IMG/VR virus record: IMGVR_UViG_3300001517_000002
Coordinates: 32,001 to 96,000 of that record
Source of the DNA: a virus
Lineage: Duplodnaviria > Caudoviricetes
DNA length: 64,000 bases
Direction: 5' to 3' (one strand)
The notes beneath the pieces are model-generated. The model ran no database searches. It was not told the origin of the DNA and saw only the letters and a list, made by a program, of their open reading frames with translations. Made by a program: the position numbers and the translations under genes. Numbering within the stretch: the first letter of the stretch is position 1; each line of letters begins with the position of its first letter. Shown piece by piece: positions 1-64,000 of this stretch.

Positions 1-209
1 CCAGCAGTACCCAAAGTTGCATATACACCCTTTATAAGTATTGACATTTGAGAAGTTAATTTAGTTAATGATATTTTTAATTCAGCCAGTTCTGTGGCGG
101 TATCAGCGTGACGTTCATTACAATCATCTTTGCGTACAAATATTTCATTAGCTATTTCTGAACGCATATATATATCATCAAGTTTAGCTAAATCTTCTGG
201 ACTAAGCAT
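1..209 (-). CDS. Small lysis-module protein, coiled coil running into a hydrophobic helix (XhlA-like), truncated by window edge
   Basis: Manual translation MLSPEDLAKLDD...KLTSQMSILIKGVYATLGTAG; directly downstream of the endolysin. Confidence 0.5.
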   Translation of the reverse strand, partial: MLSPEDLAKLDDIYMRSEIANEIFVRKDDCNERHADTATELAELKISLTKLTSQMSILIKGVYATLGTA

Positions 210-217
210 AATACCCC

Positions 218-1000
218 TCACTTTCCTATTAATACATTCCAGTCGCCACCGCCCAAATAACCAACGCCTAAACCATTATCTTCCTGCCACTTGTGTATGG
301 CACTCATAGTTTTATTGCCAGCTATTCCGTCAGCTTCGCCAGAATTATATCCAAGCTGATTAAGTCTATCCTGTACCCATTTAATAAGATTTCCTTTATC
401 ACCATTTTCAACCGTATACTTTCTTACGGCAGTCAGTGTCTTGTTTCCAGCGATACCATCCACAACAAGATTCGCTCCACCATTATTTAATGTCTGTTGC
501 AAGGATGCTATATCTACGCCAACATTAGTGTTTGAGGACGATACCGTGTTCTCTCCTGCAAATACAGTACCTCTCTGAAATGTTTTAATCCAATCGTTTT
601 TAAGAACCTTGCCATAAGTATATTCATTGCCAAACCAATGTTCATTGTCGTAAGGTTCTGTATCTCTTGTATCAACATGGCACGAAATAGGCAACATTAA
701 ACCTATGCCACCAAAACCAAGTCTTTCAGCTACTTCTGCAATATCCCAAGAGGTATACCAAGAACCATCTTTCTTCTGCACTTTTATATCAGCAGCTATA
801 CCTCTGCGGTGAGCATCAGTTTTACTTCCCCAAGGATTGTTCTCACAACGATAGCCTGAGTTGACATATATAGCTTTCGCATCCATAATAGTAAACATCT
901 TTTCAAGCCTGTCTATAAGAAGTTTAGACATAGCGTGTGAACGTCCACAACACTCACAATAAAATTCAAATGAGCTGAAATGAGTTGATAAATCTCCCAT
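218..1000 (-). CDS. Endolysin: peptidase M15 catalytic domain plus two peptidoglycan-binding repeats
   Basis: NSGYRC...H..GIAADI...HVDTR M15A motifs; VDGIAGNKT and ADGIAGNKT PG_binding_1-type repeats. Confidence 0.88.
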   Translation of the reverse strand: MGDLSTHFSSFEFYCECCGRSHAMSKLLIDRLEKMFTIMDAKAIYVNSGYRCENNPWGSKTDAHRRGIAADIKVQKKDGSWYTSWDIAEVAERLGFGGIGLMLPISCHVDTRDTEPYDNEHWFGNEYTYGKVLKNDWIKTFQRGTVFAGENTVSSSNTNVGVDIASLQQTLNNGGANLVVDGIAGNKTLTAVRKYTVENGDKGNLIKWVQDRLNQLGYNSGEADGIAGNKTMSAIHKWQEDNGLGVGYLGGGDWNVLIGK

Positions 1001-1002
1001 AC

Positions 1003-1209
1003 TTATTCTCCTTTCTCATTATTTTTCTCATTATTCTTTTTAGCGTTCTGATAACCAAAAAAGAAAGTTAATCCAGTCATACATACAGTGATATAATCCT
1101 TTACATCTACCTTACCCATAAGAAAGGCAATGGATAGACATACAGAAAACATAAGGGTTATCAGACTTTTTACTTCAATTAATTTTGCAAGTCTATCTTT
1201 AATTTTCAT
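1003..1209 (-). CDS. Holin
   Basis: 68 aa, two hydrophobic helices, FFFGYQ motif, charged C-terminus, next to endolysin. Confidence 0.8.
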   Translation of the reverse strand: MKIKDRLAKLIEVKSLITLMFSVCLSIAFLMGKVDVKDYITVCMTGLTFFFGYQNAKKNNEKNNEKGE

Positions 1210-1230
1210 AATACCACCTCGGTAAAATAT

Positions 1231-1258
1231 AAAAGAGGGTAGAATAAACTACCCTCTT
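1231..1258 (-). terminator. Intrinsic terminator between tail fibre and lysis genes
   Basis: AAGAGGGTAG-6nt-CTACCCTCTT hairpin followed by T-tract on minus strand. Confidence 0.65.
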
Positions 1259-1284
1259 GTTGTTTGATATTGTTGTGGTTGGTT

Positions 1285-2160
1285 TTATCTTCCCGTGTAG
1301 TCACGGAGTTTGTAGTATGCGACTTTTTGATAACGTATATCTCCATTTATAATTGTAAATTTTATTACATCATTTTTCTTGAATTGAAAAAACATATCAG
1401 AATTAGAATAAGTACTCCTACCAGCATCTTTTCCAATTATAACTCCATTAACTGTAATAGTAACCTCTGTATCACTACTATTAGATATCATACCAACACC
1501 ATCATAAGGCATTGTTTTATCTGTATCATTTGCAAAGTCGCTTGTTTCCCACTCACTCAACACATTCTGATTTCTGATATACTCCGCTACATCAAATGGT
1601 ACAGATACCTGTTTAGCTTTGATGATGTAGTTGACACCCAACTGTTTGCCGTGAGTGGTTGTGCCTGTACGAGCATCTGAAACACTTGTAGATTGTATTG
1701 CATTAGTATTATAATTTGCGGAAGTTTGAGAACCACCGAATATAATTTTAGAGTTAATTGGGACACCACTGGGCGGATTACCACCCTCTTGTTGAAAAGT
1801 GTGTCCGTGTTTCTGTAACTGGTCATCTTTGAACTGACCAAGCTGATAGGTGTCATGATTTGCTATAGCCGAATAAGTGTTATTTTGGGAATATCCAACA
1901 AGTACACATTCTCTCGCATCAGGTACTCTAAACTTACCTGCTTGAATCGTATTGTTTCGGTCAAAATTTGTTCCGATAACTGCGTACAACTCAGGATAAT
2001 CTTCTACTTTTAGTAATTGTCCTTGACACAAAAGCCAACCTGATGGAGCAGTAGTACCGCCATATGCTTGAATTGAACCAATCGGAGCATCTGCATAAAG
2101 AAGCCCCCCCGAAATTCTTTCAAGCTCTCCTGTTGTGGAGTTATATCTATTTACACTCAT
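1285..2160 (-). CDS. Tail fibre protein with phage tail collar domain
   Basis: PIGSIQAYGGTTAPSGWLLCQGQ...YPELYAVIG...FRVPD and VNYIIKA collar motifs. Confidence 0.85.
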   Translation of the reverse strand: MSVNRYNSTTGELERISGGLLYADAPIGSIQAYGGTTAPSGWLLCQGQLLKVEDYPELYAVIGTNFDRNNTIQAGKFRVPDARECVLVGYSQNNTYSAIANHDTYQLGQFKDDQLQKHGHTFQQEGGNPPSGVPINSKIIFGGSQTSANYNTNAIQSTSVSDARTGTTTHGKQLGVNYIIKAKQVSVPFDVAEYIRNQNVLSEWETSDFANDTDKTMPYDGVGMISNSSDTEVTITVNGVIIGKDAGRSTYSNSDMFFQFKKNDVIKFTIINGDIRYQKVAYYKLRDYTGR

Positions 2161-2178
2161 AATCTCACCCTCCTTTCA

Positions 2179-3381
2179 TCAATCCGTAATCTTAGTGTAT
2201 TCTACTATCATAATTACTTTGTCAATATTGTAATTACTGAGCCTGTCCATTCTGACTATCGCAGTTCCATTTGATATATATAATCTACTATCACGGTATC
2301 TATAAAATTCTACCTCTTGGTTTGTACCAGTATTTGAATTTGTTATAGTTGTGATATTGACAAGTTGTGCAAAGTTGTCAATTGCTCCTATTGTTAATTC
2401 ACCCGTACCAGAAGAACTTCCTGTTACTACAAGCACCTTTCTGTATATGGGCTTACCGTCAATCCATACCTTGTTGGTTTTGGTTTCGGAAGTAGAATAG
2501 TAGTCGAGATTTGCACCAGTGTCATCATCTGTGATATTGACAATGGTATACTTAGCCTTTTCGTCAACAGCGAGAGCCTCCCACTCTGCTTGTGTACCTG
2601 TGAAAGTTCTTTGGCTTACAGCAAGTGTAGCCGCACCATTACTATCTTTTACAAGAAATACATTATCTAATTTACTGCCACCACCTATGTCAACCCAATT
2701 ACCCTCTGCAACATTTCTATTTTTTGAAGTATCAGCTTCGGGATGGAAATACTGAGTGCTACTTAAACCTACAACAAAAAAGCTGAACTCTTGATAATAG
2801 GTAATAGAGCCAACAAGTGATATATCACCTTCGCCAGTTGTAGGATTAGCTTGGTATACATTTACACCATTAGCCAATGTTTCTTCTTGTGTATAAAATA
2901 TATATGGTTGTGTTTTTGCTGAATCTCTATAAAATGTCCAATAATAATAAGTGAAAGATGTTTCATTTTTTTTATACAAATGTCCCTTTTCAAAACTTCC
3001 ACTATCTTCACCAGTGTAACATACAATACTACCAGTTTCATAAGCGTTTATATCAGGAACAGTTTCGCTATATACTACTGGATTCTCAACCATCTTTATC
3101 TCAGACCAAGAATACGCAGAAGAATCGAGAATACATTTATAGAAACGTCCATTCGTATAAGTACCAGTTTCACCTACATACTGATAAATATTTCCTAATT
3201 CGTCAGCACTTGCAAGAGGAAGTTCTTCTTTCTGAATACTCTGTCCGTCAAATGTTTTTTCACTCAGTCTTGTTCCGTCTGCAAACCACACATCTTCTGC
3301 ATAAGCAACAGGGAACGTACCTAAATGTTCTGCATCGACATAGTTATTAGGTCTTGCTGTATCTGCTAATTTAACTGCCAT
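2179..3381 (-). CDS. Tail fibre / receptor-binding protein
   Basis: YSTSETKTNKVWIDGKPIYRKV...EYTK C-terminal fibre domain; position in tail module. Confidence 0.7.
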   Translation of the reverse strand: MAVKLADTARPNNYVDAEHLGTFPVAYAEDVWFADGTRLSEKTFDGQSIQKEELPLASADELGNIYQYVGETGTYTNGRFYKCILDSSAYSWSEIKMVENPVVYSETVPDINAYETGSIVCYTGEDSGSFEKGHLYKKNETSFTYYYWTFYRDSAKTQPYIFYTQEETLANGVNVYQANPTTGEGDISLVGSITYYQEFSFFVVGLSSTQYFHPEADTSKNRNVAEGNWVDIGGGSKLDNVFLVKDSNGAATLAVSQRTFTGTQAEWEALAVDEKAKYTIVNITDDDTGANLDYYSTSETKTNKVWIDGKPIYRKVLVVTGSSSGTGELTIGAIDNFAQLVNITTITNSNTGTNQEVEFYRYRDSRLYISNGTAIVRMDRLSNYNIDKVIMIVEYTKITD

Positions 3382-3401
3382 TTATTTCTCACCTCTCTTT
3401 A

Positions 3402-4970
3402 TTAACTTACAACAGCAGTCAGTGTTCCTAAACTTGGCTGATGAAGTCTTACTATCTTATAAGTTGTTGTATATCCACTTGCATTTGTAAATGAACGTGA
3501 AGCAACAACGGTGTCAAGGTCTGTATCAAATCCATTTACCTTTACGCTTATTGACATTCCAGTAGGAATAGCCCAATAACAATACTGTCCTGTGCCAGCG
3601 GTAAAGTTATATGAACCCTTTGCGTTTGTGGCTAACTTGTTTCCGCTAAGTCCAAGAATCCACGCATCTGTATAGTTATCTGGTTCTGCACTTACACCCC
3701 AATATACCTTGTTCATAAACTGGAATGAAATAGATTTAGTTGCTGTCTTTTCACCATCACCACAAGTAAGAGTAAATGTCTTATTAGCAGAAATGTCATT
3801 AGCATAAGTAGCTGTTCTTACTGTTTCATCAGCAAGTGTGCAATCTGTAAGTGTCTGACTTGTCATATCCTTATTATAAGTCCAGTTGAATACAACACCA
3901 CCTGTAATGACCGCACCATTTTCATACTGTAATGTAGAAGGTGTAGATGTGAAAGAAGGAATCTGAGGGTCAACATAATACAGCTTTGCAAAGATAGCAT
4001 CAAGTGCAAGGTCTACGTTGGTATAAGTAGGGAAGTCCGCATTTGTATAGCTTACATTCTCTGCACTACCACCAAGAGTAGATAAGGGAGCAAGTGTTAT
4101 ATCTCCGTTTTCGTCTGTAATAACTGCTTTATTCGCATTGGTTGAACCCTGTGATGTACTTACCTTACCATTTATTTCTGTTTCAATAAGTGTCTGTAAT
4201 GCTTTCATAGCGGCAAGGTCAGGCACTTTGTTTGTAGCAACTTCTTCACCAGTATATGTGCTTACTACATCAGTAGTCTTTGAAACATATTCTGAGAAAT
4301 TTGTCGTACCTGCACTAACAATAGTTGTCCATGTACCATCAATAAGAATAGACTGCATAAGTTTGTCGCTATCTTCATAATAGAACCATATAGAGTCAGC
4401 ATCAATTGTATGACTTGTGCCGCCCTTGACATAAGTAATCTTATCTGTTGTACTGTCATAAGTAGGCATAGCATCACACTTAATTGCTTCATCTACATTA
4501 AGCAAAGCTATCTGTTCATCAGTATAAGTATTTGCATCAGAAACTCCCTGTGCTACTTTACTATCAACAGAACCAGTAACAGTTGAATCGCTATTGAGAG
4601 TTGCTATATCTTCTTTATTCTGTTGTACCTGTGCTTTCTCTGTATCATCGTAGTCATTAGTTGAAAGACCTTTACCAGTTTCCTTTTCAACGTACAGTTC
4701 TAAAAAAGCATTGATTTCTGACTTAGTGTAATAATTCAGAAGGTCAGCAGAACCACCGCTTAATACTCTCCACTTGCCTGTTTCGTCATCAACTGTGTTT
4801 GCCTTATTAAAGAGATAAGGTAATCCAGTTTCAACACACGTTGCTATAAAAAGACTTGGTAAGTAATTTTCATTATATTCTTTCATATCAGCGAGAGTTT
4901 CAAACATATCTCTCTTGACATTAGGAGAAGATTTTCTAATGTCAAAGTTATCTAACATACTAACAGCCAT
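3402..4970 (-). CDS. Minor virion / tail fibre-associated protein
   Basis: KETGKGLSTNDY fibre motif; Thr-rich beta C-terminal domain resembling that of 4985..6007. Confidence 0.6.
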   Translation of the reverse strand: MAVSMLDNFDIRKSSPNVKRDMFETLADMKEYNENYLPSLFIATCVETGLPYLFNKANTVDDETGKWRVLSGGSADLLNYYTKSEINAFLELYVEKETGKGLSTNDYDDTEKAQVQQNKEDIATLNSDSTVTGSVDSKVAQGVSDANTYTDEQIALLNVDEAIKCDAMPTYDSTTDKITYVKGGTSHTIDADSIWFYYEDSDKLMQSILIDGTWTTIVSAGTTNFSEYVSKTTDVVSTYTGEEVATNKVPDLAAMKALQTLIETEINGKVSTSQGSTNANKAVITDENGDITLAPLSTLGGSAENVSYTNADFPTYTNVDLALDAIFAKLYYVDPQIPSFTSTPSTLQYENGAVITGGVVFNWTYNKDMTSQTLTDCTLADETVRTATYANDISANKTFTLTCGDGEKTATKSISFQFMNKVYWGVSAEPDNYTDAWILGLSGNKLATNAKGSYNFTAGTGQYCYWAIPTGMSISVKVNGFDTDLDTVVASRSFTNASGYTTTYKIVRLHQPSLGTLTAVVS

Positions 4971-4984
4971 TTATAAATCCCTCC

Positions 4985-6007
4985 TTACTTAAATGTTATC
5001 TGATTATCTTCTGCTGCTGTTGGTTCGATTAATGTATAACAATAATAATCTATACCATCAACTAATACTTCGCTTCTCTGGAATGAATCCCAATAGTTGA
5101 TATTATTGACTTCATCCTTGATACTTGTTAATGCACCAAATGACTTAGGATAAGCATAGAACACCTTACCCCAATTGGTAGTAATTCCACTATAAGTATA
5201 AGCCTTTGTATCTTTCAGTGTATTTGAACCACTCTTAATTGTAGTTTCGTCAGGGTCACTTACACTTGCATCACAAATGCCATAATAAGATTTACCAACA
5301 AACTTAATTGTCACAGAGGAATTAGTTGACTGCTGTCCATCAGTTGTTGTTGCTTTAAATGTAACGTCTGACCTGATAGGTGTAACAGGTGTGTACTGAT
5401 ATTGGAAGTTACCACCATCAGCAACACCAGTTGTGACCTCATTAAGTAAAGTATCACCTACATAGAATGATACCTTTGTAACAGGCTTACTCTTTTTAGT
5501 TACAGCACCTTTAAGAAGAATAGTAGATATACTATCATTCACAATATCATACAACTTTGTGGCTGGTGTTGTACTGAGTGATATAGTAGGTGGCTGATAC
5601 TTTATAAGTATATCTTTTATAATATTTTCAAGATTAGTTCCAGTAGGATATGTCTTACCACTTGTTACACTACCTATATTCTCTGTTGCTGTAATTGCAC
5701 TTGTAGTCTTAGCAACTACTGAGATAGCACCAGCATCAAGCGTTGAACCATCTGAAAATGTAAATATTAAATGATTATTAGTATTTATAGAAGCGTTTGT
5801 AATAGAAATGCCCTGTTCGCCATCTTTAACAAGCATTTGTGCTGTTTGTACAGTACCAGTATCACCAGTCCAACGGAAGGTCACAATATGTCCATCATCT
5901 ACGTCCGTAATAGACTGAATTGTACAAGGCTTTCCCCTGACCGCACCAAGTCCTTCAGCGGTCTTACGAACATAAGCTTGACATAATGCGTATGTTACAA
6001 CATCCAT
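4985..6007 (-). CDS. Minor virion protein (beta-rich)
   Basis: Tail module position; YYG...YAYPKSFG C-terminal domain. Confidence 0.55.
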   Translation of the reverse strand: MDVVTYALCQAYVRKTAEGLGAVRGKPCTIQSITDVDDGHIVTFRWTGDTGTVQTAQMLVKDGEQGISITNASINTNNHLIFTFSDGSTLDAGAISVVAKTTSAITATENIGSVTSGKTYPTGTNLENIIKDILIKYQPPTISLSTTPATKLYDIVNDSISTILLKGAVTKKSKPVTKVSFYVGDTLLNEVTTGVADGGNFQYQYTPVTPIRSDVTFKATTTDGQQSTNSSVTIKFVGKSYYGICDASVSDPDETTIKSGSNTLKDTKAYTYSGITTNWGKVFYAYPKSFGALTSIKDEVNNINYWDSFQRSEVLVDGIDYYCYTLIEPTAAEDNQITFK

Positions 6008-6023
6008 TCAATCACTTCCTTTC

Positions 6024-6218
6024 TTACTGTTCAATCCAAGTCTGAGATTCTGCATTATAAAAAAACACAGTGCCAGTATCTATCTCTAAAAAGGCACTAC
6101 CGTTAATTATTTCAGTATCTTTATAAAATCCAATTGGTTTAATATCGCTTGATAATCCACGCAATTCAAGTACAGGAGCATTTGTATGCTCTCCTATTTT
6201 TGCCATTGTAATTGCCAT
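6024..6218 (-). CDS. Small tail-module hypothetical protein
   Basis: LRGLSSDIKP...NGSAFLEIDTG..FFYNAE...W pattern; RBS present. Confidence 0.55.
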   Translation of the reverse strand: MAITMAKIGEHTNAPVLELRGLSSDIKPIGFYKDTEIINGSAFLEIDTGTVFFYNAESQTWIEQ

Positions 6219-6234
6219 AATAATTCTCCTTTCT

Positions 6235-7761
6235 TTAATCTGGATAAAAGTTTATTGTACACCCATCAGGGAATGATGTTGGGTAATATTCGCAATCTTG
6301 TGCTATCATTACACTTGTAAGAGAAGTATTCCTAAATGCAAATCGCCCAATCTTTTTAACTGAGCGAGGAATTGATATAATTGATAAAGAATTATCATTA
6401 CAAAATGCACCAATAGGATTAACAGACGGGATATTAACATTTGTCAGAATACCATTTATAATCTCCCATGAAGAATGTTCATAGATAGTTACCTTTTCTA
6501 TAGTGACATCTGCTGTTAAGTCTTGTCCAGTTCTGTTAATAACTCCGATGTTGACAGTAAAAGAACTTGTGGAGTCAGGTGCATTAATGATTACAGTGTT
6601 ACCCGTACCACTTAGACTCCAATCACCACCATCTCCATTTCTAAAAAATCTAACATGGGGAGTTACTCCCTCGGGAAGTTCAGCATCTACAACAACTTTG
6701 TATTTCTTGAAAGAGCTTGCAGAGAAGTAGTATTCACCATACTGCCATTCCCATACAGGCATATTACGAGTGTAACAACCATTTGGTAAGTTCACAAGAT
6801 TTATGTTATACTTACCATTATTAGTATTGTAGGTGAGAAATTGTTCATTGCTTGATGTATCATAATATGCAGTTGAACTTATGCTTGCAAGCCAATCATT
6901 CCAAGAATATGCTGATAGGGTATCACCAAGAGTAAACCCATGTTGTGCAAGAAAAGTGGGATTATTTTTTTCTTGCATTGTACAAGCAATAAATGTACCA
7001 CTCGTTGTACAATTTTCAAATAAATCCGTTTCAACAAGAAGATTAGAACCACTAAACTGAGCGTTCCAAGTATCTTGGGATTTTACATTTAAGTCTACTA
7101 AGCTCTGATAACTTCCCTGAGAAGATACTTCTAACCCCTTTGAGGAAGAAGTACTACTCTTAAAGGTCACAGAACCCGAAAGGTGTGAATTATTAAGTGT
7201 AGCAGAGAGAATGTACCCAATACACTCACCATAAACTTGAATATTGCAATCTTCAAAAATAGGCTTGTATCGTTCTCCCACAGATATCACACCACTTGTA
7301 TCATGTGATAGAATGAATATATCACTTTTCTTAAAGCTTAAAGTATATAACGAGCTATAAAAATATAATAATCGACCCTGTTCTACAAATTCACCACTAA
7401 ATGAAAAGTTTTCTATGGTTGGCATTGGTCTGTATGAGGGGTGAGAACTATCACCTGTAAATACATTTCTGCCATTAACATACCAGTTCTCAAACTTAAT
7501 ATTTCTAAAACTATTTGCATAATACATTTTAAACAGTTCAGCGTTTTGCAAGTTTTTATTGCTTAAATATACATTTTTAATTGAATGGTTTTGTCCATCA
7601 AAGTCACAGGCAAGTATAACTCCTGAGTCTGTAATGGTTTCACCTCTCATATCGATGTCTGCACCTAATACAGCATATTTATTTTCTTGAGGAAGAACAG
7701 TCATAAGTTCATTCCATGTTGATATAACATAAGGGTTTGCCTTTGTTCCATCTCCTGTCAT
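6235..7761 (-). CDS. Tail-associated adhesin-like protein with C-terminal BspA-type leucine-rich repeat
   Basis: GDGTKANPYVIST N-terminus; GAF...L..ISIPRSVKKIGRFAF LRR_5 unit. Confidence 0.6.
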   Translation of the reverse strand: MTGDGTKANPYVISTWNELMTVLPQENKYAVLGADIDMRGETITDSGVILACDFDGQNHSIKNVYLSNKNLQNAELFKMYYANSFRNIKFENWYVNGRNVFTGDSSHPSYRPMPTIENFSFSGEFVEQGRLLYFYSSLYTLSFKKSDIFILSHDTSGVISVGERYKPIFEDCNIQVYGECIGYILSATLNNSHLSGSVTFKSSTSSSKGLEVSSQGSYQSLVDLNVKSQDTWNAQFSGSNLLVETDLFENCTTSGTFIACTMQEKNNPTFLAQHGFTLGDTLSAYSWNDWLASISSTAYYDTSSNEQFLTYNTNNGKYNINLVNLPNGCYTRNMPVWEWQYGEYYFSASSFKKYKVVVDAELPEGVTPHVRFFRNGDGGDWSLSGTGNTVIINAPDSTSSFTVNIGVINRTGQDLTADVTIEKVTIYEHSSWEIINGILTNVNIPSVNPIGAFCNDNSLSIISIPRSVKKIGRFAFRNTSLTSVMIAQDCEYYPTSFPDGCTINFYPD

Positions 7762-7773
7762 ATACTCACCACC

Positions 7774-8607
7774 TTATTCAATTTCTGTAATTCCTTCGGG
7801 GATATATACTCCTAAAACATTAGAAGTATTAAAAGTTGTTGCTCTTATAATTGTTGTATCTTTGCCTCCCATTAGCGTAGGAACAGAAGGAGTGATAGTT
7901 TCTCCCTTGTAAAAAATCGAATTTGATTTATTATCAATTGTTTCGTATACATAATCTTCATCAGAAGTGGGGTCAAAAATTGGCAATTCTTCTATGTAAA
8001 AACCATATATGTAGCTACAAATATTTATATAGTTCCCCGTTCCATTCGCAAATATTTTTAATTCATGTTCTCCGCTTTCACAGAAAAAGGGGAGAGTAAA
8101 ACAAACTAAATTGTATTTGTCTTGCAAAATAGTTTCTCTTGGGACATGAGATATTTTATTTTCATCAATATAAACATCCAAAGAACAATCTCCCTCGATT
8201 GTTCCAAAAACATTGGCATTAAATACAATTAACAGATTAACGCTTTGGGTTGCTTTAAATTTTATAATCGTTATTCTTGTATTGTCTCTTATTATTTCTC
8301 CCAACGTATTTAACCCATTCACCACAATAGGAGAAGCCCCAGAGTCTTTATAGTTTACTGCACCGATATATGCAGACTGATTTGTTACTATCGCTCCTTT
8401 GTAATATAACTGTACGTTTTCTCCTACGTTTATAGCAGAGCCACTAAAATTAGGAACGGTATATTTAGTTCCATTTGATAAAACTTCTACGGTATAGTAC
8501 CCATTTTGTAAATCCTCTATTACTCGACATGGGAGAGATGTGATACAATTTGATTTCTTTAAAAATTCACTAATTCTTTTGTCGATTAATTCATTCAATG
8601 CCTCCAA
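7774..8607 (-). CDS. Baseplate/tail tip protein ending in a partial BspA repeat
   Basis: Tail module position; C-terminal VYIPEGITEIE. Confidence 0.5.
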   Translation of the reverse strand: MEALNELIDKRISEFLKKSNCITSLPCRVIEDLQNGYYTVEVLSNGTKYTVPNFSGSAINVGENVQLYYKGAIVTNQSAYIGAVNYKDSGASPIVVNGLNTLGEIIRDNTRITIIKFKATQSVNLLIVFNANVFGTIEGDCSLDVYIDENKISHVPRETILQDKYNLVCFTLPFFCESGEHELKIFANGTGNYINICSYIYGFYIEELPIFDPTSDEDYVYETIDNKSNSIFYKGETITPSVPTLMGGKDTTIIRATTFNTSNVLGVYIPEGITEIE

Positions 8608-8613
8608 AATGTA

Positions 8614-9855
8614 TCACCCCCTCATGCCATCATATGTCATATCGTTTGGTAGCCAATTAATATTTGTACAGTTTATGTTCATTTTTTCAGAACTTAAAGG
8701 AATGGTAATCGAATTTACAACAAATATTCCATTATCAATATTACAATATCTATCTGATACCCCTATTGTTTTGTTAACATCTAAATGTGGGATAATCATT
8801 GAACTAAATGCTAACTGAACTTTTAACATAGAGTTTAACTTTAAATAGCGATTAGCCACAGACCTACAGTCTCGAATCATTTGTGCTTCTGATACATCGT
8901 AGTATTCAATTTCTTGGCTTGTCCTGCGCAACCCCACACTAATGTTTATTGGCGAAAGCGGATTGGTATTGTACGCCGTATAGCTTACATTTGGTGTATC
9001 TATCTTTGAAGTATTTGTATACACGCACACAACATTTTCTCCCTCATCGAAAGAATAAGAATAATTAACTTCTTCATAAGTAGAAGATAAATCTGTAAAT
9101 TCCCATTGCAATGGGGTATATATATATCCACTATTGTCAATACATGGCTCAAAACAGAAGTTACCTTCTGTATTATAATATACCTCTGCATTATACAAAT
9201 CAGAAAGTTTAGTAAATATATCTCCAATAAAAGCATTTGCATCAATAGAAATATCTGACTGAATTACTTGTGAATTATATTTAGTATGAATATGCGGTGG
9301 AGCAGAATCAATCATTGAGGTATTGGTCATATTCATTTTACCTCTAATGATAATATCATTATTTCCCATGTTACGAGCTAATGTATCTTTTATCACGTTT
9401 GATAAAGAAGCTCCACGTTTAATGAGATACTGCACATCTGCCATGTTAATTTTCAAAGTACCATCAAGAGCTGCCCCTTTGTCAATTGCTTCAATAACGA
9501 CTGTGCCGTTCTGTACATCTGCTGTTTTGGTATAAAAAATTCCTTGTGACCACCAATACACATTTCCTTTAACAACCAGCCCTATCCATAATTTAAACTT
9601 GCGTTTATACCAGAAGTCTGAGTTTTTACTCGGTAAATATTTACCATCTACATTGGCAAGAGATAAGCTACAAGAACGGCGAGTAATGCGTTCATAATTA
9701 ATATTAATTTGACCGCCTACATTTTCCAAATTCTTTTCTATTTCTCCTATTACAGTTTCCCACTCGGATAACAATTCGAGTTTTATCTTATATGAACATC
9801 TATACTGTTTAAGCGCATTGAGATATTCTTTTGTATAGGTGTTAAAATATTCCAT
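8614..9855 (-). CDS. Baseplate hub-like tail protein
   Basis: RRSCSLSL...KFKLWIG...QGIF motifs; two genes downstream of tape measure. Confidence 0.6.
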   Translation of the reverse strand: MEYFNTYTKEYLNALKQYRCSYKIKLELLSEWETVIGEIEKNLENVGGQININYERITRRSCSLSLANVDGKYLPSKNSDFWYKRKFKLWIGLVVKGNVYWWSQGIFYTKTADVQNGTVVIEAIDKGAALDGTLKINMADVQYLIKRGASLSNVIKDTLARNMGNNDIIIRGKMNMTNTSMIDSAPPHIHTKYNSQVIQSDISIDANAFIGDIFTKLSDLYNAEVYYNTEGNFCFEPCIDNSGYIYTPLQWEFTDLSSTYEEVNYSYSFDEGENVVCVYTNTSKIDTPNVSYTAYNTNPLSPINISVGLRRTSQEIEYYDVSEAQMIRDCRSVANRYLKLNSMLKVQLAFSSMIIPHLDVNKTIGVSDRYCNIDNGIFVVNSITIPLSSEKMNINCTNINWLPNDMTYDGMRG

Positions 9856-9859
9856 TTTA

Positions 9860-11830
9860 TCACCTCTCTTGCATACGGGCTGGCTCAGAAATTCCTGTTA
9901 TAATTTCGTTAATATTGCAACATTCAGCCCAATTAAATTCTACTGTCGTAAAGAGCTGTGGTACGTTTTCTTGATAAATAGTGCTGGGATTTTCAGTAAT
10001 ATTAACTACCCAAACATCACCCTTTTGTGAACGTAAAACAAATTGGCAATCTTGTGTAATAAATTTTCTCCAAGCACGAACCATTTCAATTGTGTCATTG
10101 TAGGTGTTGTCTGGACACGATATACTTCCAATGCCAGCAGATACAGTTCCAGTCATAAAGTCCGTTTGTGTAGAAGTAAGTGAACTATATTTACCAAAAC
10201 CACTATGAAGTGTTTTATCTGTATTTTGTACTACGGTAGTATCATCAATGTCTGTGATAAATTTCCATGTATCTCCAATAAGGAAGAAGGGGAGTCCATT
10301 AACATCTTTTCCACTATCGTGAATAGCGGTGATAGTATATCCGTATTCTGAAGTGATAATTTTATCCGAAAGAACAGCTCTGTTAATTTCAGTTGATTCA
10401 ATTGTTCCAGAATAATATGGCACAAACATATACACATATTCTCCATGAGTGCTGGCTGTATAATCCACAAAAGCTCCCGAACCCCAAAAGTCGCCTATTA
10501 GTGTTTTGTGCGGAAAGCTACCATACTGGCTAATATTTTTTCCTTCAATTCTATAAACTCTAATACCATTACTTATAAGGTTTCCGTCAAAATCTATTCG
10601 TACTGCATTGTTCCATTTTTCTACCTTTGGTGGGTTTATACGAGTAAACTTGACCGTAGTTTCCCTTTCTGGAGCAATAAAATCTTCTGAATAAGCCGTT
10701 ATATCTGTACCGTCCTGACCAATTGCATTAACTACAAATCGGTATATGCGTGTATTATCATTTCCCCCAAATAGCGGACAAAACTTAGAATACCCCTTTT
10801 CATTATCTAAATTGCTTATATCCGAAACATAATAATATTTGTCTTTGTATTTGTCATATTGTTGACCTTGACGTATAACATCTCCTAAATTAACGTCATC
10901 AGTTGTTAGCGCAAAACGCTGTTCGTCATTAGCTACCGCTTTCGCAACATCAACATAATAGTCGTAATCGTCTACAAATGTATATTCTATCTTTTGCGAA
11001 TATCTTTTTCCCGTCTTGGCAACATCATAATATACACCACCATCAGTCTTTTTCTGCATGGTTAGTGTATAATACTTCAAGAAATGATATTGTGCCTGAC
11101 TATAAACAGCAGAAAACTTTACACCATATGCGTTCCACTCTGCGTTCATCGCAACGATTTGCGGTCTTGTTGCGAGTTTAAAATAGTATTGTGGTGTAAC
11201 GATATAATTACAATATATTTGATAAGGAGTTCCTATGGGGTAATCATTTGCAAGACCACTCTCAAGAATAATTTCTCCTGTCGCATAGTTGTAACTTATT
11301 ATTTTTTGAGACTCCCCACCTATTTTTAGTGACATTATATTTAGATAATATGTAATACCACTGTTTACAACCGTTATAGGTTTTTTTATTTCTGCAAAGT
11401 CCCATTCATAAATACTATTTATTTGATTTTCTATAATAAAAGATGTAGAACCAGAAGTGTAAGCTTCTTGAACCTCTCCTCTTAAAACAAAACGGTCTGT
11501 TGCTACACCACCAGAATTTGTCAATCCTCCTATTATCATAAATTGCATTATATATGAACCAACAGGATTAAGATTACTTAATAGTCCTACCCCATAAACA
11601 GTATCATTATTATATGCCAAGGGATTATATTGCATTAATTCGGTGTCATAACTATATATTACCGAATCTGCCTTGGCTAATTGTCCTGTTTCATAATCAA
11701 AAAATCTAACTGCATAAGCTTTTAAATTATCACCTTTAAAGGTAAAACTCACACGAGTTTCATTTTCTTCACTATTTCTATCCAGAGTTATATTATTATC
11801 TGGATATACGTTGATAGGCAGTTGAACCAT
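9860..11830 (-). CDS. Distal tail / baseplate protein
   Basis: First gene after tape measure; beta-rich; C-terminal LRSQKGDVWVV...FNWAE. Confidence 0.55.
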   Translation of the reverse strand: MVQLPINVYPDNNITLDRNSEENETRVSFTFKGDNLKAYAVRFFDYETGQLAKADSVIYSYDTELMQYNPLAYNNDTVYGVGLLSNLNPVGSYIMQFMIIGGLTNSGGVATDRFVLRGEVQEAYTSGSTSFIIENQINSIYEWDFAEIKKPITVVNSGITYYLNIMSLKIGGESQKIISYNYATGEIILESGLANDYPIGTPYQIYCNYIVTPQYYFKLATRPQIVAMNAEWNAYGVKFSAVYSQAQYHFLKYYTLTMQKKTDGGVYYDVAKTGKRYSQKIEYTFVDDYDYYVDVAKAVANDEQRFALTTDDVNLGDVIRQGQQYDKYKDKYYYVSDISNLDNEKGYSKFCPLFGGNDNTRIYRFVVNAIGQDGTDITAYSEDFIAPERETTVKFTRINPPKVEKWNNAVRIDFDGNLISNGIRVYRIEGKNISQYGSFPHKTLIGDFWGSGAFVDYTASTHGEYVYMFVPYYSGTIESTEINRAVLSDKIITSEYGYTITAIHDSGKDVNGLPFFLIGDTWKFITDIDDTTVVQNTDKTLHSGFGKYSSLTSTQTDFMTGTVSAGIGSISCPDNTYNDTIEMVRAWRKFITQDCQFVLRSQKGDVWVVNITENPSTIYQENVPQLFTTVEFNWAECCNINEIITGISEPARMQER

Positions 11831-11852
11831 TATGCCACCTCCTTAAAATATT

Positions 11853-11880
11853 GTCCCCTGTATATTTCTATACAGGGGAC
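11853..11880 (-). terminator. Hairpin after tape measure gene
   Basis: GTCCCCTGTATA-4nt-TATACAGGGGAC perfect 12-bp stem; U-tract weak. Confidence 0.5.
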
Positions 11881-11886
11881 TTGTAA

Positions 11887-14800
11887 TTATTGTTTGCCAG
11901 TATAACTCTCTGTTAATTTGTTTCTAAAATACTGGTCAAGCTCTTTATCGAGATTTCGTGTAAGCTCTCTTGGGTTGTTAGCATATACATTGATAGCCCC
12001 AATAGAAACACCTGATTTGTTATTGTTGTTATTTAACTTAAATCCAGCAAGCTTATTCGCTTCTAACATTGTGTCCGCAATAAGATTTGGAGTATTATGT
12101 ATTAAAGAGTATAACTTTGCAGAATCCCTTGCATTGAGTATTAGTTCAGGAGCATTTTTTCTGCCATGCAGCATTGCAACTCCTGTCTCATCTACAACGC
12201 CACCAGAAGAATAACCACGAATTTTCCCCTCTCTCATTGCCTTGACAGCATCAGTCAAAGACATCTCACCGCCAAGCACACGCTCTACCATTTCCTGACT
12301 CGTAATGACTTCCATACTCTTAATAGCCATATCGTCAAGAATATCACGAGCTTCACGCAAATTATCTAAGCCAGAAACAAAGAAATTAATATCATAATCT
12401 CCACCACTCAAATTATCGAGGGCAGAAGAAAGACTGTCAATGACTGATTGTTTTCTACCTATATCATCAACTAATCCAGAAATCTTGTTTTTAAAAGTTT
12501 CAAAATTACTTGTACGTTGTTCAAGCGTAGAGTTCTCATCAATCTTAACAGTATCAAGATATTGAACGTATTCTCCGTTCTTAGCTTTAAGAGCTGAAAC
12601 GGCATCTTCAACTTGCTTCTTGTAATTCTTCCAAGAATTAATCTGTTCTTGTTTTGATTTGATTTCAGCATCTTTAGCCTTGATTGCTTCTTCTTTGAGC
12701 TTAATCTCAGTATTCGTTAATGTCTTTAAAGCAGCGTTATGATTTTTATATTCTGCTTTAAATTTTTTCATAATGTCTACGTCATGATTAGCAATTTGCT
12801 CACGCCAATCAGCACCGAGTATTTGTTCCGCAAGCAATTCTTCTTCTGCGGTTTGAATTTCCTCTGAAATTACTTTCCAAATTTCAGCATATTCTTCTTC
12901 GAGTTCAATCTGATTGTCTATCTTTGCTAATTCATTGTCACGTTCTTTTTCAAGCTCCTTAATCGCCCGTGCGTTTTCAAAGCTATCGAGGTCACTTTGA
13001 GCATTTTGAACATCTTCTTTAACGCTTTCGTAACGATAGCCTCGTGTTTCGTCATAAACATATCGTTTGTTATTACGAGCATTTTCAAGATTCGCAAGTT
13101 TCTGTGCATATTCAAGAGCATCTTCACGTTCTTCGTTTTCCGTTTTAAGAGCCTCAATACGTTTATTATATGTATCTTCAATAGCCTTGCGTTCATCTTC
13201 AAGTGCTTTCTTTTGTTTTTCTATTGTATTTTGAACAACACTATTAACAGTGTCATACTGTTTAATAATATCTTCTAATGCACTCTTTTGTTCGTTGAGA
13301 CTGTCAAGCTCATCCTGTAAAGATTGCTTTTCGGATTCAAGCGTAGATAATTCTTCTTCGTGCTTGGATATTACATTATCAATAACATATTCCTGTGCCT
13401 TTAAACGATTGTCAATTTCCTTATTTATTGAATCAATATCCTTATTTAACTGGTTGATTTCATCATTAAGTCTTTTCTGTTGAGCCGCAAGTGCCTCGGT
13501 AATGTTTACTGTATTACCAAGTTTTTGTTCCCACTGTGTAATATAAATATTATTTCGTTTAATTTGCTCTCCATACTCTTGTAAGTTTTCTTTGCCCTTC
13601 CTGATTGTTTCAAGTGCAGCTTGATACTCGGCACGATAGGCAGAGTTCGATAATCCTCTTGCTCCCAACAAAGCAACTTCGGCTTGTGCCTCATCCAGAG
13701 TTACTTGCAGTTGTTCTTTCTTGGTCTTTAATGTTTGATTTTCTGTTTCTAATGAAGCGATTTGCTGATTAATATATTGGTCTTTCAGTTCCATCAATTG
13801 TTCTTGATTCAAGACATACTGACCATTAACCATTTTAATGTCCGTAATAATTTTATCAGTATCTAATTCCATTATTTTCCAGAAATCAGCATTTGATAAT
13901 CCTTCGCCATTAGCAAGGGTTTGGAGCGCAGAAGTCATTGTATCAACAGTTTTACCGAAACCACTTTCAATTTCATTCGTGCTCTCAAACCATTTAGCTC
14001 TGGTTTCCTCAACAGATGTATACAAGGTATCAAGTTTGTTTAGATTTTCCTTTGAAACTTCACCAATCACCTCAATGTCTGGAGCTTCAAACTTTCTAAT
14101 TTCAGACATATAGTATTCTGTATTTGCAAGTTCTGTGTTTAAGTGATTATATCTCTTGGTAAGTTTTTCGAGAGTATTCTTATCAACCTCATCAAGTTGA
14201 GAATAAATTTCAATTAATTGTTCAACTTGATTCTTTGCATCTTTGATTTCACCAGATAAATATAGCTTATTAGAAAATAAACCATCTTCAAACTGTAACC
14301 CAGCTACATTATCATATATATTCTGTATACTTTCATCTACACCTTCAATGACATATAAAGATTTTGCTAAATCATCATGTTTAGGTAAGTAAAAATCACC
14401 GTATATATCAAAATCTTGAGGGTTGTTGGGATTATAACCATAGGGGGTAACATTGTAACTTGATATTATTTCAGCTTCTTTTATCTTATCGGCATTTTCA
14501 ATTCGCCATTGTTCATATTGTGCCTTAGATAATTCGTCAATCTTTTGAAGCTGCTCATCATATTTTCCATTAACAAGGTCTAATCCCTTGGCTTCTTCTC
14601 CAAATTTATCAATTAAATCCGTTTGTATTTGAGATAATTTATCCTTTGCATCAACAGTGGTATCAATAGATAAAGCTACTTGTTTATATTGAGTTACAAG
14701 TTCCTCAATACTTTCTGCTTCTTGTATAAAAGATTCTGTACTATCTCTTAACGCATTGGATGTATCAATTGAGTTTTGTCTTACCTCATCTAATTCTTCT

Positions 14801-17800
14801 TCGGTAATAAAAAGTTTGTCTACCAGCTTTCCAATACCTTGTACTAATAAACTTACAGCAAGAGACAAACCAAAACTTAATGCAGCATTAAGGGCAGTTA
14901 CTTTGATTTCAGTCGCTACTGCTTGTGCGCCTGTCGATTTCAACGCCCCTGTAATTTTAGCCAAGCCCTTTGTGTCAGAAGATTTTATATCATTTTGAAT
15001 TTCTTTAAAGGTTTTGCCAAATAATGTAATTTGTTTATTTGCATTATTTGTTTCGTCAACAATAGAACCAAATACACCTACGCCTTTAGTCATACTAAGA
15101 GTCGCGCCCAATCCTGCCATTAAAGTTGGGAATGAGCCAAACACTTTAACTATCTTAGTAAGGATTTCTAAGAATTTTTGCGCTCCACCAAGAAGATTTT
15201 TAGTAAACTCACTATTAACAACAGTTTGTGCAAACTCTTGGTATGCAGCTTTCAGAGTATCAAGAGAATACTGAATAGACTTTGCATATTCGTCTTGTTC
15301 TCTCATAGCAGAACCAGTTGAATTAACTGATTTGTCTAAAACCTCATCAAGTCTCTCGTAATTATTAAGAGCAGCGGCAACAATATTTGATTGACGTTTT
15401 CCTGCGATTGCCTCAAGAAGTGATGCTTGGTCAATATCGCTAATGTCATTCCATACTTTACCAAGTTCCTCGATAATCTGATAAGTTGACTTAAATGTAT
15501 TTTCGTCAATCATTATATCTACGCCAGAGATGCCTTTAATAAGCTCACGAAGTTTAGCTGTAGATTCTACCATTCCTTCGGTATCTTCTCCAGCTTCTTC
15601 AAGCTCTGTTTTAGCACCACGAATACGAAGTGCCACCGTCCTCCAACCTTGTGCAACCATCTCGGGATTCTGAACTATTTCATTCGCAACTGTTGTAAGT
15701 GCAATAGTTTCATCAAGAGTATTATTAGCTGCACTCATAGCAGAAGCTACTCTTTGTAAAGCCAATCCAAGCCCACCAGAATCAATAGCAAAGTTGTTTG
15801 ATACATTATTAATTCTATCAATGATTCTCTCGGCTTCAGAAGCTTCTATATTAAACGCTTTCATGACACTAATAATGCTTTCAGAAGCACTATCTATGTC
15901 AATGCCATCACCTACGTTTTTGTAAAGCGTAGCAACCCTACCAAGCTCCTCGGCATCTGGCAAATTAAAACCAGCTCTGCTAAATGTGCTTGTGGCATTA
16001 ATAACATCACTTACACTTGCACCTAATGTTTTAGCAGTTATAGCAGCAGATTTCTGAAAATCTTCAAACTCTTTATCGCTGGCTTCTGTAACTTTTCTCA
16101 GTTCTACCATTGCATTATCAAGAGTTATAACTTCATTAACTAATGATTTTACAATGCGAATAGCTCCTTGCAAGGAAATCCATTGCATAAGAACCTGACT
16201 GAGCTGAACACGCATATTTCTAAAGAAACTATTTGTTGTTAAATTAGCGGCATCTGCTTCTTTCTTAAACGTAGCTATTTCTTCATTAAGGTGTTTAAAA
16301 TCGTCTGCACTTAAATTGCCACTCCTAAGTCTACTCTGTAACTGTTTTAATTTTTCAGCAAAAGTAGTTATACCGTCTGAGGTGAGTTTAGTTGACTGCG
16401 CTACCTTCTTATTTTTATTAGACCAATCTTCAAGAGAAGCAGAAACTCTTGCTATGCGATTATCAAGAGTAATTTTCGCAGAAGCATTTTTTGCAGTACG
16501 CTCTGACTCTTTAAGAGCTTGTGCCGATTGTCTTTGAAGTTCAACCTCTTTTTGTTGTAAGGCAATGCCATCAAGTTTTGCCTTTGCTAAATTCTGTGCA
16601 TCAATCAAAAGATTATCATATTCTTGTATCTGCTGAGAGATTTCTTTTGTCAGTAAACCTTCGTTCTGTAATCTTTCAATTGTTGAAGCAACAACCTGTC
16701 TGTAACGTGTTACATAACTTTCGGCAACACCCTTTTCTTCATTTGTAGCAGAAGGGGATAAAGTAACCTTAGAATATTGCTGAATTTTCTGATAAGCCGC
16801 ATTTATTTCTCTTAAAGCCTCTAACTGTTTTTTTGTGGAAGAAGAAGCATCCTGAGACTCTAAGTTTTTAGCCAGCTTTATGTCACTTGTAATTTGACTA
16901 ATCAAGATACTAAGTTCTTGATACTGTCTTATCCACTTTTCGTTGTAACCATCTTGTGATTGTGTACGCTGCAAATCAATTAATTTTTGCTGCGCTTCGG
17001 CTAACGAATTAAAAGTAGTTTCAGATTGATTAAGCCCATTTAATCCTTCATAGGCGACCTGTAGATTCTTTAATTCATTAGAGAAGTTTCTCGCATTATT
17101 AATAGCATTGGTAAATTGATTGAGAGAACTATCTCCACCTCTAAGTAACGAGCCTAAATTCTTTACTGCACCATTAAGTGCAACAAATTCAGCCCGTAAT
17201 TCCTCTACATTTCCCTTACCATTCTTTAGTTCTGCAAGCTTTTGTTCAAAGGACTCAAACGAGATTATATCATTATTCAATGTTGCTTTTATGTTGGGTG
17301 CGAAATCTTCACCAACATTTGCTTTAAGAGAAGCCAGTTTTGATGTATACTGGTCTACAAATTTCGTAAGCTGTTCTGCTTGCTTCAAAACGCCACTGTC
17401 ATTGTAAGTACCAGAAACATATTCAAAAGCATTTCCAGTTTCATTTATTTCAAAACGTAAAGTTCTTAATTCTCCACGAGCGTTCTTAATTGTCGCAACA
17501 AGACCGTCTAACGCTTTGCCACTACCGTTTTCGCTATCAGAGCCTTCTTTTCCGCTGTACAGTCCCTTTACACTGACTTCTCCTAAAGGAGCTAATCTCT
17601 TTTCAAGTAAAGTTATGTTCTTATTAGCGTCAGTATATCCATTGGTTGTTAATGCGCTGAAACTTTTGGTAAATGTATCATTCAAATTTCTCAAAGAGTT
17701 AGAAACTTTGTCTACTTCTTTGGTAGTTTTTTGAGAAGCATTTTGAATATTACTCATAACATTTGTTGTTGTGTTACGAGTGTCAAAATCTATATTACCA

Positions 17801-18006
17801 ATATTCAGCTTTAAGTTAGAAGATATTGTATTTAATTGAGACTGTATACGCTGTGTTGTTTTTTTTAAATCAATATTACAGGTAATTTGTAATGCCCTAT
17901 TTGCATTAAGTTGCTCACTAACTGATTTTAAATCGTTCTGTATGGTACTGACCGTTTCTCTCTTTTGTAAGCCAGCAGTTATTACAATCTTACTATTATT
18001 TGCCAT
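11887..18006 (-). CDS. Tail tape measure protein
   Basis: 2039 aa, helical and coiled-coil; TP901-type core (LDNAMVELRKVT...LEAIAGKRQSN); central hydrophobic segment. Confidence 0.92.
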   Translation of the reverse strand: MANNSKIVITAGLQKRETVSTIQNDLKSVSEQLNANRALQITCNIDLKKTTQRIQSQLNTISSNLKLNIGNIDFDTRNTTTNVMSNIQNASQKTTKEVDKVSNSLRNLNDTFTKSFSALTTNGYTDANKNITLLEKRLAPLGEVSVKGLYSGKEGSDSENGSGKALDGLVATIKNARGELRTLRFEINETGNAFEYVSGTYNDSGVLKQAEQLTKFVDQYTSKLASLKANVGEDFAPNIKATLNNDIISFESFEQKLAELKNGKGNVEELRAEFVALNGAVKNLGSLLRGGDSSLNQFTNAINNARNFSNELKNLQVAYEGLNGLNQSETTFNSLAEAQQKLIDLQRTQSQDGYNEKWIRQYQELSILISQITSDIKLAKNLESQDASSSTKKQLEALREINAAYQKIQQYSKVTLSPSATNEEKGVAESYVTRYRQVVASTIERLQNEGLLTKEISQQIQEYDNLLIDAQNLAKAKLDGIALQQKEVELQRQSAQALKESERTAKNASAKITLDNRIARVSASLEDWSNKNKKVAQSTKLTSDGITTFAEKLKQLQSRLRSGNLSADDFKHLNEEIATFKKEADAANLTTNSFFRNMRVQLSQVLMQWISLQGAIRIVKSLVNEVITLDNAMVELRKVTEASDKEFEDFQKSAAITAKTLGASVSDVINATSTFSRAGFNLPDAEELGRVATLYKNVGDGIDIDSASESIISVMKAFNIEASEAERIIDRINNVSNNFAIDSGGLGLALQRVASAMSAANNTLDETIALTTVANEIVQNPEMVAQGWRTVALRIRGAKTELEEAGEDTEGMVESTAKLRELIKGISGVDIMIDENTFKSTYQIIEELGKVWNDISDIDQASLLEAIAGKRQSNIVAAALNNYERLDEVLDKSVNSTGSAMREQDEYAKSIQYSLDTLKAAYQEFAQTVVNSEFTKNLLGGAQKFLEILTKIVKVFGSFPTLMAGLGATLSMTKGVGVFGSIVDETNNANKQITLFGKTFKEIQNDIKSSDTKGLAKITGALKSTGAQAVATEIKVTALNAALSFGLSLAVSLLVQGIGKLVDKLFITEEELDEVRQNSIDTSNALRDSTESFIQEAESIEELVTQYKQVALSIDTTVDAKDKLSQIQTDLIDKFGEEAKGLDLVNGKYDEQLQKIDELSKAQYEQWRIENADKIKEAEIISSYNVTPYGYNPNNPQDFDIYGDFYLPKHDDLAKSLYVIEGVDESIQNIYDNVAGLQFEDGLFSNKLYLSGEIKDAKNQVEQLIEIYSQLDEVDKNTLEKLTKRYNHLNTELANTEYYMSEIRKFEAPDIEVIGEVSKENLNKLDTLYTSVEETRAKWFESTNEIESGFGKTVDTMTSALQTLANGEGLSNADFWKIMELDTDKIITDIKMVNGQYVLNQEQLMELKDQYINQQIASLETENQTLKTKKEQLQVTLDEAQAEVALLGARGLSNSAYRAEYQAALETIRKGKENLQEYGEQIKRNNIYITQWEQKLGNTVNITEALAAQQKRLNDEINQLNKDIDSINKEIDNRLKAQEYVIDNVISKHEEELSTLESEKQSLQDELDSLNEQKSALEDIIKQYDTVNSVVQNTIEKQKKALEDERKAIEDTYNKRIEALKTENEEREDALEYAQKLANLENARNNKRYVYDETRGYRYESVKEDVQNAQSDLDSFENARAIKELEKERDNELAKIDNQIELEEEYAEIWKVISEEIQTAEEELLAEQILGADWREQIANHDVDIMKKFKAEYKNHNAALKTLTNTEIKLKEEAIKAKDAEIKSKQEQINSWKNYKKQVEDAVSALKAKNGEYVQYLDTVKIDENSTLEQRTSNFETFKNKISGLVDDIGRKQSVIDSLSSALDNLSGGDYDINFFVSGLDNLREARDILDDMAIKSMEVITSQEMVERVLGGEMSLTDAVKAMREGKIRGYSSGGVVDETGVAMLHGRKNAPELILNARDSAKLYSLIHNTPNLIADTMLEANKLAGFKLNNNNNKSGVSIGAINVYANNPRELTRNLDKELDQYFRNKLTESYTGKQ

Positions 18007-18558
18007 TTAAGCACTACCCCCTTTCTTTTGAAAATCCAAATGAACATCTTGTCCATTCCATGTAGCTATAACATCATCTGAGGATATATACACACCGTAT
18101 GGATTTTGACGATTAAATTGTGCAATTGCTTTTTCTATGAAATGATAACCCTCATAATAAGTGAAGCGATTAATCCTATGCCCTATTCGTTTTTCCAGTT
18201 TTGGTGCATACCAACCAGAGTTAATTAAAATGGGAACATAAGACTGGTGAGTATGATTGAAATTAGGATGATTAGCCATAGAGTCCATAAAAGAAACACG
18301 AAGCTCTATTCTGTTTCCTTTTACTCTTGCTTGTAAAAAATTTTCAGCGTATAATGAATCCATAAAATCAAATGTACGTTCATACTCGATTGGTTTATAC
18401 GACAGATAATATTCTCTGATATAATTATCTAAAATCTGATAAAGATATTGAACAGCCCCTTCGAGATTTTCTTTTAAGGTTTTTCCGTTTTCCATTTTTA
18501 TTTCTGTTTGCAATATTTTTTCAAGTTGTTTCTCTATACTATCTGCCACATTTACCAC
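18007..18558 (-). CDS. Tail-module hypothetical protein (tail completion-like)
   Basis: Y.P..YERT motif; upstream of tape measure. Confidence 0.5.
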   Translation of the reverse strand: MVNVADSIEKQLEKILQTEIKMENGKTLKENLEGAVQYLYQILDNYIREYYLSYKPIEYERTFDFMDSLYAENFLQARVKGNRIELRVSFMDSMANHPNFNHTHQSYVPILINSGWYAPKLEKRIGHRINRFTYYEGYHFIEKAIAQFNRQNPYGVYISSDDVIATWNGQDVHLDFQKKGGSA

Positions 18559-18559
18559 C

Positions 18560-19099
18560 TTACTTCTTTCTTTTTTTACCTATTACCGCATTAACAAAAG
18601 CTTTTTTATCTACTTTGTTAATTCCACTAAGAACTTCTTTCGCCAAAACAAGACTCTCGGTATTATCTGTGGTTATTATTGTTGATATATCTTCACAAAG
18701 CTTATCAAAAGAAGTTTTCTTAGTATTGATGCGATAATTAATCTGGTCAATAACAGCAGTCTCAATATCACTCCAGATTTCAAGATTAGTTACCTTACGT
18801 TCAATCTCAATAAACCACTGTCCCTGAGACAGCCCATAAATTTCGTTCACGCTATAATCAGAAATATCTAAATCGGTAAAGTATGTTATCATAGCATAAT
18901 GTGTAATAACGGGCTTTCTCCATGACTCATACTCTCCCTTTTCATTAAAACAACTATCTACGATAAGAGAAACAATTTCTGCAAAATCATCAGTAGTTAA
19001 TGTTGTAAATATATTGATAATTTCTCCCTTTATCTTTATAGGCTTACTTTTTTCTTCCTGACACTTTGCAATAATAGTATTAATCTTTGCCATATTCAA
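18560..19099 (-). CDS. Hypothetical protein, possible tail assembly chaperone
   Basis: Co-oriented ORF in tail operon. Confidence 0.45.
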   Translation of the reverse strand: MNMAKINTIIAKCQEEKSKPIKIKGEIINIFTTLTTDDFAEIVSLIVDSCFNEKGEYESWRKPVITHYAMITYFTDLDISDYSVNEIYGLSQGQWFIEIERKVTNLEIWSDIETAVIDQINYRINTKKTSFDKLCEDISTIITTDNTESLVLAKEVLSGINKVDKKAFVNAVIGKKRKK

Positions 19100-19647
19100 T
19101 TCTCCTTTTCTATTTCCGTTGCGTATCGTCCAAGAGCTATGCTATCAGACAAATCGTCAACTGTTATATCAAGACCATAATAGTCATTTACTTTCTTCAT
19201 AATATCTTTTTTACGTTCTGGACGTTTTATTGTTCTGTCATATGTGCCCCAAGTATTTATCCACTTACTTTCTTCAATTATTTTATATGGGATATTTAAG
19301 GTATGGCACAAATGAGCAATAAAACCCTGTAATCTACCCAGCGACTTATAGCCCTTTGGGTTTCCATTTTCAAAAATCTCCTCAAAATAAACTACATCAG
19401 GGGCAATTTTACGCAATTCCTTTTCAATAATATCTGTAATGAGCGTTGTTCTTAATAGCGTTATTTCATATTTCCACTCAGGCATATCAATAAAAAGTGT
19501 ACGCTTAGTCTTGTCGTAGACATAAGAAACTTCATCGATACGTTTCTTCTTTTTGGGTTTGATTAAGTAGTAATTAACAAGCTCTCCATTTTCAAATACA
19601 GACAACCCTGTTGCGGTTGTACTTTGGTCTAAAGCAATAATTGTCAT
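19096..19647 (-). CDS. RuvC-like Holliday junction resolvase
   Basis: IIALDQSTTATG, VYFEE, DDLSDSIALG RNase H-fold acidic motifs. Confidence 0.8.
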   Translation of the reverse strand: MTIIALDQSTTATGLSVFENGELVNYYLIKPKKKKRIDEVSYVYDKTKRTLFIDMPEWKYEITLLRTTLITDIIEKELRKIAPDVVYFEEIFENGNPKGYKSLGRLQGFIAHLCHTLNIPYKIIEESKWINTWGTYDRTIKRPERKKDIMKKVNDYYGLDITVDDLSDSIALGRYATEIEKEN

Positions 19648-19662
19648 TTATTCCTCCCTTAT

Positions 19663-19702
19663 AAAAAAAATAGGGGTAAGCCAAATTGTATGACTTACCC
19701 CT
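19663..19702 (-). terminator. Intrinsic terminator
   Basis: AGGGGTAAG...CTTACCCCT stem with 8 T on minus strand. Confidence 0.7.
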
Positions 19703-19706
19703 TTCA

Positions 19707-20033
19707 TTATTCTATTTCTTCGTTATTTGTATCTTCTTTTGGTTTGGGCTTTGAAACTCTTTTAGGAGTGCCTTTTGAAATAATTTTCTTAATATCTCTT
19801 GACACAGCTTCAAGGTACGGCATTTCACTATCAATTGAAATACCGAGACTTGCAAAGGCTTCAGCCGTTTCTTTAGCATTTGTAACTCCTTCACGATACT
19901 CTCTGAGAAGATGTACAATTTGATAATGCTCTGGAGAACAAGTTATTGCCCTCCAACTTCCAATTTCCCCACAAGAACGACAATAGTGATAGCCCTTACC
20001 ACAAATCTGACAATAAGCGTTTATTTCAGCCAT
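19707..20033 (-). CDS. Zn-finger hypothetical protein
   Basis: CQICG..Y.YCRSC...WR..TCSPEH. Confidence 0.6.
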   Translation of the reverse strand: MAEINAYCQICGKGYHYCRSCGEIGSWRAITCSPEHYQIVHLLREYREGVTNAKETAEAFASLGISIDSEMPYLEAVSRDIKKIISKGTPKRVSKPKPKEDTNNEEIE

Positions 20034-20046
20034 TTAAATCTCACCA

Positions 20047-20883
20047 TCAAGGAGTCTCAGGGAGTGTGGGGAATACCACTCTAAAGAGCTGTTTGTTCTC
20101 GTCACAATAATCCTGCTGAGCGGAGAACGAGAAGGGGAATGTATCTGTCTTGCCAAAGCTTGCAGTTACAGAAGCAGAGAGCTGCGCCTTGGGGAAGATG
20201 GTATAACCAGCAAGAGCTGCGCCACAAGCTGTTTCAAAAAGTCCCTCTACAACAATCTCAATGTCCTTGGGGAACTTATCAGCAGAGTTAATGATTGCAA
20301 CACAGTCCTCGGAATTGAAGTCATATTCCACAAAGAGCTTATCGCCTTCCTTTATGTCTCCGTCTGCAAAAGTAAGTGTCTTTGTACCAGAGGTATAAGT
20401 AAATACTCCGTCAGACGCAGCCTGACCAAGTTTGAAAATTTTCTTAGGATAATCGTCTTTGCCAAGAATACAAACTGAAATCTTATACTCAGGAACAGAC
20501 TCAGTTCCAACATTAGCAGCGGCATACTTGAGGGTATACTCAGTTAAAGTATCTCCTGCCTTATATGTCTTTACAGGGTCAGAAATAGGAACTATAATTC
20601 CATTACCAGTAGTGCCGAATGTCTTACCCTCGCCATTAAGTTGCTGAGAATAAAGGTCAAGATTCCAGAAGGTTTCGTCACCAGTAAACTGACCTGTCTT
20701 TGCGTTCATCCAACGCTTAATAGGAGTACCCTCTGCATCGTTCTTTACAACTTCCTGTGCATCGCACTGTAATGAACCATTTGATACCTTTCCAGTGATA
20801 AAAAGAATCTCGGCAGTTGTACGGTCACGACCAACAATACGCTGAATTATATCAGGAATAACACCTGTTACATTTGTAGCCAT
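20047..20883 (-). CDS. Major tail (tube) protein
   Basis: Start reassigned to MATNVTG after AGGAAAG; beta-rich; typical position. Confidence 0.7.
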   Translation of the reverse strand: MATNVTGVIPDIIQRIVGRDRTTAEILFITGKVSNGSLQCDAQEVVKNDAEGTPIKRWMNAKTGQFTGDETFWNLDLYSQQLNGEGKTFGTTGNGIIVPISDPVKTYKAGDTLTEYTLKYAAANVGTESVPEYKISVCILGKDDYPKKIFKLGQAASDGVFTYTSGTKTLTFADGDIKEGDKLFVEYDFNSEDCVAIINSADKFPKDIEIVVEGLFETACGAALAGYTIFPKAQLSASVTASFGKTDTFPFSFSAQQDYCDENKQLFRVVFPTLPETP

Positions 20884-20906
20884 GTAATCACTTTCCTTTC
20901 TTTTTT

Positions 20907-21635
20907 TTAACTGACTTCTCTTAGCCAATTAAATTCATTTTTGTTTATTTTACTCATATCCAGATTGCCAGAATAAGCTCCAATGCAAAGATGGTTTGAG
21001 TTTTCTATTATATTAATGCTTGACACGGAATCATAAAAAGCATATATTTTCATGTCCCACACCTCGTCAAGCCTGTATTTAAAATATGGATGATTGGTTA
21101 TTCTTGAAATAGCTGTTTTTAAAATTGACTTAGGTTTTCTTCTCTTTGCAAGCTCTAAGTCATTATGAGCATATTCAATCATTTTTTGTTTCGTATAATC
21201 ATTTGCCACTTTTGTAAATTTAGGAGGAGACAACATATTAATTTTCCGTATGTACTCGACAATATCAGAATATGTTTGTTCATCAATAACAATATCATAG
21301 TAATGCAATTCTAACTTATCATTACAATTCACCAACCTAAATTTACTGAAATCAATTTCACCAAAAAGTAGTTTTGTACTCTGATAGTCTAATGATTGAT
21401 ATAATACGCAGAATAATTGATAACTGGTTATTTTTGTAAAATCAATTTTCATATCATCTAATTGAGCGATAACATCAAATGGTGTACAAGTAAATGTTGA
21501 AATCATCGCATAATATTTATCCTCACCCAATTTTTCTATTTCACCAAGAGTGGGTTGACGTATCAAAATTTTGTCATTTATTTGATAGTCACGACCTCGA
21601 AGCATACTTAATGTTTCAACTACCATTACTATCAC
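20907..21635 (-). CDS. Head-tail module hypothetical protein
   Basis: I.QPTLGEI motif; operon position. Confidence 0.5.
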   Translation of the reverse strand: MIVMVVETLSMLRGRDYQINDKILIRQPTLGEIEKLGEDKYYAMISTFTCTPFDVIAQLDDMKIDFTKITSYQLFCVLYQSLDYQSTKLLFGEIDFSKFRLVNCNDKLELHYYDIVIDEQTYSDIVEYIRKINMLSPPKFTKVANDYTKQKMIEYAHNDLELAKRRKPKSILKTAISRITNHPYFKYRLDEVWDMKIYAFYDSVSSINIIENSNHLCIGAYSGNLDMSKINKNEFNWLREVS

Positions 21636-22137
21636 ACATTTCTTTATTGAAATCTAAAACTTCAAATATTATTTCACGTTGGCGATAGGTGTCATTAAGA
21701 CTTCTTGGCATATTAGATACTCTTTGCAAAGTCCCTATTCCAGCAATATGCTTTCCGTTGAATTTCTTGTTAATTAGCTGAGAAATATAATCTATACGAA
21801 CAGCAGATTGCCCAGCAGTTTCCATACGCATGACACTTTGATGAGCGACAACATAAATATAAACTATACACTTGTCATATACTATATCATTCTTGAATGT
21901 ATTAAATCGGTCTTGAACAGCTTCAACTCCGATTTCAACAAATATATATGTTTTGGCATCTTCCTGTGTTGGAATGATATAGTAATAGGGGAATAGTCGC
22001 ACATACGTCAAATCTTCTTTGTCCTCATTTTCATTAATATCCAACGAATTTACTATTGCTTCGTCTTGCTGAAGCTGTTCGATTATCTTATTTTTAAAAG
22101 TGGTAATAATCTTATCATTAGCCATGTTAGATACCAC
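21616..22137 (-). CDS. Tail terminator-like / head-tail joining protein
   Basis: FPY.YI...Q...YI and RIDYI motifs; position. Confidence 0.5.
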   Translation of the reverse strand: MVSNMANDKIITTFKNKIIEQLQQDEAIVNSLDINENEDKEDLTYVRLFPYYYIIPTQEDAKTYIFVEIGVEAVQDRFNTFKNDIVYDKCIVYIYVVAHQSVMRMETAGQSAVRIDYISQLINKKFNGKHIAGIGTLQRVSNMPRSLNDTYRQREIIFEVLDFNKEMCDSNGS

Positions 22138-23185
22138 CCTTCACTGTAATTAATAGTTCACTTGATTGTGTACCATCGTTTGCAATCAACTTAAAACTAC
22201 TTCCCACTATATCTGTGTTATTTGATTGCACATGAATTGAGCATGAATATTCATCGACTATGGTAAGTTCTATGTAGTCTTTCCATTTGTCAACTACAAG
22301 CAAACTAAAATTAGCACTGCTATCAGTTTTAAATGTTTTAGTTCTGCCTATTCTAATTTCTGGTTTTCCAGAATATGAAATAACAATAGGGACAGTAGGC
22401 TCTGGAATAGAATTTGGGTCTATATAGTCACACAGCATTAAATCAATTCTATCAGTCTGAGGATTAAATTCATGTTCCGTAAATGTAATTCTCATAATAC
22501 GCATTTCATTATATGAATATGGTACTTTTGACATTGATGTAATAATGTAAGTGTCAGGATGTTTTTTTGAAATATCAATAAACATTCTCTTATCTCGCTG
22601 TAATTCCGCAGTTATTTCATCAAGCGACAACCAACTCATCAACTGAATATAACCAGTTTGAATAATATTATTTGCCGTTTCGACACCAGTATTATATTGA
22701 GTTGCATCTGCGGTATAAGAAGGATAATAATAAATTACTCCTGTCTCACTGTCTTGCCATTTTAAAGTATAATTACATTCATGAACAACAGCTTTTGTAT
22801 ATATAGTGTCGCTGTCTGGCATAGCCATAATAATATATATCTGCCAGTTCTGTTTTGTATCTTTTATTTTGATATACTTATAATCAGCTACAAAATCACT
22901 TATTCGTGTAAGAACTTGTCTTTTCCAGCCTTGAGTATAAGCATCAAAGGTCTTGTTCTGGACAACTGCTTTTGTTGGGTATTCCGTTTCAAACAATCCA
23001 GTTTCACCATTGTATTGACCTTTACAAAAGATAACATCTTCTCCTAAAGGTGTTTCAGTTAAATCTTCATCAAAAGCGTCAATAACCCAATCATTCCATT
23101 CTTCATCTTCTAAACCGTTATTTATTGTTGGTTGCGGATTAATAAGATACCAACCTTGCGAATCCATACTAATCACCCCAATCAA
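22127..23185 (-). CDS. Head closure / head-tail adaptor-like protein
   Basis: ECNYTLKW motif; position after capsid. Confidence 0.5.
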   Translation of the reverse strand: MIGVISMDSQGWYLINPQPTINNGLEDEEWNDWVIDAFDEDLTETPLGEDVIFCKGQYNGETGLFETEYPTKAVVQNKTFDAYTQGWKRQVLTRISDFVADYKYIKIKDTKQNWQIYIIMAMPDSDTIYTKAVVHECNYTLKWQDSETGVIYYYPSYTADATQYNTGVETANNIIQTGYIQLMSWLSLDEITAELQRDKRMFIDISKKHPDTYIITSMSKVPYSYNEMRIMRITFTEHEFNPQTDRIDLMLCDYIDPNSIPEPTVPIVISYSGKPEIRIGRTKTFKTDSSANFSLLVVDKWKDYIELTIVDEYSCSIHVQSNNTDIVGSSFKLIANDGTQSSELLITVKGGI

Positions 23186-23577
23186 TCAAAAGCATGAGTT
23201 TTCTGTTTATGGAGGAACTCTTGGACTCGTTGCTGCTGGAATACCAAATCTTTATAAGTTACATTCTTAGAAGCATCGCTACCAGTTAATTGAATATCCT
23301 TACCTCGAAATCCATTTATCTTTTCTGCTCTTGACAACTCTCTTGTAAGATACTCTTGGTACATAAGAAGTCCTAACGTATACACAACATTACTTTTGAG
23401 CTTTGAATCAAATTTAGAACTATCCATATCGTAACCAAGTTCATCAATATCTAATTCGTATTGAGCCAAAGCAGAGCTAAACCATTCGTCCTCCAGCCCA
23501 TCTGGTAACAGCTTTTTAGCCATTGGGTGAGAACGAAAGCTTTGGATAACATCATCTTTTGTAGTTACGTCACCCAA
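23182..23577 (-). CDS. Head-tail connector-like protein
   Basis: Small helical ORF two genes after capsid. Confidence 0.45.
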   Translation of the reverse strand: MGDVTTKDDVIQSFRSHPMAKKLLPDGLEDEWFSSALAQYELDIDELGYDMDSSKFDSKLKSNVVYTLGLLMYQEYLTRELSRAEKINGFRGKDIQLTGSDASKNVTYKDLVFQQQRVQEFLHKQKTHAFD

Positions 23578-23594
23578 TGTTAATCACCACCTTA

Positions 23595-24065
23595 TTATTC
23601 GCTATCTTCTGTATTCAGCGGAATACCTGTGTATTTTTCAACGAACTTAATCTTATTATAATCATTTACCCCAAGCTTGCGCATAGTCTCGATAAGGAAC
23701 TTCTTTTCTGGTAAGGTAGTAACAAGCTTTTTAATGGTGCTCTCAAACTGTGTCTTACCCTTGATTTTAAATGCTTCTTCTATCTTATCTTCGTTAGTAA
23801 TAGACTGCTCAGAATCCTCAGTGTCAAAACCAACATAAACTCTTGTTTCCTTATCATCAATATATATATAAGGATGGGAATGGTCATTATTTTCGCCACA
23901 GAACTTTACACTTCCTGATTGCACCTGAGAAACTACTTCTGCTCTATCTATAAGAATTGATGTACGAGGAGGAATATTAACCTCTCCTTGTCCGTTGATT
24001 CTTATAAATCCCACAGGAAATGTTGTTAAGTTTTTAATTGTAATATTTGTGTTCATGTCTAACAT
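23595..24065 (-). CDS. Head-associated hypothetical protein
   Basis: Start reassigned to MLDMNT after AAGGAGG. Confidence 0.5.
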   Translation of the reverse strand: MLDMNTNITIKNLTTFPVGFIRINGQGEVNIPPRTSILIDRAEVVSQVQSGSVKFCGENNDHSHPYIYIDDKETRVYVGFDTEDSEQSITNEDKIEEAFKIKGKTQFESTIKKLVTTLPEKKFLIETMRKLGVNDYNKIKFVEKYTGIPLNTEDSE

Positions 24066-24091
24066 TAAACAAAATCCTCCTTGATATTTTA

Positions 24092-24111
24092 GGGGCGGCA
24101 TTTACCGCCCC
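24092..24111 (-). terminator. GC-rich hairpin after capsid gene
   Basis: GGGGCGG-6nt-CCGCCCC. Confidence 0.55.
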
Positions 24112-24122
24112 ATTGATTTTTA

Positions 24123-25208
24123 TTATGATGCTGTATCAATAAGACCAATCTTATACTCCTCACCCTTTGCAATATCAGCAGCAACCTCAAGGTCATATCT
24201 TGTAAGAATCTTACCAGTTGTCGCATCATTTGCTGTAAAGCTTGTAAGACCACCACGAGTCCAGAGCTTGATAGGAGAAGCTATACCATTGGGAACTACA
24301 TAGATATATCTATCGTCCATAATCTTGTCGAACCAATTATTAGCATTAACTGAGGTAAGGTCATAGGCATTATCCATACCGTATACCAGTGCGCCCATAA
24401 TGCTTGAAACATAACCATTATTCTTAATCTCGTTCATTGCCTCCTGAGAGATATTGAGATAAGGGGTTGCCTGTGCATCTGCATATGTAGCAATGGTATT
24501 CAGCTTTGTAACAGCAGAAGTATCACCTACAAGAGTTACACGACCAAAGGGACGAGCCTTATTGATAACTTCCTGCACTCCCTGTCTTGTAACACCAAGA
24601 ACAGCGTTCTTAATATTCGCATTTGTAACAGCATTAATAACCTTGTCAAACGCATAAGCCTTTGCCTTGTTCATCATATCTGTCTGGATGTTCTGAATAA
24701 GAGTATTCTCGGAACTCATATCACCATACTGAGCCTTACGATAATCAACCTCGTAACCAGCAGCAAGAGAAGTTGAAGGCACACCATACTCATCTTCGTA
24801 GTTAAAGCTGAAAGGAACATCACCATTGAGAGCCTGTCCTCTTGTATTAATGCTCTGCTTTGTTACCTTGCGCTTAATGTCCTCGCCGTAGCCAAGCTGC
24901 TCAAAGTCTCCAAAGAATCCCAGAAGCTTAATTTCCTCAAGTACAAGGGGGCTTACAACCAGTGTTCTGATAGCATTAAGCTCAGAAATAGCAGAAGTAT
25001 CACCACCCTCGGCTTTTGCGTTCAGTTCCTTAATATAATTTCTACACTTGTTACCAACAGGCTTACCCTCTCCGTCTTTAATAGAGTCAATGGACTGTCC
25101 ATTGACCATAGCACTATAAGCCTTTACAACAGGAGACTGTGAATTAAGCTCACTAACGACCTTATCTTTGCGACTATTAGTCATTTCATTAAGTTCATAT
25201 CTTCTCAT
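24123..25208 (-). CDS. Major capsid protein
   Basis: 361 aa; order portal-scaffold-decoration-capsid as in SPbeta-like phages. Confidence 0.8.
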   Translation of the reverse strand: MRRYELNEMTNSRKDKVVSELNSQSPVVKAYSAMVNGQSIDSIKDGEGKPVGNKCRNYIKELNAKAEGGDTSAISELNAIRTLVVSPLVLEEIKLLGFFGDFEQLGYGEDIKRKVTKQSINTRGQALNGDVPFSFNYEDEYGVPSTSLAAGYEVDYRKAQYGDMSSENTLIQNIQTDMMNKAKAYAFDKVINAVTNANIKNAVLGVTRQGVQEVINKARPFGRVTLVGDTSAVTKLNTIATYADAQATPYLNISQEAMNEIKNNGYVSSIMGALVYGMDNAYDLTSVNANNWFDKIMDDRYIYVVPNGIASPIKLWTRGGLTSFTANDATTGKILTRYDLEVAADIAKGEEYKIGLIDTAS

Positions 25209-25233
25209 ATCCTTATCATTCCTTTCTTAAAAA

Positions 25234-25683
25234 TTATTCAGCAATGGTTACAAGAACTCTTACACCTATAGTAAGGAGCTTCATAACCTTAAAGCAAATG
25301 TCACCAGTAGTTGCGGTATCTTTCTTAAACTTAAATGTAGTAGCGTCAAATGTAAGTGTATCTCCTACTGCAATATCGCCAAATGTACCTTCTATATTCT
25401 CCTTTGTTACATCAAGCTCCATACCTTCCCACTTAGAGAGCTTAAAGAGATTTACATACTCTCCCTGTGCGATAGGATAAGTAAGAGCGTACTCCTTATC
25501 ACCAACCTGAGTATTAAGAACAATATAAAGTTCCTCGCCACTTGCAGGAGCTTTAGTTACCTTTGAAGCACCTGTATATGTAAGACCAACAAGTGCGCCA
25601 TTAATCATATCTGCGTGTGCTGTAACATTAGGGTAGCTATCACCAAAATGTTCAATCATCTTCATAGTATGTACCTTTACCAT
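25234..25683 (-). CDS. Head decoration / capsid stabilising protein
   Basis: 149 aa beta-rich gene between scaffold and capsid. Confidence 0.55.
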   Translation of the reverse strand: MVKVHTMKMIEHFGDSYPNVTAHADMINGALVGLTYTGASKVTKAPASGEELYIVLNTQVGDKEYALTYPIAQGEYVNLFKLSKWEGMELDVTKENIEGTFGDIAVGDTLTFDATTFKFKKDTATTGDICFKVMKLLTIGVRVLVTIAE

Positions 25684-25704
25684 ATTAAAACCTTCCTTTC
25701 TTAA

Positions 25705-26892
25705 TTAATAAATAGAACCTTCGTCTGAATTTGTTGTGTTTGTTTTTGCTCTAAAGACTTCACCATAAATGTCGCCATTTGCAGAATTAAGCTCAACGGT
25801 GGTATCTTCTTTCTTTTCTACTGACTTCATACCAATGCCACGATAAATAGCATCAATTACTGTATTAATCTCAACATTAACAGGGTCAGCCTTGAACTTT
25901 TCAATCTCATCCTTTGCATACTCCTTCTGCTCATCTGTAAATCCTGCGATAGCAGAATTAAGTTCGCCAAGTCTCTCCTTTGCCTTTGCCTCACCAAGTG
26001 CAACTTCGAGTGCTCTCTTTTCCTCCCAAGCACCGTCAAGCTCCTTGGACTTCTGGTCAATCTCAGCCCTAACCGCATCAAGTGCAGACTGAATTTCAGC
26101 AACAGAAGCGTTAAGTTCCGCAATCTTGGAATCCTTATCTGTTATAATCTGATTAAGCTCTGTAATCTTTGCCTCATACTCGGCATTTTTAGCATTAGTC
26201 TCTGATACTGCAACCTTTACGGAATCAGTAATCATAGCAAGTGTCTCTTTATCCATTTTGTTAACCTCACTTTCTTTATTCTTGTTTTTATTCAAAGAAG
26301 CGGCTTCTAATACAATTGCATTTTCATCAGCTTCTTTAACACTTAAAATAGCAGTACCACTGAAATCAAACACCATAGGTATTCTGTATTCGTCAGTAGC
26401 CTCACCTTCGTATATAATTTGGTAGTCATTTTCTTCTTTTCCAGTTAATTCAATAGAAGATTTTATAACATTTGTCTGTAAATTGTTCTTGAGCCATTTT
26501 ACAAAGTTGGGATAGCGTTGGTCAAATAAATAACCTTCTCCAACTAAAAGCTTTTTATCAGAGCCATTTACATTAATCATTTCTAACTGTGCTTTTTCAA
26601 TTACTCCAACTACATCCGAATCTTGAAATATAGGCACTGAATTACCCTTACCATCTTCAATCTGGTCAGTATACCCATGTCCTAAAGGTACTGTTTTTGT
26701 ATCATCTGTAAACTCACAGCATATTGGCATATTAATAGCGGTTTCCAGATTGTTAAGGACATATTTTTCCTTCCAATGGAGTCCGTTACCTTGTGTATCT
26801 TCTTCATTTTCATGTATGGTGAGAAGTGCCATCTTTATATACCTTCTGCCACTTTTAGTACGTTTACTTCCCATTTCAATAATTGTATTCAC
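25705..26892 (-). CDS. Prohead protease/scaffold fusion
   Basis: LGHG...SSIE...FSGTAIL protease-like N-terminus plus long coiled-coil C-terminus; GTG start after GAGGTGG. Confidence 0.65.
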   Translation of the reverse strand: MNTIIEMGSKRTKSGRRYIKMALLTIHENEEDTQGNGLHWKEKYVLNNLETAINMPICCEFTDDTKTVPLGHGYTDQIEDGKGNSVPIFQDSDVVGVIEKAQLEMINVNGSDKKLLVGEGYLFDQRYPNFVKWLKNNLQTNVIKSSIELTGKEENDYQIIYEGEATDEYRIPMVFDFSGTAILSVKEADENAIVLEAASLNKNKNKESEVNKMDKETLAMITDSVKVAVSETNAKNAEYEAKITELNQIITDKDSKIAELNASVAEIQSALDAVRAEIDQKSKELDGAWEEKRALEVALGEAKAKERLGELNSAIAGFTDEQKEYAKDEIEKFKADPVNVEINTVIDAIYRGIGMKSVEKKEDTTVELNSANGDIYGEVFRAKTNTTNSDEGSIY

Positions 26893-26920
26893 GTTCTCAC
26901 CACCTCTCATGTGCTATAAT

Positions 26921-26950
26921 AAAAAGGACTTGCTGTATTATAGCAAGTCT
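26921..26950 (-). terminator. Intrinsic terminator after portal gene
   Basis: GACTTGCT...AGCAAGTC stem plus T-tract on minus strand. Confidence 0.6.
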
Positions 26951-26952
26951 CT

Positions 26953-28575
26953 TTAACCATTTGGTTTGGGTTGATTATTAGAATTATTTGTTTTACTCTT
27001 AATTGTATTTGGATTAGTAGGGTTGTCATTTGTTGGTCTACCGCCACTACTATCTTCTTGATTTCCAGTATCATCTTCTTGATTTCCAGAGGTATTATAA
27101 GAAGTCTTATTAACTGGATATTTGTCTAATACTCCTTCTTCTAACTGTTCGTCCAACATAGCAAAATAAACGTCTTTGGGAATACCAGCGCAATTAGCAA
27201 GATACGCAAGTGAACCTCTACCAATAGTAAATAATTCTTTGGCTGTATTGAAATATTTCTCCCTGTTTAAATGGGTTATTGGCAAGTAATTATTTTCAAT
27301 ATTAATAAAGTCCAGTCCGAGTATATTATAATTAATAACTTTGTTTAATTCCAAAGTAATATCATATATCCACTCAAACAATTGACTGGTAACTAATTCA
27401 AGATTGGTTTGCTGAGAACTAAATGAAGTTGTTCCGCTTGCGTTAAGGAGTGAAGCCGCAAATCCCAAATCAGTCCCGACTTTAGTATCAAGATTGGACT
27501 CATAATCATTATCAAACAAATCAGTTTTGGTTTCGATACTTCCAATTTTCGTTCCTGCGGCGACAGAAAAGAATGTCGTTCCGCTTGAATTGCTCCTTCT
27601 TTGAACAGCCCTTTTTACCGCATCGTGTTGTTCTTCCTGTTGCTTTTTTGAAAGTGCCGAAGTACCAGCAGTTTTTCCTTCTGGGAATGTTTCGTATATA
27701 ATATTATTGTTAATATTCCCAAGTAAATTTCTTTTAGTTCTTCTAAAATCGTCTGAATATATAATGTCTTGAATTGCGCCAAGCACCAGCGGTCTACCCC
27801 AAGGCTCATCAAGATTAGAAGAAATCTTATGAACGATTGTTTTGGTATTGTCCAAAATAAACATTTGATTTTCTGCTGTTTTGTCATTAGTCCATTTATT
27901 ATATGCTACTGTAAATTCAGTAGGATATTTTTTTAATTTATCCTTTGGGCTTTCCATATTATCGCTTTCAAAGTAACTTAAATCAAAAGCAACAACATAC
28001 GAGCTATTCATTGTTCCAACTATGCGGCAATAATCCGTAGGTAAAGATTTTATTGCAATATTCAACTTGGCAAGCTTTGGTTTTAAAGCATTAACTTCTG
28101 AAATAGAAGTTGCTTTCCACTTACTCATATATTTTTTGTTAGAAGGTTTTGTTTTACCAGTATCTAAATAATAAAAAGCAATTCCATCAATACAACCTTT
28201 TAAAATAATGTCTCTAATTAATTGCTTATGCTTTATTTTGCGCATAGTATAATTCATTATTTCTTTCTGTATTTTAGAAGATTTATCTGTAATATAATTG
28301 GTTATAACATAATCCAAGGAGGGAAGGGCTTTCATATAATCGAGAGTGTTCCTTAAAATACCATCGCTTGAATACAATCTTCGTGAAATAATTCTAAGCT
28401 CCTTGTTATTATAGTCGTTCATAGGATTTTGAATCATACTAACTATATCTTCAGTTCGATAGTCACTCAAAATATCAAACCACGTTTTTGTAGTTACATC
28501 ACTATGCCACCAGTAACTATTTACTTCATAGTTAGTTGTATCTTTTCGTCTGGTTATTTTATGTACTTTAGCCAT
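26953..28575 (-). CDS. Portal protein
   Basis: 540 aa following terminase; EPWGRP motif; low-complexity tail with GGRP. Confidence 0.8.
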   Translation of the reverse strand: MAKVHKITRRKDTTNYEVNSYWWHSDVTTKTWFDILSDYRTEDIVSMIQNPMNDYNNKELRIISRRLYSSDGILRNTLDYMKALPSLDYVITNYITDKSSKIQKEIMNYTMRKIKHKQLIRDIILKGCIDGIAFYYLDTGKTKPSNKKYMSKWKATSISEVNALKPKLAKLNIAIKSLPTDYCRIVGTMNSSYVVAFDLSYFESDNMESPKDKLKKYPTEFTVAYNKWTNDKTAENQMFILDNTKTIVHKISSNLDEPWGRPLVLGAIQDIIYSDDFRRTKRNLLGNINNNIIYETFPEGKTAGTSALSKKQQEEQHDAVKRAVQRRSNSSGTTFFSVAAGTKIGSIETKTDLFDNDYESNLDTKVGTDLGFAASLLNASGTTSFSSQQTNLELVTSQLFEWIYDITLELNKVINYNILGLDFINIENNYLPITHLNREKYFNTAKELFTIGRGSLAYLANCAGIPKDVYFAMLDEQLEEGVLDKYPVNKTSYNTSGNQEDDTGNQEDSSGGRPTNDNPTNPNTIKSKTNNSNNQPKPNG

Positions 28576-28592
28576 TTATACCTCCTTTCTTT

Positions 28593-30251
28593 TTAGTTCA
28601 CAAATACCTGAGTTTCATATTCTTCATCTATAGACATATCTTTAGCAAATTTTTCAACATACCAAAGCATATATATTAATGCCGAGACTCTATCCTTATC
28701 TACTTTTCTTGCAACTCTTTCAATTGTTATTCCACCATTAGACAAATGCTTCATTTTTAAGTTGGCAGCTTCTTCAATAAACGCATCAGTTTCAATATAT
28801 GGTCTTATTAAATTTTCGGAATCCGCCCACTCACTTTCGGTAAAATCTGTCTCTATTTTTCTTTCTAATAATTTTAATTTACCACTTTCAACATAATCAA
28901 TAAATGTAGTAACTATTTCATTCTGACATGATTGTGCCTTGAGGTTGTATAGGATTTTGGGCGAATTTGGAATCTCTGGTTCATTGTCATCATTAATTGT
29001 GTCCCAGCAACCTAAACTTTCTCCTGTAATTGGGTCAATAGTTTCTGTTAACAACGCATCTATAAGTCCAGCACCCAAACCATTACCATCGCAAATAACC
29101 ATCTTCGCATGATACTGCTTTTGCACTTGCTTTACCCTTATGGACTGTTTAGTGAAATTATATATATTAGGAACATTTATAATATCAATGATTTCAACCG
29201 CAACAATCCTTGAAGCATCAGCATTGCGTATGATTTTACCAACTACAATTGAAGATTGGTTATTAGAAGTTTTCTGACTTCGTGCAACGTCAACCCCCAT
29301 GAAGATTTCGTCATTTTCTGTTATCTTTGTTTGTTTTGATAAAACTCTACAATTAAGCAGTTTATTAATATTTACCAATGCACCCTCAGAAGCTCCAACC
29401 CATTCTTGTTCATAGTTTTGTGCAAAAGCTACCAGTGACATATTTTTTTTCTTATTGAGTATCTGACTCTTACTTGAACCACGACCATACCAGCAAGGCA
29501 ACATCCAATTAGAACCAAGAACAATCTTTCCTTTGAGTTGTTCCATTTCGTCAACCATACTTAATAGTCTAAGATATTCGTCACTACCTTTAAATCCAGC
29601 AGTTGTGAAGAAATGAATTTGTTGATTAAGCTCACAAGGGTCAGGTATTCCAAGTTTGCCAACGGTTAAGCGAGGGACTTCAACAACGGGGGCAAGTGCA
29701 TCCTCGAACAAGGTATTATTAAGTAATGCTGCTTCTTCTATTTTTAAACGTGTACGTCTTTGTCCTTTTGTACTTTGAGCATTTGCAATAGCATCAATTT
29801 CAGAACCATTTTTGAACTTAATAAAAGCATATCCTTTTGAAAACTTGGGCTTATCCTCTACTTCGTTTAATAAAAGCGGATAATGTTTTGTTATTTCATT
29901 CCATTTAGCAGCCAAAAGGTCAGCAGCATTTTCTTTTGTTTGTGCTGAAATAGCAACAGTTATGTTGGGATATAGCATTGCAGCACATATGCAATCCAAT
30001 ACCTCGTCATATGTTTTTGCGTAGCCTCTTGAGAAATCTCCATACATACTAAAAAATCTCAAATCGCATCTGAGAAAAATTCTTTGGTCAAGATGAAGAT
30101 TGATACCCCCTTTTGGGGGTTTAAGCATATCCAACATTAAATCAGGATAGAAACGAAAGAAGCTTATTAAATCATAATAATTCTCAATTCTCTTGCCAAA
30201 AGGAGTATCATCAACAAGAGCTTTAATTCTATCATTCGCCATCGGCATCAC
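28593..30251 (-). CDS. terL: Terminase large subunit
   Basis: SRGYAKT Walker A variant, G.RR..LKIEEA Walker B, MGVDVAR and KDRVSA nuclease motifs. Confidence 0.9.
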   Translation of the reverse strand: MMPMANDRIKALVDDTPFGKRIENYYDLISFFRFYPDLMLDMLKPPKGGINLHLDQRIFLRCDLRFFSMYGDFSRGYAKTYDEVLDCICAAMLYPNITVAISAQTKENAADLLAAKWNEITKHYPLLLNEVEDKPKFSKGYAFIKFKNGSEIDAIANAQSTKGQRRTRLKIEEAALLNNTLFEDALAPVVEVPRLTVGKLGIPDPCELNQQIHFFTTAGFKGSDEYLRLLSMVDEMEQLKGKIVLGSNWMLPCWYGRGSSKSQILNKKKNMSLVAFAQNYEQEWVGASEGALVNINKLLNCRVLSKQTKITENDEIFMGVDVARSQKTSNNQSSIVVGKIIRNADASRIVAVEIIDIINVPNIYNFTKQSIRVKQVQKQYHAKMVICDGNGLGAGLIDALLTETIDPITGESLGCWDTINDDNEPEIPNSPKILYNLKAQSCQNEIVTTFIDYVESGKLKLLERKIETDFTESEWADSENLIRPYIETDAFIEEAANLKMKHLSNGGITIERVARKVDKDRVSALIYMLWYVEKFAKDMSIDEEYETQVFVN

Positions 30252-31335
30252 TTCCTATATTGTAATCTTTTGGCAATTGAATAAACTTCTTTACAGCTTC
30301 TCGGTTTTTTTCAGAAGTATCATCTGTAAAAATATTATATGGGTCGCCATACTGTGCGATATATTCTTCCTTCTTTCTGTCATAAAACTTATAAACTTCC
30401 TCATAAGCTACTTCTGGTAAACCTTTCAATTTGCGACAGAAATTAATATAGCACCAAATTATAAAATCTGGTGCATCATTAGGAGCATATTTAAACCTTG
30501 GTAAAATTTCTATAATATCAGCAGCTTCTTCAACAGCTTTTGATATTTCACTAATTGTAGTTATGCCGCCTTGCAAATCTGCCTGTGTTAGCTGCTTGGG
30601 TGTAAGCTTTGCTTTTTCGGCAGCATCTTGAGCTGCTTTATTCCATTTATTTGCGCTTTCCACATCTCCATTAGCTGTCGCTTCTTCTTCTCTGACTTTG
30701 AACCTGACGTATGTTGCAAGAGCTTCTTCGTGAAGATTTGTTGTCAACTGATAATTTTGTTTAAGTTTGTCGTATTTTTTCTGCATTTTACGATACTGTG
30801 CTTTGGTATATCCCTCACCAAATCTATCAATTATTTCTTCTGTGACAATAAACTCATCGTCTTGACTAACAAACACTTCATTAACATTCTCTTTTTTGCT
30901 TTTACGTCCAGAAGTTGTAATCTTCGTGCAAGTCGTTGCATCATTGCCAAGTAATTTCATACTATCCATAAAATTCATTTTTGAATACTTAGATAATGTA
31001 GAAATGTTCTTCATGTACTTACCAATAATATCTGTATAAGTATCAGATTTTTCAACTTCCGCTACACTAAAATCAAGCACTTCTGGTACAAAGGGTCTAT
31101 CTATTAACATGAGCATTTTTTTAAATGACTCAACATTTAAACTTCCATCAATATTTAATGAGCCAGCTTTAAAACACTCCTTGCAAATATTAACCGTTTT
31201 ACCATCACTTGAAGTCAAGGGATTTGAAGCAACATAAAAATTCTTCAAAGGCAATTCCCTGTTGCAATTAGTACAGTTTTTCATAGGGATAGTTTTAGCT
31301 TTACTTCCCTTGGGTCTACCTCTTTTAACTGCCAA
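30232..31335 (-). CDS. Terminase small subunit-like protein with Zn finger
   Basis: CTNC...CKEC N-terminus; overlaps the start of terL. Confidence 0.6.
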   Translation of the reverse strand: MAVKRGRPKGSKAKTIPMKNCTNCNRELPLKNFYVASNPLTSSDGKTVNICKECFKAGSLNIDGSLNVESFKKMLMLIDRPFVPEVLDFSVAEVEKSDTYTDIIGKYMKNISTLSKYSKMNFMDSMKLLGNDATTCTKITTSGRKSKKENVNEVFVSQDDEFIVTEEIIDRFGEGYTKAQYRKMQKKYDKLKQNYQLTTNLHEEALATYVRFKVREEEATANGDVESANKWNKAAQDAAEKAKLTPKQLTQADLQGGITTISEISKAVEEAADIIEILPRFKYAPNDAPDFIIWCYINFCRKLKGLPEVAYEEVYKFYDRKKEEYIAQYGDPYNIFTDDTSEKNREAVKKFIQLPKDYNIGSDADGE

Positions 31336-31358
31336 ATATAAAATCTCCCTTCTATATA

Positions 31359-31550
31359 TTAATCAGAAGTCTTTCCGTAAAAACCTGTTGTCTTGGCAAT
31401 ATAATTACCGTTACAGTAGTTTTTTGTCATGTCTCTATTTGCTTTTTCTCCACAAACAGGACAAGACTCATGCGGATTATATTCACTAATTTTTTTATCT
31501 ACCATAAACTTTTTATCACACTTGGGACATATGTAATTATATTCTGGCAT
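31359..31550 (-). CDS. FmdB-family zinc ribbon protein
   Basis: MPEYNYICPKC...CPVCG...GFY. Confidence 0.8.
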   Translation of the reverse strand: MPEYNYICPKCDKKFMVDKKISEYNPHESCPVCGEKANRDMTKNYCNGNYIAKTTGFYGKTSD

Positions 31551-31776
31551 TTTTTGTTATCTCCTTTTAATAAATTGGTGCGTTCTTACATATCGTTGCA
31601 ATGCTTAAACGCATAAACGGGGAGGCAACCTCCCCATAGGAGGAAATAAGTATTATGATGATGTCAGTAAATATAACTTGTGGCTTTGCAGGACTTATCC
31701 CGAATACCTACTACTGCAAGTACAGCGGAGAGGCGGTTTTCATCTCTCGTAGAATCCTAAAACTCTACCCTCTATT

Positions 31777-31853
31777 TGGTGAGCGTAGGGAGATTTGAAC
31801 TCGCCATTACGACCTTGAAAGGGTCGTGTCCTTACCTATTAGACGATACACCC
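31777..31853 (-). tRNA. tRNA-Glu (TTC)
   Basis: GGGTGTA/TACGCTC acceptor, anticodon arm CGACC-CTTTCAA-GGTCG, TTCAAAT T-loop, encoded CCA. Confidence 0.92.
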
Positions 31854-32206
31854 ATAATGCGCACCTTTACATTGTACTGTAAACGGTATAATGCGCAATA
31901 TACAAGCACGAAAATCAAAGCGATACCTGTGCGCACAGACAACGCAATGCAAGAGATGCTTGAAAACTCTTTCCTTGAAAGACCTACCATGGTACGCTTG
32001 TAACAGAGGCGTGGTAGGTACATTAGTGCTCGTAAAGAGCTGAGTCTTATATAGTGCCAGTTAATGGCTCTGTTGTACCACAAATCTTGCTCATGTGACT
32101 TAACACAAGGTTACTGTCTGCGGTATACTTTAATAGCAAATACCAAGAAACTAAGCGCAACGCAAGCATTGAGCTTACAAAGAAGGTAAGTGCAATTCTT
32201 TTATAT
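31854..32206 (-). ncRNA. Candidate ~350-nt multi-stem structured RNA between two tRNAs
   Basis: No credible ORF or RBS; many local and long-range helices (see findings). Confidence 0.55.
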
Positions 32207-32282
32207 TGGCGGTCACGGCAAGACTCGAACTTGCGACCAACGGTTTAACAGACCGCTGCTCTACCAACTGAGCTACACAACC
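32207..32282 (-). tRNA. tRNA-Asn (GTT)
   Basis: GGTTGTG/CGTGACC acceptor, GCTC-AGTTGGTA-GAGC D-arm, GCGGT-CTGTTAA-ACCGT anticodon arm, TTCGAGT, CCA. Confidence 0.93.
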
Positions 32283-32362
32283 ATACGCCCCTTTGGGCGT
32301 ACAAGTATATTTTACTTGCCCTTGGTGGCAAGAACTATATCAAAGACCAGCTATTGCCAATC

Positions 32363-32779
32363 TTACAGTCTTATTTTCTCTTGTATCTGAAATGGGACGA
32401 AGCTTGATGCAATCGCATACTTCATTGCTGTCTCAGCAGCGGACTTCTCCACAAAATATACCGTATCAGCAAATGCGTTTTTATTGTCAGAATATTTCAC
32501 CGCTTCGCCTATCATTACACCGTCATCGTAAACGGCAACCATTATGTTCCCATCTCCGCTACGGGCTTCTGCAATTTCTTTATCAAATCTTGCACAACTA
32601 TCGTAATCAAAAGCAATTGTATTACCATTAATAGTTTTGCCATTCATACTTGCGGCAAACCCCTGATAATCCTGATAATTTATAATTACGCCAGAACAGC
32701 CGTTCTGCATTACAGATAACAAAAGGTCAGTTGTAAACTCATCATAATTTCCGTATGTTTTGTAAGAAGCATTTACCAC
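32363..32779 (-). CDS. Hypothetical protein
   Basis: 138 aa, AGGAGAG RBS, co-oriented. Confidence 0.6.
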   Translation of the reverse strand: MVNASYKTYGNYDEFTTDLLLSVMQNGCSGVIINYQDYQGFAASMNGKTINGNTIAFDYDSCARFDKEIAEARSGDGNIMVAVYDDGVMIGEAVKYSDNKNAFADTVYFVEKSAAETAMKYAIASSFVPFQIQEKIRL

Positions 32780-32792
32780 GAAAATCTCTCCT

Positions 32793-33993
32793 TTAATTCA
32801 AAATTATTTTATAGGTTTCGGTATGTCCATATATATCATCGAAACCATAAATCTTTACAGCACCCTTAGAGCCTTTAAATAAACTATCTGAATAAGGGTC
32901 ACTACCAATAAACGATGGGGCAACAATAACTTCACAGTCATATGTACAACCTTCTGCGACAATAGTTTCTTTACCACCATGCAAATGACCCATAAGCAAA
33001 AAATCTACATTCTGATTTGTTAAAGTTCTAATGTCCTGTAAAGCTGTAGATATATTTTTTATTTGATGACCATGCAACGCATATAAATCAAATCCAGTTA
33101 CATCAGTAATCTTGATATATTGAGTATTGTCGTTTGCCAAGTGAACATTTATTCTTGGATTGTTTGCAAGTATATCCTTGATATAATTACCAATAACATA
33201 TTCTAAATCTTCATCAGCAAGCTCAGAAGCCTTTGTTCCCAAAGGTCTTATTTGAGTATGATTAGCTGTTGGAACATGATAGTATGCAACATTTGTGTAT
33301 GCAGACAACTTGTTTAAGAACATAGCAATCAGTCTACTATAATTTACTACTGCCTTTACAACAGAAGTATCATTAAGTGCAAGGTCAGACATATGTATAA
33401 TACCTTGTATGCTGTCCCCCAAAGATGTTATTATAATCTTCTGTAATCCCCTTGAGGTCACAAATTCAATAAGTCTATCAGATAAATATTCTAATCTTAT
33501 CCCAAATTCTTCTGGAGAATAAGAATTGTTATGAGACTCGAATGTTGCACCATAATGTGTATCACTAATTGCAACCACATAAGTTAATGGGCGATTGCCA
33601 ATAGTGTCTATTTCATTTTTAAATGCAGGAACGGGGAGTGTTTGGATAGCATTGCCTATTTGTTCAAAATATAACTCTTGCCTTGCTTCATTTCTATCCA
33701 GACGATTGCGTTCCAAGTTGGCAGTTTGTAACTTCATTCTCTCCTTACGAAGTTCACGACTTTTAAGTTCTATCTCCCTGCAAACATCATCACTCGATGT
33801 GAATATATCCTTGCAAGCAGAATACATACGGTCAAAATACTGCCAAGTCTTTCTAAAGCAGCTTTCAGAATATGAAGTTCCAAAGCGTTTGTTTAACATC
33901 TCAGCAACTTCATTCCAGCTTTTATAAAGTTCTTTCTTTGAACAAACTTCATAAATAGTTCTAAGTTGCTCTTTGGTAAACTTGTCTTTTATA
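32793..33993 (-). CDS. Calcineurin-like metallophosphoesterase (SPbeta YonJ-like position)
   Basis: ISDTHYG, LGD, ANH, HGH, MGHLH motifs; frame stays open upstream of the track start (33899) to an ATA preceded by AAGGAGGA. Confidence 0.8.
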
Positions 33994-34008
33994 ACAACTC
34001 CTCCTTGG

Positions 34009-34194
34009 TTATCTCTCTACGGTATTTGAAACACTAATTGTTACATCAACACCATCAAAATGACTAAGCGTAGTTGCAAGTTCGATTGCCTGTCCATCTT
34101 CAAGTTCAACAGCAATCGTGTTACTATCTTCGCTAACACTCAGTATTCCTTTTATAGTTATTGTATTCTTTTCTACTATACTTGATTTCGCCAT
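34009..34194 (-). CDS. YonK-like small protein
   Basis: I.IKGIL...L..FDG..V.ISV pattern recalls SPbeta YonK; syntenic; start at MAKSS after AAGGAG. Confidence 0.6.
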   Translation of the reverse strand: MAKSSIVEKNTITIKGILSVSEDSNTIAVELEDGQAIELATTLSHFDGVDVTISVSNTVER

Positions 34195-34266
34195 TTTATA
34201 ATCTCCTTTTATGATTTCACACAAATCGCATTTTTTTAAATCATGATTTTCCACACAATCGCATTT

Positions 34267-35688
34267 TTATAAGCTAATTGCCGTTCCGCTATTAACACAT
34301 ATAACCTTTGTGCTTTTATTCTTCTTTGAATATTCATCCTGTAATTCCTTGCAGAACTTTTCCTTGTCATTGAAATTTGAATGAACAATCGCAATCTTAT
34401 TACAATCTATGTTAGAATAATACTCAAGCATTTGATTATGTTGTATGTGACTTGAAAAGCTATTTAATGTTGTGACATACGCTTTGTTAGGCACAACCTT
34501 GCCATCAATTGTAATAGTTTTTTGCATACTATTTTTTATCTTATCAGCAAGACTACCATCTGCGCTGTAACCACAAAATACAAAGTGATTCTTTGGGCTA
34601 CCTAAAAGTTTCTGCGCCCACGACACTGACCTTCCAGCAGACATCATACCGCTACTCGCCAATACAATACAGGACTCATTTGTTTCCTGTAACGCTTTGC
34701 TATCTGCATACTCACTGATAAAATGTACATTCTTCCAAATCATAACCTTTTCCCAAACGTGCATTTGTTTCTCGTTGACAATATGACACATCAATTTACA
34801 AATCTTAACCGCCATAGGTGAGTCAACATATATCTGGGTATTGAAGTTTTTGTCATTACCATATATCTCATATAGAACTGTAAGAATAGTTTGACATCTA
34901 TGATTTGCGAAAACAGGAAACAATACCTTACCACCCTTTTCGACAGTCTGTTCAATAACAGTCTTAATTTTGTCAATATCAATCTGTCTGTCTTTGGGCT
35001 TTATCTGTCTCTTAGGATTTGCGTATGTTGCTTCAGCAATTACTAAGTCCGCATTTAAAACAGGCTCTAATGGATGAACATAATAACAGGGGACAGAAGT
35101 GTTTCCTAAATCAGAAGTGTAATAAATCTTTTTGGTCACATTATTATGTGAAACCCATAGTTCAATATGAGCCGCATTTGTAATATGTCCGCTATGAGAA
35201 AAGCGTATTGTCACACAATCATCAATTACATTTTTTTCATTAAATGGTAGCTCTACCATTTTATCAAGTGTGGCTTGTACATCTTCCTCGGTGTATAAAG
35301 GCTCTACTGAATGACCTGTACGATTAAGAAACTCTGCGTCCTTATCACATATATGACAACAGTCCTCCATAAGAATACGCATAAGGTCAAAGTTGTCTTT
35401 GGGGATATATATACTGCCTGTAAATCCACGCTTTACAAGAAGGGGAAGAAGATTGCAATGGTCACTATGAGCATGACCAACAAACACAGCTTCAATATCC
35501 TTTGCTTTAAAATCAAACTTAGCAGAATTAATTTTGTATTCTTCCCATGTTGACTTAGATGACTGATGTAAACCGCACTCAAAAAGATACTGTTTGTCCG
35601 CTACTGTTAGTAATGTACGAGAGCCAGTAACCTCAGTTGCATTAGTACCACAAAAAGTTACTCGCATAGTATTTTTACTTTTTGCCAT
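34267..35688 (-). CDS. MBL-fold beta-CASP ribonuclease
   Basis: VTGS, HAHSDH, GH, EATY, ASSGM..AGR, FSSH motifs. Confidence 0.88.
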   Translation of the reverse strand: MAKSKNTMRVTFCGTNATEVTGSRTLLTVADKQYLFECGLHQSSKSTWEEYKINSAKFDFKAKDIEAVFVGHAHSDHCNLLPLLVKRGFTGSIYIPKDNFDLMRILMEDCCHICDKDAEFLNRTGHSVEPLYTEEDVQATLDKMVELPFNEKNVIDDCVTIRFSHSGHITNAAHIELWVSHNNVTKKIYYTSDLGNTSVPCYYVHPLEPVLNADLVIAEATYANPKRQIKPKDRQIDIDKIKTVIEQTVEKGGKVLFPVFANHRCQTILTVLYEIYGNDKNFNTQIYVDSPMAVKICKLMCHIVNEKQMHVWEKVMIWKNVHFISEYADSKALQETNESCIVLASSGMMSAGRSVSWAQKLLGSPKNHFVFCGYSADGSLADKIKNSMQKTITIDGKVVPNKAYVTTLNSFSSHIQHNQMLEYYSNIDCNKIAIVHSNFNDKEKFCKELQDEYSKKNKSTKVICVNSGTAISL

Positions 35689-35699
35689 GAGGTTTCACC

Positions 35700-36452
35700 T
35701 CAATTTTCATGGCACTCACAGTCGTTGCCACAGTCGCAAGACATATCACTCATAAAAGAGAATATTTCTTCTATTTCAACATCCTTGCCTATAATACCGT
35801 CAACCATATCCATTTCAACAAGGTCATCTGCAAAGAACCAAGTGTCATGTGGCATTATATCCGTAAGCTCCTTTACTGTAAACTTTGTTCTGGAGGCAAC
35901 CGCCTTATTATATCTCTCGGTAAGGCGAGGCGAGAATTTAGCCCAATCCTGTGCTTTGGTCGCAGTCATCAAGGGACAAGACTCATATCCATCATGAACC
36001 ATAAATACAGCATCGGGAACAGATACTCTTGTATGACAAACTGCATAAACTGCAAATGCCATTGAAGCACACACTCCAAGACATACACCAATAACGGGAG
36101 TAGTAGAGTTCTGAATAGTATTGACAAGTGCCATACCAATCATCGTGTCGCCACCACAACAATTAATAATAAGAGTTATAGGTTTCCTTTTGTTAATTGG
36201 CTTTTCATAATCTTCTCCATTTATCTTACATATCTGCATAATAATTGTACGAAGAATATCATCATTGACCTCACCATCAAGATAAAGGACTCTATCATAT
36301 CTATCTTCAATTTGAAGCCGTTCCTCAAGACCTATACTCATAATGGTCTGCATACCATGTTCAGCCGTTAGCTCACCATTGGCTGCTTCAAGTTCGTTAT
36401 TTGTTTCTTCTATTTTTGTTTCTGGCTTCTTTTTTGCCATAATCATTTCCAC
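35700..36452 (-). CDS. ClpP-like protease subunit
   Basis: PITLIINCCGG, CASMA (Ser), FMVHDG (His), DTWFFA. Confidence 0.8.
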   Translation of the reverse strand: MEMIMAKKKPETKIEETNNELEAANGELTAEHGMQTIMSIGLEERLQIEDRYDRVLYLDGEVNDDILRTIIMQICKINGEDYEKPINKRKPITLIINCCGGDTMIGMALVNTIQNSTTPVIGVCLGVCASMAFAVYAVCHTRVSVPDAVFMVHDGYESCPLMTATKAQDWAKFSPRLTERYNKAVASRTKFTVKELTDIMPHDTWFFADDLVEMDMVDGIIGKDVEIEEIFSFMSDMSCDCGNDCECHEN

Positions 36453-36501
36453 CTTTATAATTTGATACGGTTATCCAACCGCCCTTTGAAAACAAAGGAT
36501 A

Positions 36502-36705
36502 TTAACCAATTGCGCCGTAAGTTTCTTTTACAACTAAATTAGAATTAAACTCGTTTATAAGTTCAATTATGCTGGTATCTTCACAAGCGTAATAATTATG
36601 TCTTTTTGATTTCTGAGACATTGTTCGAGCAACAGGAAGTTCTACTCTGTTGTCATTAAGTTTTTTTCTTATGTACTCAGCCTGTGCTTTGGTAACTTTA
36701 ATCAT
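36502..36705 (-). CDS. Small hypothetical protein, first gene downstream of the RNAP
   Basis: MIKVTKAQAEYIR...KRHNYYACE; AAGGAG RBS. Confidence 0.55.
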   Translation of the reverse strand: MIKVTKAQAEYIRKKLNDNRVELPVARTMSQKSKRHNYYACEDTSIIELINEFNSNLVVKETYGAIG

Positions 36706-36809
36706 TTTTTTTATTTTGCTCCTTTTAATCATTTTTTACTTGAACCACCCATCGTCTAAAGTCAGTGGGATTGAGGCACTTTTCTTTTTCAAAAATATTT
36801 ATCACCCTA

Positions 36810-36838
36810 TTGACTTTAATATAATAGTGTGATATGAT
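36810..36838 (+). promoter_or_regulatory. SigA-type promoter convergent on the RNAP gene
   Basis: TTGACT-17-TATGAT with extended -10 TG. Confidence 0.5.
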
Positions 36839-37072
36839 ATAATGGGGTAATTTAAATCTCTTTATTATTATATATAAAAAAGAGAACAAGAGGGGAATGT
36901 CCCCTCCTGCCAGAGATTAATACATATCTCTCTGATTATACCCGTAACAGATTTACTCTCTCTGTCATAGGCAGGTTTTTCTTTTCAAAACAAAACAACG
37001 GTATATAGGCAAATACGGTACTTACAAAGTACAAAATGAATAGTCGTTTTGAAAGAAATTCCTGTTGACATA

Positions 37073-39934
37073 TCATTTTAACATACTTCGTTCTTTGATT
37101 TTTGCAATTCTAAGATATTCTCTACGCTCTTTCTTATAGCAGCAATCGCAAAGTTCACGCTTGGATTTTGAACCAACCCCAAACTCAGCTCCACAATTTA
37201 TACATATTCTTGTGGGTGTATATTTTACAGGGACATATTTTTCTTTTGCTTTTTCCCTCATATCTTCTCTATGGGTAACAAGAGTATATCTTTCCTGACA
37301 TTCTTTACATCTGCAAGTATTAGTTCCTTTGCGAACTATTATTTCTTCACCGCAATCAATACAATAACTTACATCTATCTCGCTATCAAAGTCTTTGGTC
37401 AAATGCTGATACATGGTGCTGCCGAACATTTCCCAAAACATTTGCTTCTTGCCTGTTGGATTACGATTAAATATTTCCTCTACAATGTTATCAACTATAT
37501 CGTGCCAATTGGTCACGCCTATTTCTTTGCAGCGAGAAAAGATTTTATTCCTTGCGCTGTTAATTACAAAGCGATAATCTTTTACAACATCATCTTGCTT
37601 TTTATCAAAACGTGAAGAATTAATAACATCCTTATAAATGTCAACTACCTTTGAATTAAATCTATTATCTGTCATAGGACTGCTAAGAAATCTCGTATAA
37701 TCAAATTGTGATTCAAAATTATATTTACCATATTGTATTCTCGGTATTTTAATAATCTTAGCAATATTATTGACTGGAGTATTTGTAAGTGTGTCTGTTT
37801 TTTCTTCTTCGTAGTTCTTTGCATACTCAAAAAACCTTGGCACTTTTACATTCAAATACTTGCTAATAATATAATTTATGTTTTTGGGGCGAGTAGGCAT
37901 ATACATAGTTTTGAAAAAATCAATCTGAAAATTGTTCTCTCCTACCAGAAGCTTAATAACTTTGATTTGTTCTTCGGTTAAACTCCAATCGTTATTTCTG
38001 CTTATATTCCAAATCTTAGTTATAGCATTGCTGTAATAACCTATGCTCTTGCTGTTAAATGCTATCTCCATACACTTGAAAAGATAATCGTTATTCACGG
38101 GAACGCTATCGCCCTTTTTCATTTCATAATATAAAGGACATATATTGAGTTTACTAATAACTCTTTTAGCAGCTTCAATAATTATCCTATCGCTACACAC
38201 AAACAAGTGGTCGCCATCCCAATCAAGTGCCATAATGCGTGACATAAAATCATGGGAGTTTGTGTATATTGCATTGGTCGTGAACCATTCTTGAATATTG
38301 TTTACTTCAACGCAATGTTCGCAATAAAGGTGTGGACTACGCAAACAGTCAAGCTCTATACCATTTTCAAACAACCTACAGCTTACTTCACCAGCCTTCA
38401 ACAAACCATCTGGGTTCTCTATACCCAAGAATAGGTGTTCGCAAAAAGCATATAAGTCAGGAACGGCAAATGTATAATTACTTTTTACTAAAAACTTTGC
38501 CGAGTACAAATCTCTAATCAAACTTTCTTTTTTTGATTTGAGTTGTTCTTTGATATATTTATCTTGTAGCATCTCAGGGTACTCGCAAAGACATTTCTGA
38601 AACGGAGATTTATTTTTATTATCTTTAGTTGCTCCAAAAACACCAAGAATATAATCCTTGTCAACTTCTTTATTTTTAGTAGAAATGCCGAGCTTTAAAA
38701 TTTCTTCAATGTTAGGCTGGGAAAGCTGGGCTATTTCATCATCCGAAAGACATCTTAATGTCTGCGCAAACTGGTAATTCAGTTTCCTAACATTATCAAA
38801 TTCTTCTTCTTCCTCATTGCCTATGCAAGCTTCGCAGCCATATGTTTTAAAACGGGTCTTATAATCTTCAAAATCGTGATAATACTTCCACATCTTAAAT
38901 TGGCTCTTTGTAAATATTATCTCAATATCTTCTTCAATGATATTATGTTCTTTGCCATATATGTCTTTAACGATAGGAGAACAGTCATTGATTTCAATAA
39001 ATCTTCTAAAATCAAATACTCCCATAAGCCCCTTAAACCAAGGCAACCTAATAACAAAATCTTTATTACTTACTCTTGGCAGCATCATTCCGCAACCATC
39101 ATTCTGCTCCATAGGAAGTGTTCTTACTCCATGCGTTATCTCATAAGTATCATAATTTATGTAATCCACTTCACCAGTTACTTCGTTTTGAAAATCATCT
39201 ACGACAATAGACTTGTCAATATTGAAGTTCTTCCAAGGCTTAGACATAGAGCTGCACAAAGAAACGTATGCAAGAAACTTAGCTGTATTGCAACCGCCCT
39301 TTGCATTTATTTCATTTATGTTTAATCCTGCTGTCAGTTTATTCCAATATTTGTCTTTAAGGTCTTTGCGTATAGCTACAAATTTTTTATCTTTGGTTTG
39401 TCCTGCTGAAGCTGTAAAGAACTCATATTCATGTCCATCGTACACAAAACCATTCTTAATAAGGGATTCCATAATACCTGTATAGTACACTCTAATAATA
39501 CATATCTCAGGATTAAATCTATTCTTGTTTAGTCCGAGGGTTCTTGTCAGAGTGCTATCACTTATAGTAACTTTCTTTCCGTTACTTATGGCAGTTTTGT
39601 TTCTATTTAGTATTTTCTCTTGAAGTAATTGCCGTTGAACATTTTTGTTTTGGTCAATGGCGGTTTTAAATTTTTCTTTTAGTGTTGCAAGTTCCCTTTG
39701 AATCTCTTGCACCCTTGGGAGGTTTTCTTCCTCCCAAAGAGCAATCTCGTTTGTATTAGTTTGAGTTTTTATGTCATTGATTTTTTTATATTTCGATTTT
39801 GGGCGTTTCTTCTCTATGAGATACTTCTCTATTTGAAGTTCCTCAATCTTTTCCCATAACTCTTTTTCGTCATTGTTGGGTAACACAAAATCTTGGGTGT
39901 CCACACCTAAAACATAAAACAATTTCTTATTCAA
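37073..39934 (-). CDS. yonO: YonO-like single-subunit DNA-dependent RNA polymerase (two-barrel)
   Basis: DGCGM, IRLPWFKG, LRSPHL and catalytic DWDGD motifs; upstream of late operon as in SPbeta; two C-terminal Cys4 clusters. Confidence 0.88.
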   Translation of the reverse strand: MNKKLFYVLGVDTQDFVLPNNDEKELWEKIEELQIEKYLIEKKRPKSKYKKINDIKTQTNTNEIALWEEENLPRVQEIQRELATLKEKFKTAIDQNKNVQRQLLQEKILNRNKTAISNGKKVTISDSTLTRTLGLNKNRFNPEICIIRVYYTGIMESLIKNGFVYDGHEYEFFTASAGQTKDKKFVAIRKDLKDKYWNKLTAGLNINEINAKGGCNTAKFLAYVSLCSSMSKPWKNFNIDKSIVVDDFQNEVTGEVDYINYDTYEITHGVRTLPMEQNDGCGMMLPRVSNKDFVIRLPWFKGLMGVFDFRRFIEINDCSPIVKDIYGKEHNIIEEDIEIIFTKSQFKMWKYYHDFEDYKTRFKTYGCEACIGNEEEEEFDNVRKLNYQFAQTLRCLSDDEIAQLSQPNIEEILKLGISTKNKEVDKDYILGVFGATKDNKNKSPFQKCLCEYPEMLQDKYIKEQLKSKKESLIRDLYSAKFLVKSNYTFAVPDLYAFCEHLFLGIENPDGLLKAGEVSCRLFENGIELDCLRSPHLYCEHCVEVNNIQEWFTTNAIYTNSHDFMSRIMALDWDGDHLFVCSDRIIIEAAKRVISKLNICPLYYEMKKGDSVPVNNDYLFKCMEIAFNSKSIGYYSNAITKIWNISRNNDWSLTEEQIKVIKLLVGENNFQIDFFKTMYMPTRPKNINYIISKYLNVKVPRFFEYAKNYEEEKTDTLTNTPVNNIAKIIKIPRIQYGKYNFESQFDYTRFLSSPMTDNRFNSKVVDIYKDVINSSRFDKKQDDVVKDYRFVINSARNKIFSRCKEIGVTNWHDIVDNIVEEIFNRNPTGKKQMFWEMFGSTMYQHLTKDFDSEIDVSYCIDCGEEIIVRKGTNTCRCKECQERYTLVTHREDMREKAKEKYVPVKYTPTRICINCGAEFGVGSKSKRELCDCCYKKERREYLRIAKIKERSMLK

Positions 39935-40245
39935 GTAATTTCCTCCAGTTTCTTGTCTGTTCTATCAAGAGCAATTTCGCTTTCAATGTCCTCGATTAAA
40001 AACTCCCTATCACAACAATAGCAGTAATTGACTTTTTTAATGCCAAGCAAAAAATCACATTCGGGGCATCTGTATACCGTTATTGCGGTAGCGTATTTAT
40101 TGTCCAATAAATATTTCTGTACCTCTGGAGCATTATTCCCAAAGTTTCTATATAGTGTACTTTGAAATATTCTGTCTCCCTTAGAGGTGATAGATATAAA
40201 TTCTCGTAACTCCATAACTATACCTCTGTCGATTCTAAATTCCAA
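39931..40245 (-). CDS. Zn-ribbon hypothetical protein
   Basis: CPEC...CYCC. Confidence 0.55.
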   Translation of the reverse strand: MEFRIDRGIVMELREFISITSKGDRIFQSTLYRNFGNNAPEVQKYLLDNKYATAITVYRCPECDFLLGIKKVNYCYCCDREFLIEDIESEIALDRTDKKLEEIT

Positions 40246-40559
40246 GGCTGTGAATACTGAAGCACATCATATAAATTGCTGTATGACCGAAAAGGTAACA
40301 CAAGCCCCGTCACCTTGTCTTTAAAAGCAAGATTATATTTACCCCAATTATTTTCATAAATGTAAGTAGCAATAAAACCATGTTTGTCTAAACACATTTC
40401 AGAGAGCAACGAAATCATATCGTCAATACCAAACCATTCCATAACCTTTTCAGAATCACCAATGACTTCTGAAACCTTGTCGTATAATTTATCTCTTTCG
40501 GTAGAGACTTCATAAATTTTCTTCATTGCTGTTATAAATGTAACTCTATCAATATTCAT
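40218..40559 (-). CDS. Hypothetical protein
   Basis: I..YIYE.NWG...LYD pattern; overlapping operon. Confidence 0.55.
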   Translation of the reverse strand: MNIDRVTFITAMKKIYEVSTERDKLYDKVSEVIGDSEKVMEWFGIDDMISLLSEMCLDKHGFIATYIYENNWGKYNLAFKDKVTGLVLPFRSYSNLYDVLQYSQPWNLESTEV

Positions 40560-41217
40560 TTGTTTTTACTCCCTTCAACCATAGCATTGCCATGTTATCT
40601 GTAATTTTACTTAAATCGTTATCCTTAATATTATAGTGCTTTAAAATTTCTTTGAAAGCAGAACCATGTTTATCGCCTTTATTAAGAACCTTTTTTAAAG
40701 TTTCAAATGTCAATTGCAATAGCCCCCTGTCATATAATCTAAATAGTTCCTGAGTTAATTTCAGTCCGTCAGGTGTTTCATAAACTGTGCGATATTTTGA
40801 CCAACTCTTTCTATCTGGAACTGAATAACATTTGTATCTCCATTTAAGAGAACCATCTTCATTGATAAAAGTATTATTATAAAAATCTGAACCCAACACA
40901 CAATACATTACATCTGTGTTTCCATCAACATTAAGTCCAACACAAGTTAATTCTCCATAAGGTCTAATTTGCTCTTTGACCTTATCCCAATGATTATACA
41001 GCCACGGCACTTTCTTTTCATCTGGTTCAAAGTCAGCACAGGTGTTTATATCAAAACACCCACAATCGTATGATTTGAAAATCTTTTTGGCAAATCTTAA
41101 ATGCTTGTGGTCTAATCTTTTACAGATAGATTTAACACCGTCCATATCAGCATTAACCTTAAACCATTTACAATGACCACATTCAATTCTGCACCATTCT
41201 TCACAATTGGTATTCAT
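40549..41217 (-). CDS. Cys-rich hypothetical protein
   Basis: CGHCKWF...C. Confidence 0.55.
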   Translation of the reverse strand: MNTNCEEWCRIECGHCKWFKVNADMDGVKSICKRLDHKHLRFAKKIFKSYDCGCFDINTCADFEPDEKKVPWLYNHWDKVKEQIRPYGELTCVGLNVDGNTDVMYCVLGSDFYNNTFINEDGSLKWRYKCYSVPDRKSWSKYRTVYETPDGLKLTQELFRLYDRGLLQLTFETLKKVLNKGDKHGSAFKEILKHYNIKDNDLSKITDNMAMLWLKGVKTNEY

Positions 41218-41349
41218 ATGTTATTGTCCTTTCAAACATTTTGTTTTTTCTCACTTCTTGCTTTTTTAATTTCTTCAAGAGTTAATGTTCTGCAATCCTT
41301 ACCAGTACGCATGACTGACAATGGACATGACAAACAATGTGATTGCTGA

Positions 41350-41604
41350 CTACATATCTGTTCTCGTGTCATTGGTTCTCCTTTCGTAATAAGCGTAAGC
41401 ATCATGTATGTTTTGTGTGGTAAGTTCCCACTTGTCGTTTATCCAAACGTGATATACAGGTGTAGTCCAATTATAGCAAGGTACACCATTACCTATTCTT
41501 GTCTTGGTCATATATAACCCTGTTGTATCATTACTGCTTTCGAGTTGATATAAACATTGGGTTTTATTATCAAAGGTAGAAGCCCACTGTTCTAAATTAG
41601 TCAT
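41350..41604 (-). CDS. Hypothetical protein
   Basis: AAGGAGG RBS; coupled to upstream gene. Confidence 0.55.
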   Translation of the reverse strand: MTNLEQWASTFDNKTQCLYQLESSNDTTGLYMTKTRIGNGVPCYNWTTPVYHVWINDKWELTTQNIHDAYAYYERRTNDTRTDM

Positions 41605-42547
41605 TGTCAGCCTCCTTAATTAGAAATATATCTTCAATGCCAGTTATTTGAGCGATTTTTTCTTTATTAGCATAAATACTATATAGTGCTGGATTGACAC
41701 ACAAATATTCTTTGATAACATCATTCTTAGCTGCTCTGACTGCAATCAATACTCCTCGGCTATCACCATTCTTATCAGGGTACTGAATCTTTAACAGTTG
41801 GTTTACAAATCTCTTTGAATGAGAAACATTAAGCCCAAGTTTGACACACAATGTATCAACTGACATTTTTGCAATCTTCGTTTTATCAGTTTCCCACGGG
41901 TTTTCGCATAGAACATTATAGGTTAAATTAACATAGGGAAGTATCATGTACATATAAGCTAACGTCTTATGGGAATCAACCGTAGCGTGTTCATATAAGA
42001 AACGAGTTGAGTATATAAACAACTTGGCTGCTCTCTGGTCTTTGGCTTTTTGTAATTTGCCCTTCCCGAATATGTTGGCATTAATCTGAAACCCTTCTTC
42101 ATCTTCAATAAGATAATTGTATTTCTTGGCTTCTCTGAGAAACCGCTTAAACGTACTGGTGTCAAGACCAAGTAAATCCTGTAACTGACACCGTGACAAT
42201 ATACGTCCATTATCATAGGCTATGTAATTGTCCTTATTAACATAAGTTGCCAAATAAACCAATCTACTTATTGTTGGATTGTTTAGATTATCAAACGATT
42301 GCTCGGATGGTACAAAGTAATGCCACACATAATTCCCTCCTTCACCTATGCTATTGTCATAGTCGCTCTCGTCCTGCTGCTTAATGGCATAATGTTTTCG
42401 CCCATAGTTCTTGCGATTATTGTATTCTTCTTCTGAGAAACAAGTAATAATGCTATTCTCAGAAGGTTCTTTAACTTCGCCTTTGTCATTAATAATTGCT
42501 TTGATACGTTCCATTGCATCATTCCTTTCAATTTTGATTTTCGCCAT
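41597..42547 (-). CDS. Replication-initiator-like winged-helix protein
   Basis: RLVYLATY...LQDLLGL..STFKRFL HTH, second HTH, VNPALY C-terminus; borders repeat-rich non-coding region. Confidence 0.55.
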   Translation of the reverse strand: MAKIKIERNDAMERIKAIINDKGEVKEPSENSIITCFSEEEYNNRKNYGRKHYAIKQQDESDYDNSIGEGGNYVWHYFVPSEQSFDNLNNPTISRLVYLATYVNKDNYIAYDNGRILSRCQLQDLLGLDTSTFKRFLREAKKYNYLIEDEEGFQINANIFGKGKLQKAKDQRAAKLFIYSTRFLYEHATVDSHKTLAYMYMILPYVNLTYNVLCENPWETDKTKIAKMSVDTLCVKLGLNVSHSKRFVNQLLKIQYPDKNGDSRGVLIAVRAAKNDVIKEYLCVNPALYSIYANKEKIAQITGIEDIFLIKEADND

Positions 42548-42750
42548 TTTTGACCCTTTTTGGGGGTGTTTTTCGCCATTCGTGACCCCACCCCCAAGTT
42601 CTGTTTTTCCCGAAAAATCGGGCTAAACTGGCGTTTTTTGAAAAATCCGTTCTTTTAGATTTAGTAAACCCCATACGCTTGCCAACAACACTTGCTTGCA
42701 TTTTGTACATTGCGGAGCTTAAAAAAATAAAACCTTACTGTTCTACAATT

Positions 42751-42779
42751 ATTATACCATACATTTTGTACTATGTCAA
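42751..42779 (-). promoter_or_regulatory. SigA promoter with GTACAAAATG operator in spacer
   Basis: TTGACA-tagtacaaaatgtatgg-TATAAT. Confidence 0.8.
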
Positions 42780-43411
42780 GAGAAAAAAAAGAAAAAAATA
42801 AAATCCCCCTCTGGGGGACGAACGAACGTAGTGAGTGAGATAGGGGGCAATATATTGGGGACAGGGACGGTAAACTTCGCTTCGCTCAGTTGACCTTTTC
42901 CCTTTCCCCAAACCCCTTTTCCTAATTAGAGACATTTATGGCTATTTATTGGGAGTTGTTAAGGAATAAGTATAATTAAGGTCATTTACTAAAATTGAAT
43001 TATAGAGCTATTTATAGGGGAGTGTTCGATGAATTAATTAGATAAAATAGGTAGGAAAAGAGGGGAGGAGAGAGATTTGAAAATTGAGTGTAGATTGAGT
43101 GGAACACCACCAGCATACTTGCGGCTGCAGCTATTTGTTAAAGATGTAAACATATCCCCCCTGCTATTGTTTAAAAGAATTGCAATGTTCAACAAATGCC
43201 TATATTTAGACCTTTTAACATTCAAGAAGGGTATTGCTGAATGTTAAACGTATTGACAAAAAGAAAAGAAAATGAATAAAAAATTAATTAGTTAAAAATA
43301 AAAGAGCTTGAAGCTCCTCTATTTGTTTGCTGATTTGATTAATCCGTAAATGTTGCAATTGCAACAATATGCACATCATCGAATCTGTAAAGTATTTTTG
43401 CTTTACAGCAA

Positions 43412-43484
43412 CTACACTATTCGATAACCCATTATCGATACTACAATATCGATAAAATTATATCGATAATACAATATCGATTAA
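43412..43484. repeat. Five tandem 14-bp units with TCGAT core
   Basis: TCGAT starts at 43421, 43435, 43449, 43463, 43477. Confidence 0.85.
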
Positions 43485-44345
43485 CTCCCTTATATTATAA
43501 TAAGTAAGAACCGATTAAAATAAAATGAGCAGTAACCCGTAAATCCCTATATACAGCCTTAAACAAAGTATAAAATGCAATAATCGCTAATAGGTCAAAA
43601 ATGCACGTTAAAGCCCCTCTAACACATAAAGGAATATAACTATACCACCATAGCAAACAACGCCGAAAAAGGGCATTTAAAAGCGTTTTAGAGCTATGCA
43701 CTATTACAACCATATTTTGCACAACAAAACAACTATTTTACACATACAAATTTGTGCAAAATGTAGAATTATAATAAACGAGAAGTAACCTATAAACGCC
43801 GATATATAGCCATAAAGCAGCTCAAAACGGGTATAATCAATATATTTTAATAATCTATCACAAACAACGATATATAGACAAATAACCGTAATATCTGTAT
43901 CATATCGGTATAAAACACTAAATTATATACAGTATGCAATATATTATACTCCAATGAGCAGTAAAATGCAAAACAACGATATATCGGCACAAAACCCGTG
44001 AAAACGTGTCCACAAATGCCTATTTACCGTTATAATCGACTTAATTAAGAATCCAAGTATAAAATGCCGATTTATAGGCGTTTAAAGGCTATTTCTGTAT
44101 ACCATTTTACTATAAACATTAAATTGTTAATGATAAACATTAAATCGTAAAATGCTACAAAATGTAATACAGAATTAAAATAATACAAAATGTTTTAAAA
44201 TTCGATTTTTTAAATAAGTTGACAAAAGCCGATAAATGGCTATAAATAGCCAAAAAATTAATTCGGCATTTTTTTGTGCATTTCTGCTGTTTTTGGCTGC
44301 ACTTTGTAAGATTTACACAAAAAACGAGAAGGAGCTTGTATTTGC

Positions 44346-44534
44346 CTATTTATTGGTATTTTCTCGGTCTAAATAGTCCCTAATCGACTTTACTACTAAT
44401 TCATTGAATGACATCTGATGCCAATACAAAAAATCGGCTATTTCTCGGTCAAAATCAGGTTTTAAAATTACAGAATGTCTTTTATAATTGGTTTTCTTGT
44501 ATTCTGAGTTATATTTATTTTTATCAAAACCCAT
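44346..44534 (-). CDS. Ribbon-helix-helix (Arc-like) DNA-binding protein
   Basis: KYN.EY.K.NYKR.SV.L...I......MSFNELV..SI..YL pattern; GGAG RBS. Confidence 0.65.
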   Translation of the reverse strand: MGFDKNKYNSEYKKTNYKRHSVILKPDFDREIADFLYWHQMSFNELVVKSIRDYLDRENTNK

Positions 44535-44622
44535 AAAAATCACTCCTTTTGGCTAAATATAGCGATTTATCGTTCATTGTACAAAATGACTAACATTGTA
44601 CAAAATGCACAAAATACCCCGT

Positions 44623-44651
44623 TTGCAACGTGGTACGCACCATGTTATACT
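44623..44651 (+). promoter_or_regulatory. Early rightward SigA promoter with palindromic spacer
   Basis: TTGCAA-17-TATACT, extended -10; spacer contains TGGT-ACGC-ACCA; two GTACAAAATG just upstream. Confidence 0.65.
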
Positions 44652-44908
44652 GGTATTGTCGAAAGGGACACGGAGAACAAAGTCAACAGGGAACAGAGTT
44701 GAAAACGGTTTGACAAAGTTCAAAGGTCGCTTGAAGAATCTTCTAAAAGTTTAGGGCTGAAAAGCTTGTTAAAAAACGAGGTTGATTCAAAATTAAAAAG
44801 TGCTTAAACCTCTATACGACAATTGGTTATGAGGGGCGGAGCGAATCCACGGATATTTAACCAGCTAAAAGCACAAAGCAACTTGAAAATTAAAAAGCCC
44901 ATCATGTT

Positions 44909-44937
44909 ATTATAGCAAGTTTTGATTAATTTGTCAA
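44909..44937 (-). promoter_or_regulatory. Leftward consensus SigA promoter
   Basis: TTGACA-aattaatcaaaacttgc-TATAAT on minus strand. Confidence 0.75.
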
Positions 44938-45023
44938 GGCTTGCTAATATCAACAATTCAAGTTCAAGAGCTTGAAAAGTTGCCAAAAAAATCAATGATA
45001 AAACAGTTAGGGAGGTCACAACT

Positions 45024-45230
45024 ATGACAGCTATAAATGTTTATAACCGTTATTATTGGCTATATCTTAAACAGTTTACAATGTGGCTAAATAATGAAGA
45101 TTATTCGCAAATTCAAGAGCGTATAAAACGCTATACAATAAGGATTTTACATCATAATAACAAGTTCAATCCTTTATTAATCAAGGCGGCTGCTCAGTCA
45201 AGCGCAAGAAATATTATAAATGGCATTTAA
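45024..45230 (+). CDS. Early hypothetical protein
   Basis: GGAGGT RBS. Confidence 0.55.
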   Translation: MTAINVYNRYYWLYLKQFTMWLNNEDYSQIQERIKRYTIRILHHNNKFNPLLIKAAAQSSARNIINGI

Positions 45231-45329
45231 AAATGCAAAATTGACCGTCTAAAGGCGGTCAAATTATGCCGAAAATAGCGTAAATTCGCTAAATTCAGCA
45301 CCATATCAATTTAATAGGAGGTCATAACT

Positions 45330-45647
45330 ATGACAAATGCACAGAAAATAATACTCTTTTTAGGACTCTTTGACAAAGAGACTAAAGCTCAAGAGATAAC
45401 CACATTAGACGCTTTTAAAATAGCGTCAAATCTGCTTACTGACATTATCGGTTTTGGTACAATTACCGAGGCTGTAGGCGTGTACACTCATGATGACGGT
45501 ACTATCGTCAATGAACCTACGCTCAGAATCGAAGTCTCCAATGTGGAGCTTGAGCCTATGAAAAGGCTTGCTATAGCCTTAAAATCGGCATTTAATCAAG
45601 AGTCAGTCGCTTTTGAAGTCGTTCATTCTGACTTCAATTTCATCTAA
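45330..45647 (+). CDS. Early hypothetical protein, small ferredoxin-like fold (DUF3574-like)
   Basis: G.TI.EA.G.Y...G..V.E.TL..E...LK..FNQESV pattern. Confidence 0.55.
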   Translation: MTNAQKIILFLGLFDKETKAQEITTLDAFKIASNLLTDIIGFGTITEAVGVYTHDDGTIVNEPTLRIEVSNVELEPMKRLAIALKSAFNQESVAFEVVHSDFNFI

Positions 45648-45731
45648 TCACAAAGTACAAAATGTAGGGCTGTTGCGTAACTTCTGCAACAGTGGGAGCG
45701 AGAACAGCCCGAAAAATGGGAGGAAATAGCT

Positions 45732-46010
45732 ATGAAAATTATCAGAACCATCAACAGGGACAAAGTATACCGTCATTGCAACGAACACGGATATTACACT
45801 TGCGGAAATAATAAGGAATATTCTGCAATGCTGGACAAATGCGCAGACTATGAACCCATAGAAGCTTCAGACGAGGATATTCTCGCTATTGCTAAAGATA
45901 TATGGGAACATTCCGATATGTCGGATTTTTTGGCAAGCGGCGGTGATTATGAGTGTTTTTTATGGGGAATTTTCAACGAGTGTACACGTTACGAGATTAT
46001 TTCAGATTAA
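45732..46010 (+). CDS. Early hypothetical protein
   Basis: GGAGG RBS; YTCG.N.EY..ML motif. Confidence 0.6.
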   Translation: MKIIRTINRDKVYRHCNEHGYYTCGNNKEYSAMLDKCADYEPIEASDEDILAIAKDIWEHSDMSDFLASGGDYECFLWGIFNECTRYEIISD

Positions 46011-46075
46011 TGCAGAGTAGTCGCCCTAAATAGGGCGATTAATGCAGCCAGTCAGACGGTTACAAGCCCGTGACT
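46009..46075 (+). ncRNA. Twister self-cleaving ribozyme, circularly permuted (type P5-like)
   Basis: AAUGCAGAGU, P1 hairpin AGUCGCCCU/AGGGCGAUU, UAAUGCAGC, P4 loop GGUUACAAGCCC; both pseudoknots (AC:GU, GC:GC) can form. Confidence 0.85.
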
Positions 46076-46113
46076 CACTGTAAATTTATGCCTAATTATA
46101 GGAGGAAACTGTT

Positions 46114-46371
46114 ATGTTAAATGGAAATATCGTAGAACTTAAACCCACTGACTCACGCAAGAGCTTTTATGGAAAAGCAAGAGTTGTTATGGCTGAAAAT
46201 GGGGATAAAACTCTGATTAGCTACACAACGCCCGTTCTCAAGCTGTCCGCTGATGGTAAACTGGAAAAACTATGGCACGGCTATTCTGCCACTACTATGC
46301 GGCATATCAACTCATTCTGTGACACTTTCGGAATCAACGGAGGCGGCAAAAGGTGGTGGGAGAATCTATAA
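46114..46371 (+). CDS. Early hypothetical protein
   Basis: KSFYGKA...L.SY.T.V...YSATT.RHI motif; RBS. Confidence 0.65.
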   Translation: MLNGNIVELKPTDSRKSFYGKARVVMAENGDKTLISYTTPVLKLSADGKLEKLWHGYSATTMRHINSFCDTFGINGGGKRWWENL

Positions 46372-46466
46372 GCATAACGCTGATGGAGGCTTGTGGAATT
46401 TTCTGCAAGCCGTAAAGCTACACTGTCATATCCAAAGTAGACAGATGCTTAAAGGAGGAAAATTAT

Positions 46467-47639
46467 ATGGCAAAGTACACTATTTTCTTGAATCGTCTGG
46501 AAGAACTCCAGAAGGTGTATGCCCGTTATGCCAAAAAAGCTGAAGCCATAGGTCTGGAAACTTCTCTGACTGTTGGTGAACCTTATATCAAGGCGGTGAC
46601 GGTGTATGAAGTTGATTATATCAATCATTGTCAGCGCAAAACTGGAATAATCAATGTTGATGTAGTTGACATTGACATACTTTTCCCCGATTATAGACTC
46701 GGAAATTATACCGTTGCAGCGGTAATTGACCACACTATTGATGCGGAAAATAATGCAATATACGCCTACGGTGATATTTCTATACCTATGGAATATCGCA
46801 AGGGACAGGGAATTTGTGAGCATTGCCGCACAAATCACAAGAGGAACAAAACCATATTACTTCTTGACAGTGACGGAAATTTCAAACAGGTTGGAACATC
46901 TTGTTTGCGTGAATATACTGGAATTTCTGACATTGATTTAGTCAAGGCTTTTGGAGCTTTTGACTCATTCCTTGCTGAATGTGATACGGAAAAAGGAACG
47001 TACACAGGAACGGGGAAAACATATGTCAAGACAGTTGATTATTTAGCTTTTTGTATTCATTCCATACGGAAAAACGGATATGACAAAGAGCTAAAATATA
47101 CAGCTTATGACGAGGTATTAGGAGAATCTAAATGCGCCTCAAGGTCTGATTATGAGGCAGCGGAAAAAGTCATTGAATACTTTGCCAATGCGGAATTTTC
47201 GGACAATTTCCTTTACAATATCAAGCTCCATGTTATGCAAAACTATTGCAAGGAAAATGGTTTTGTGGCATATGCTTATGTAGCGTATCAAAAGGAAATG
47301 GAAAAGCTTGCTGAACGCAAGGAAAATGCTGAAAACTCTGAATACTTTGGAAAAGTAGGTGACAGAATCAAGGATATTCCCGTCACTGGAAAAGTTGTAT
47401 CAAGCTATACAAATTGTTATGGAAGTATCTATAATTCAGTAACAACTTTCATTTACAAGTTTACAGATAATGCAAATCATGTATTTATCTGGAAAAGCTC
47501 ATGTGATATAGTTCTGGATGATAATGGAATTTTCAAGGGAACTATTACGGGAACTATTAAGGAACATTCTGAGTTTAAGGGAACTAAACAGACTGTTCTG
47601 ACACGTTGTAAGGTTAAAGAGGAGGAAAATTTATGCTGA
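46467..47639 (+). CDS. Early hypothetical protein with Zn-binding and probable C-terminal OB-fold domains
   Basis: CEHC...VGTSC; G.VGDR...GTIKEH..F.G.KQTVLTR. Confidence 0.65.
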   Translation: MAKYTIFLNRLEELQKVYARYAKKAEAIGLETSLTVGEPYIKAVTVYEVDYINHCQRKTGIINVDVVDIDILFPDYRLGNYTVAAVIDHTIDAENNAIYAYGDISIPMEYRKGQGICEHCRTNHKRNKTILLLDSDGNFKQVGTSCLREYTGISDIDLVKAFGAFDSFLAECDTEKGTYTGTGKTYVKTVDYLAFCIHSIRKNGYDKELKYTAYDEVLGESKCASRSDYEAAEKVIEYFANAEFSDNFLYNIKLHVMQNYCKENGFVAYAYVAYQKEMEKLAERKENAENSEYFGKVGDRIKDIPVTGKVVSSYTNCYGSIYNSVTTFIYKFTDNANHVFIWKSSCDIVLDDNGIFKGTITGTIKEHSEFKGTKQTVLTRCKVKEEENLC

Positions 47640-50600
47640 GATATACAAGGTCAATCGACTGGACAAGTTTGTGGGAGATGGACAAAAAGTCCATCATTTC
47701 CACTATGTACGGAAATATGAACGCTGATTTAAAGGCTGGCTATGACCCTTTCGGAAAAAGCATTAGAAGTCAGCGTGAACAGATAACAGCTTATGAACAG
47801 GATTATCTTGACACTTTGGAAAAGTTCAAGTATATGACTGAAGAACAGATTAATCATTGGTGCTTTTATGACTTGAAAAAGCGTGGAGCTATAGAATAAA
47901 AGGAGGAAAATTACATGAAACTCAAGGATTTAAAAAAGGGGGAATATTTTACCCTTAAACCGATAGAAGAACCAAAGGAAAATCAAGTGTACATTCGTGG
48001 AGAATATGACCGCACTGAAAAGAAGTATGAGTGCGGAAAATTCTCTGACATAAGCTATACACGTTATATTGACGGAGACAGGGAAGTATACACTGACTTT
48101 ACATTTTAAGGGAGGAAGAAATATGAAACATTTAAACATTCATTCAATGGATGGAAATATAGGCAAGTTTGCACTTGACCTTGAAATTATCAAGGAAAAT
48201 TCAAAATCAATCTATGCCGAGGGAATGTATGGAAATGTGTATCGAGTTGTTAAGAAAACAGGCTCAGTATATATTGACGGGGAAAAATACGCAGACAATA
48301 GCTCTTACAGCATTGTTGACTAAAGGAGGAAAATAATATGTTACACATAAGCTCTAAACCAATCACGGAAAAAGCTCAGATAGGTTATCTGAACTATAGC
48401 TCTATCTTTTCGGAACTTATTCACGCTGCAACGGTTTGTGAATACTTTGCAAGCGATATATTCATAGACTTAAAGCGGATAGAATGTGCTATCACAGGTG
48501 CGGAAAATAAAGTGTTCTATCTCGGTTATCGTAATAGCGGAGTTGATGGAAATACTTTTGTCAAGTCACGACTTTCGGGAAACAAATACTATGAATATAT
48601 CCGTCTGTACAGACTGGAAATATCTTCTGACGGAGAATATATCACGGTAGAACTCAAACGTGTATCAAATTATGATGCACATAAGGAACTTTGCGAGGAG
48701 GAAAAGTAAATGAAAAATATTATATTCTCAAACTATTATGACAGTGACAGGGAAAAAGCAACAAGAGAGTTCTTGTTGGAAGATAGAGGCGAGGACAACG
48801 GCTGGGAAAATATTGATGATATTCCCGACAGTGAAGTATGGGAAGAAATGTCATTCAATGAGCAGATAGACTGGGAAAATGTTACAAGCGAACTGGAAAA
48901 CTTCTTTGAGGGTAAGGAAATTCTTGTCATCGGAACTGTAGGCAGATGGAATGGCACATACTCTGCTGGAAAAGTTATATCATATAACGAACTTCATAAG
49001 TGCTGGTCTGACTGCGACTATGTGGAAATCTATGACGAGGACGGTCATATGCACATCAATGCAAGTCACCATGACGGAAACAACCATTTTGAAGTCAAGA
49101 TTCTTACGGAAAAAGGTAGAGACTACTATTCACGTTGGAATGAGAATTGGAGTGATTCACGGTCAGAACGGGAAATTCACACAAAACTTGCGGAAAGTTC
49201 ACGCTACACTCATATACCACATTTTGCAAGGAAAGTTTACGGCTGCAAAACACGATAAAGGAAAAGTATGATGGGCGCTTACAAGTCCCATCACCACATA
49301 CGATAAAGGAAATTTTCAAAGGAGGAAATTACTATGGCAAGACCTAAAATCACTATGAAAAAACAGATAAGGAATACGGAAATTTTCAACAGTATTCTTA
49401 AAAGCATAGGAGGAAAATGTACTGATACTGCGAGTGTTTATGTGAACGGAAAATTTTTCGCTCACTATTCTCGTGAAGTTGCAATGGAAGTATTTGATGA
49501 CATCAAGGGAAAAACTGTTGACGTTGTAAGTGATGTGACAGGGGAAATCTTAAAGCATAAGGAGGCATAATTATGAAAGTTATATTCAAAAAGTCTGATA
49601 CTGGAATACTTGCGTTCTATCCTGAGATGGCTGCCAACTATGGAAAAATATTCGCCTTTGAATATCTTGGTAAAGCACCAATGGGACAGGGATGTTTAGG
49701 AGGTCATATGGAAATATCCATTGACTACTATCTGTCATTAAAGAGCGCAAAGCCTAATGAATACGCAGAGGCACTGGAAAACTTACGTCATATATATGAC
49801 GAACCTTTGGAAGTTAGACAGCGCATAAACCATAATGACTTACGTTATAAGGCTTGGAAAAGGGAGGTAAACTAATATGAATAAAGCTATGGAAAAACTC
49901 AGACAGGAAATTGTGGAACTTTGCAATGAACTGGAAGTAAGCGACTATATAATTTATTGCAATGGAAAACGCTATATGTATGGAGGATATAGCAACCATA
50001 AGAATCAGCCCACAATACAGGATGCCGATGTGGAATCCTACTTGGAATATTGCAATCCTGATACGCTGTCAATGGCTTTCGAGGGAGAACTTCACAGCAT
50101 ATTCAATTACTCTTGGAATATTCCATACTGTGAAAGGGCAATCGAGAAGTTTGAAAAGCTCTTTGCAAAGTACGGATTTTATTATGAGCTTGGAAATTCT
50201 TGGAACTTATCGTTATATGAAAACTAAGGAGGAAATTATTATGTTAAATGAAATGATTAAGGAATACACAGAGCTTATGACTTCTCTCAATGAGAGTAAG
50301 GAAAAGGCTAATGCTATGAATAAGGAAATGTATAAGACAGACATCAAAGACAGGCTTGCCGATAAAGACGGTTGGAAAAAGCAGCTTGACAAATATGCTC
50401 ATATGGAAAACTTCATAAAGCACAAACAGGAATATCTGTACATTCTCCAATACAATATGTTCAATGCTTTTATAGTTGAGAATATGGAAACGATAAGGGA
50501 AATTGTAAACAAGTATGCTAACAAACCCATTGGAGAAAAGCGCAGCGAAAACTTATATAATGAACTTCATGCTCTTATTCCAAAAGAAGTTATGTATATT

Positions 50601-52633
50601 TTTAGTATAAGTATTAACTACAGAACTTTTGGAGGAATAGAAATATACCTCAACTACAAGAATAATCGCCATTGGGTTTGGATTATTGATAGTGGAAACA
50701 GCAAAGAGTACAGAGATAGTAACACATACTCAGAACTGACAGAGGAAAAAACATCTGATATAATCAACGATGCAAAAGGAAAAATCGTCAATGATATTGA
50801 CAAGTACATTGCTGATACCTATGAAAAAATCGCTGTCCTCAATGGGAAGATAGAAGAAGTTGAAAAGCTGTATTCGGAAATTAGAGATGCAGCCGATGAA
50901 ATGAATATATGGTCATACGATACAACTGTAAAGAAGTACAGAATATAAAGCTCTTGGAAAAAAGTAACAAAAAAGCACCATACACTTTGTACAATGTTAC
51001 ATATTGACAAAGTATAAAGTGTATGGTATACTGTAGGAGAAGTAAACATTTTGTACATTGCAAAAGGAGGAAATGTTATGAATACACCATTATCGAATCT
51101 GTTAAAGGAAAATCGTAAGGCATTACAGGGACTTCATATTATTGCTGGGATGGACTTTCAGAAGCCATTCCATATTATTGAAGCCATTGGAAACTTTACT
51201 TATAATTCGGTTATGAATCTGCTTGGAAAACCTGACCTTGATGAAGTCAATATATTTGTAATGTACAAGTCATCAAGAACTTGGGATGCAAACTACAATT
51301 ATCTCGCTCACGTTATCAAAGGAAAATTTGAAACTCAGCGTAATGACATTGAAGGCTATGAATCAGGTGGTTGGCGTTGGTTCGATACCGCAATAGGTAA
51401 AGGAACTTTTGAGAAAAAAAGAAAAGACAAGAATTGCCACTACTGGATAATTGCACAGGAGCGGAAATATGCTGTACAATCTAAGCCTAAAGCTGTGGAT
51501 TATTCCGTAAGGTATAGAACCAAAATAGACCATGGAAATTATTATGCCATTCCATATCACAAAAATGGTGATTGGTTTTACGATGATGTAACCTATGGTA
51601 TTTATGGAAAACCTGAGAACTTCCCTGACAAGTCTGGATATTTCAATACAAACGATTATCCGACAAGAGTACGGAAACTTAAAGCAGAACGCTCCGCTGC
51701 CGAGGCTGCAAAGTTCGACAATACGGAAAAGCTCAGAGAGTTCACGGAACGTATCAATCATTGCAATGAGGCATTGCAGATTATTCTCGCAGGAAATTAC
51801 ATTGATATTGACTACGAAAAAATCTCAGACGTAATACGTCATCTTCGTTTTGGAAAGCGTTATTACAAAGAGCTTAAAGCAAACGGCTTTACTTCCATGA
51901 GAGATATTAATTATACTTTGGAAAGATTAGAAGATGAAGTTAGAAGTGCCGAGAAGTATTTGAAGGGAGAATAAAAATGGCTGATATTATGTTCCACTTG
52001 GTTATTTATCTGTTCTTATGGAGAATCCTTATGGAATTAGATACCATAAAACATAGCCTAAAAGAAAAGGAGGAATGAATTATGAGTAAAAGAATTGGTG
52101 TAGCTGGGACATGGTTCTACGGAAACGAGGTCAGTGATTATGGAAAAAATAATAACAGAGTTGACTATCGTACATTAGCAAAGGCGTTTGGACACGTTGA
52201 TGCTGGAAAACTCATGGACGTACACCCTGACTACTGCGATGGAGCAGAGTGGGAAGTGGTCAACGGCAATGGATATTTCTACGAGGACTACAATGAGAAT
52301 GAATACAGTTATGAAGAAGCTCAGAAGCGTATCGAAGAACTGAATGAAGAACTGGAAAAGCTGGAAGAACTGGAAGAACTTACAGAAGAACAGGAAGAAC
52401 GCATAAAAGATATTGAGTATGACATTCATTCTCTTGGAGAAGGAAAATTCAGAGACTTCTATAACTACTTAATAATAGACAGTAACGGTGCGGAAATTCT
52501 GAAGGAGTGGACAGACGAGTATGTAATATATAATGAGGAACTTGACCTTTATGTGTGGGGAATAGACCATTGTGGAACTTCTTGGGATTACGTTCTCACG
52601 CAGATAAAATGCAACTATAAAGAAGAAGAATAA
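47633..52633 (+). other. Array of early hypothetical CDSs: 47633-47899, 47915-48109, 48123-48323, 48338-48709, 48710-49258, 49334-49570, 49573-49875, 49877-50227, 50241-50948, 51078-51974, 52082-52633
   Basis: Head-to-tail plus-strand ORFs, nearly all with AGGAGG RBS; no recognisable functions. Confidence 0.7.
51004..51032 (+). promoter_or_regulatory. SigA promoter flanked by operator copies
   Basis: TTGACA-aagtataaagtgtatgg-TATACT; CATTTTGTAC at 51047. Confidence 0.75.
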
Positions 52634-53104
52634 TAAAAAAGTAGAACAGGAGACAATAAAATGACTATTAATGGGAGGCATTGGCATTTAAAAAAGGAAA
52701 TGGAAATTCGATTGCAGGGTATTGCATTGGCATTGCTTGGAATTATGTGCCGTAACAATAATATTGATGGCGTTGCAATTTTATTCTTAGCGTGTGGCAT
52801 TGCTTTAACCTTTGGAAAAAGGAGGAGAGTTAATGACTCAGAAGCAGACAGAGAATTGTCTCAAGGTTAAATCAGCCTTGATTGACATTTTCGACAATGG
52901 AAGATTAACAAAGTATCTTCCCACAAGTTATCTCGCATTTGAATTAGCGAGAACATACAATCATATAATCAAAAATGAACCTGTGGAAACTATTAACAAG
53001 GAGCTTAAAGACTTCTATGAAAAGAACGGGTTTACAATCACAAACAAGGGCATAGGCTGGACAATCAGCTTATAATAAATATTGAATTTTAGGAGGAAAA
53101 TATT

Positions 53105-54115
53105 ATGACAAAGGCAAACATTTCATGGAACATCAATCAGATAGTAAAGGGCATGGCAAACGGAACTATCCGTTTTGATAATGCTATTCAGCGTGGTTAT
53201 GTGTGGGATAAAAAGAGGGCATCACTTCTTATTGACAGTGTACTCAGGGAATATCCTGTGCCGCCTATCTTTACAATCAGAACAGAGGAAAAAATTACAG
53301 TAAGGAATAAGGAAGTTTCTGTCTATGACTGCATAGACGGAAAACAGAGGTCAACAGCGTTCAAACTGTTTATGGAAAATGAGTTCGCTTTAACAGGGCT
53401 TGAGCCTATTATTCAGTCAGATGGCTCGGAAATTGACATAAATGGCAAGACCTTTGAGGAACTTGACGAGGAAATGCAGGATGCTATTAAGTCTTACACT
53501 CTGACAGTTTATTACTTCTCAGACATTACAGACGAGGAAGTTGCAGAAATGATGTCAAGACTGAATAATGGTAAGGTGCTGACAGGAACGGAAAATGCCC
53601 GTATCAAGGCAAAGCAGCTTGACACTATCAAGGAGCTTGCAAGTCATGCTGTACTTACAAACTACCTTACGGAAAAAGCAATCAAGGGATATGTCAACGA
53701 GGACATTGTAATCAAGTTTGCCCTTCTGCTCAGTGACCAGACGGAGCTTTCAAACAAAAATGTTCGTGAAGCGTATGAGACTTACAACTTTGGAGAATCT
53801 ACTTGCAAGAGCATTACTGATACTATGGACTTCGTTCTTGAAGCTATTGAGGATAGCACTGACGATAAGAAGCTTATCAAGCGTATGACTTCAAAGGCAA
53901 ATCTGATTACCATTCTGTATGTAGCACATGAGTATCTTGTAAACGGAAACGCTGATGTCAGCGAGTTCGCTGACAGGCTGGCTGAGTTCTTTGACGGAAA
54001 GAATGGAGCTACTATTAGTGATGATTATAATAGTGCTTGCACAAACGGAACAATGCGTAGTGCAAATGTACTTACAAGAAATGACGAGTTCTACAAGTAT
54101 GTAATGGGAGAATAA
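53105..54115 (+). CDS. DUF262 (ParB/GmrSD N-terminal-like) domain protein
   Basis: QRGYVW...LIDS.L..YPVP.IF...IDGKQR.T...F...RLNNG..L. Confidence 0.85.
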   Translation: MTKANISWNINQIVKGMANGTIRFDNAIQRGYVWDKKRASLLIDSVLREYPVPPIFTIRTEEKITVRNKEVSVYDCIDGKQRSTAFKLFMENEFALTGLEPIIQSDGSEIDINGKTFEELDEEMQDAIKSYTLTVYYFSDITDEEVAEMMSRLNNGKVLTGTENARIKAKQLDTIKELASHAVLTNYLTEKAIKGYVNEDIVIKFALLLSDQTELSNKNVREAYETYNFGESTCKSITDTMDFVLEAIEDSTDDKKLIKRMTSKANLITILYVAHEYLVNGNADVSEFADRLAEFFDGKNGATISDDYNSACTNGTMRSANVLTRNDEFYKYVMGE

Positions 54116-57100
54116 CATAACATTCTGTTTAGCGGACAGACTGTACATCTGTCCGTCTTACAGAGTGTTGTGTTTAAAAGCAAATAATAAGACGAGGGAG
54201 GAAAATATTATGAATGAATATATTATAGACGATTTTACAGGAAAGTTGACAGGACTTTACAAGGATTATATGTTTAACATCAGGATAATCAAAGGCGATT
54301 CGCCTATAAAGGCAGTAAGAGCAGCATACAAACCTTTTGGAAAAATCAGAAAAGCAAAAGCATTTGAGAATCCCGATGTTATTATAACAGCGATAAGACG
54401 AGAAGAAAACAAGTTGATACGCACAAGCGGACAAATGTGTTATATGTTTGAGGAGGCATAATTATGAGAGTGAAATATTTACCAGTCAAGACAGGTGAAA
54501 GACTTAATATATCACAGTACCCTAATTTTCACAAGTCAGGCAGTATCAAAGGAATGAAGAAGCTCTATTACGGTGAGAACGCTTTACTTGTAAGATGTGG
54601 CGAATGGATATACAAAGTACCACAGGAAATTTATGATAGAGCGCACTGAACGGAGGGAAATGTTATGACAAACAGATTTGAGCCAAGAAAAAGAACTGCA
54701 CTTGATGGAAAAGTGTGGTGGTGCGTATATGACAATCAGAACAATTGTTATTCTACATATATTTGTCACGGCAAATATAAGACTAAACGAAAGTGCATTG
54801 AAACTATTGACTTTTGGAATAAAAAATATTTTTCTAAATAAAAGGGTGATTTAAAAGCCAGACGGGGAGCTTACAATCTCCGTCACCATAGACAATAAAA
54901 CCAAAAGGAGGTAAAGGAGGAAATTATGAAGGTAATGAATCATATGGATTATGAATGTACGCAGCCAAACAAAATTGATTGTGAAGCCTACATCCATTTT
55001 ATGTGTAATCCAGACAACTCATACAATTGCAATGAATGTCCTGAACGTGAATCTGGATGTGATGACGGATTGCCTTGTGGTCAACAGCATTGTTGGGTAG
55101 ATATACATTGTAAGGAGGAAAAGTTATGAAAAAATTTATTATTAAAATTGAAGTTAATAATAACATTACATTAGAGGATGTGGAATCAGCTATCTCTGAA
55201 ATGATAAACAATTATCTTGATACAACAAATGGCTTTTATGAAATTACAGATACAGAAATTGGCGATGAGGATGAATTGAACTTAATAAAAGAGTGATTTA
55301 AGAGAGGGATTTGATATGATAGGTAGATTAATTCTTGGAATTTTTTTCTTTGCATTAGCTATTTTCGAGATAAGATTAGCTAATAAACGTAAAGAACAAG
55401 ATATTTTACAGCTATTATTCTTGATATTGTGTCATGGATTTTGTTGCGGATTATTAATCAGCAGGTTTCTGACAGATATAATTAATTAGGAGGAAATTTA
55501 AATGAAAAAGAGAATTGCGTTTGCATATGTTACAATTATAATGGATTTTGCAACACAGGGAGATGCGAAAGAATATAAACATAAGAACATTGCAAAGCAT
55601 TGGAGATTTTCGGAAATAAGATATACAGGTGACAGCGAATATCCTTATTCAATGGAAATTACAAAGCCATATGGCAAATACCCCACTGGATATTAATTAG
55701 GAGGAACAAGAAATGTATATCAAATATGTAATTGAGAAATACGGAGAGCAATACAATTGGAATAAAAGAAAAAGCCCACCAACACAGGATGATTTGTATG
55801 GGAATTATTATGCAAGTGATATTTCAACAGTAGATACAATTGGAATATTTGACACGGAAGAAGAAGCAAAACAGCATATGCCGACAGAGGTGGTTATTGA
55901 TACGGAAAAATACAATAGCTACAACGATACAAGAACAATATGGTACGATGTTTATGCCTTGTTTGCAGTCGAATTTGACGGAGGAGATGAACTTAACAGG
56001 GAAGAAATAGACGTTGTGATAGCTTAAAGGTTTGTATGAGGAAAAATAAGGAGGTCAATCATGTATCAAAAGTATATCGGAAATCCCAGCGAAGCAATAG
56101 GGAAAACCCTTTATGTAAAACTGCCATCAGGCTATGTAGCTGGAAAAGTTGTGGAATATATTTATCCTAAATACGGAATAGTTGGAACGTATAAGGTTAA
56201 AAGAGCAGACGGAAAAACAATGAGCGCACAGACTCTTTATTGTCCACAGGTTTATATCGACTGCTTTAGAACAATGGATTATCACGACTTTGAAAAATTC
56301 CCTTGTGAGAATTGTCCATTCAATAAGAAATGCGGAAGTTATAGGTAGGAGGTCAATTATGACAGTCAGAGAGTTACTTGATGATTTTCAGCTATTTAAA
56401 GGGAAAATTTATGTATATCAAGGAGAGTTCGGGGATAATCTTGAATTTGATGCAGATGACGATGAGGAAAATTTATCAAATGCAGAAGTGGTTGAGTATG
56501 AACTTAACTATGGCACACTATACATAGAAATAAAATAATACTTTGAGGAGGATTAATTATGACGGTTAAGGAATTTTTCGCAAATCTGAATCGTATAGTT
56601 GCCGATTATAACGTAGGTATGAGGGACATATCAAGCAATACGGAACATCATAATAGTGTTAATACGCTTATGGAAAATGAAGATTTATACAACGATTGGA
56701 AAAACGCAACGATATGGTCGTGGTGCGTTATAGACAATAAGTTTGTATTGACTGTACAGAAATGAGGAGGAAGATTAAATGAAACTTGATGAACTTATAA
56801 AAGGACTTACAGAAATACAGGAACAGTATGGAAATCTTACTGTTGAGATTGTGAGAGAGGGAGTTCACCTTCCTGAGATTGAACCATACATTGACGGAAA
56901 CTTTCTTTACTTAGAAGCCTATGAAGAAGGAGAGGGATTAGTATGAAAACACTTGAACAGTTGTTTAAAGATAACAGAAATGATTTTGTGGAACTAATGA
57001 GAGAGTTTGAAGATAGTTATACACCTAAAACTTCATGGGAAAATATGACCGACAACGCACTGGAAGAATTTAAAGGTTACTGTGAAGATGAAGCAAGTGG

Positions 57101-60100
57101 TTTTTTAAAGAATAGCTATGAGAGTGGTGCTAATAGTTCTGATTATGTTTTGAATGAATTTGACAGTATGCTTTGGACATATGCTCAGTGCATACAGCAG
57201 TTCGATATAATACAGGGAGGTTGCTTTATATGAATATCAAAAACCGTGAACAGATAATTGAACAGCTTACGGAAATGCTGATACAGTTTGACAAGGACAT
57301 GAACAAGTATCAGACAGATGTATACCTTTATTACAATAAGGAAACTCAGACAGCAGAGCTTGATACCTTCGTAAATGTGGGTGGAAATTCTTGGCTTGAC
57401 GATGACCACTCTACAATCTATACCGACAAGGAACATAATGAAACTGTGTGGAACTGGTTCAATAATTCTACAGAAATCGCAGATGTATTGGAATATCCCA
57501 CATATACAGAGTTCGATTATGATGTAAGACAAGCCCTTGAAATTGAAGCAGATGAGGATATTGCGTGGGAAGATTATATAGTTTACATCAAGTCAAATGA
57601 TGATTATATGGAAAAGATATACGCAGCCTACAAGGAATACATTGACGAATTGCGTTCTGAGTATGCAGAAAAAGCAGAAATGATAATGAAGCAGTTTGAA
57701 GATGAAATGACAATTAAGGAGGGAACTGCAGTATGAAAACAACTTGTGTTCTTGGAGCTAACAGTAAAGAGGGTCTGGAAAACATGATAAATAATTATTT
57801 CTACTCGGAAAATTATATTATCACAGACGATAATAGAGTATACAACCGTAAGACTATGAAATATCTTGACGGGTATATTGTACAGGAGAGGAAATTAAGA
57901 TGGAGTTTTAGGAGAATTGAAAAAGAAAATTGAGCATAGCTAATTGCCTATAATGGTGACAGCTTATAGGTAAATACATATGCTTAACGAAATCCAAACA
58001 TAAATAAGGAGGAAATTTATATGCTAAGATATGATATTATGTATGCTTGTCTTGGTAATGGAATTACCGTATGTAACAGAGCGCAAACGGAAAATGGTGA
58101 TTATAAAATTATAGCACACATTTCCAATGGTGGAAATATTGAATATCGAGTAAACAAGGACAAGCTTCCAGCGTATGCAATTAAAGGCATTGAGAATATG
58201 GCTGATGCTGAAAAGAAAAAATTTAGGGAAAATTTTATTAAGCTCCCCAGACTTAGACAGTATGAAATAATGCTTGACTCACTTCCTTGGTCACGCATAC
58301 GTCTAAGGTTTAAAGGAGCGTATAACAATGAAGAACTTTGGAAAGAACTCTTAAATGAGTATTTTGAAATTGCATAAGGAGAAAGATGATGACAGTACAG
58401 AAGAACTTGTTAAATAGAAAAACTCCTGCAAGAATTAATTATCCACAAGTTATCCGTAATGACGGAGCAGTATTTGAAGTATGCGGAAGTGATTATTACG
58501 GTTGGGAAATTCTTGTGATTTATGAATGGGGTTCAGACAATGTGTTCTTGATTGATGGAGAACGCAAAGGGATGCCACCACCAAAGTTTAAGACAAAAAT
58601 ACAGGCGGTCAAATACATGATAGAAAACGCAGACAAATTTACGTTTATGTAATTATAGAAAAAAAATGGATGTGGGAGGAAAAAATATGAGAAATAAATA
58701 TCCAGAATGTTGCTATAGTCATGACATATATAATAACTGTACTATTATTAAATGGGGAGAGTCGGGTTATTATAGAACTGATTTCCCGTCAGGACAGTAT
58801 GATGACAGTATTGTAAATGAGCTTAATAAAAATAGTGGCGTTACACCCCAGATGCGTAGAGCAATGGAAATATGTTCTATGGCTTCGCAGAACAATCCTA
58901 ATTTAAATTGGGAGAATCATTATGATATGATTATGAGGAGGCTGAAATGAAAAAGTTAATTAAGGAAATTAATGAATGTACGACCCTCTATCGTGATGAT
59001 ACAACAGGTATTGCTTGGATAGAGGATGGTTCAACTGGAATGGGAATATCAATACACCCTAACATATCCAACACAGGCTCAGTCAGAGGAATGAAAGACA
59101 GAGGATATTGGGGAAGAAAAGACCGCACGATTAGAAGTCACGGATGGATTTATAACATTGATAGACTTGTAGTCGATAATAATAATCCATTGGAAAAATT
59201 ATTAGCTAATACAGAATGTAAGTGTCAGGCTTGCATTGAACGTAGGGAGGACATATATGAAAGAAGATGACCTTTATTTTAAGAACGGAAAAATGAAGAA
59301 AAAATATATGATGTGTGAGAGCAAGGAATATCTCACAGAAATTAAAAACGCTAACGGATATAAAAACATAGACGAGATTAATAAATCTTGGGTATGTGCT
59401 GGAAATCGTTGTCCTTATTATAGTATGGGCTGCAAGAAATAAGGAGGAAGGTTATGGAAAACAAAGTATTTACAACAGGCAACAGTGGTTATTTGGGTAC
59501 TGAATATAGGTTGTATATAGACGGAAACAAAATTGAAACAAGGTATGACAACAGCGGCGATAATTACAGAAATCTTATGTATGATAATTATGTACACGGC
59601 TATACAACTGCACAAGTACGCAAGGCACAAAAGGAATACGATTATTGGAAGGAACAATTGGAAGAAATGAAAAATGCTCCTATTGTAGAAGATGATGAAG
59701 AATTTTTAGGAGAGTTATAATAAGGAGGAATTTTAAAATGACATTGTATGATTTTATCCGCATGGAAGATACAGACTTTGACACATATGACACGGTATTT
59801 GATGCCGAGGTCACTGTATGTGTGCCTTATGATGATTCGGAAATAACAGAATGGTATGACAAGTTTTATAACTTCATTATCAAACACGTTGAGTTTAAGG
59901 AAAAGATTTCAGAAGGTGAGTGTACCGCTGAATGGACAAACTTCATTACTGATAATCTGGAAATATTCAGAGAGGCAGCTAATGATATGTGGTACGATGA
60001 CCGTGTTCCTGACGATGACGATGACCTTATCTATGAATGGATTAAGGAAATACATAGTTGGCTTGCAGGATATGTAAGTGAAGTTGAATACCAGAAGTTT

Positions 60101-60704
60101 ATGGAAAAGTATGCACCCAAAATTAAGTAAAGGAGAGAATGATATGTTAAAAAAGAATATAAAAATTATTAAAGGAACATTAAGACCAGAAAAGGAAAAA
60201 CTTGCAAAGGTTGTTTATCATGGTGGGTTCTATTATGCCTGTGATGATTTCAGAATGGTGCGTTTTGAAGAACTTCCCGATGAACTCCCTTTGTTTGAGG
60301 ACAACGAGCCACGTTTCGATGTGGAATTTGGTGTGCTTAGAGCTGCGGAACAAACATACAGAGAGTTTGTAGTGCCATATCCGATTGAGGTATTGAAGAA
60401 GTGGAGGACTGGTAAAAGGAAAGAACCATATAGACTTGGAATAAGCGGAAAAACCTCTTATGGTTCTGAGCATTGGTTTGGAATTAATATTAATTTCCTT
60501 ATTGATGCTATCGAAACAACAGGTTCTTATGTGATTAAAGTCCCTGAGAGATATACGGCTATGGTAATGGAAGGTAATGGATTCACTTGGATGATTATGC
60601 CAATCGATGTTAAGGACGGTAAGGATAAGGGCGAAACTATTATAGTATAAATACAATGTACAAAATGAACATAAGCACTACATACATTTTGTACAATATT
60701 TATC

Positions 60705-60733
60705 TTGACAACGTACAAAATGTATGGTAAAAT
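60705..60733 (+). promoter_or_regulatory. SigA promoter with three GTACAAAATG operators
   Basis: TTGACA-acgtacaaaatgtatgg-TAAAAT; operators at 60658, 60685 (inverted), 60713. Confidence 0.75.
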
Positions 60734-60938
60734 ATGTATGTAAGGAGAAGAATATGATATATATAATTTTTACACAGGGTAATGAAGAAAAGGAAATTGC
60801 TTTCTGCAATACATTAGCAGAGGCAAAGAACAAGAAAAGAGAGTTAGAAAAATCCCCCGAATATTCAAATGGCTTGCTTACAATTGAAGTCAAGACCAAT
60901 AAGGGTAGTAGAATTTTAGGATAAGAAGGGGATATAAT

Positions 60939-61166
60939 ATGAGTAGAGTTAGAGATTTAACAGGGCAGAAGTTCGGCAGACTTCGTGTTCTTGAGCGAAT
61001 GGAAAACGCAACAGACGGTCACGCACAGTGGCTTTGTGAGTACAAATGTAATAACAGATTAATTGTTACAAGTCAATCGTTAACTTGTCATAAAACAAAC
61101 AGTTGCGGTTGCTATCGTAATGAAAAAAACAAGGCACGTTTCAGTGGTCAGGAGGTTGTATTATAA
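60939..61166 (+). CDS. N-terminal DNA-binding module of phage AP2/HNH homing-endonuclease type, lacking a nuclease domain
   Basis: DLTGQKFGRL.V......W.C...C....V....L......SCGC. Confidence 0.65.
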   Translation: MSRVRDLTGQKFGRLRVLERMENATDGHAQWLCEYKCNNRLIVTSQSLTCHKTNSCGCYRNEKNKARFSGQEVVL

Positions 61167-61330
61167 TCAAAAGGAGGTGAATATCCAATGGGACTGGCGG
61201 CAGCAATATCAAACGAAATACAATTAAGAGATAAAGGAGAATATGGAATTTTACATCATATGCCATACTTGTATTTACTTTGTCTCGCTTATAAAATGAA
61301 TTTAACAATATGAAATAGGAGGATTTTTTT

Positions 61331-61876
61331 ATGAAAAAAATAATATCAATTATAATTTCAGCAGCAAGTATTATTACAATCAGTCCCATGTCTGCAAGGG
61401 CAGTCAATGGATTTAGACCTAATGGGAGACTCAAGCTTGACATTAATGCGGATGAGTATATCAACGCCGTTGATGCGTCTATTGTCCTTTCTGAATATGC
61501 TAAATCCGCAACAGGTGAGGGCGAGTTCACAAGGACAGAAAAATTTGTAGCTGATTTCAACGATGACGGAAAAATTGATGCAGTTGATGCTTCTGGAATC
61601 CTTGCAGTATATGCTCAGAATAGTAGTAGGGATTGCAAGGAATATCCTATTACAACATTGGAATTTTATAGTATGATAAAAGTTGGTCATGACTGGATTG
61701 CTTGTGGTAACTCTTTCCTTTCTTACGAAGAAGCAATGATTGCTCTTGAATGTGGTAAAGAGAACCTTGAAGAAAAACGTCAGACTTATTCTGAGTGTAA
61801 CATTCAGATGGTGTCAACAATCATGACAGACTTACCGCAGACAGAAATCAAGTATGTATATAGAGAAGTAAAATAA
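61331..61876 (+). CDS. Secreted dockerin-domain protein
   Basis: Signal peptide MKKIISIIISAASIITISPMSARA; duplicated repeats DINADEYINAVDAS and DFNDDGKIDAVDAS. Confidence 0.85.
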   Translation: MKKIISIIISAASIITISPMSARAVNGFRPNGRLKLDINADEYINAVDASIVLSEYAKSATGEGEFTRTEKFVADFNDDGKIDAVDASGILAVYAQNSSRDCKEYPITTLEFYSMIKVGHDWIACGNSFLSYEEAMIALECGKENLEEKRQTYSECNIQMVSTIMTDLPQTEIKYVYREVK

Positions 61877-61890
61877 TAGGAGGGCTAATT

Positions 61891-62850
61891 ATGTCAGCCA
61901 ATCTTAATAACCAGAAGTTATGTAATGTTATTGACATATCAAGGCGAGAATATGATTTTAATGCTTTCATTCCAAGTTCCCATGACAGTTTGTCAGAACA
62001 AGAACTTACAGAAATTGAACGAGTAGAAGCTGCGCAGAGAGCTGGTCAAGGAGATGACGAGTTACCTGTTGGGATATTTAATGACCTTCTAAAATATTTT
62101 TTAGATAACCATGATTATCGAAGTGCATTATGGATAACTTTGCAAGCTAACACTGGATTAAGATATGTTGACATAAGTAAATTTAGGAAGATAGAACTTA
62201 TAAATGAGAACAATTTATTCCGTGAGTCGATACTTGATAGCGAACAGAAAACAGGTAAAAAAAGAATTAACTTTATTAATGATGCTATTAAAATGGCGAC
62301 ATTATTATATTTGTGGGACAACCCAGAAATTAAATTACTCGACTATCTTATTGTTGCTGATAAGAACGCACCCAACAGAGGCTATAAGAAAGAAACGTAC
62401 ATTGATAGTAGAGGAAATAAAAGGGTAAAAAGAGAGAATGGCAAATATGTTTATGTTCTCGATTCCAATGGAAATAAAATTATTGAACCACTTTCAATAC
62501 AATGCGCAAATGAAATTATAAAAAAGGCTCTTGTTGATGGTCTGGGAATAGCAATAAGAAATAGTCAGGGGAAAGATGGTTATTTAAAAATAGCTACTCA
62601 TTCCCTTAGAAAAACATATGCAGGGGCAGTAGTAGACTATTATACAAGACAGTTTGACACAAACAAAGAGTATGCTCATGCTGCTGCAATGGAACAGCTA
62701 CAATATGACTTAAATCATAGTAGTCGAAAAATGACATATCACTATATCGGTGATTATGTTGAAACTAAACGCTCAATAAATATGAGCATGAATTTAGGGA
62801 TAGATGTACTCAAACCAGTTTTTGATGTAGAAAAGGAAAAGAGGAAGTAA
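61891..62850 (+). CDS. Tyrosine recombinase (catalytic domain intact)
   Basis: TGLR, EQKTGK, HSLRKT, LNHSS..T.HYIG. Confidence 0.88.
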   Translation: MSANLNNQKLCNVIDISRREYDFNAFIPSSHDSLSEQELTEIERVEAAQRAGQGDDELPVGIFNDLLKYFLDNHDYRSALWITLQANTGLRYVDISKFRKIELINENNLFRESILDSEQKTGKKRINFINDAIKMATLLYLWDNPEIKLLDYLIVADKNAPNRGYKKETYIDSRGNKRVKRENGKYVYVLDSNGNKIIEPLSIQCANEIIKKALVDGLGIAIRNSQGKDGYLKIATHSLRKTYAGAVVDYYTRQFDTNKEYAHAAAMEQLQYDLNHSSRKMTYHYIGDYVETKRSINMSMNLGIDVLKPVFDVEKEKRK

Positions 62851-62885
62851 CTTGAAGAACAACTCAAATTCCCTTATATTTACAC

Positions 62886-62914
62886 TTGACAAACTGGAAC
62901 AGATGTTCTATAAT
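62886..62914 (+). promoter_or_regulatory. SigA promoter with LexA/DinR (Cheo) box
   Basis: TTGACA-17-TATAAT with GAAC-agat-GTTC at 62897-62908. Confidence 0.75.
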
Positions 62915-62958
62915 ATATTTATCCACTCACAGCAATGTAATATAAGGGGGAATATAAT

Positions 62959-63291
62959 ATGCACATTTTTGCTTTATTAGGTCATATCCTCGATAAGATA
63001 TGCGAAGATGAAATCATTAATGGAACAGTGGTTATTAGAGATAGGAGTATCATTAACAATTATATTGTTCCTATTGTAAGCGAAGATATACATATTGATA
63101 ACAATAGTATAGTGACACTGAAATTTGGCAAAAATCCATATTGTCACAGAGGGGAGCTACAAAATATTTTAATTGAGAACGAGGGAAAGCCACCAATAAA
63201 AGTGGAAGTTGGCGATACAATTCTTGATATACTAACAGATTTCCGTCTGGACGAAATATATTTTTCCATTTGTGATGAAATAATCTTTTAA
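62959..63291 (+). CDS. Putative SOS-inducible hypothetical protein
   Basis: 110 aa directly downstream of the SOS-box promoter. Confidence 0.55.
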   Translation: MHIFALLGHILDKICEDEIINGTVVIRDRSIINNYIVPIVSEDIHIDNNSIVTLKFGKNPYCHRGELQNILIENEGKPPIKVEVGDTILDILTDFRLDEIYFSICDEIIF

Positions 63292-63297
63292 TAATCC

Positions 63298-63326
63298 TTG
63301 ACATTATGTGGGTTTTTTGCTATAAT
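63298..63326 (+). promoter_or_regulatory. Consensus SigA promoter
   Basis: TTGACA-17-TATAAT with extended -10 TG. Confidence 0.75.
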
Positions 63327-63354
63327 TTAAATAATTATAGAGAGGAGTGAAATC

Positions 63355-64000
63355 ATGTTATACATGATAGAGGAATACATAAAAGAATATCCCAAAAGAC
63401 CGCTACAAGCTCTTGAGAAATTTAGAAATTCTCCTTTAAATCTACATGAAATGTCATTGAGTGAATTAAACGAAGCAGTTTCAAAATGGAAACCATTGTC
63501 AGCAAGAACAGCATATAATCAAAGAAAAGATATTTTAAATTATTTTAAATGGTTATTGTCCAAAGGGATTAAAGTCGATTTATCTATTGTTGATAAGATT
63601 GAAATACCAATTTCCGAGGTAAAGTATTTAATTTTTTCTACACAAGATATTATACATTACTATAATTTGCTTTTTTCTGTTTTAACAAATCAGGCTATAA
63701 AGAGTGGTAGTCAGTTTAGTGCTAACAGTTATTTGATGAGCTATGCTGCTGGCATACTTGGATTTCACGGATTGACCGATGAACAAATAATAGAACTTGA
63801 TTTAACTGACATTACAACAGAAGGTGTTAAAGGATATAATCTTCCTTTGACCAAAGAAGATATTAACATTTTAATGTCATATAAAGATGTTACCACTTTA
63901 GCAAACCATATGCCGCTAATAGGTAGTAAATATATTCGTTCTTCTCGTGGAATTGACAACATTGATGGAGCATTTTTATCTCGTCCACTTTGGCGATTAA
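63355..64000 (+). CDS. MrpR-like repressor with degenerate tyrosine-recombinase fold, truncated by window edge
   Basis: Manual translation open to the window end; core-binding-like helices (S..TAYNQR..I.NYFKW); LGFHGLT where active integrases have TGLR. Confidence 0.55.
   Translation, partial: MLYMIEEYIKEYPKRPLQALEKFRNSPLNLHEMSLSELNEAVSKWKPLSARTAYNQRKDILNYFKWLLSKGIKVDLSIVDKIEIPISEVKYLIFSTQDIIHYYNLLFSVLTNQAIKSGSQFSANSYLMSYAAGILGFHGLTDEQIIELDLTDITTEGVKGYNLPLTKEDINILMSYKDVTTLANHMPLIGSKYIRSSRGIDNIDGAFLSRPLWRL

Follow-up and report, generated by a model that had tools for sequence, protein, structure and literature searches.

A toxin-less abiF-like RNA hairpin between two phage tRNA genes as a candidate AbiF-antitoxin decoy

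AbiF is a widespread abortive-infection toxin that is silenced by its own hairpin RNA and has been proposed as the ancestor of Cas13. The hairpin, which serves as the antitoxin RNA of AbiF/Abi_2, is filed in Rfam as abiF RNA (RF03085) and is known as RCd22 in C. difficile and as AbiFr in Prevotellaceae. The Pectobacterium phage PhiTE is said to carry an RNA mimic of ToxI, the antitoxin of the ToxIN system; this pseudo-ToxI was reportedly described by Blower et al. in 2012. RNA anti-CRISPRs (Racrs) are solitary CRISPR-repeat mimics in viruses (PMC10651486). By binding AbiF directly, the abiF-motif RNA RCd22 neutralises this toxin in trans; what counts here is the structure of the stem and not its sequence (bioRxiv 10.1101/2025.04.15.648962). 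Reviews on the mechanism of AbiF and the abiF-motif RNA are available (PMC13064643, PMC12737573).

The hairpin described here lies in the genome of a phage. The analysed stretch, called the window, has 64,000 nucleotides and a G+C content of about 35%, and corresponds to bases 32001-96000 of a complete IMG/VR virus record of 113,447 bp with direct terminal repeats. The TerL protein is 44% identical to the TerLs of SPbeta-like Bacillus phages. An RNA array on the minus strand is bordered on one side by genes of DNA metabolism (exonuclease, beta-CASP nuclease) and on the other side by packaging genes, which encode a zinc-ribbon protein of 63 amino acids, a putative small terminase subunit of 367 amino acids, TerL and the portal. 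The same gene order was found in a prophage of Hominimerdicola aceti Sanger_31 (Clostridia). Because of this related prophage the hosts of the phage family are probably gut or rumen Clostridia, and we take the window phage to be a complete 113-kb SPbeta-like phage of such bacteria. The prophage (L265; NZ_JAOQJZ010000001.1, about 48-56 kb) belongs to the phage family of the window. It carries an abiF-type hairpin as well as homologues of the exonuclease, of a protease-like gene and of a gene of 953 amino acids, and would offer a cultured host for work on such hairpins. Two further features of the window were observed. A gene with Beta-Casp, Lactamase_B and RMMBL domains, resembling RNA nucleases of the RNase J/CPSF type, is located 2 kb upstream of the RNA array (34267-35688, minus strand), and a type-P5 twister ribozyme is found in the rightward early region (46011-46071, plus strand; 55.5 bits, where the gathering score is 37.6).

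Within the array, a spacer of 353 nt (31854-32206, minus strand) separates tRNA-Asn from tRNA-Glu. Both tRNAs, named in an earlier sequence-only reading of this DNA, are real according to ARAGORN and Rfam. The tRNA-Asn (GTT; 32207-32282, minus strand) has an encoded CCA and scores 69.1 bits, and the tRNA-Glu (TTC; 31777-31853, minus strand) scores 51.8 bits. About 22 nt upstream of tRNA-Asn, a consensus scan revealed a putative promoter-like site, TTGCCA-16-TATACT (32304-32331, minus strand), which is a consensus match only, with 10 of 12 positions. For comparison, 73 relative loci were gathered via TerL homology and extra relatives with a sequence pattern from the 3' part of the spacer (module D, see below). 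No open frame is kept in register among the relatives, and the 92-codon frame of the window spacer is shortened to 56 codons in the 94% identical locus L002. The spacer is thus non-coding, as had been assumed. Since it also lies between tRNAs of the same strand and downstream of a promoter-like site, it is plausible that tRNA processing could excise a spacer RNA. In a DNA search of cultured phages, the matches were confined to the tRNAs.

Structured elements were also observed on either side of the two tRNAs. At 32283-32345 (minus strand), upstream of tRNA-Asn, two hairpins overlap the promoter-like site and covary among the relatives. The first occurs as CTTGCC/GGCAAG, CTTCCC/GGGAAG or CTTGCG/CGCAAG, the second in variants of ACGCCC/GGGCGT. 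Directly 3' of tRNA-Glu, about 105 nt (31672-31776, minus strand) form a conserved structured element in which relatives show compensatory changes from GUAGAGUU/GAUUCUAC to GUAAUCUU/GAGAUUAC and from GAGAG/CUCUC to GUGAG/CUCAC. A possible long-range CUUG/CAAG pairing in this element covaries as CAAU/AUUG. It has no Rfam match at E<=10, and its position recalls, by analogy, ribozymes that trim tRNA 3' ends. At 31576-31613 (minus strand) we noted a hairpin in the shape of a tRNA minihelix with a TGCAACGAT loop that ends in CACCA. A minihelix-type element stands in for tRNA-Asn at the head of the array in several relatives (L193, L320, L323, L324 and L326).

The most conserved part of the spacer, termed module C (31982-32018, minus strand), resembles abiF RNA. 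It consists of CCUACC A CGC CUCUGUUACAA GCG UACCAU GGUAGG U and is present as a single copy in the 113-kb genome. What had been read as a 10-bp stem is a real stem, for which compensatory changes are found among the relatives (ACCTACC.../...GGTAGGT); it has, however, two paired parts of 6 bp and 3 bp that are separated by a bulged A and a 6-nt internal loop. With the 1-nt bulge, an apical loop of 11 nt and the internal loop on the 3' side, this is the architecture of the abiF motif. A search against Rfam, as the sequence-only reading had proposed, left the spacer blank at the gathering threshold. Below it, RF03085 was the sole non-tRNA match at E<0.01 in the spacer region, with 29.0 bits against the gathering score of 37 (E 1.8e-4 per genome) and an alignment that covers the model positions 1-37. 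The shortfall is due to the differing apical loop. Hairpins with differing stems at the syntenic site score similarly (window 29, L002 30.2, L003 29, L007 28.1 and L018 28.5 bits), and the hairpin of the same family in the H. aceti prophage reaches 38 bits, which is over the threshold. The cut-off is not sharp, since a true AbiF-adjacent motif in E. ruminantium scores 36.7 bits and falls under 37. Module C is probably a divergent relative of abiF RNA; as its 29.0 bits are under the curated 37, we do not file it as a member of RF03085.

The pairing of module C was then compared between phages. Among 22 distinct phage hairpins none of the 9 pairs is lost, which partly follows from their selection by a scan that requires pairing. 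Six of the nine pairs covary, with double changes in 40 cells. This covariation was reached by none of 500 shuffles, and slid controls paired in 20-50% of the cells. The outer stem occurs as CCUACC/GGUAGG, CCUUGC/GCAAGG, CUCAAC/GUUGAG and CCUCAC/GUGAGG. In a structure-aware scan, the same architecture appeared in every listed locus of a large clade with about 68-69% identical TerL; these listed loci have fully paired copies throughout, and in this clade two copies stand directly after tRNA-Asn. A covariance model made from the phage hairpins alone detected an Abi_2-linked motif in L164 (19.8 bits, E 0.045), where a Pfam Abi_2 gene lies 20 nt downstream of it. The likeness extends into the 3' tail, a part beyond the Rfam model. 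Module C is followed by UCUUUCAAGG (31972-31981, minus strand), which is similar to the tail of Abi_2-linked motifs, and other phage copies with the tails UCUUUCAA and UCUUUUAA also resemble the AbiF-linked tail. Among the Abi_2-linked matches listed, position 2 of the tail is C in 57/62 and position 4 is U in 57/62, as in UCAUUUAAU.

The core of the hairpin was searched in 185,579 species genomes with the pattern CACGCCTCT-N7-GCGTACCAYG, which yielded at least 120 loci. The outer six pairs, left unspecified in the pattern, are perfectly complementary in 117 of the 120 bacterial matches listed. Among these matches, the first downstream open reading frame is a Pfam Abi_2 gene in 30 of 53 cases. 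With a home-made HMM, built from the Abi_2 open reading frames in this first downstream position, Abi_2 was detected directly downstream of the core in about 62 of 102 assessable loci, i.e. those among the matches listed that have at least 1 kb of downstream sequence. Given the paired outer stems and the Abi_2 gene directly downstream, the core including the UACCAY internal loop represents a subtype of AbiF antitoxin that belongs to Clostridia and Bacteroidales. Of 101 genomes sampled from the family of H. aceti, 16 carry Abi_2, and in one of the 16 an AbiF-linked RNA shares the A-CGC...GCG-UACCAC core. The lysogen that carries the related prophage has no Abi_2. The loops of the 62 Abi_2-linked motifs (L195-L314, matches listed) were inspected as well. 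They always end in AU, and conservation extends to the four letters that follow the hairpin. Covariation is seen between loop letters five and nine (C..G in 38, U..A in 21 and A..U in 3 motifs), which implies an extra short helix in these loops, capped by a triloop and missing from the Rfam structure line.

In the window phage only the RNA half of such a type III toxin-antitoxin system is present. The downstream neighbour of module C is tRNA-Glu and not an Abi_2 (PF07751) gene, and in all six frames of the phage genome no Abi_2 was detected at E<=1. Likewise, no Abi_2 was found in 50 related phage records, 13 of which are at least 90% complete, or with the HMM in the 73 TerL-derived loci, and none of the 50 related records has retained a toxin fragment. 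The phages thus have a core identical to that of AbiF-linked RNAs in host-related bacteria and lack the effector. In viral contigs in general, the core pattern is linked to Abi_2 in 15 of 112 loci. A tRNA on the same strand lies within 300 nt of the core in 45 of these 112 viral loci, compared to 2 of the 120 bacterial matches listed. With a generic abiF pattern, 114 of the 120 viral matches listed were perfectly paired and 3 of the 120 had an Abi_2 gene. In 37 of these 120 listed loci the motif is followed at a distance of 3-9 nt by the start of a tRNA; other downstream genes in the generic-pattern viral loci encode portals, terminases and lysins.

The window copy differs from the Abi_2-linked copies in its apical loop, CUCU-GUUAC-AA. 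The bulged A and the CUCU start are present and the pair within the loop is kept as G-C. However, the loop ends in AA, whereas all 62 of the 62 Abi_2-linked copies of the subtype among the matches listed end in AU, and the triloop is UUA instead of mostly AAC. No Abi_2 adjoins any inspected copy of this 'CUCUG...CAA' loop class (L235, L327 and the clade of the window). When the window loop class, CANGCCTCTGNNNCAAGC..., was searched in 401 genomes of the H. aceti family, we obtained one real match, toxin-less and in a prophage-like setting, and one chance match inside a gene. The window copy is also placed differently, as it is single and lies in the middle of the spacer, 128 nt from tRNA-Glu, whereas the tRNA-abutting position is common elsewhere. 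It might be tuned to an AbiF subtype that was not found here, be a derived decoy, or serve another partner, and its divergence could reveal which letters AbiF really reads. A stand-alone abiF-like hairpin was observed in L327 (G406:C19:3255-3305), with the stem GCGCGGC, the loop CUCUGAUGCAA and the internal loop UACCAA. A terminator-like hairpin is found on either side of it and an HNH endonuclease gene follows closely; the region is rich in G+C and prophage-like, with no Abi_2 within 3 kb.

A decoy is the simplest reading of the same single-stranded letters on a covarying stem in a genome with no toxin. We propose, with a probability of roughly 0.57, that the core of the spacer is an AbiF-antitoxin decoy that is released by tRNA processing. 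The spacer would be a modular non-coding RNA that is co-transcribed with tRNA-Asn and tRNA-Glu, and the RNase P cut at the 5' end of tRNA-Glu together with 3' trimming of tRNA-Asn would set it free. The placement in a tRNA operon would give strong expression and ends that are defined by RNase P and by 3' maturation. Module C would act as a toxin-less, divergent copy of an abiF-type antitoxin RNA. In the host, AbiF, an HEPN RNase of the Abi_2 family, would be kept inactive by its own upstream hairpin RNA. When the supply of the host antitoxin fails, the phage hairpin would bind AbiF in trans and hold it inhibited, and this inhibition during infection would block abortive infection.

Alternatively, the modules including the abiF-like hairpin might be elements for the processing or stability of the tRNA operon that have no role in defence. 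They could be guides for RNase P, Z, Y or J, or protective hairpins at 5' or 3' ends, and the abiF likeness would then reflect common descent or the reuse of a stable fold. That the motif in viral contigs often precedes a tRNA 5' end by 3-9 nt fits this explanation, as do the tRNA-like minihelices at the same loci in relatives, the exchange of modules like parts of a processing cassette and the lack of module C in some relatives. However, a generic structure has no need for the exact CUCU, bulged A and UACCAY of the AbiF-linked RNAs in the host family. In addition, the stems vary freely while the single-stranded letters are fixed, which fits recognition by a protein. We consider it unlikely that the hairpin is a processing element without a defence role.

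The sequence-only reading had taken the whole spacer for a single large and ornate RNA, possibly belonging to a new class, that is held together by long-range helices and a possible pseudoknot. The region is dense in hairpins and adjoins tRNAs, as GOLLD and ROOL do, and all hairpin and helix words that had been quoted are present in the minus-strand sequence. However, the 353 nt fold at -94.2 kcal/mol, compared to -86.6 +/- 5.0 kcal/mol for 100 dinucleotide shuffles, and 8 of the 100 shuffles do at least as well; the z value of the whole region is only -1.54. From the comparison of relatives, the spacer is instead a chain of small, self-contained and swappable modules, A, B, C and D, which are mixed freely.

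Module A (32124-32206, minus strand) is a self-contained unit enclosed by a stem. It folds better than shuffles when taken alone (z -2.5) and was found in L002 by nhmmer and in L324 and L326 by eye. In these last two loci it is joined straight to module D, without B or C, and has another outer stem than in the window, GACTGC/GCAGTC. Module B (32019-32123, minus strand), delimited by comparison of the relatives, has an outer helix and the hairpins GCCA..TGGC and GCTC TTTAC GAGC. It is common only to L002, L006 and L016 and folds alone at z 0.0. The 15-mer of the GCTC-TTTAC-GAGC hairpin was tried as a lead and dropped, as its about 100 viral matches are, by a rough estimate, at chance level. Module D (31854-31981, minus strand), likewise delimited by comparison, has three local hairpins, the last of which, between two TGCGCATTAT words, abuts tRNA-Glu +1. 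It is common to L002, L007, L009, L193, L320, L322, L323, L324 and L326 and alone folds at z -2.25. Compensatory changes were found in 7 of 19 predicted pairs of module B (4 sequences) and in 5 of 41 pairs of module D, a within-module support that rests on few sequences. Patterns of modules B and D matched close relatives only.

Among the 73 TerL-derived loci the full spacer is matched only by L002. Its 3' half is matched by L007, L009 and L193, its middle by L006 and L016, which have B and C' without D, and about 50 nt of its centre by L003 and L004. Modules C and D occur without A and B in L193 and L007. In L193, L320 and L323 they are preceded by unrelated units and by tRNA-like minihelices that replace tRNA-Asn. 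In L322 module D is present and the central hairpin (module C) is not, and since L324 and L326 also lack it, module C is dispensable. The extra relatives gathered with the module-D pattern serve as natural deletion variants. We regard A, B and D as conserved folded units beside module C on the basis of this comparison and assign no role to them.

The comparison also separates the local from the long-range pairings of the sequence-only reading, for which a covariation analysis had been suggested. The local helices are compensated, with GCCA/TGGC changed to GTCG/CGAC in L016 and TTTACA/TGTAAA to TTTAGA/TCTAAA in L007 and L193. In contrast, the long-range helices CGCAGACA/TGTCTGTG, GCAAGA/TCTTGC and ATGCTTG/CAAGCAT are not kept, and each links modules that are found apart in relatives, as in the combinations A+D (L324/L326), C+D (L193/L007) and B+C' (L006/L016). 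The pseudoknot AACAGAG/CTCTGTT is broken without compensation in L002 (loop CTCTGAT), its partner is absent in L007 and L193, and the alignment of L003 and L004 has no AACAGAG at the place of module B. Although module A and module D, taken singly, fold better than their shuffles, these comparative data largely refute a single ornate RNA, which we now consider very improbable.

Another explanation is that the hairpin serves as the cognate antitoxin of an unrecognised phage toxin in a complete, divergent type III-like system. Many genes of this phage belong to no family, and a conserved neighbour of 138 amino acids has no Pfam or PHROG match. However, this protein is entirely devoid of histidine and therefore cannot carry the HEPN Rx4-6H motif, and no HEPN motif was found in it or in the neighbouring 367-amino-acid protein, which resembles a small terminase subunit with a zinc ribbon. 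With the six-frame search negative for Abi_2 at E<=1 and with genes downstream of the motif that vary between phage families, such a system is highly improbable. Equally improbable is a decaying, functionless remnant of a captured AbiF locus. AbiF systems do occur on phages and prophages, as in C. difficile, where the system is prophage-borne, and Abi_2 follows directly in 15 of the 112 viral loci. However, phages with TerLs that are only about 68-99% identical preserve the hairpin through compensatory changes, no toxin fragment is left in any of the 50 records, and the way in which the motif repeatedly and precisely adjoins tRNAs in unrelated viral contigs speaks for selection.

In the literature that was searched in full text, which did not include the AbiF/Cas13 paper, we found neither toxin-less phage abiF motifs nor a link to tRNA arrays, nor any description of phages that naturally counter AbiF with a copy of its RNA; abiF is absent from the main text of Weinberg 2017. 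If the decoy reading is true, a 37-nt RNA antidote is present in the tRNA operons of many phages from the gut, the rumen and the environment. This would account for some of the non-coding sequence in phage tRNA clusters that has had no explanation so far, and would add a class of RNA-based anti-defence elements beside the Racrs and pseudo-ToxI. A more far-reaching idea, which we hold to be doubtful, is that phage tRNA operons double as anti-defence RNA islands. Each unit located between the tRNAs, whether A, B, D, a minihelix or the abiF copy, might then be a separate decoy or effector against a different RNA-guided or RNA-restrained defence, freed by the tRNA-processing enzymes of the host, and the 'CUCUG...CAA' loops might be a super-binder evolved by the phage or a version that resists cleavage by AbiF.

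Compared to the known systems, the window hairpin is closest to abiF RNA. They share the 6-bp and 3-bp stems with the bulged A, the 11-nt loop with its CUCU start, the 6-nt internal loop on the 3' side and the trailing U. The inner core and the internal loop of the window copy are identical to those of AbiF-linked copies in Clostridia and Bacteroidales. A pair within the loop is kept in both, as G-C in the window and as C-G, U-A or A-U in native abiF RNA. The window copy differs by its 29 bits against 37, by the loop end AA instead of AU and by another triloop. Whereas abiF RNA resides in the 5' leader, the window copy lies in a tRNA operon with no abiF gene downstream or elsewhere in the phage, and it is one copy compared to the two of RCd22. 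With GOLLD and ROOL the spacer shares that it is non-coding, of phage or prophage origin and located beside tRNA genes. The earlier comparison with these RNAs did not hold, because the spacer has separable modules and no conserved global architecture. In Rfam, GOLLD and ROOL gave no match in the window at the gathering threshold or in 31600-32450 at E<=10.

The general idea of a phage RNA decoy is already precedented by pseudo-ToxI and the Racrs. Pseudo-ToxI is, as reported, a toxin-less phage look-alike of a type III antitoxin RNA that is able to neutralise an abortive-infection RNase, and the window hairpin may be its analogue. The toxin ToxN, however, is not the HEPN protein AbiF, and the fold consists of tandem pseudoknot repeats. 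Moreover, the activity of pseudo-ToxI reportedly arose in escape mutants, whereas the window element is fixed, widespread and located in tRNA arrays. Like a Racr, module C would be a small phage RNA that imitates the RNA with which a defence nuclease is partnered, while the nuclease itself is absent. As AbiF has been proposed to be ancestral to Cas13, the logic is parallel. A Racr imitates a crRNA repeat and causes Cas proteins to be misloaded, whereas the mimic in the window would keep the toxin inhibited.

What the first reader, a model, noticed from the sequence alone, without database searches (positions are those of the whole stretch)
45720..62880. Strand-specific GGAA(A) code written through the early genes, decaying with distance
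Seen (hand counts): 28 GGAA, 21 of them GGAAA, on the plus strand in 48301-49320, against 1 on the opposite strand. Counts fall to about 16 in 57061-58080 and about 8 in 61921-62880. Late-gene coding strands have only 3 per 1020 bp (capsid 24121-25140; RNAP 38041-39060). The motif is nearly absent from 43.2-45.7 kb and switches on abruptly at about 45720. Only a few copies are RBSs. Most lie inside unrelated ORFs and are built by synonymous choices unusual for an AT-rich genome: ACG/GCG/TCG/CTG/GTG before GAA, and Gly as GGA before A. Inference: an overlaid, polar, position-dependent signal next to the putative genome end. It could be binding sites that coat or pull first-injected DNA, Chi/KOPS-like nuclease or translocase signals, or repeated RNA sites for antitermination or decoying of an RNA-binding protein or ribonuclease toxin. 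I know of no description of this in SPbeta-like phages.
Basis: partly seen in the sequence, partly recalled or inferred. Interest (0 to 1): 0.88.

Follow-up and report, generated by a model that had tools for sequence, protein, structure and literature searches.

The report
Strand-polar GGAAA array over early operons
A gut-bacterial phage writes the short word GGAAA about every 60-100 bases on one strand of two early operons and has removed it from that strand everywhere else, so something reads this word as nucleic acid, but no known system explains the pattern.

Summary
All hand counts are exact. 173 of the 239 plus-strand GGAAA copies in the 113-kb genome lie in 45720-62880. The excess survives dinucleotide shuffles (z=21), synonymous-codon shuffles using the region's own codon usage (z=10) and codon permutation (z=14.5). 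It occurs in all three frames and between genes. The word is YGGAAAWT. Copies avoid each other within 20-30 nt and are conserved between orthologues above background.

New here:
- The same strand is purged of the word outside the block, in the sense of other plus genes and in the antisense of the late genes.
- Array and purge recur in at least seven related YonO phages of gut Clostridia whose block genes are unrelated. Both are absent from SPbeta and two other relatives.
- Density falls in steps at promoters and operators.

My best reading (about 0.4) is an RNA-level label on two early operons, read by a single-strand-specific factor, possibly a RegB-like nuclease. A DNA-strand signal (about 0.25) is not excluded. 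The "first-injected end" idea could not be tested. Two earlier notes of this scan report the same array in other gut or rumen phages.

The parts
45720..50950 (+). Array, first and densest unit (block a): 23.9 GGAA, 15.1 GGAAA and 13.6 GGAAAW per kb on plus, 0.6 TTTCC per kb
   Evidence: The first copy lies in the RBS of the gene at 45732.
51050..60650 (+). Array, second unit (block b): 16.0 GGAA and 9.0 GGAAA per kb. It starts after a promoter-like site at about 51004 and operators at 50983 and 51047.
60940..62880 (+). Weakly enriched operator-controlled unit (75-aa gene, dockerin protein, MrpR/YopR-like Tyr-recombinase-fold gene): 3.1 GGAAA per kb
44660..45650 (+). Motif-free pre-block: a leader plus two small plus genes (68 aa; 105 aa with a weak SAM-lyase-like match). 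0 GGAAA per kb. Each relative also has 2-4 motif-free genes here.
45655..45664 (+). GTACAAAATG operator copy just before the array starts, with no recognisable -10 hexamer beside it
62886..62914 (+). A new plus-strand unit begins here and the density falls to baseline.
   Evidence: In relative G002 the array also ends at a perfect promoter followed by tRNA-like sequences.
1..42750 (+). Plus strand of the minus-strand late cluster, purged of GGAAA: 7 copies in the genes against 22 expected, while the sense strand is neutral (91 vs 96)
62915..64000 (+). Start of the remaining plus-strand genes, which run on to genome 113447 and 1-30000. They are purged of sense GGAAA (ratios 0.46-0.57 here, 0.26-0.52 in relatives).

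Best explanation
The array is a multivalent label written in the sense strand of two early operons (45720-50950 and 51050-60650). It consists of evenly spaced copies of the linear word YGGAAAWT and is read in single-stranded form, most probably in the mRNA, by a sequence-specific factor. The label gives these transcripts a fate different from every other plus-strand transcript. The rest of the plus strand has been purged of the word so that the label stays unique.

The sub-mechanism I think most likely is programmed endonucleolytic shut-off of short-lived early (host-takeover or accessory) messages. This would work like T4 RegB acting on GGAG, with about 3-5 sites in each small cistron. A non-cleaving RNA-binding protein that coats or sorts these RNAs is almost as likely.

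Shown: the selection on the word as nucleic acid, its spacing, its conservation, the purge, and the coincidence with transcription-unit boundaries.
For: 1. Selection acts on the nucleic-acid word, not on codons or proteins. All frames and the intergenic DNA are enriched. The excess survives the region-specific codon, codon-order and dinucleotide nulls. Codon choice depends on context.
2. GGAAA is the most enriched of all 1024 5-mers in the blocks of four genomes (z=18.6). It is also the most depleted 5-mer in the sense of the other plus genes (z=-14.2). This contrast between early and later messages resembles the one I recall for RegB and GGAG.
3. Sites are under purifying selection: 80-85% are conserved between G000 and G001 orthologues, against 58-61% for other or composition-matched 5-mers (p=0.002-0.003).
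4. Neighbour distances under 20 nt occur at 0.23 of expectation, against about 0.8 for control words. This is what saturating benefit per local segment, or a reader footprint, would produce.
5. The label follows transcription units. It is absent from the pre-block genes, starts after an operator, steps down at internal promoters and operators, and ends at perfect sigma-A promoters in both G000 and G002.
6. The array is always on the coding strand. It persists although block gene content is almost entirely different between relatives.
7. The word has no hairpin context, so it is a linear single-strand word.
8. 11 of 36 block genes carry it between the SD and the start codon (GGAGGAAA). Among 66 other plus genes, 8 carry it at a similar position, 6-15 nt upstream.
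9. The first intergenic gap holds a Twister-P5 ribozyme (55.5 bits), so this transcript is processed as RNA.
Against: 1. The plus strand is also purged across the minus-strand late cluster (TTTCC in late sense 43 vs 102 pooled, z=-8.8, in all three frames). This includes the part read by host RNAP. An RNA reading explains it only if plus-strand antisense RNA is made there and matters, and a plus-strand terminator-like hairpin sits at the entrance (genome 30424-30450).
2. Late mRNAs themselves avoid GGAAA only mildly (ratio about 0.85).
3. No RegB-family gene was found, although the control rang nowhere. No protein family is common to the four array-bearing genomes and absent from the three without it, apart from one tail-region protein. 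The beta-CASP RNase beside YonO does not track the array.
4. Most sites are intragenic, whereas, as I recall, efficient RegB sites sit in SD regions.
5. No RNA data could be obtained.
Confidence: 0.4

Rival explanations
1. The word is a DNA-strand-level polar signal. It would be read on one DNA strand by a machine that travels the whole genome in one direction, such as a rolling-circle or unidirectional replisome, a helicase-nuclease of the AddAB/RecBCD type entering from a fixed end (Chi-like), a translocase (KOPS/SRS-like) or the DNA-entry machinery. The block would be its loading, attenuation or stop zone, and stray copies elsewhere on that strand would be harmful.
For: This reading accounts by construction for the most puzzling fact. 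The purge covers the whole plus strand whatever the gene orientation, and the minus strand is neutral everywhere. The block abuts a repeat-rich control region with 14-bp-phased ATCGAT repeats and CTATAAATAG-type palindromes, which could hold an origin. Density falls with distance from that region in four genomes. I recall Chi-enriched phages and orientation-dependent Chi action as precedents.
Against: Density changes in steps at promoters and operators and ends at perfect promoters, which a distance-from-origin or distance-from-end signal does not predict. At 9-15 sites per kb the array is far denser than any known polar word. As I recall, the known Firmicute Chi sites contain GCGG. YGGAAAWT is not over-represented against its reversed control in two of three candidate host MAGs. 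Relatives without the array show no purge, so no general host constraint on this word is visible. Physical ends and replication mode are unknown.
Confidence: 0.25
2. The functional word is its complement, AWTTTCCR, on the minus strand. It would be a weak pause or termination signal for the processive YonO polymerase (or any RNAP) transcribing leftwards. The signal is purged from the 40-kb late operon and stacked upstream of it as a terminator or insulator zone.
For: TTTCC is the top non-palindromic depleted 5-mer in late-gene sense. SPbeta YonO transcribes its late genes as one operon from a single start and is highly processive (PMC5467207), so weak stop signals would be costly there. YonO is one of the few proteins shared by all array-bearing genomes. 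The 20-30 nt exclusion is of the order of an RNAP footprint. Density rises towards the late operon.
Against: The purge also covers the antisense of the replication and other plus genes, where termination of minus-strand transcripts should be welcome. It also covers the YonO gene region, which is read from a sigma-A promoter. Many YonO phages, SPbeta included, have neither array nor purge. A few intergenic terminators would be far cheaper than recoding 15 kb of genes.
Confidence: 0.1
3. The array is a decoy for type III CRISPR-Cas. The sub-variant ACGGAAA(W) copies the first seven bases of a type III-A crRNA 5' tag, so abundant early RNA would present hundreds of tag-like sites spaced about one crRNA length apart. 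The tag is purged wherever the opposite strand is transcribed, because a tag-bearing fragment there would act as a guide against the phage itself.
For: The S. thermophilus III-A tag is ACGGAAAC (PMC9297841). ACGGAAA occurs 24 times in the block against 5 in the remaining 98.5 kb of the genome. The minimum spacing of about 30 nt is close to crRNA length. This reading gives a direct reason why the purge is strong opposite the heavily transcribed late operon.
Against: TGGAAA is commoner than CGGAAA in three of the four genomes. C after GGAAA, which is tag position 8, is disfavoured at 4-8%, and the full tag ACGGAAAC is rare (6, 1, 1 and 0 copies). The sense strand carries the tag, not the anti-tag that would mask targets. 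As I recall, Cas6 needs more than 7 nt of repeat. No Cas10/Csm1 above cut-off was found in three candidate host MAGs, which are incomplete. The true host is unknown.
Confidence: 0.07
4. There is no function. The pattern would be a compositional, codon-usage or mutational by-product, or the signature of a horizontally acquired module.
For: Part of the excess sits at the amino-acid level: 136 GGAA are expected from the protein sequences with genome codon usage, against about 60 at the density of other genes. Block genes are highly mobile.
Against: The excess survives all composition, dinucleotide, codon and codon-order nulls. It is found in all frames. The short-distance exclusion is stronger than for any control word. 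Sites are conserved above background. The same word is actively purged elsewhere on the same strand. The array recurs in divergent phages with unrelated genes.
Confidence: 0.02

Closest known systems
T4 RegB endoribonuclease and its GGAG sites (from my own knowledge of the T4 literature)
   Same: A 4-5 nt purine word is over-used in early messages and avoided in later ones. It is read as linear RNA and serves to end early expression. Part of the copies lie between the SD and the start codon (11 of 36 block genes).
   Different: No RegB-family gene was found. Most copies are intragenic, with about 9-15 sites per kb evenly spaced. The purge extends to the antisense of the late genes, which RegB logic does not predict.
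Chi sites (RecBCD/AddAB) and Chi-enriched phages
   Same: A short asymmetric word that is active in one orientation only, with whole-strand polarity relative to a fixed entry direction. It can protect phage DNA.
   Different: Chi is spread through the genome at about 1 per kb or less and is not purged elsewhere on its strand. The known Firmicute Chi sites contain GCGG (from memory). Here the word is confined to 15% of the genome at 9-15 per kb, bounded by promoters, and not over-represented in candidate host MAGs.
KOPS/SRS guide words of FtsK/SpoIIIE
   Same: Purine-rich, strand-skewed words whose density changes along the DNA.
   Different: Those are 8-mers, co-oriented over whole replichores and depleted on the opposite strand. 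Here the same strand is purged outside one block and the opposite strand is neutral.
Stoperators of Cluster A mycobacteriophages (from memory)
   Same: Many asymmetric sites in one orientation relative to transcription inside phage operons.
   Different: Stoperators are 13-bp double-stranded repressor sites, about 25-35 per genome and mostly intergenic. Here the word is 5-8 nt, there are 170-300 copies, and they lie mostly inside genes.
CsrB/RsmZ-type sponge RNAs with repeated GGA motifs
   Same: Multivalent GGA-containing RNA.
   Different: CsrA sites sit in hairpin loops at about 1 per 16 nt in a dedicated small RNA. Here there is no loop bias, the flank AAAWT is specific, and the sites lie in mRNAs.
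RNA anti-CRISPRs (phage-borne solitary CRISPR-repeat mimics)
   Same: Phage RNA that copies part of a CRISPR repeat. The sub-variant ACGGAAA matches 7 of the 8 bases of a III-A tag.
   Different: Only the tag-like 5-7 nt is present, not a repeat. The last tag base is disfavoured, and there are hundreds of copies inside coding sequence.

Membership tests
RegB-type early-mRNA shut-off | Phage-encoded RegB-family endoribonuclease | tested here: inconclusive
   PF10715 gave no match in G000-G003, but the control genomes did not ring either. A non-homologous nuclease cannot be excluded.
RegB-type early-mRNA shut-off | Short word enriched in early messages and avoided in later ones | tested here: met
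   GGAAA is the most enriched 5-mer in the block and the most depleted in the sense of other plus genes. Late sense is only mildly depleted.
RegB-type early-mRNA shut-off | Efficient sites lie in translation-initiation regions | tested here: not met
   Only 11 of 173 copies lie between the SD and the start codon. 253 of 295 GGAA copies are intragenic.
RegB-type early-mRNA shut-off | RNA is cleaved at the word | not testable with these tools
   No RNA reads were available.
Chi (RecBCD/AddAB) | Word over-represented in the host chromosome | tested here: inconclusive
   Counts of YGGAAAWT against its reversed control were 625 vs 623, 539 vs 638 and 715 vs 302 in three candidate host MAGs. The true host is unknown.
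Chi (RecBCD/AddAB) | Active in one orientation, with strand-specific distribution | tested here: met
   173 plus against 7 minus in the block, and the purge affects the plus strand only.
Chi (RecBCD/AddAB) | Recognised by the host helicase-nuclease | not testable with these tools
   This needs biochemistry or genetics.
KOPS/SRS | Same-strand enrichment along the whole replicon, opposite strand depleted | tested here: not met
   The same strand is purged outside the block and the opposite strand is neutral.
Stoperators | Asymmetric repressor sites of 13 bp or more, mostly intergenic | tested here: not met
   The information content is confined to about 8 positions. 86% of copies are inside genes.
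CsrA sponge | GGA presented in hairpin loops | tested here: not met
   The unpaired probability of the word is 0.635, against 0.599 for composition-matched controls (p=0.21).
Type III-A crRNA-tag mimic / RNA anti-CRISPR | Identity to the 8-nt tag or to a whole repeat | tested here: not met
   C at tag position 8 is disfavoured at 4-8%. ACGGAAAC occurs 6, 1, 1 and 0 times, against 12-23 for ACGGAAA[AT]. TGGAAA is commoner than CGGAAA in three of four genomes.
Type III-A crRNA-tag mimic / RNA anti-CRISPR | Host carries a type III system with that tag | tested here: inconclusive
   No Csm1 above cut-off in three incomplete candidate host MAGs. The host of this phage is unknown.

The most novel reading that the evidence does not exclude
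The array and the same-strand purge together form a previously undescribed self-addressing code. Specificity would come from hundreds of weak, evenly spaced single-strand sites concentrated on one set of early transcripts (or one stretch of one DNA strand), sharpened by erasing the word from the rest of that strand. The code would let a conserved host machine be captured or decoyed by the phage, for example a type III CRISPR effector or Cas6 offered tag-like sites, or a stress nuclease. Newly acquired early genes would have to be rewritten, or drawn from a shared pool, to carry the code.
Probability: 0.15. Interest if true: 0.92.

Novelty: new variant of a known kind. Interest (0 to 1): 0.8.

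Why it matters
Short polar words such as Chi, KOPS and RegB's GGAG are among the few cases where a genome carries an instruction layered over its genes. In this case the overlay is unusually strong:
- up to 15 copies per kb;
- a 20- to 30-fold contrast with the rest of the same strand;
- paid for in both synonymous and amino-acid choices;
- kept in at least seven divergent gut phages whose block genes are unrelated.

If the word is read as RNA, it points to an unknown sequence-specific RNase or RNA-binding protein that sorts early from later phage messages in gut Clostridia. If it is read as DNA, it points to an unknown direction-sensitive machine.

Either way the word gives a simple computational marker for this gene class in uncultured phages. 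It also offers a clean recoding experiment. The fact that SPbeta lacks it gives a natural negative control within the same phage architecture.

Tried and rejected
- **Composition, codon usage, codon order and dinucleotides as causes.** Rejected.
It is core to G000-G003. It was not found in the array-bearing G009 and G010 and is present in the array-free G004, so it is rejected.
- **A phage protein common to array-bearing genomes only.** None was found at BLASTP E<1e-3, except a tail-region protein.
- **RegB family.** Not found, but the control was silent.
- **Hairpin-loop presentation of the word.** No bias.
- **10.5-bp or other periodicity.** None beyond codon phase.
- **An analogous array of any 5- or 6-mer in SPbeta.** None found.
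- **The array in non-YonO phages.** A triple-motif scan of IMG/VR found further true arrays only on fragments (G011, G012). A complete 58-kb YonO-less phage (G013) showed only mild coding-strand excess, so this is undecided.
- **Close relatives of the 390-aa block protein in IMG/VR.** None.
- **Megablast of the block against the phage collection.** No match.
- **Host type III-A CRISPR.** No Csm1 above cut-off in three MAGs. A loose periodic-pattern scan of 151 genomes of the order was uninformative.
- **Literature.** No description of such an array was found.
- **Twister cleavage product.** It does not start with the word (sequence).

Full report
**1. The observation**

The window is genome 32001-96000 of a 113,447-bp phage record. 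The two ends of the record overlap by 87 bp, so it is a circular assembly.

On the plus strand, GGAA reaches 16-28 per kb only in window 46-60 kb. The other plus-coding parts of the genome have the same base composition (G 0.21, A 0.36) but only 3-7 per kb. In all, 173 plus-strand GGAAA lie in 45720-62880 against 7 on minus. The remaining 96 kb hold 66 on plus and 128 on minus.

A k-mer contrast shows that the word is longer than GGAA. GGAAAA occurs 93 times against 2.7 expected from other plus regions, TGGAAA 61 against 2.7, and CGGAAA 42 against 2.0, while GAAAG is depleted. The logo is Y-GGAAA-W-T, with G disfavoured before the word and C disfavoured after it. It is the same in four genomes.

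**2. Is it more than chance or composition?**

| Null | Word | Observed | Expected | z |
|---|---|---|---|---|
| Dinucleotide-preserving shuffle of the region | GGAA | 295 | 134+-11 | 15 |
| Dinucleotide-preserving shuffle of the region | GGAAA | 173 | 49+-6 | 21 |
| Synonymous shuffle, region's own codon usage (36 plus genes) | GGAAA | 148 | 86 | 10 |
| Amino acids kept, genome codon usage | GGAAA | 148 | 63 | 14 |
| Codon permutation | GGAAA | 148 | 51 | 14.5 |

- All three frames are enriched, and intergenic DNA carries the word at the genic density.
- Codon choice depends on context. Gly is GGA in 67% of cases before AA, against 13% in other plus genes. 40% of codons before GAA end in G, against 9%. 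A follows G|GAA in 63% of cases, against 28% after H|GAA.
- Part of the excess is paid for at the amino-acid level.

**3. Further properties**

- *Spacing.* Neighbour distances under 20 nt occur at 0.23 of the geometric expectation, pooled over four genomes. Unrelated frequent 5-mers show about 0.8. Distances of 30-100 nt are in excess. No helical periodicity was seen.
- *Conservation.* In nine G000/G001 orthologue pairs with 87% nucleotide identity, 80-85% of sites are conserved. The figure is 58% for all other 5-mers and 61% for words of the same composition (p=0.003 and 0.002).
- *Structure.* The word is no more unpaired than the controls in predicted folds of either strand.
- *RBS.* 11 of 36 block genes carry the word between the SD and the start codon.

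**4. The same strand is purged elsewhere**

In G000, sense GGAAA in the replication genes is 25 against 54 expected (z=-5.1). In the right-hand plus genes it is 16 against 28. In the minus-strand late genes the antisense word (TTTCC in the coding sequence) is 7 against 22 (z=-4.6), while sense GGAAA is neutral at 91 against 96.

This repeats in three more genomes. Pooled over four genomes and all 1024 5-mers:
- GGAAA is the most enriched word in the blocks (z=18.6).
- GGAAA is the most depleted word in the sense of the other plus genes (z=-14.2).
- TTTCC ranks sixth most depleted in late sense (z=-8.8), behind five words overlapping the palindromes GATC, CTAG, TCGA and GGCC.

The depletion is found in all three frames. 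It also covers the YonO gene region, which lies behind a sigma-A promoter.

**5. Relatives**

The phage has SPbeta architecture. It encodes a PolIII-alpha-like polymerase, DnaB, a primase, RecJ, a YonO-like RNAP at 37073-39934 (minus), an anaerobic RNR and a dockerin protein, which together suggest an anaerobic Clostridia host.

YonO homologues brought in 141 loci.
- The same array sits at the switch from late (minus) to plus genes in G001 (YonO 84% identical), G002 (45%), G003 (37%, a provirus), L038, L133 and L157. Two further fragments, G011 and G012, also carry it.
- On the YonO tree these phages fall in two gut-Clostridia clades. None lies in the Bacillus/Paenibacillus clade.
- Block gene content is almost wholly different. 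G001 shares about 15 of about 40 genes, and G002 and G003 share next to none.
- SPbeta itself has no such array of this or any other 5- or 6-mer.
- The array-free relatives G004, G006 and SPbeta show no purge, with ratios of 0.74-1.0. Array and purge are therefore one system.
- Two earlier notes of this scan describe the same array in other gut or rumen phages (e1-5954186, e1-2903927).

**6. Anatomy in this window**

A repeat-rich control region at 42.6-45.7 kb carries two perfect minus-strand sigma-A promoters. One of them, at 42751-42779, has a GTACAAAATG operator in its spacer. The region also holds more operator copies, 14-bp-phased ATCGAT repeats and CTATAAATAG-type palindromes.

A plus-strand unit starts near 44.62 kb and carries two motif-free genes. 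The second is weakly SAM-lyase-like, at 18.6 bits against a cut-off of 28, with 22.2 bits in G001. An operator at 45655 follows, and the array starts at 45722.

| Segment | GGAAA per kb |
|---|---|
| 44660-45650 (pre-block) | 0 |
| 45720-50950 | 15.1 |
| 51050-60650 | 9.0 |
| 60940-62880 | 3.1 |
| 62915-66000, beyond the perfect promoter at 62886-62914 | 2.3 |
| Rest of the right-hand plus genes | 1.1 |

Promoter-like sites and operators lie at about 51.0 and 60.7 kb. In G002 the array (10-18 per kb) stops dead at a perfect promoter followed by tRNA-like sequences, and the next 5.5 kb hold two copies. Within blocks the density still declines (rho -0.57 to -0.82). An MrpR/YopR-like gene marks the distal part of the block in all four genomes. 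By synteny the block corresponds to the SPbeta yonR-to-yopR/yoq region.

**7. What it most likely is**

The data show selection on a linear single-strand word, with multivalency, even spacing and a sharpened contrast. That amounts to an address label.

Two facts pull in different directions:
- The label follows transcription units and is always in sense, which favours reading in RNA.
- The purge covers the whole plus strand, including the antisense of the late genes. This favours a process that sees one DNA strand throughout. Otherwise it requires plus-strand RNA over the late operon, and a terminator-like hairpin guards that entrance.

I put about 0.4 on the RNA-level label, with a RegB-like programmed decay of early messages as the likeliest action and a non-cleaving coat close behind. 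The other readings:
- about 0.25 on a DNA-strand polar signal;
- about 0.1 on the complement acting as a YonO/RNAP stop signal;
- about 0.07 on a type III crRNA-tag decoy. ACGGAAA matches 7 of the 8 tag bases (PMC9297841), but the eighth base is disfavoured and TGGAAA is commoner in three of four genomes;
- about 0.02 on no function.

The remainder goes to mechanisms not thought of here.

**8.

The beta-CASP RNase next to YonO does not track the array. No family is specific to array-bearing genomes. The word is identical across phages whose YonO is only 37% identical. Candidate host MAGs do not over-use the word.

**9. Limits**

- Gene calls are my own longest-ORF calls.
- The host is unknown, the host MAGs are bins, and physical genome ends are unknown.
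- No expression data were available.
- Statements about RegB, Chi, KOPS, stoperators and Cas6 rest on my own knowledge, apart from the cited papers.

Noticed in passing
window 46011-46071 (+): Twister-P5 self-cleaving ribozyme (Rfam RF02684, 55.5 bits against a gathering score of 37.6) in the first intergenic gap of the array-bearing operon. The downstream product does not begin with the GGAAA word.
   Followed up: partly
window 34267-35688 (-): A beta-CASP / metallo-beta-lactamase protein with an RMMBL RNA-specificity domain (RNase J/CPSF73-like) lies 1.4 kb downstream of the YonO polymerase gene. It is conserved in G000-G003 and in several other YonO phages. It may be an RNA-processing or termination partner of YonO. 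It does not track the GGAAA array.
   Followed up: partly
window 43400-44300: The control region holds ATCGAT-containing repeats in 14-bp phase (43421-43476), about five copies of an AAACGCCGATATATAGCC-type element and CTATAAATAG palindromes. These look like iterons, so the region is a possible origin or a binding field for a second regulator.
   Followed up: partly
window 42699-45664, 51047, 60658-60722, 37029: GTACAAAATG operator copies (11 exact in the window; 22 with at most one mismatch against 8.8 expected). One lies in the spacer of the perfect minus-strand promoter at 42751-42779, which heads the YonO-containing cluster. Three lie before the dockerin / MrpR-like unit.
   Followed up: partly
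window 45330-45647 (+): The second plus gene after the control region has a sub-threshold match to the S-adenosylmethionine lyase family (18.6 bits; 22.2 bits for the G001 orthologue; cut-off 28). It may be an anti-restriction first gene, as in T3.
   Followed up: no
window 53105-54115 (+): A 336-aa DUF262/GmrSD_N (ParB-like nuclease) protein matches the PADLOC defence component NsnA (E=3e-27). It lies inside the array and is conserved in G001.
   Followed up: no
whole genome and G001-G003: All gene classes strongly avoid words overlapping the palindromes GATC, CTAG, TCGA, GGCC and CATG. For example GGCCA occurs 0 times against 47.5 expected and CTAGA 17 against 98. This is classical restriction-site avoidance.
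   Followed up: no
L092 10141-10700 (G002 50141-50700): In relative G002 a perfect sigma-A promoter drives what look like tRNA genes directly after the array. The 5.5 kb of plus-strand genes that follow hold only two GGAAA copies.
   Followed up: partly
L002 9869-9898 and 10424-10450 (genome 29869-29898, 30424-30450): At the convergent junction of the replication and late modules there is a 12-bp-stem hairpin with a T-run on minus and a 10-bp-stem hairpin with a T-run on plus. These are probably the terminators that separate plus-strand and minus-strand transcription.
   Followed up: no
G000 genome 51096-51647 (window 19096-19647, -): This is the only protein family found in all four array-bearing genomes and in none of the three array-free ones. 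It is a 183-aa protein in the tail region. In G003 its homologue is an 854-aa protein. It is probably structural and the association coincidental.
   Followed up: no
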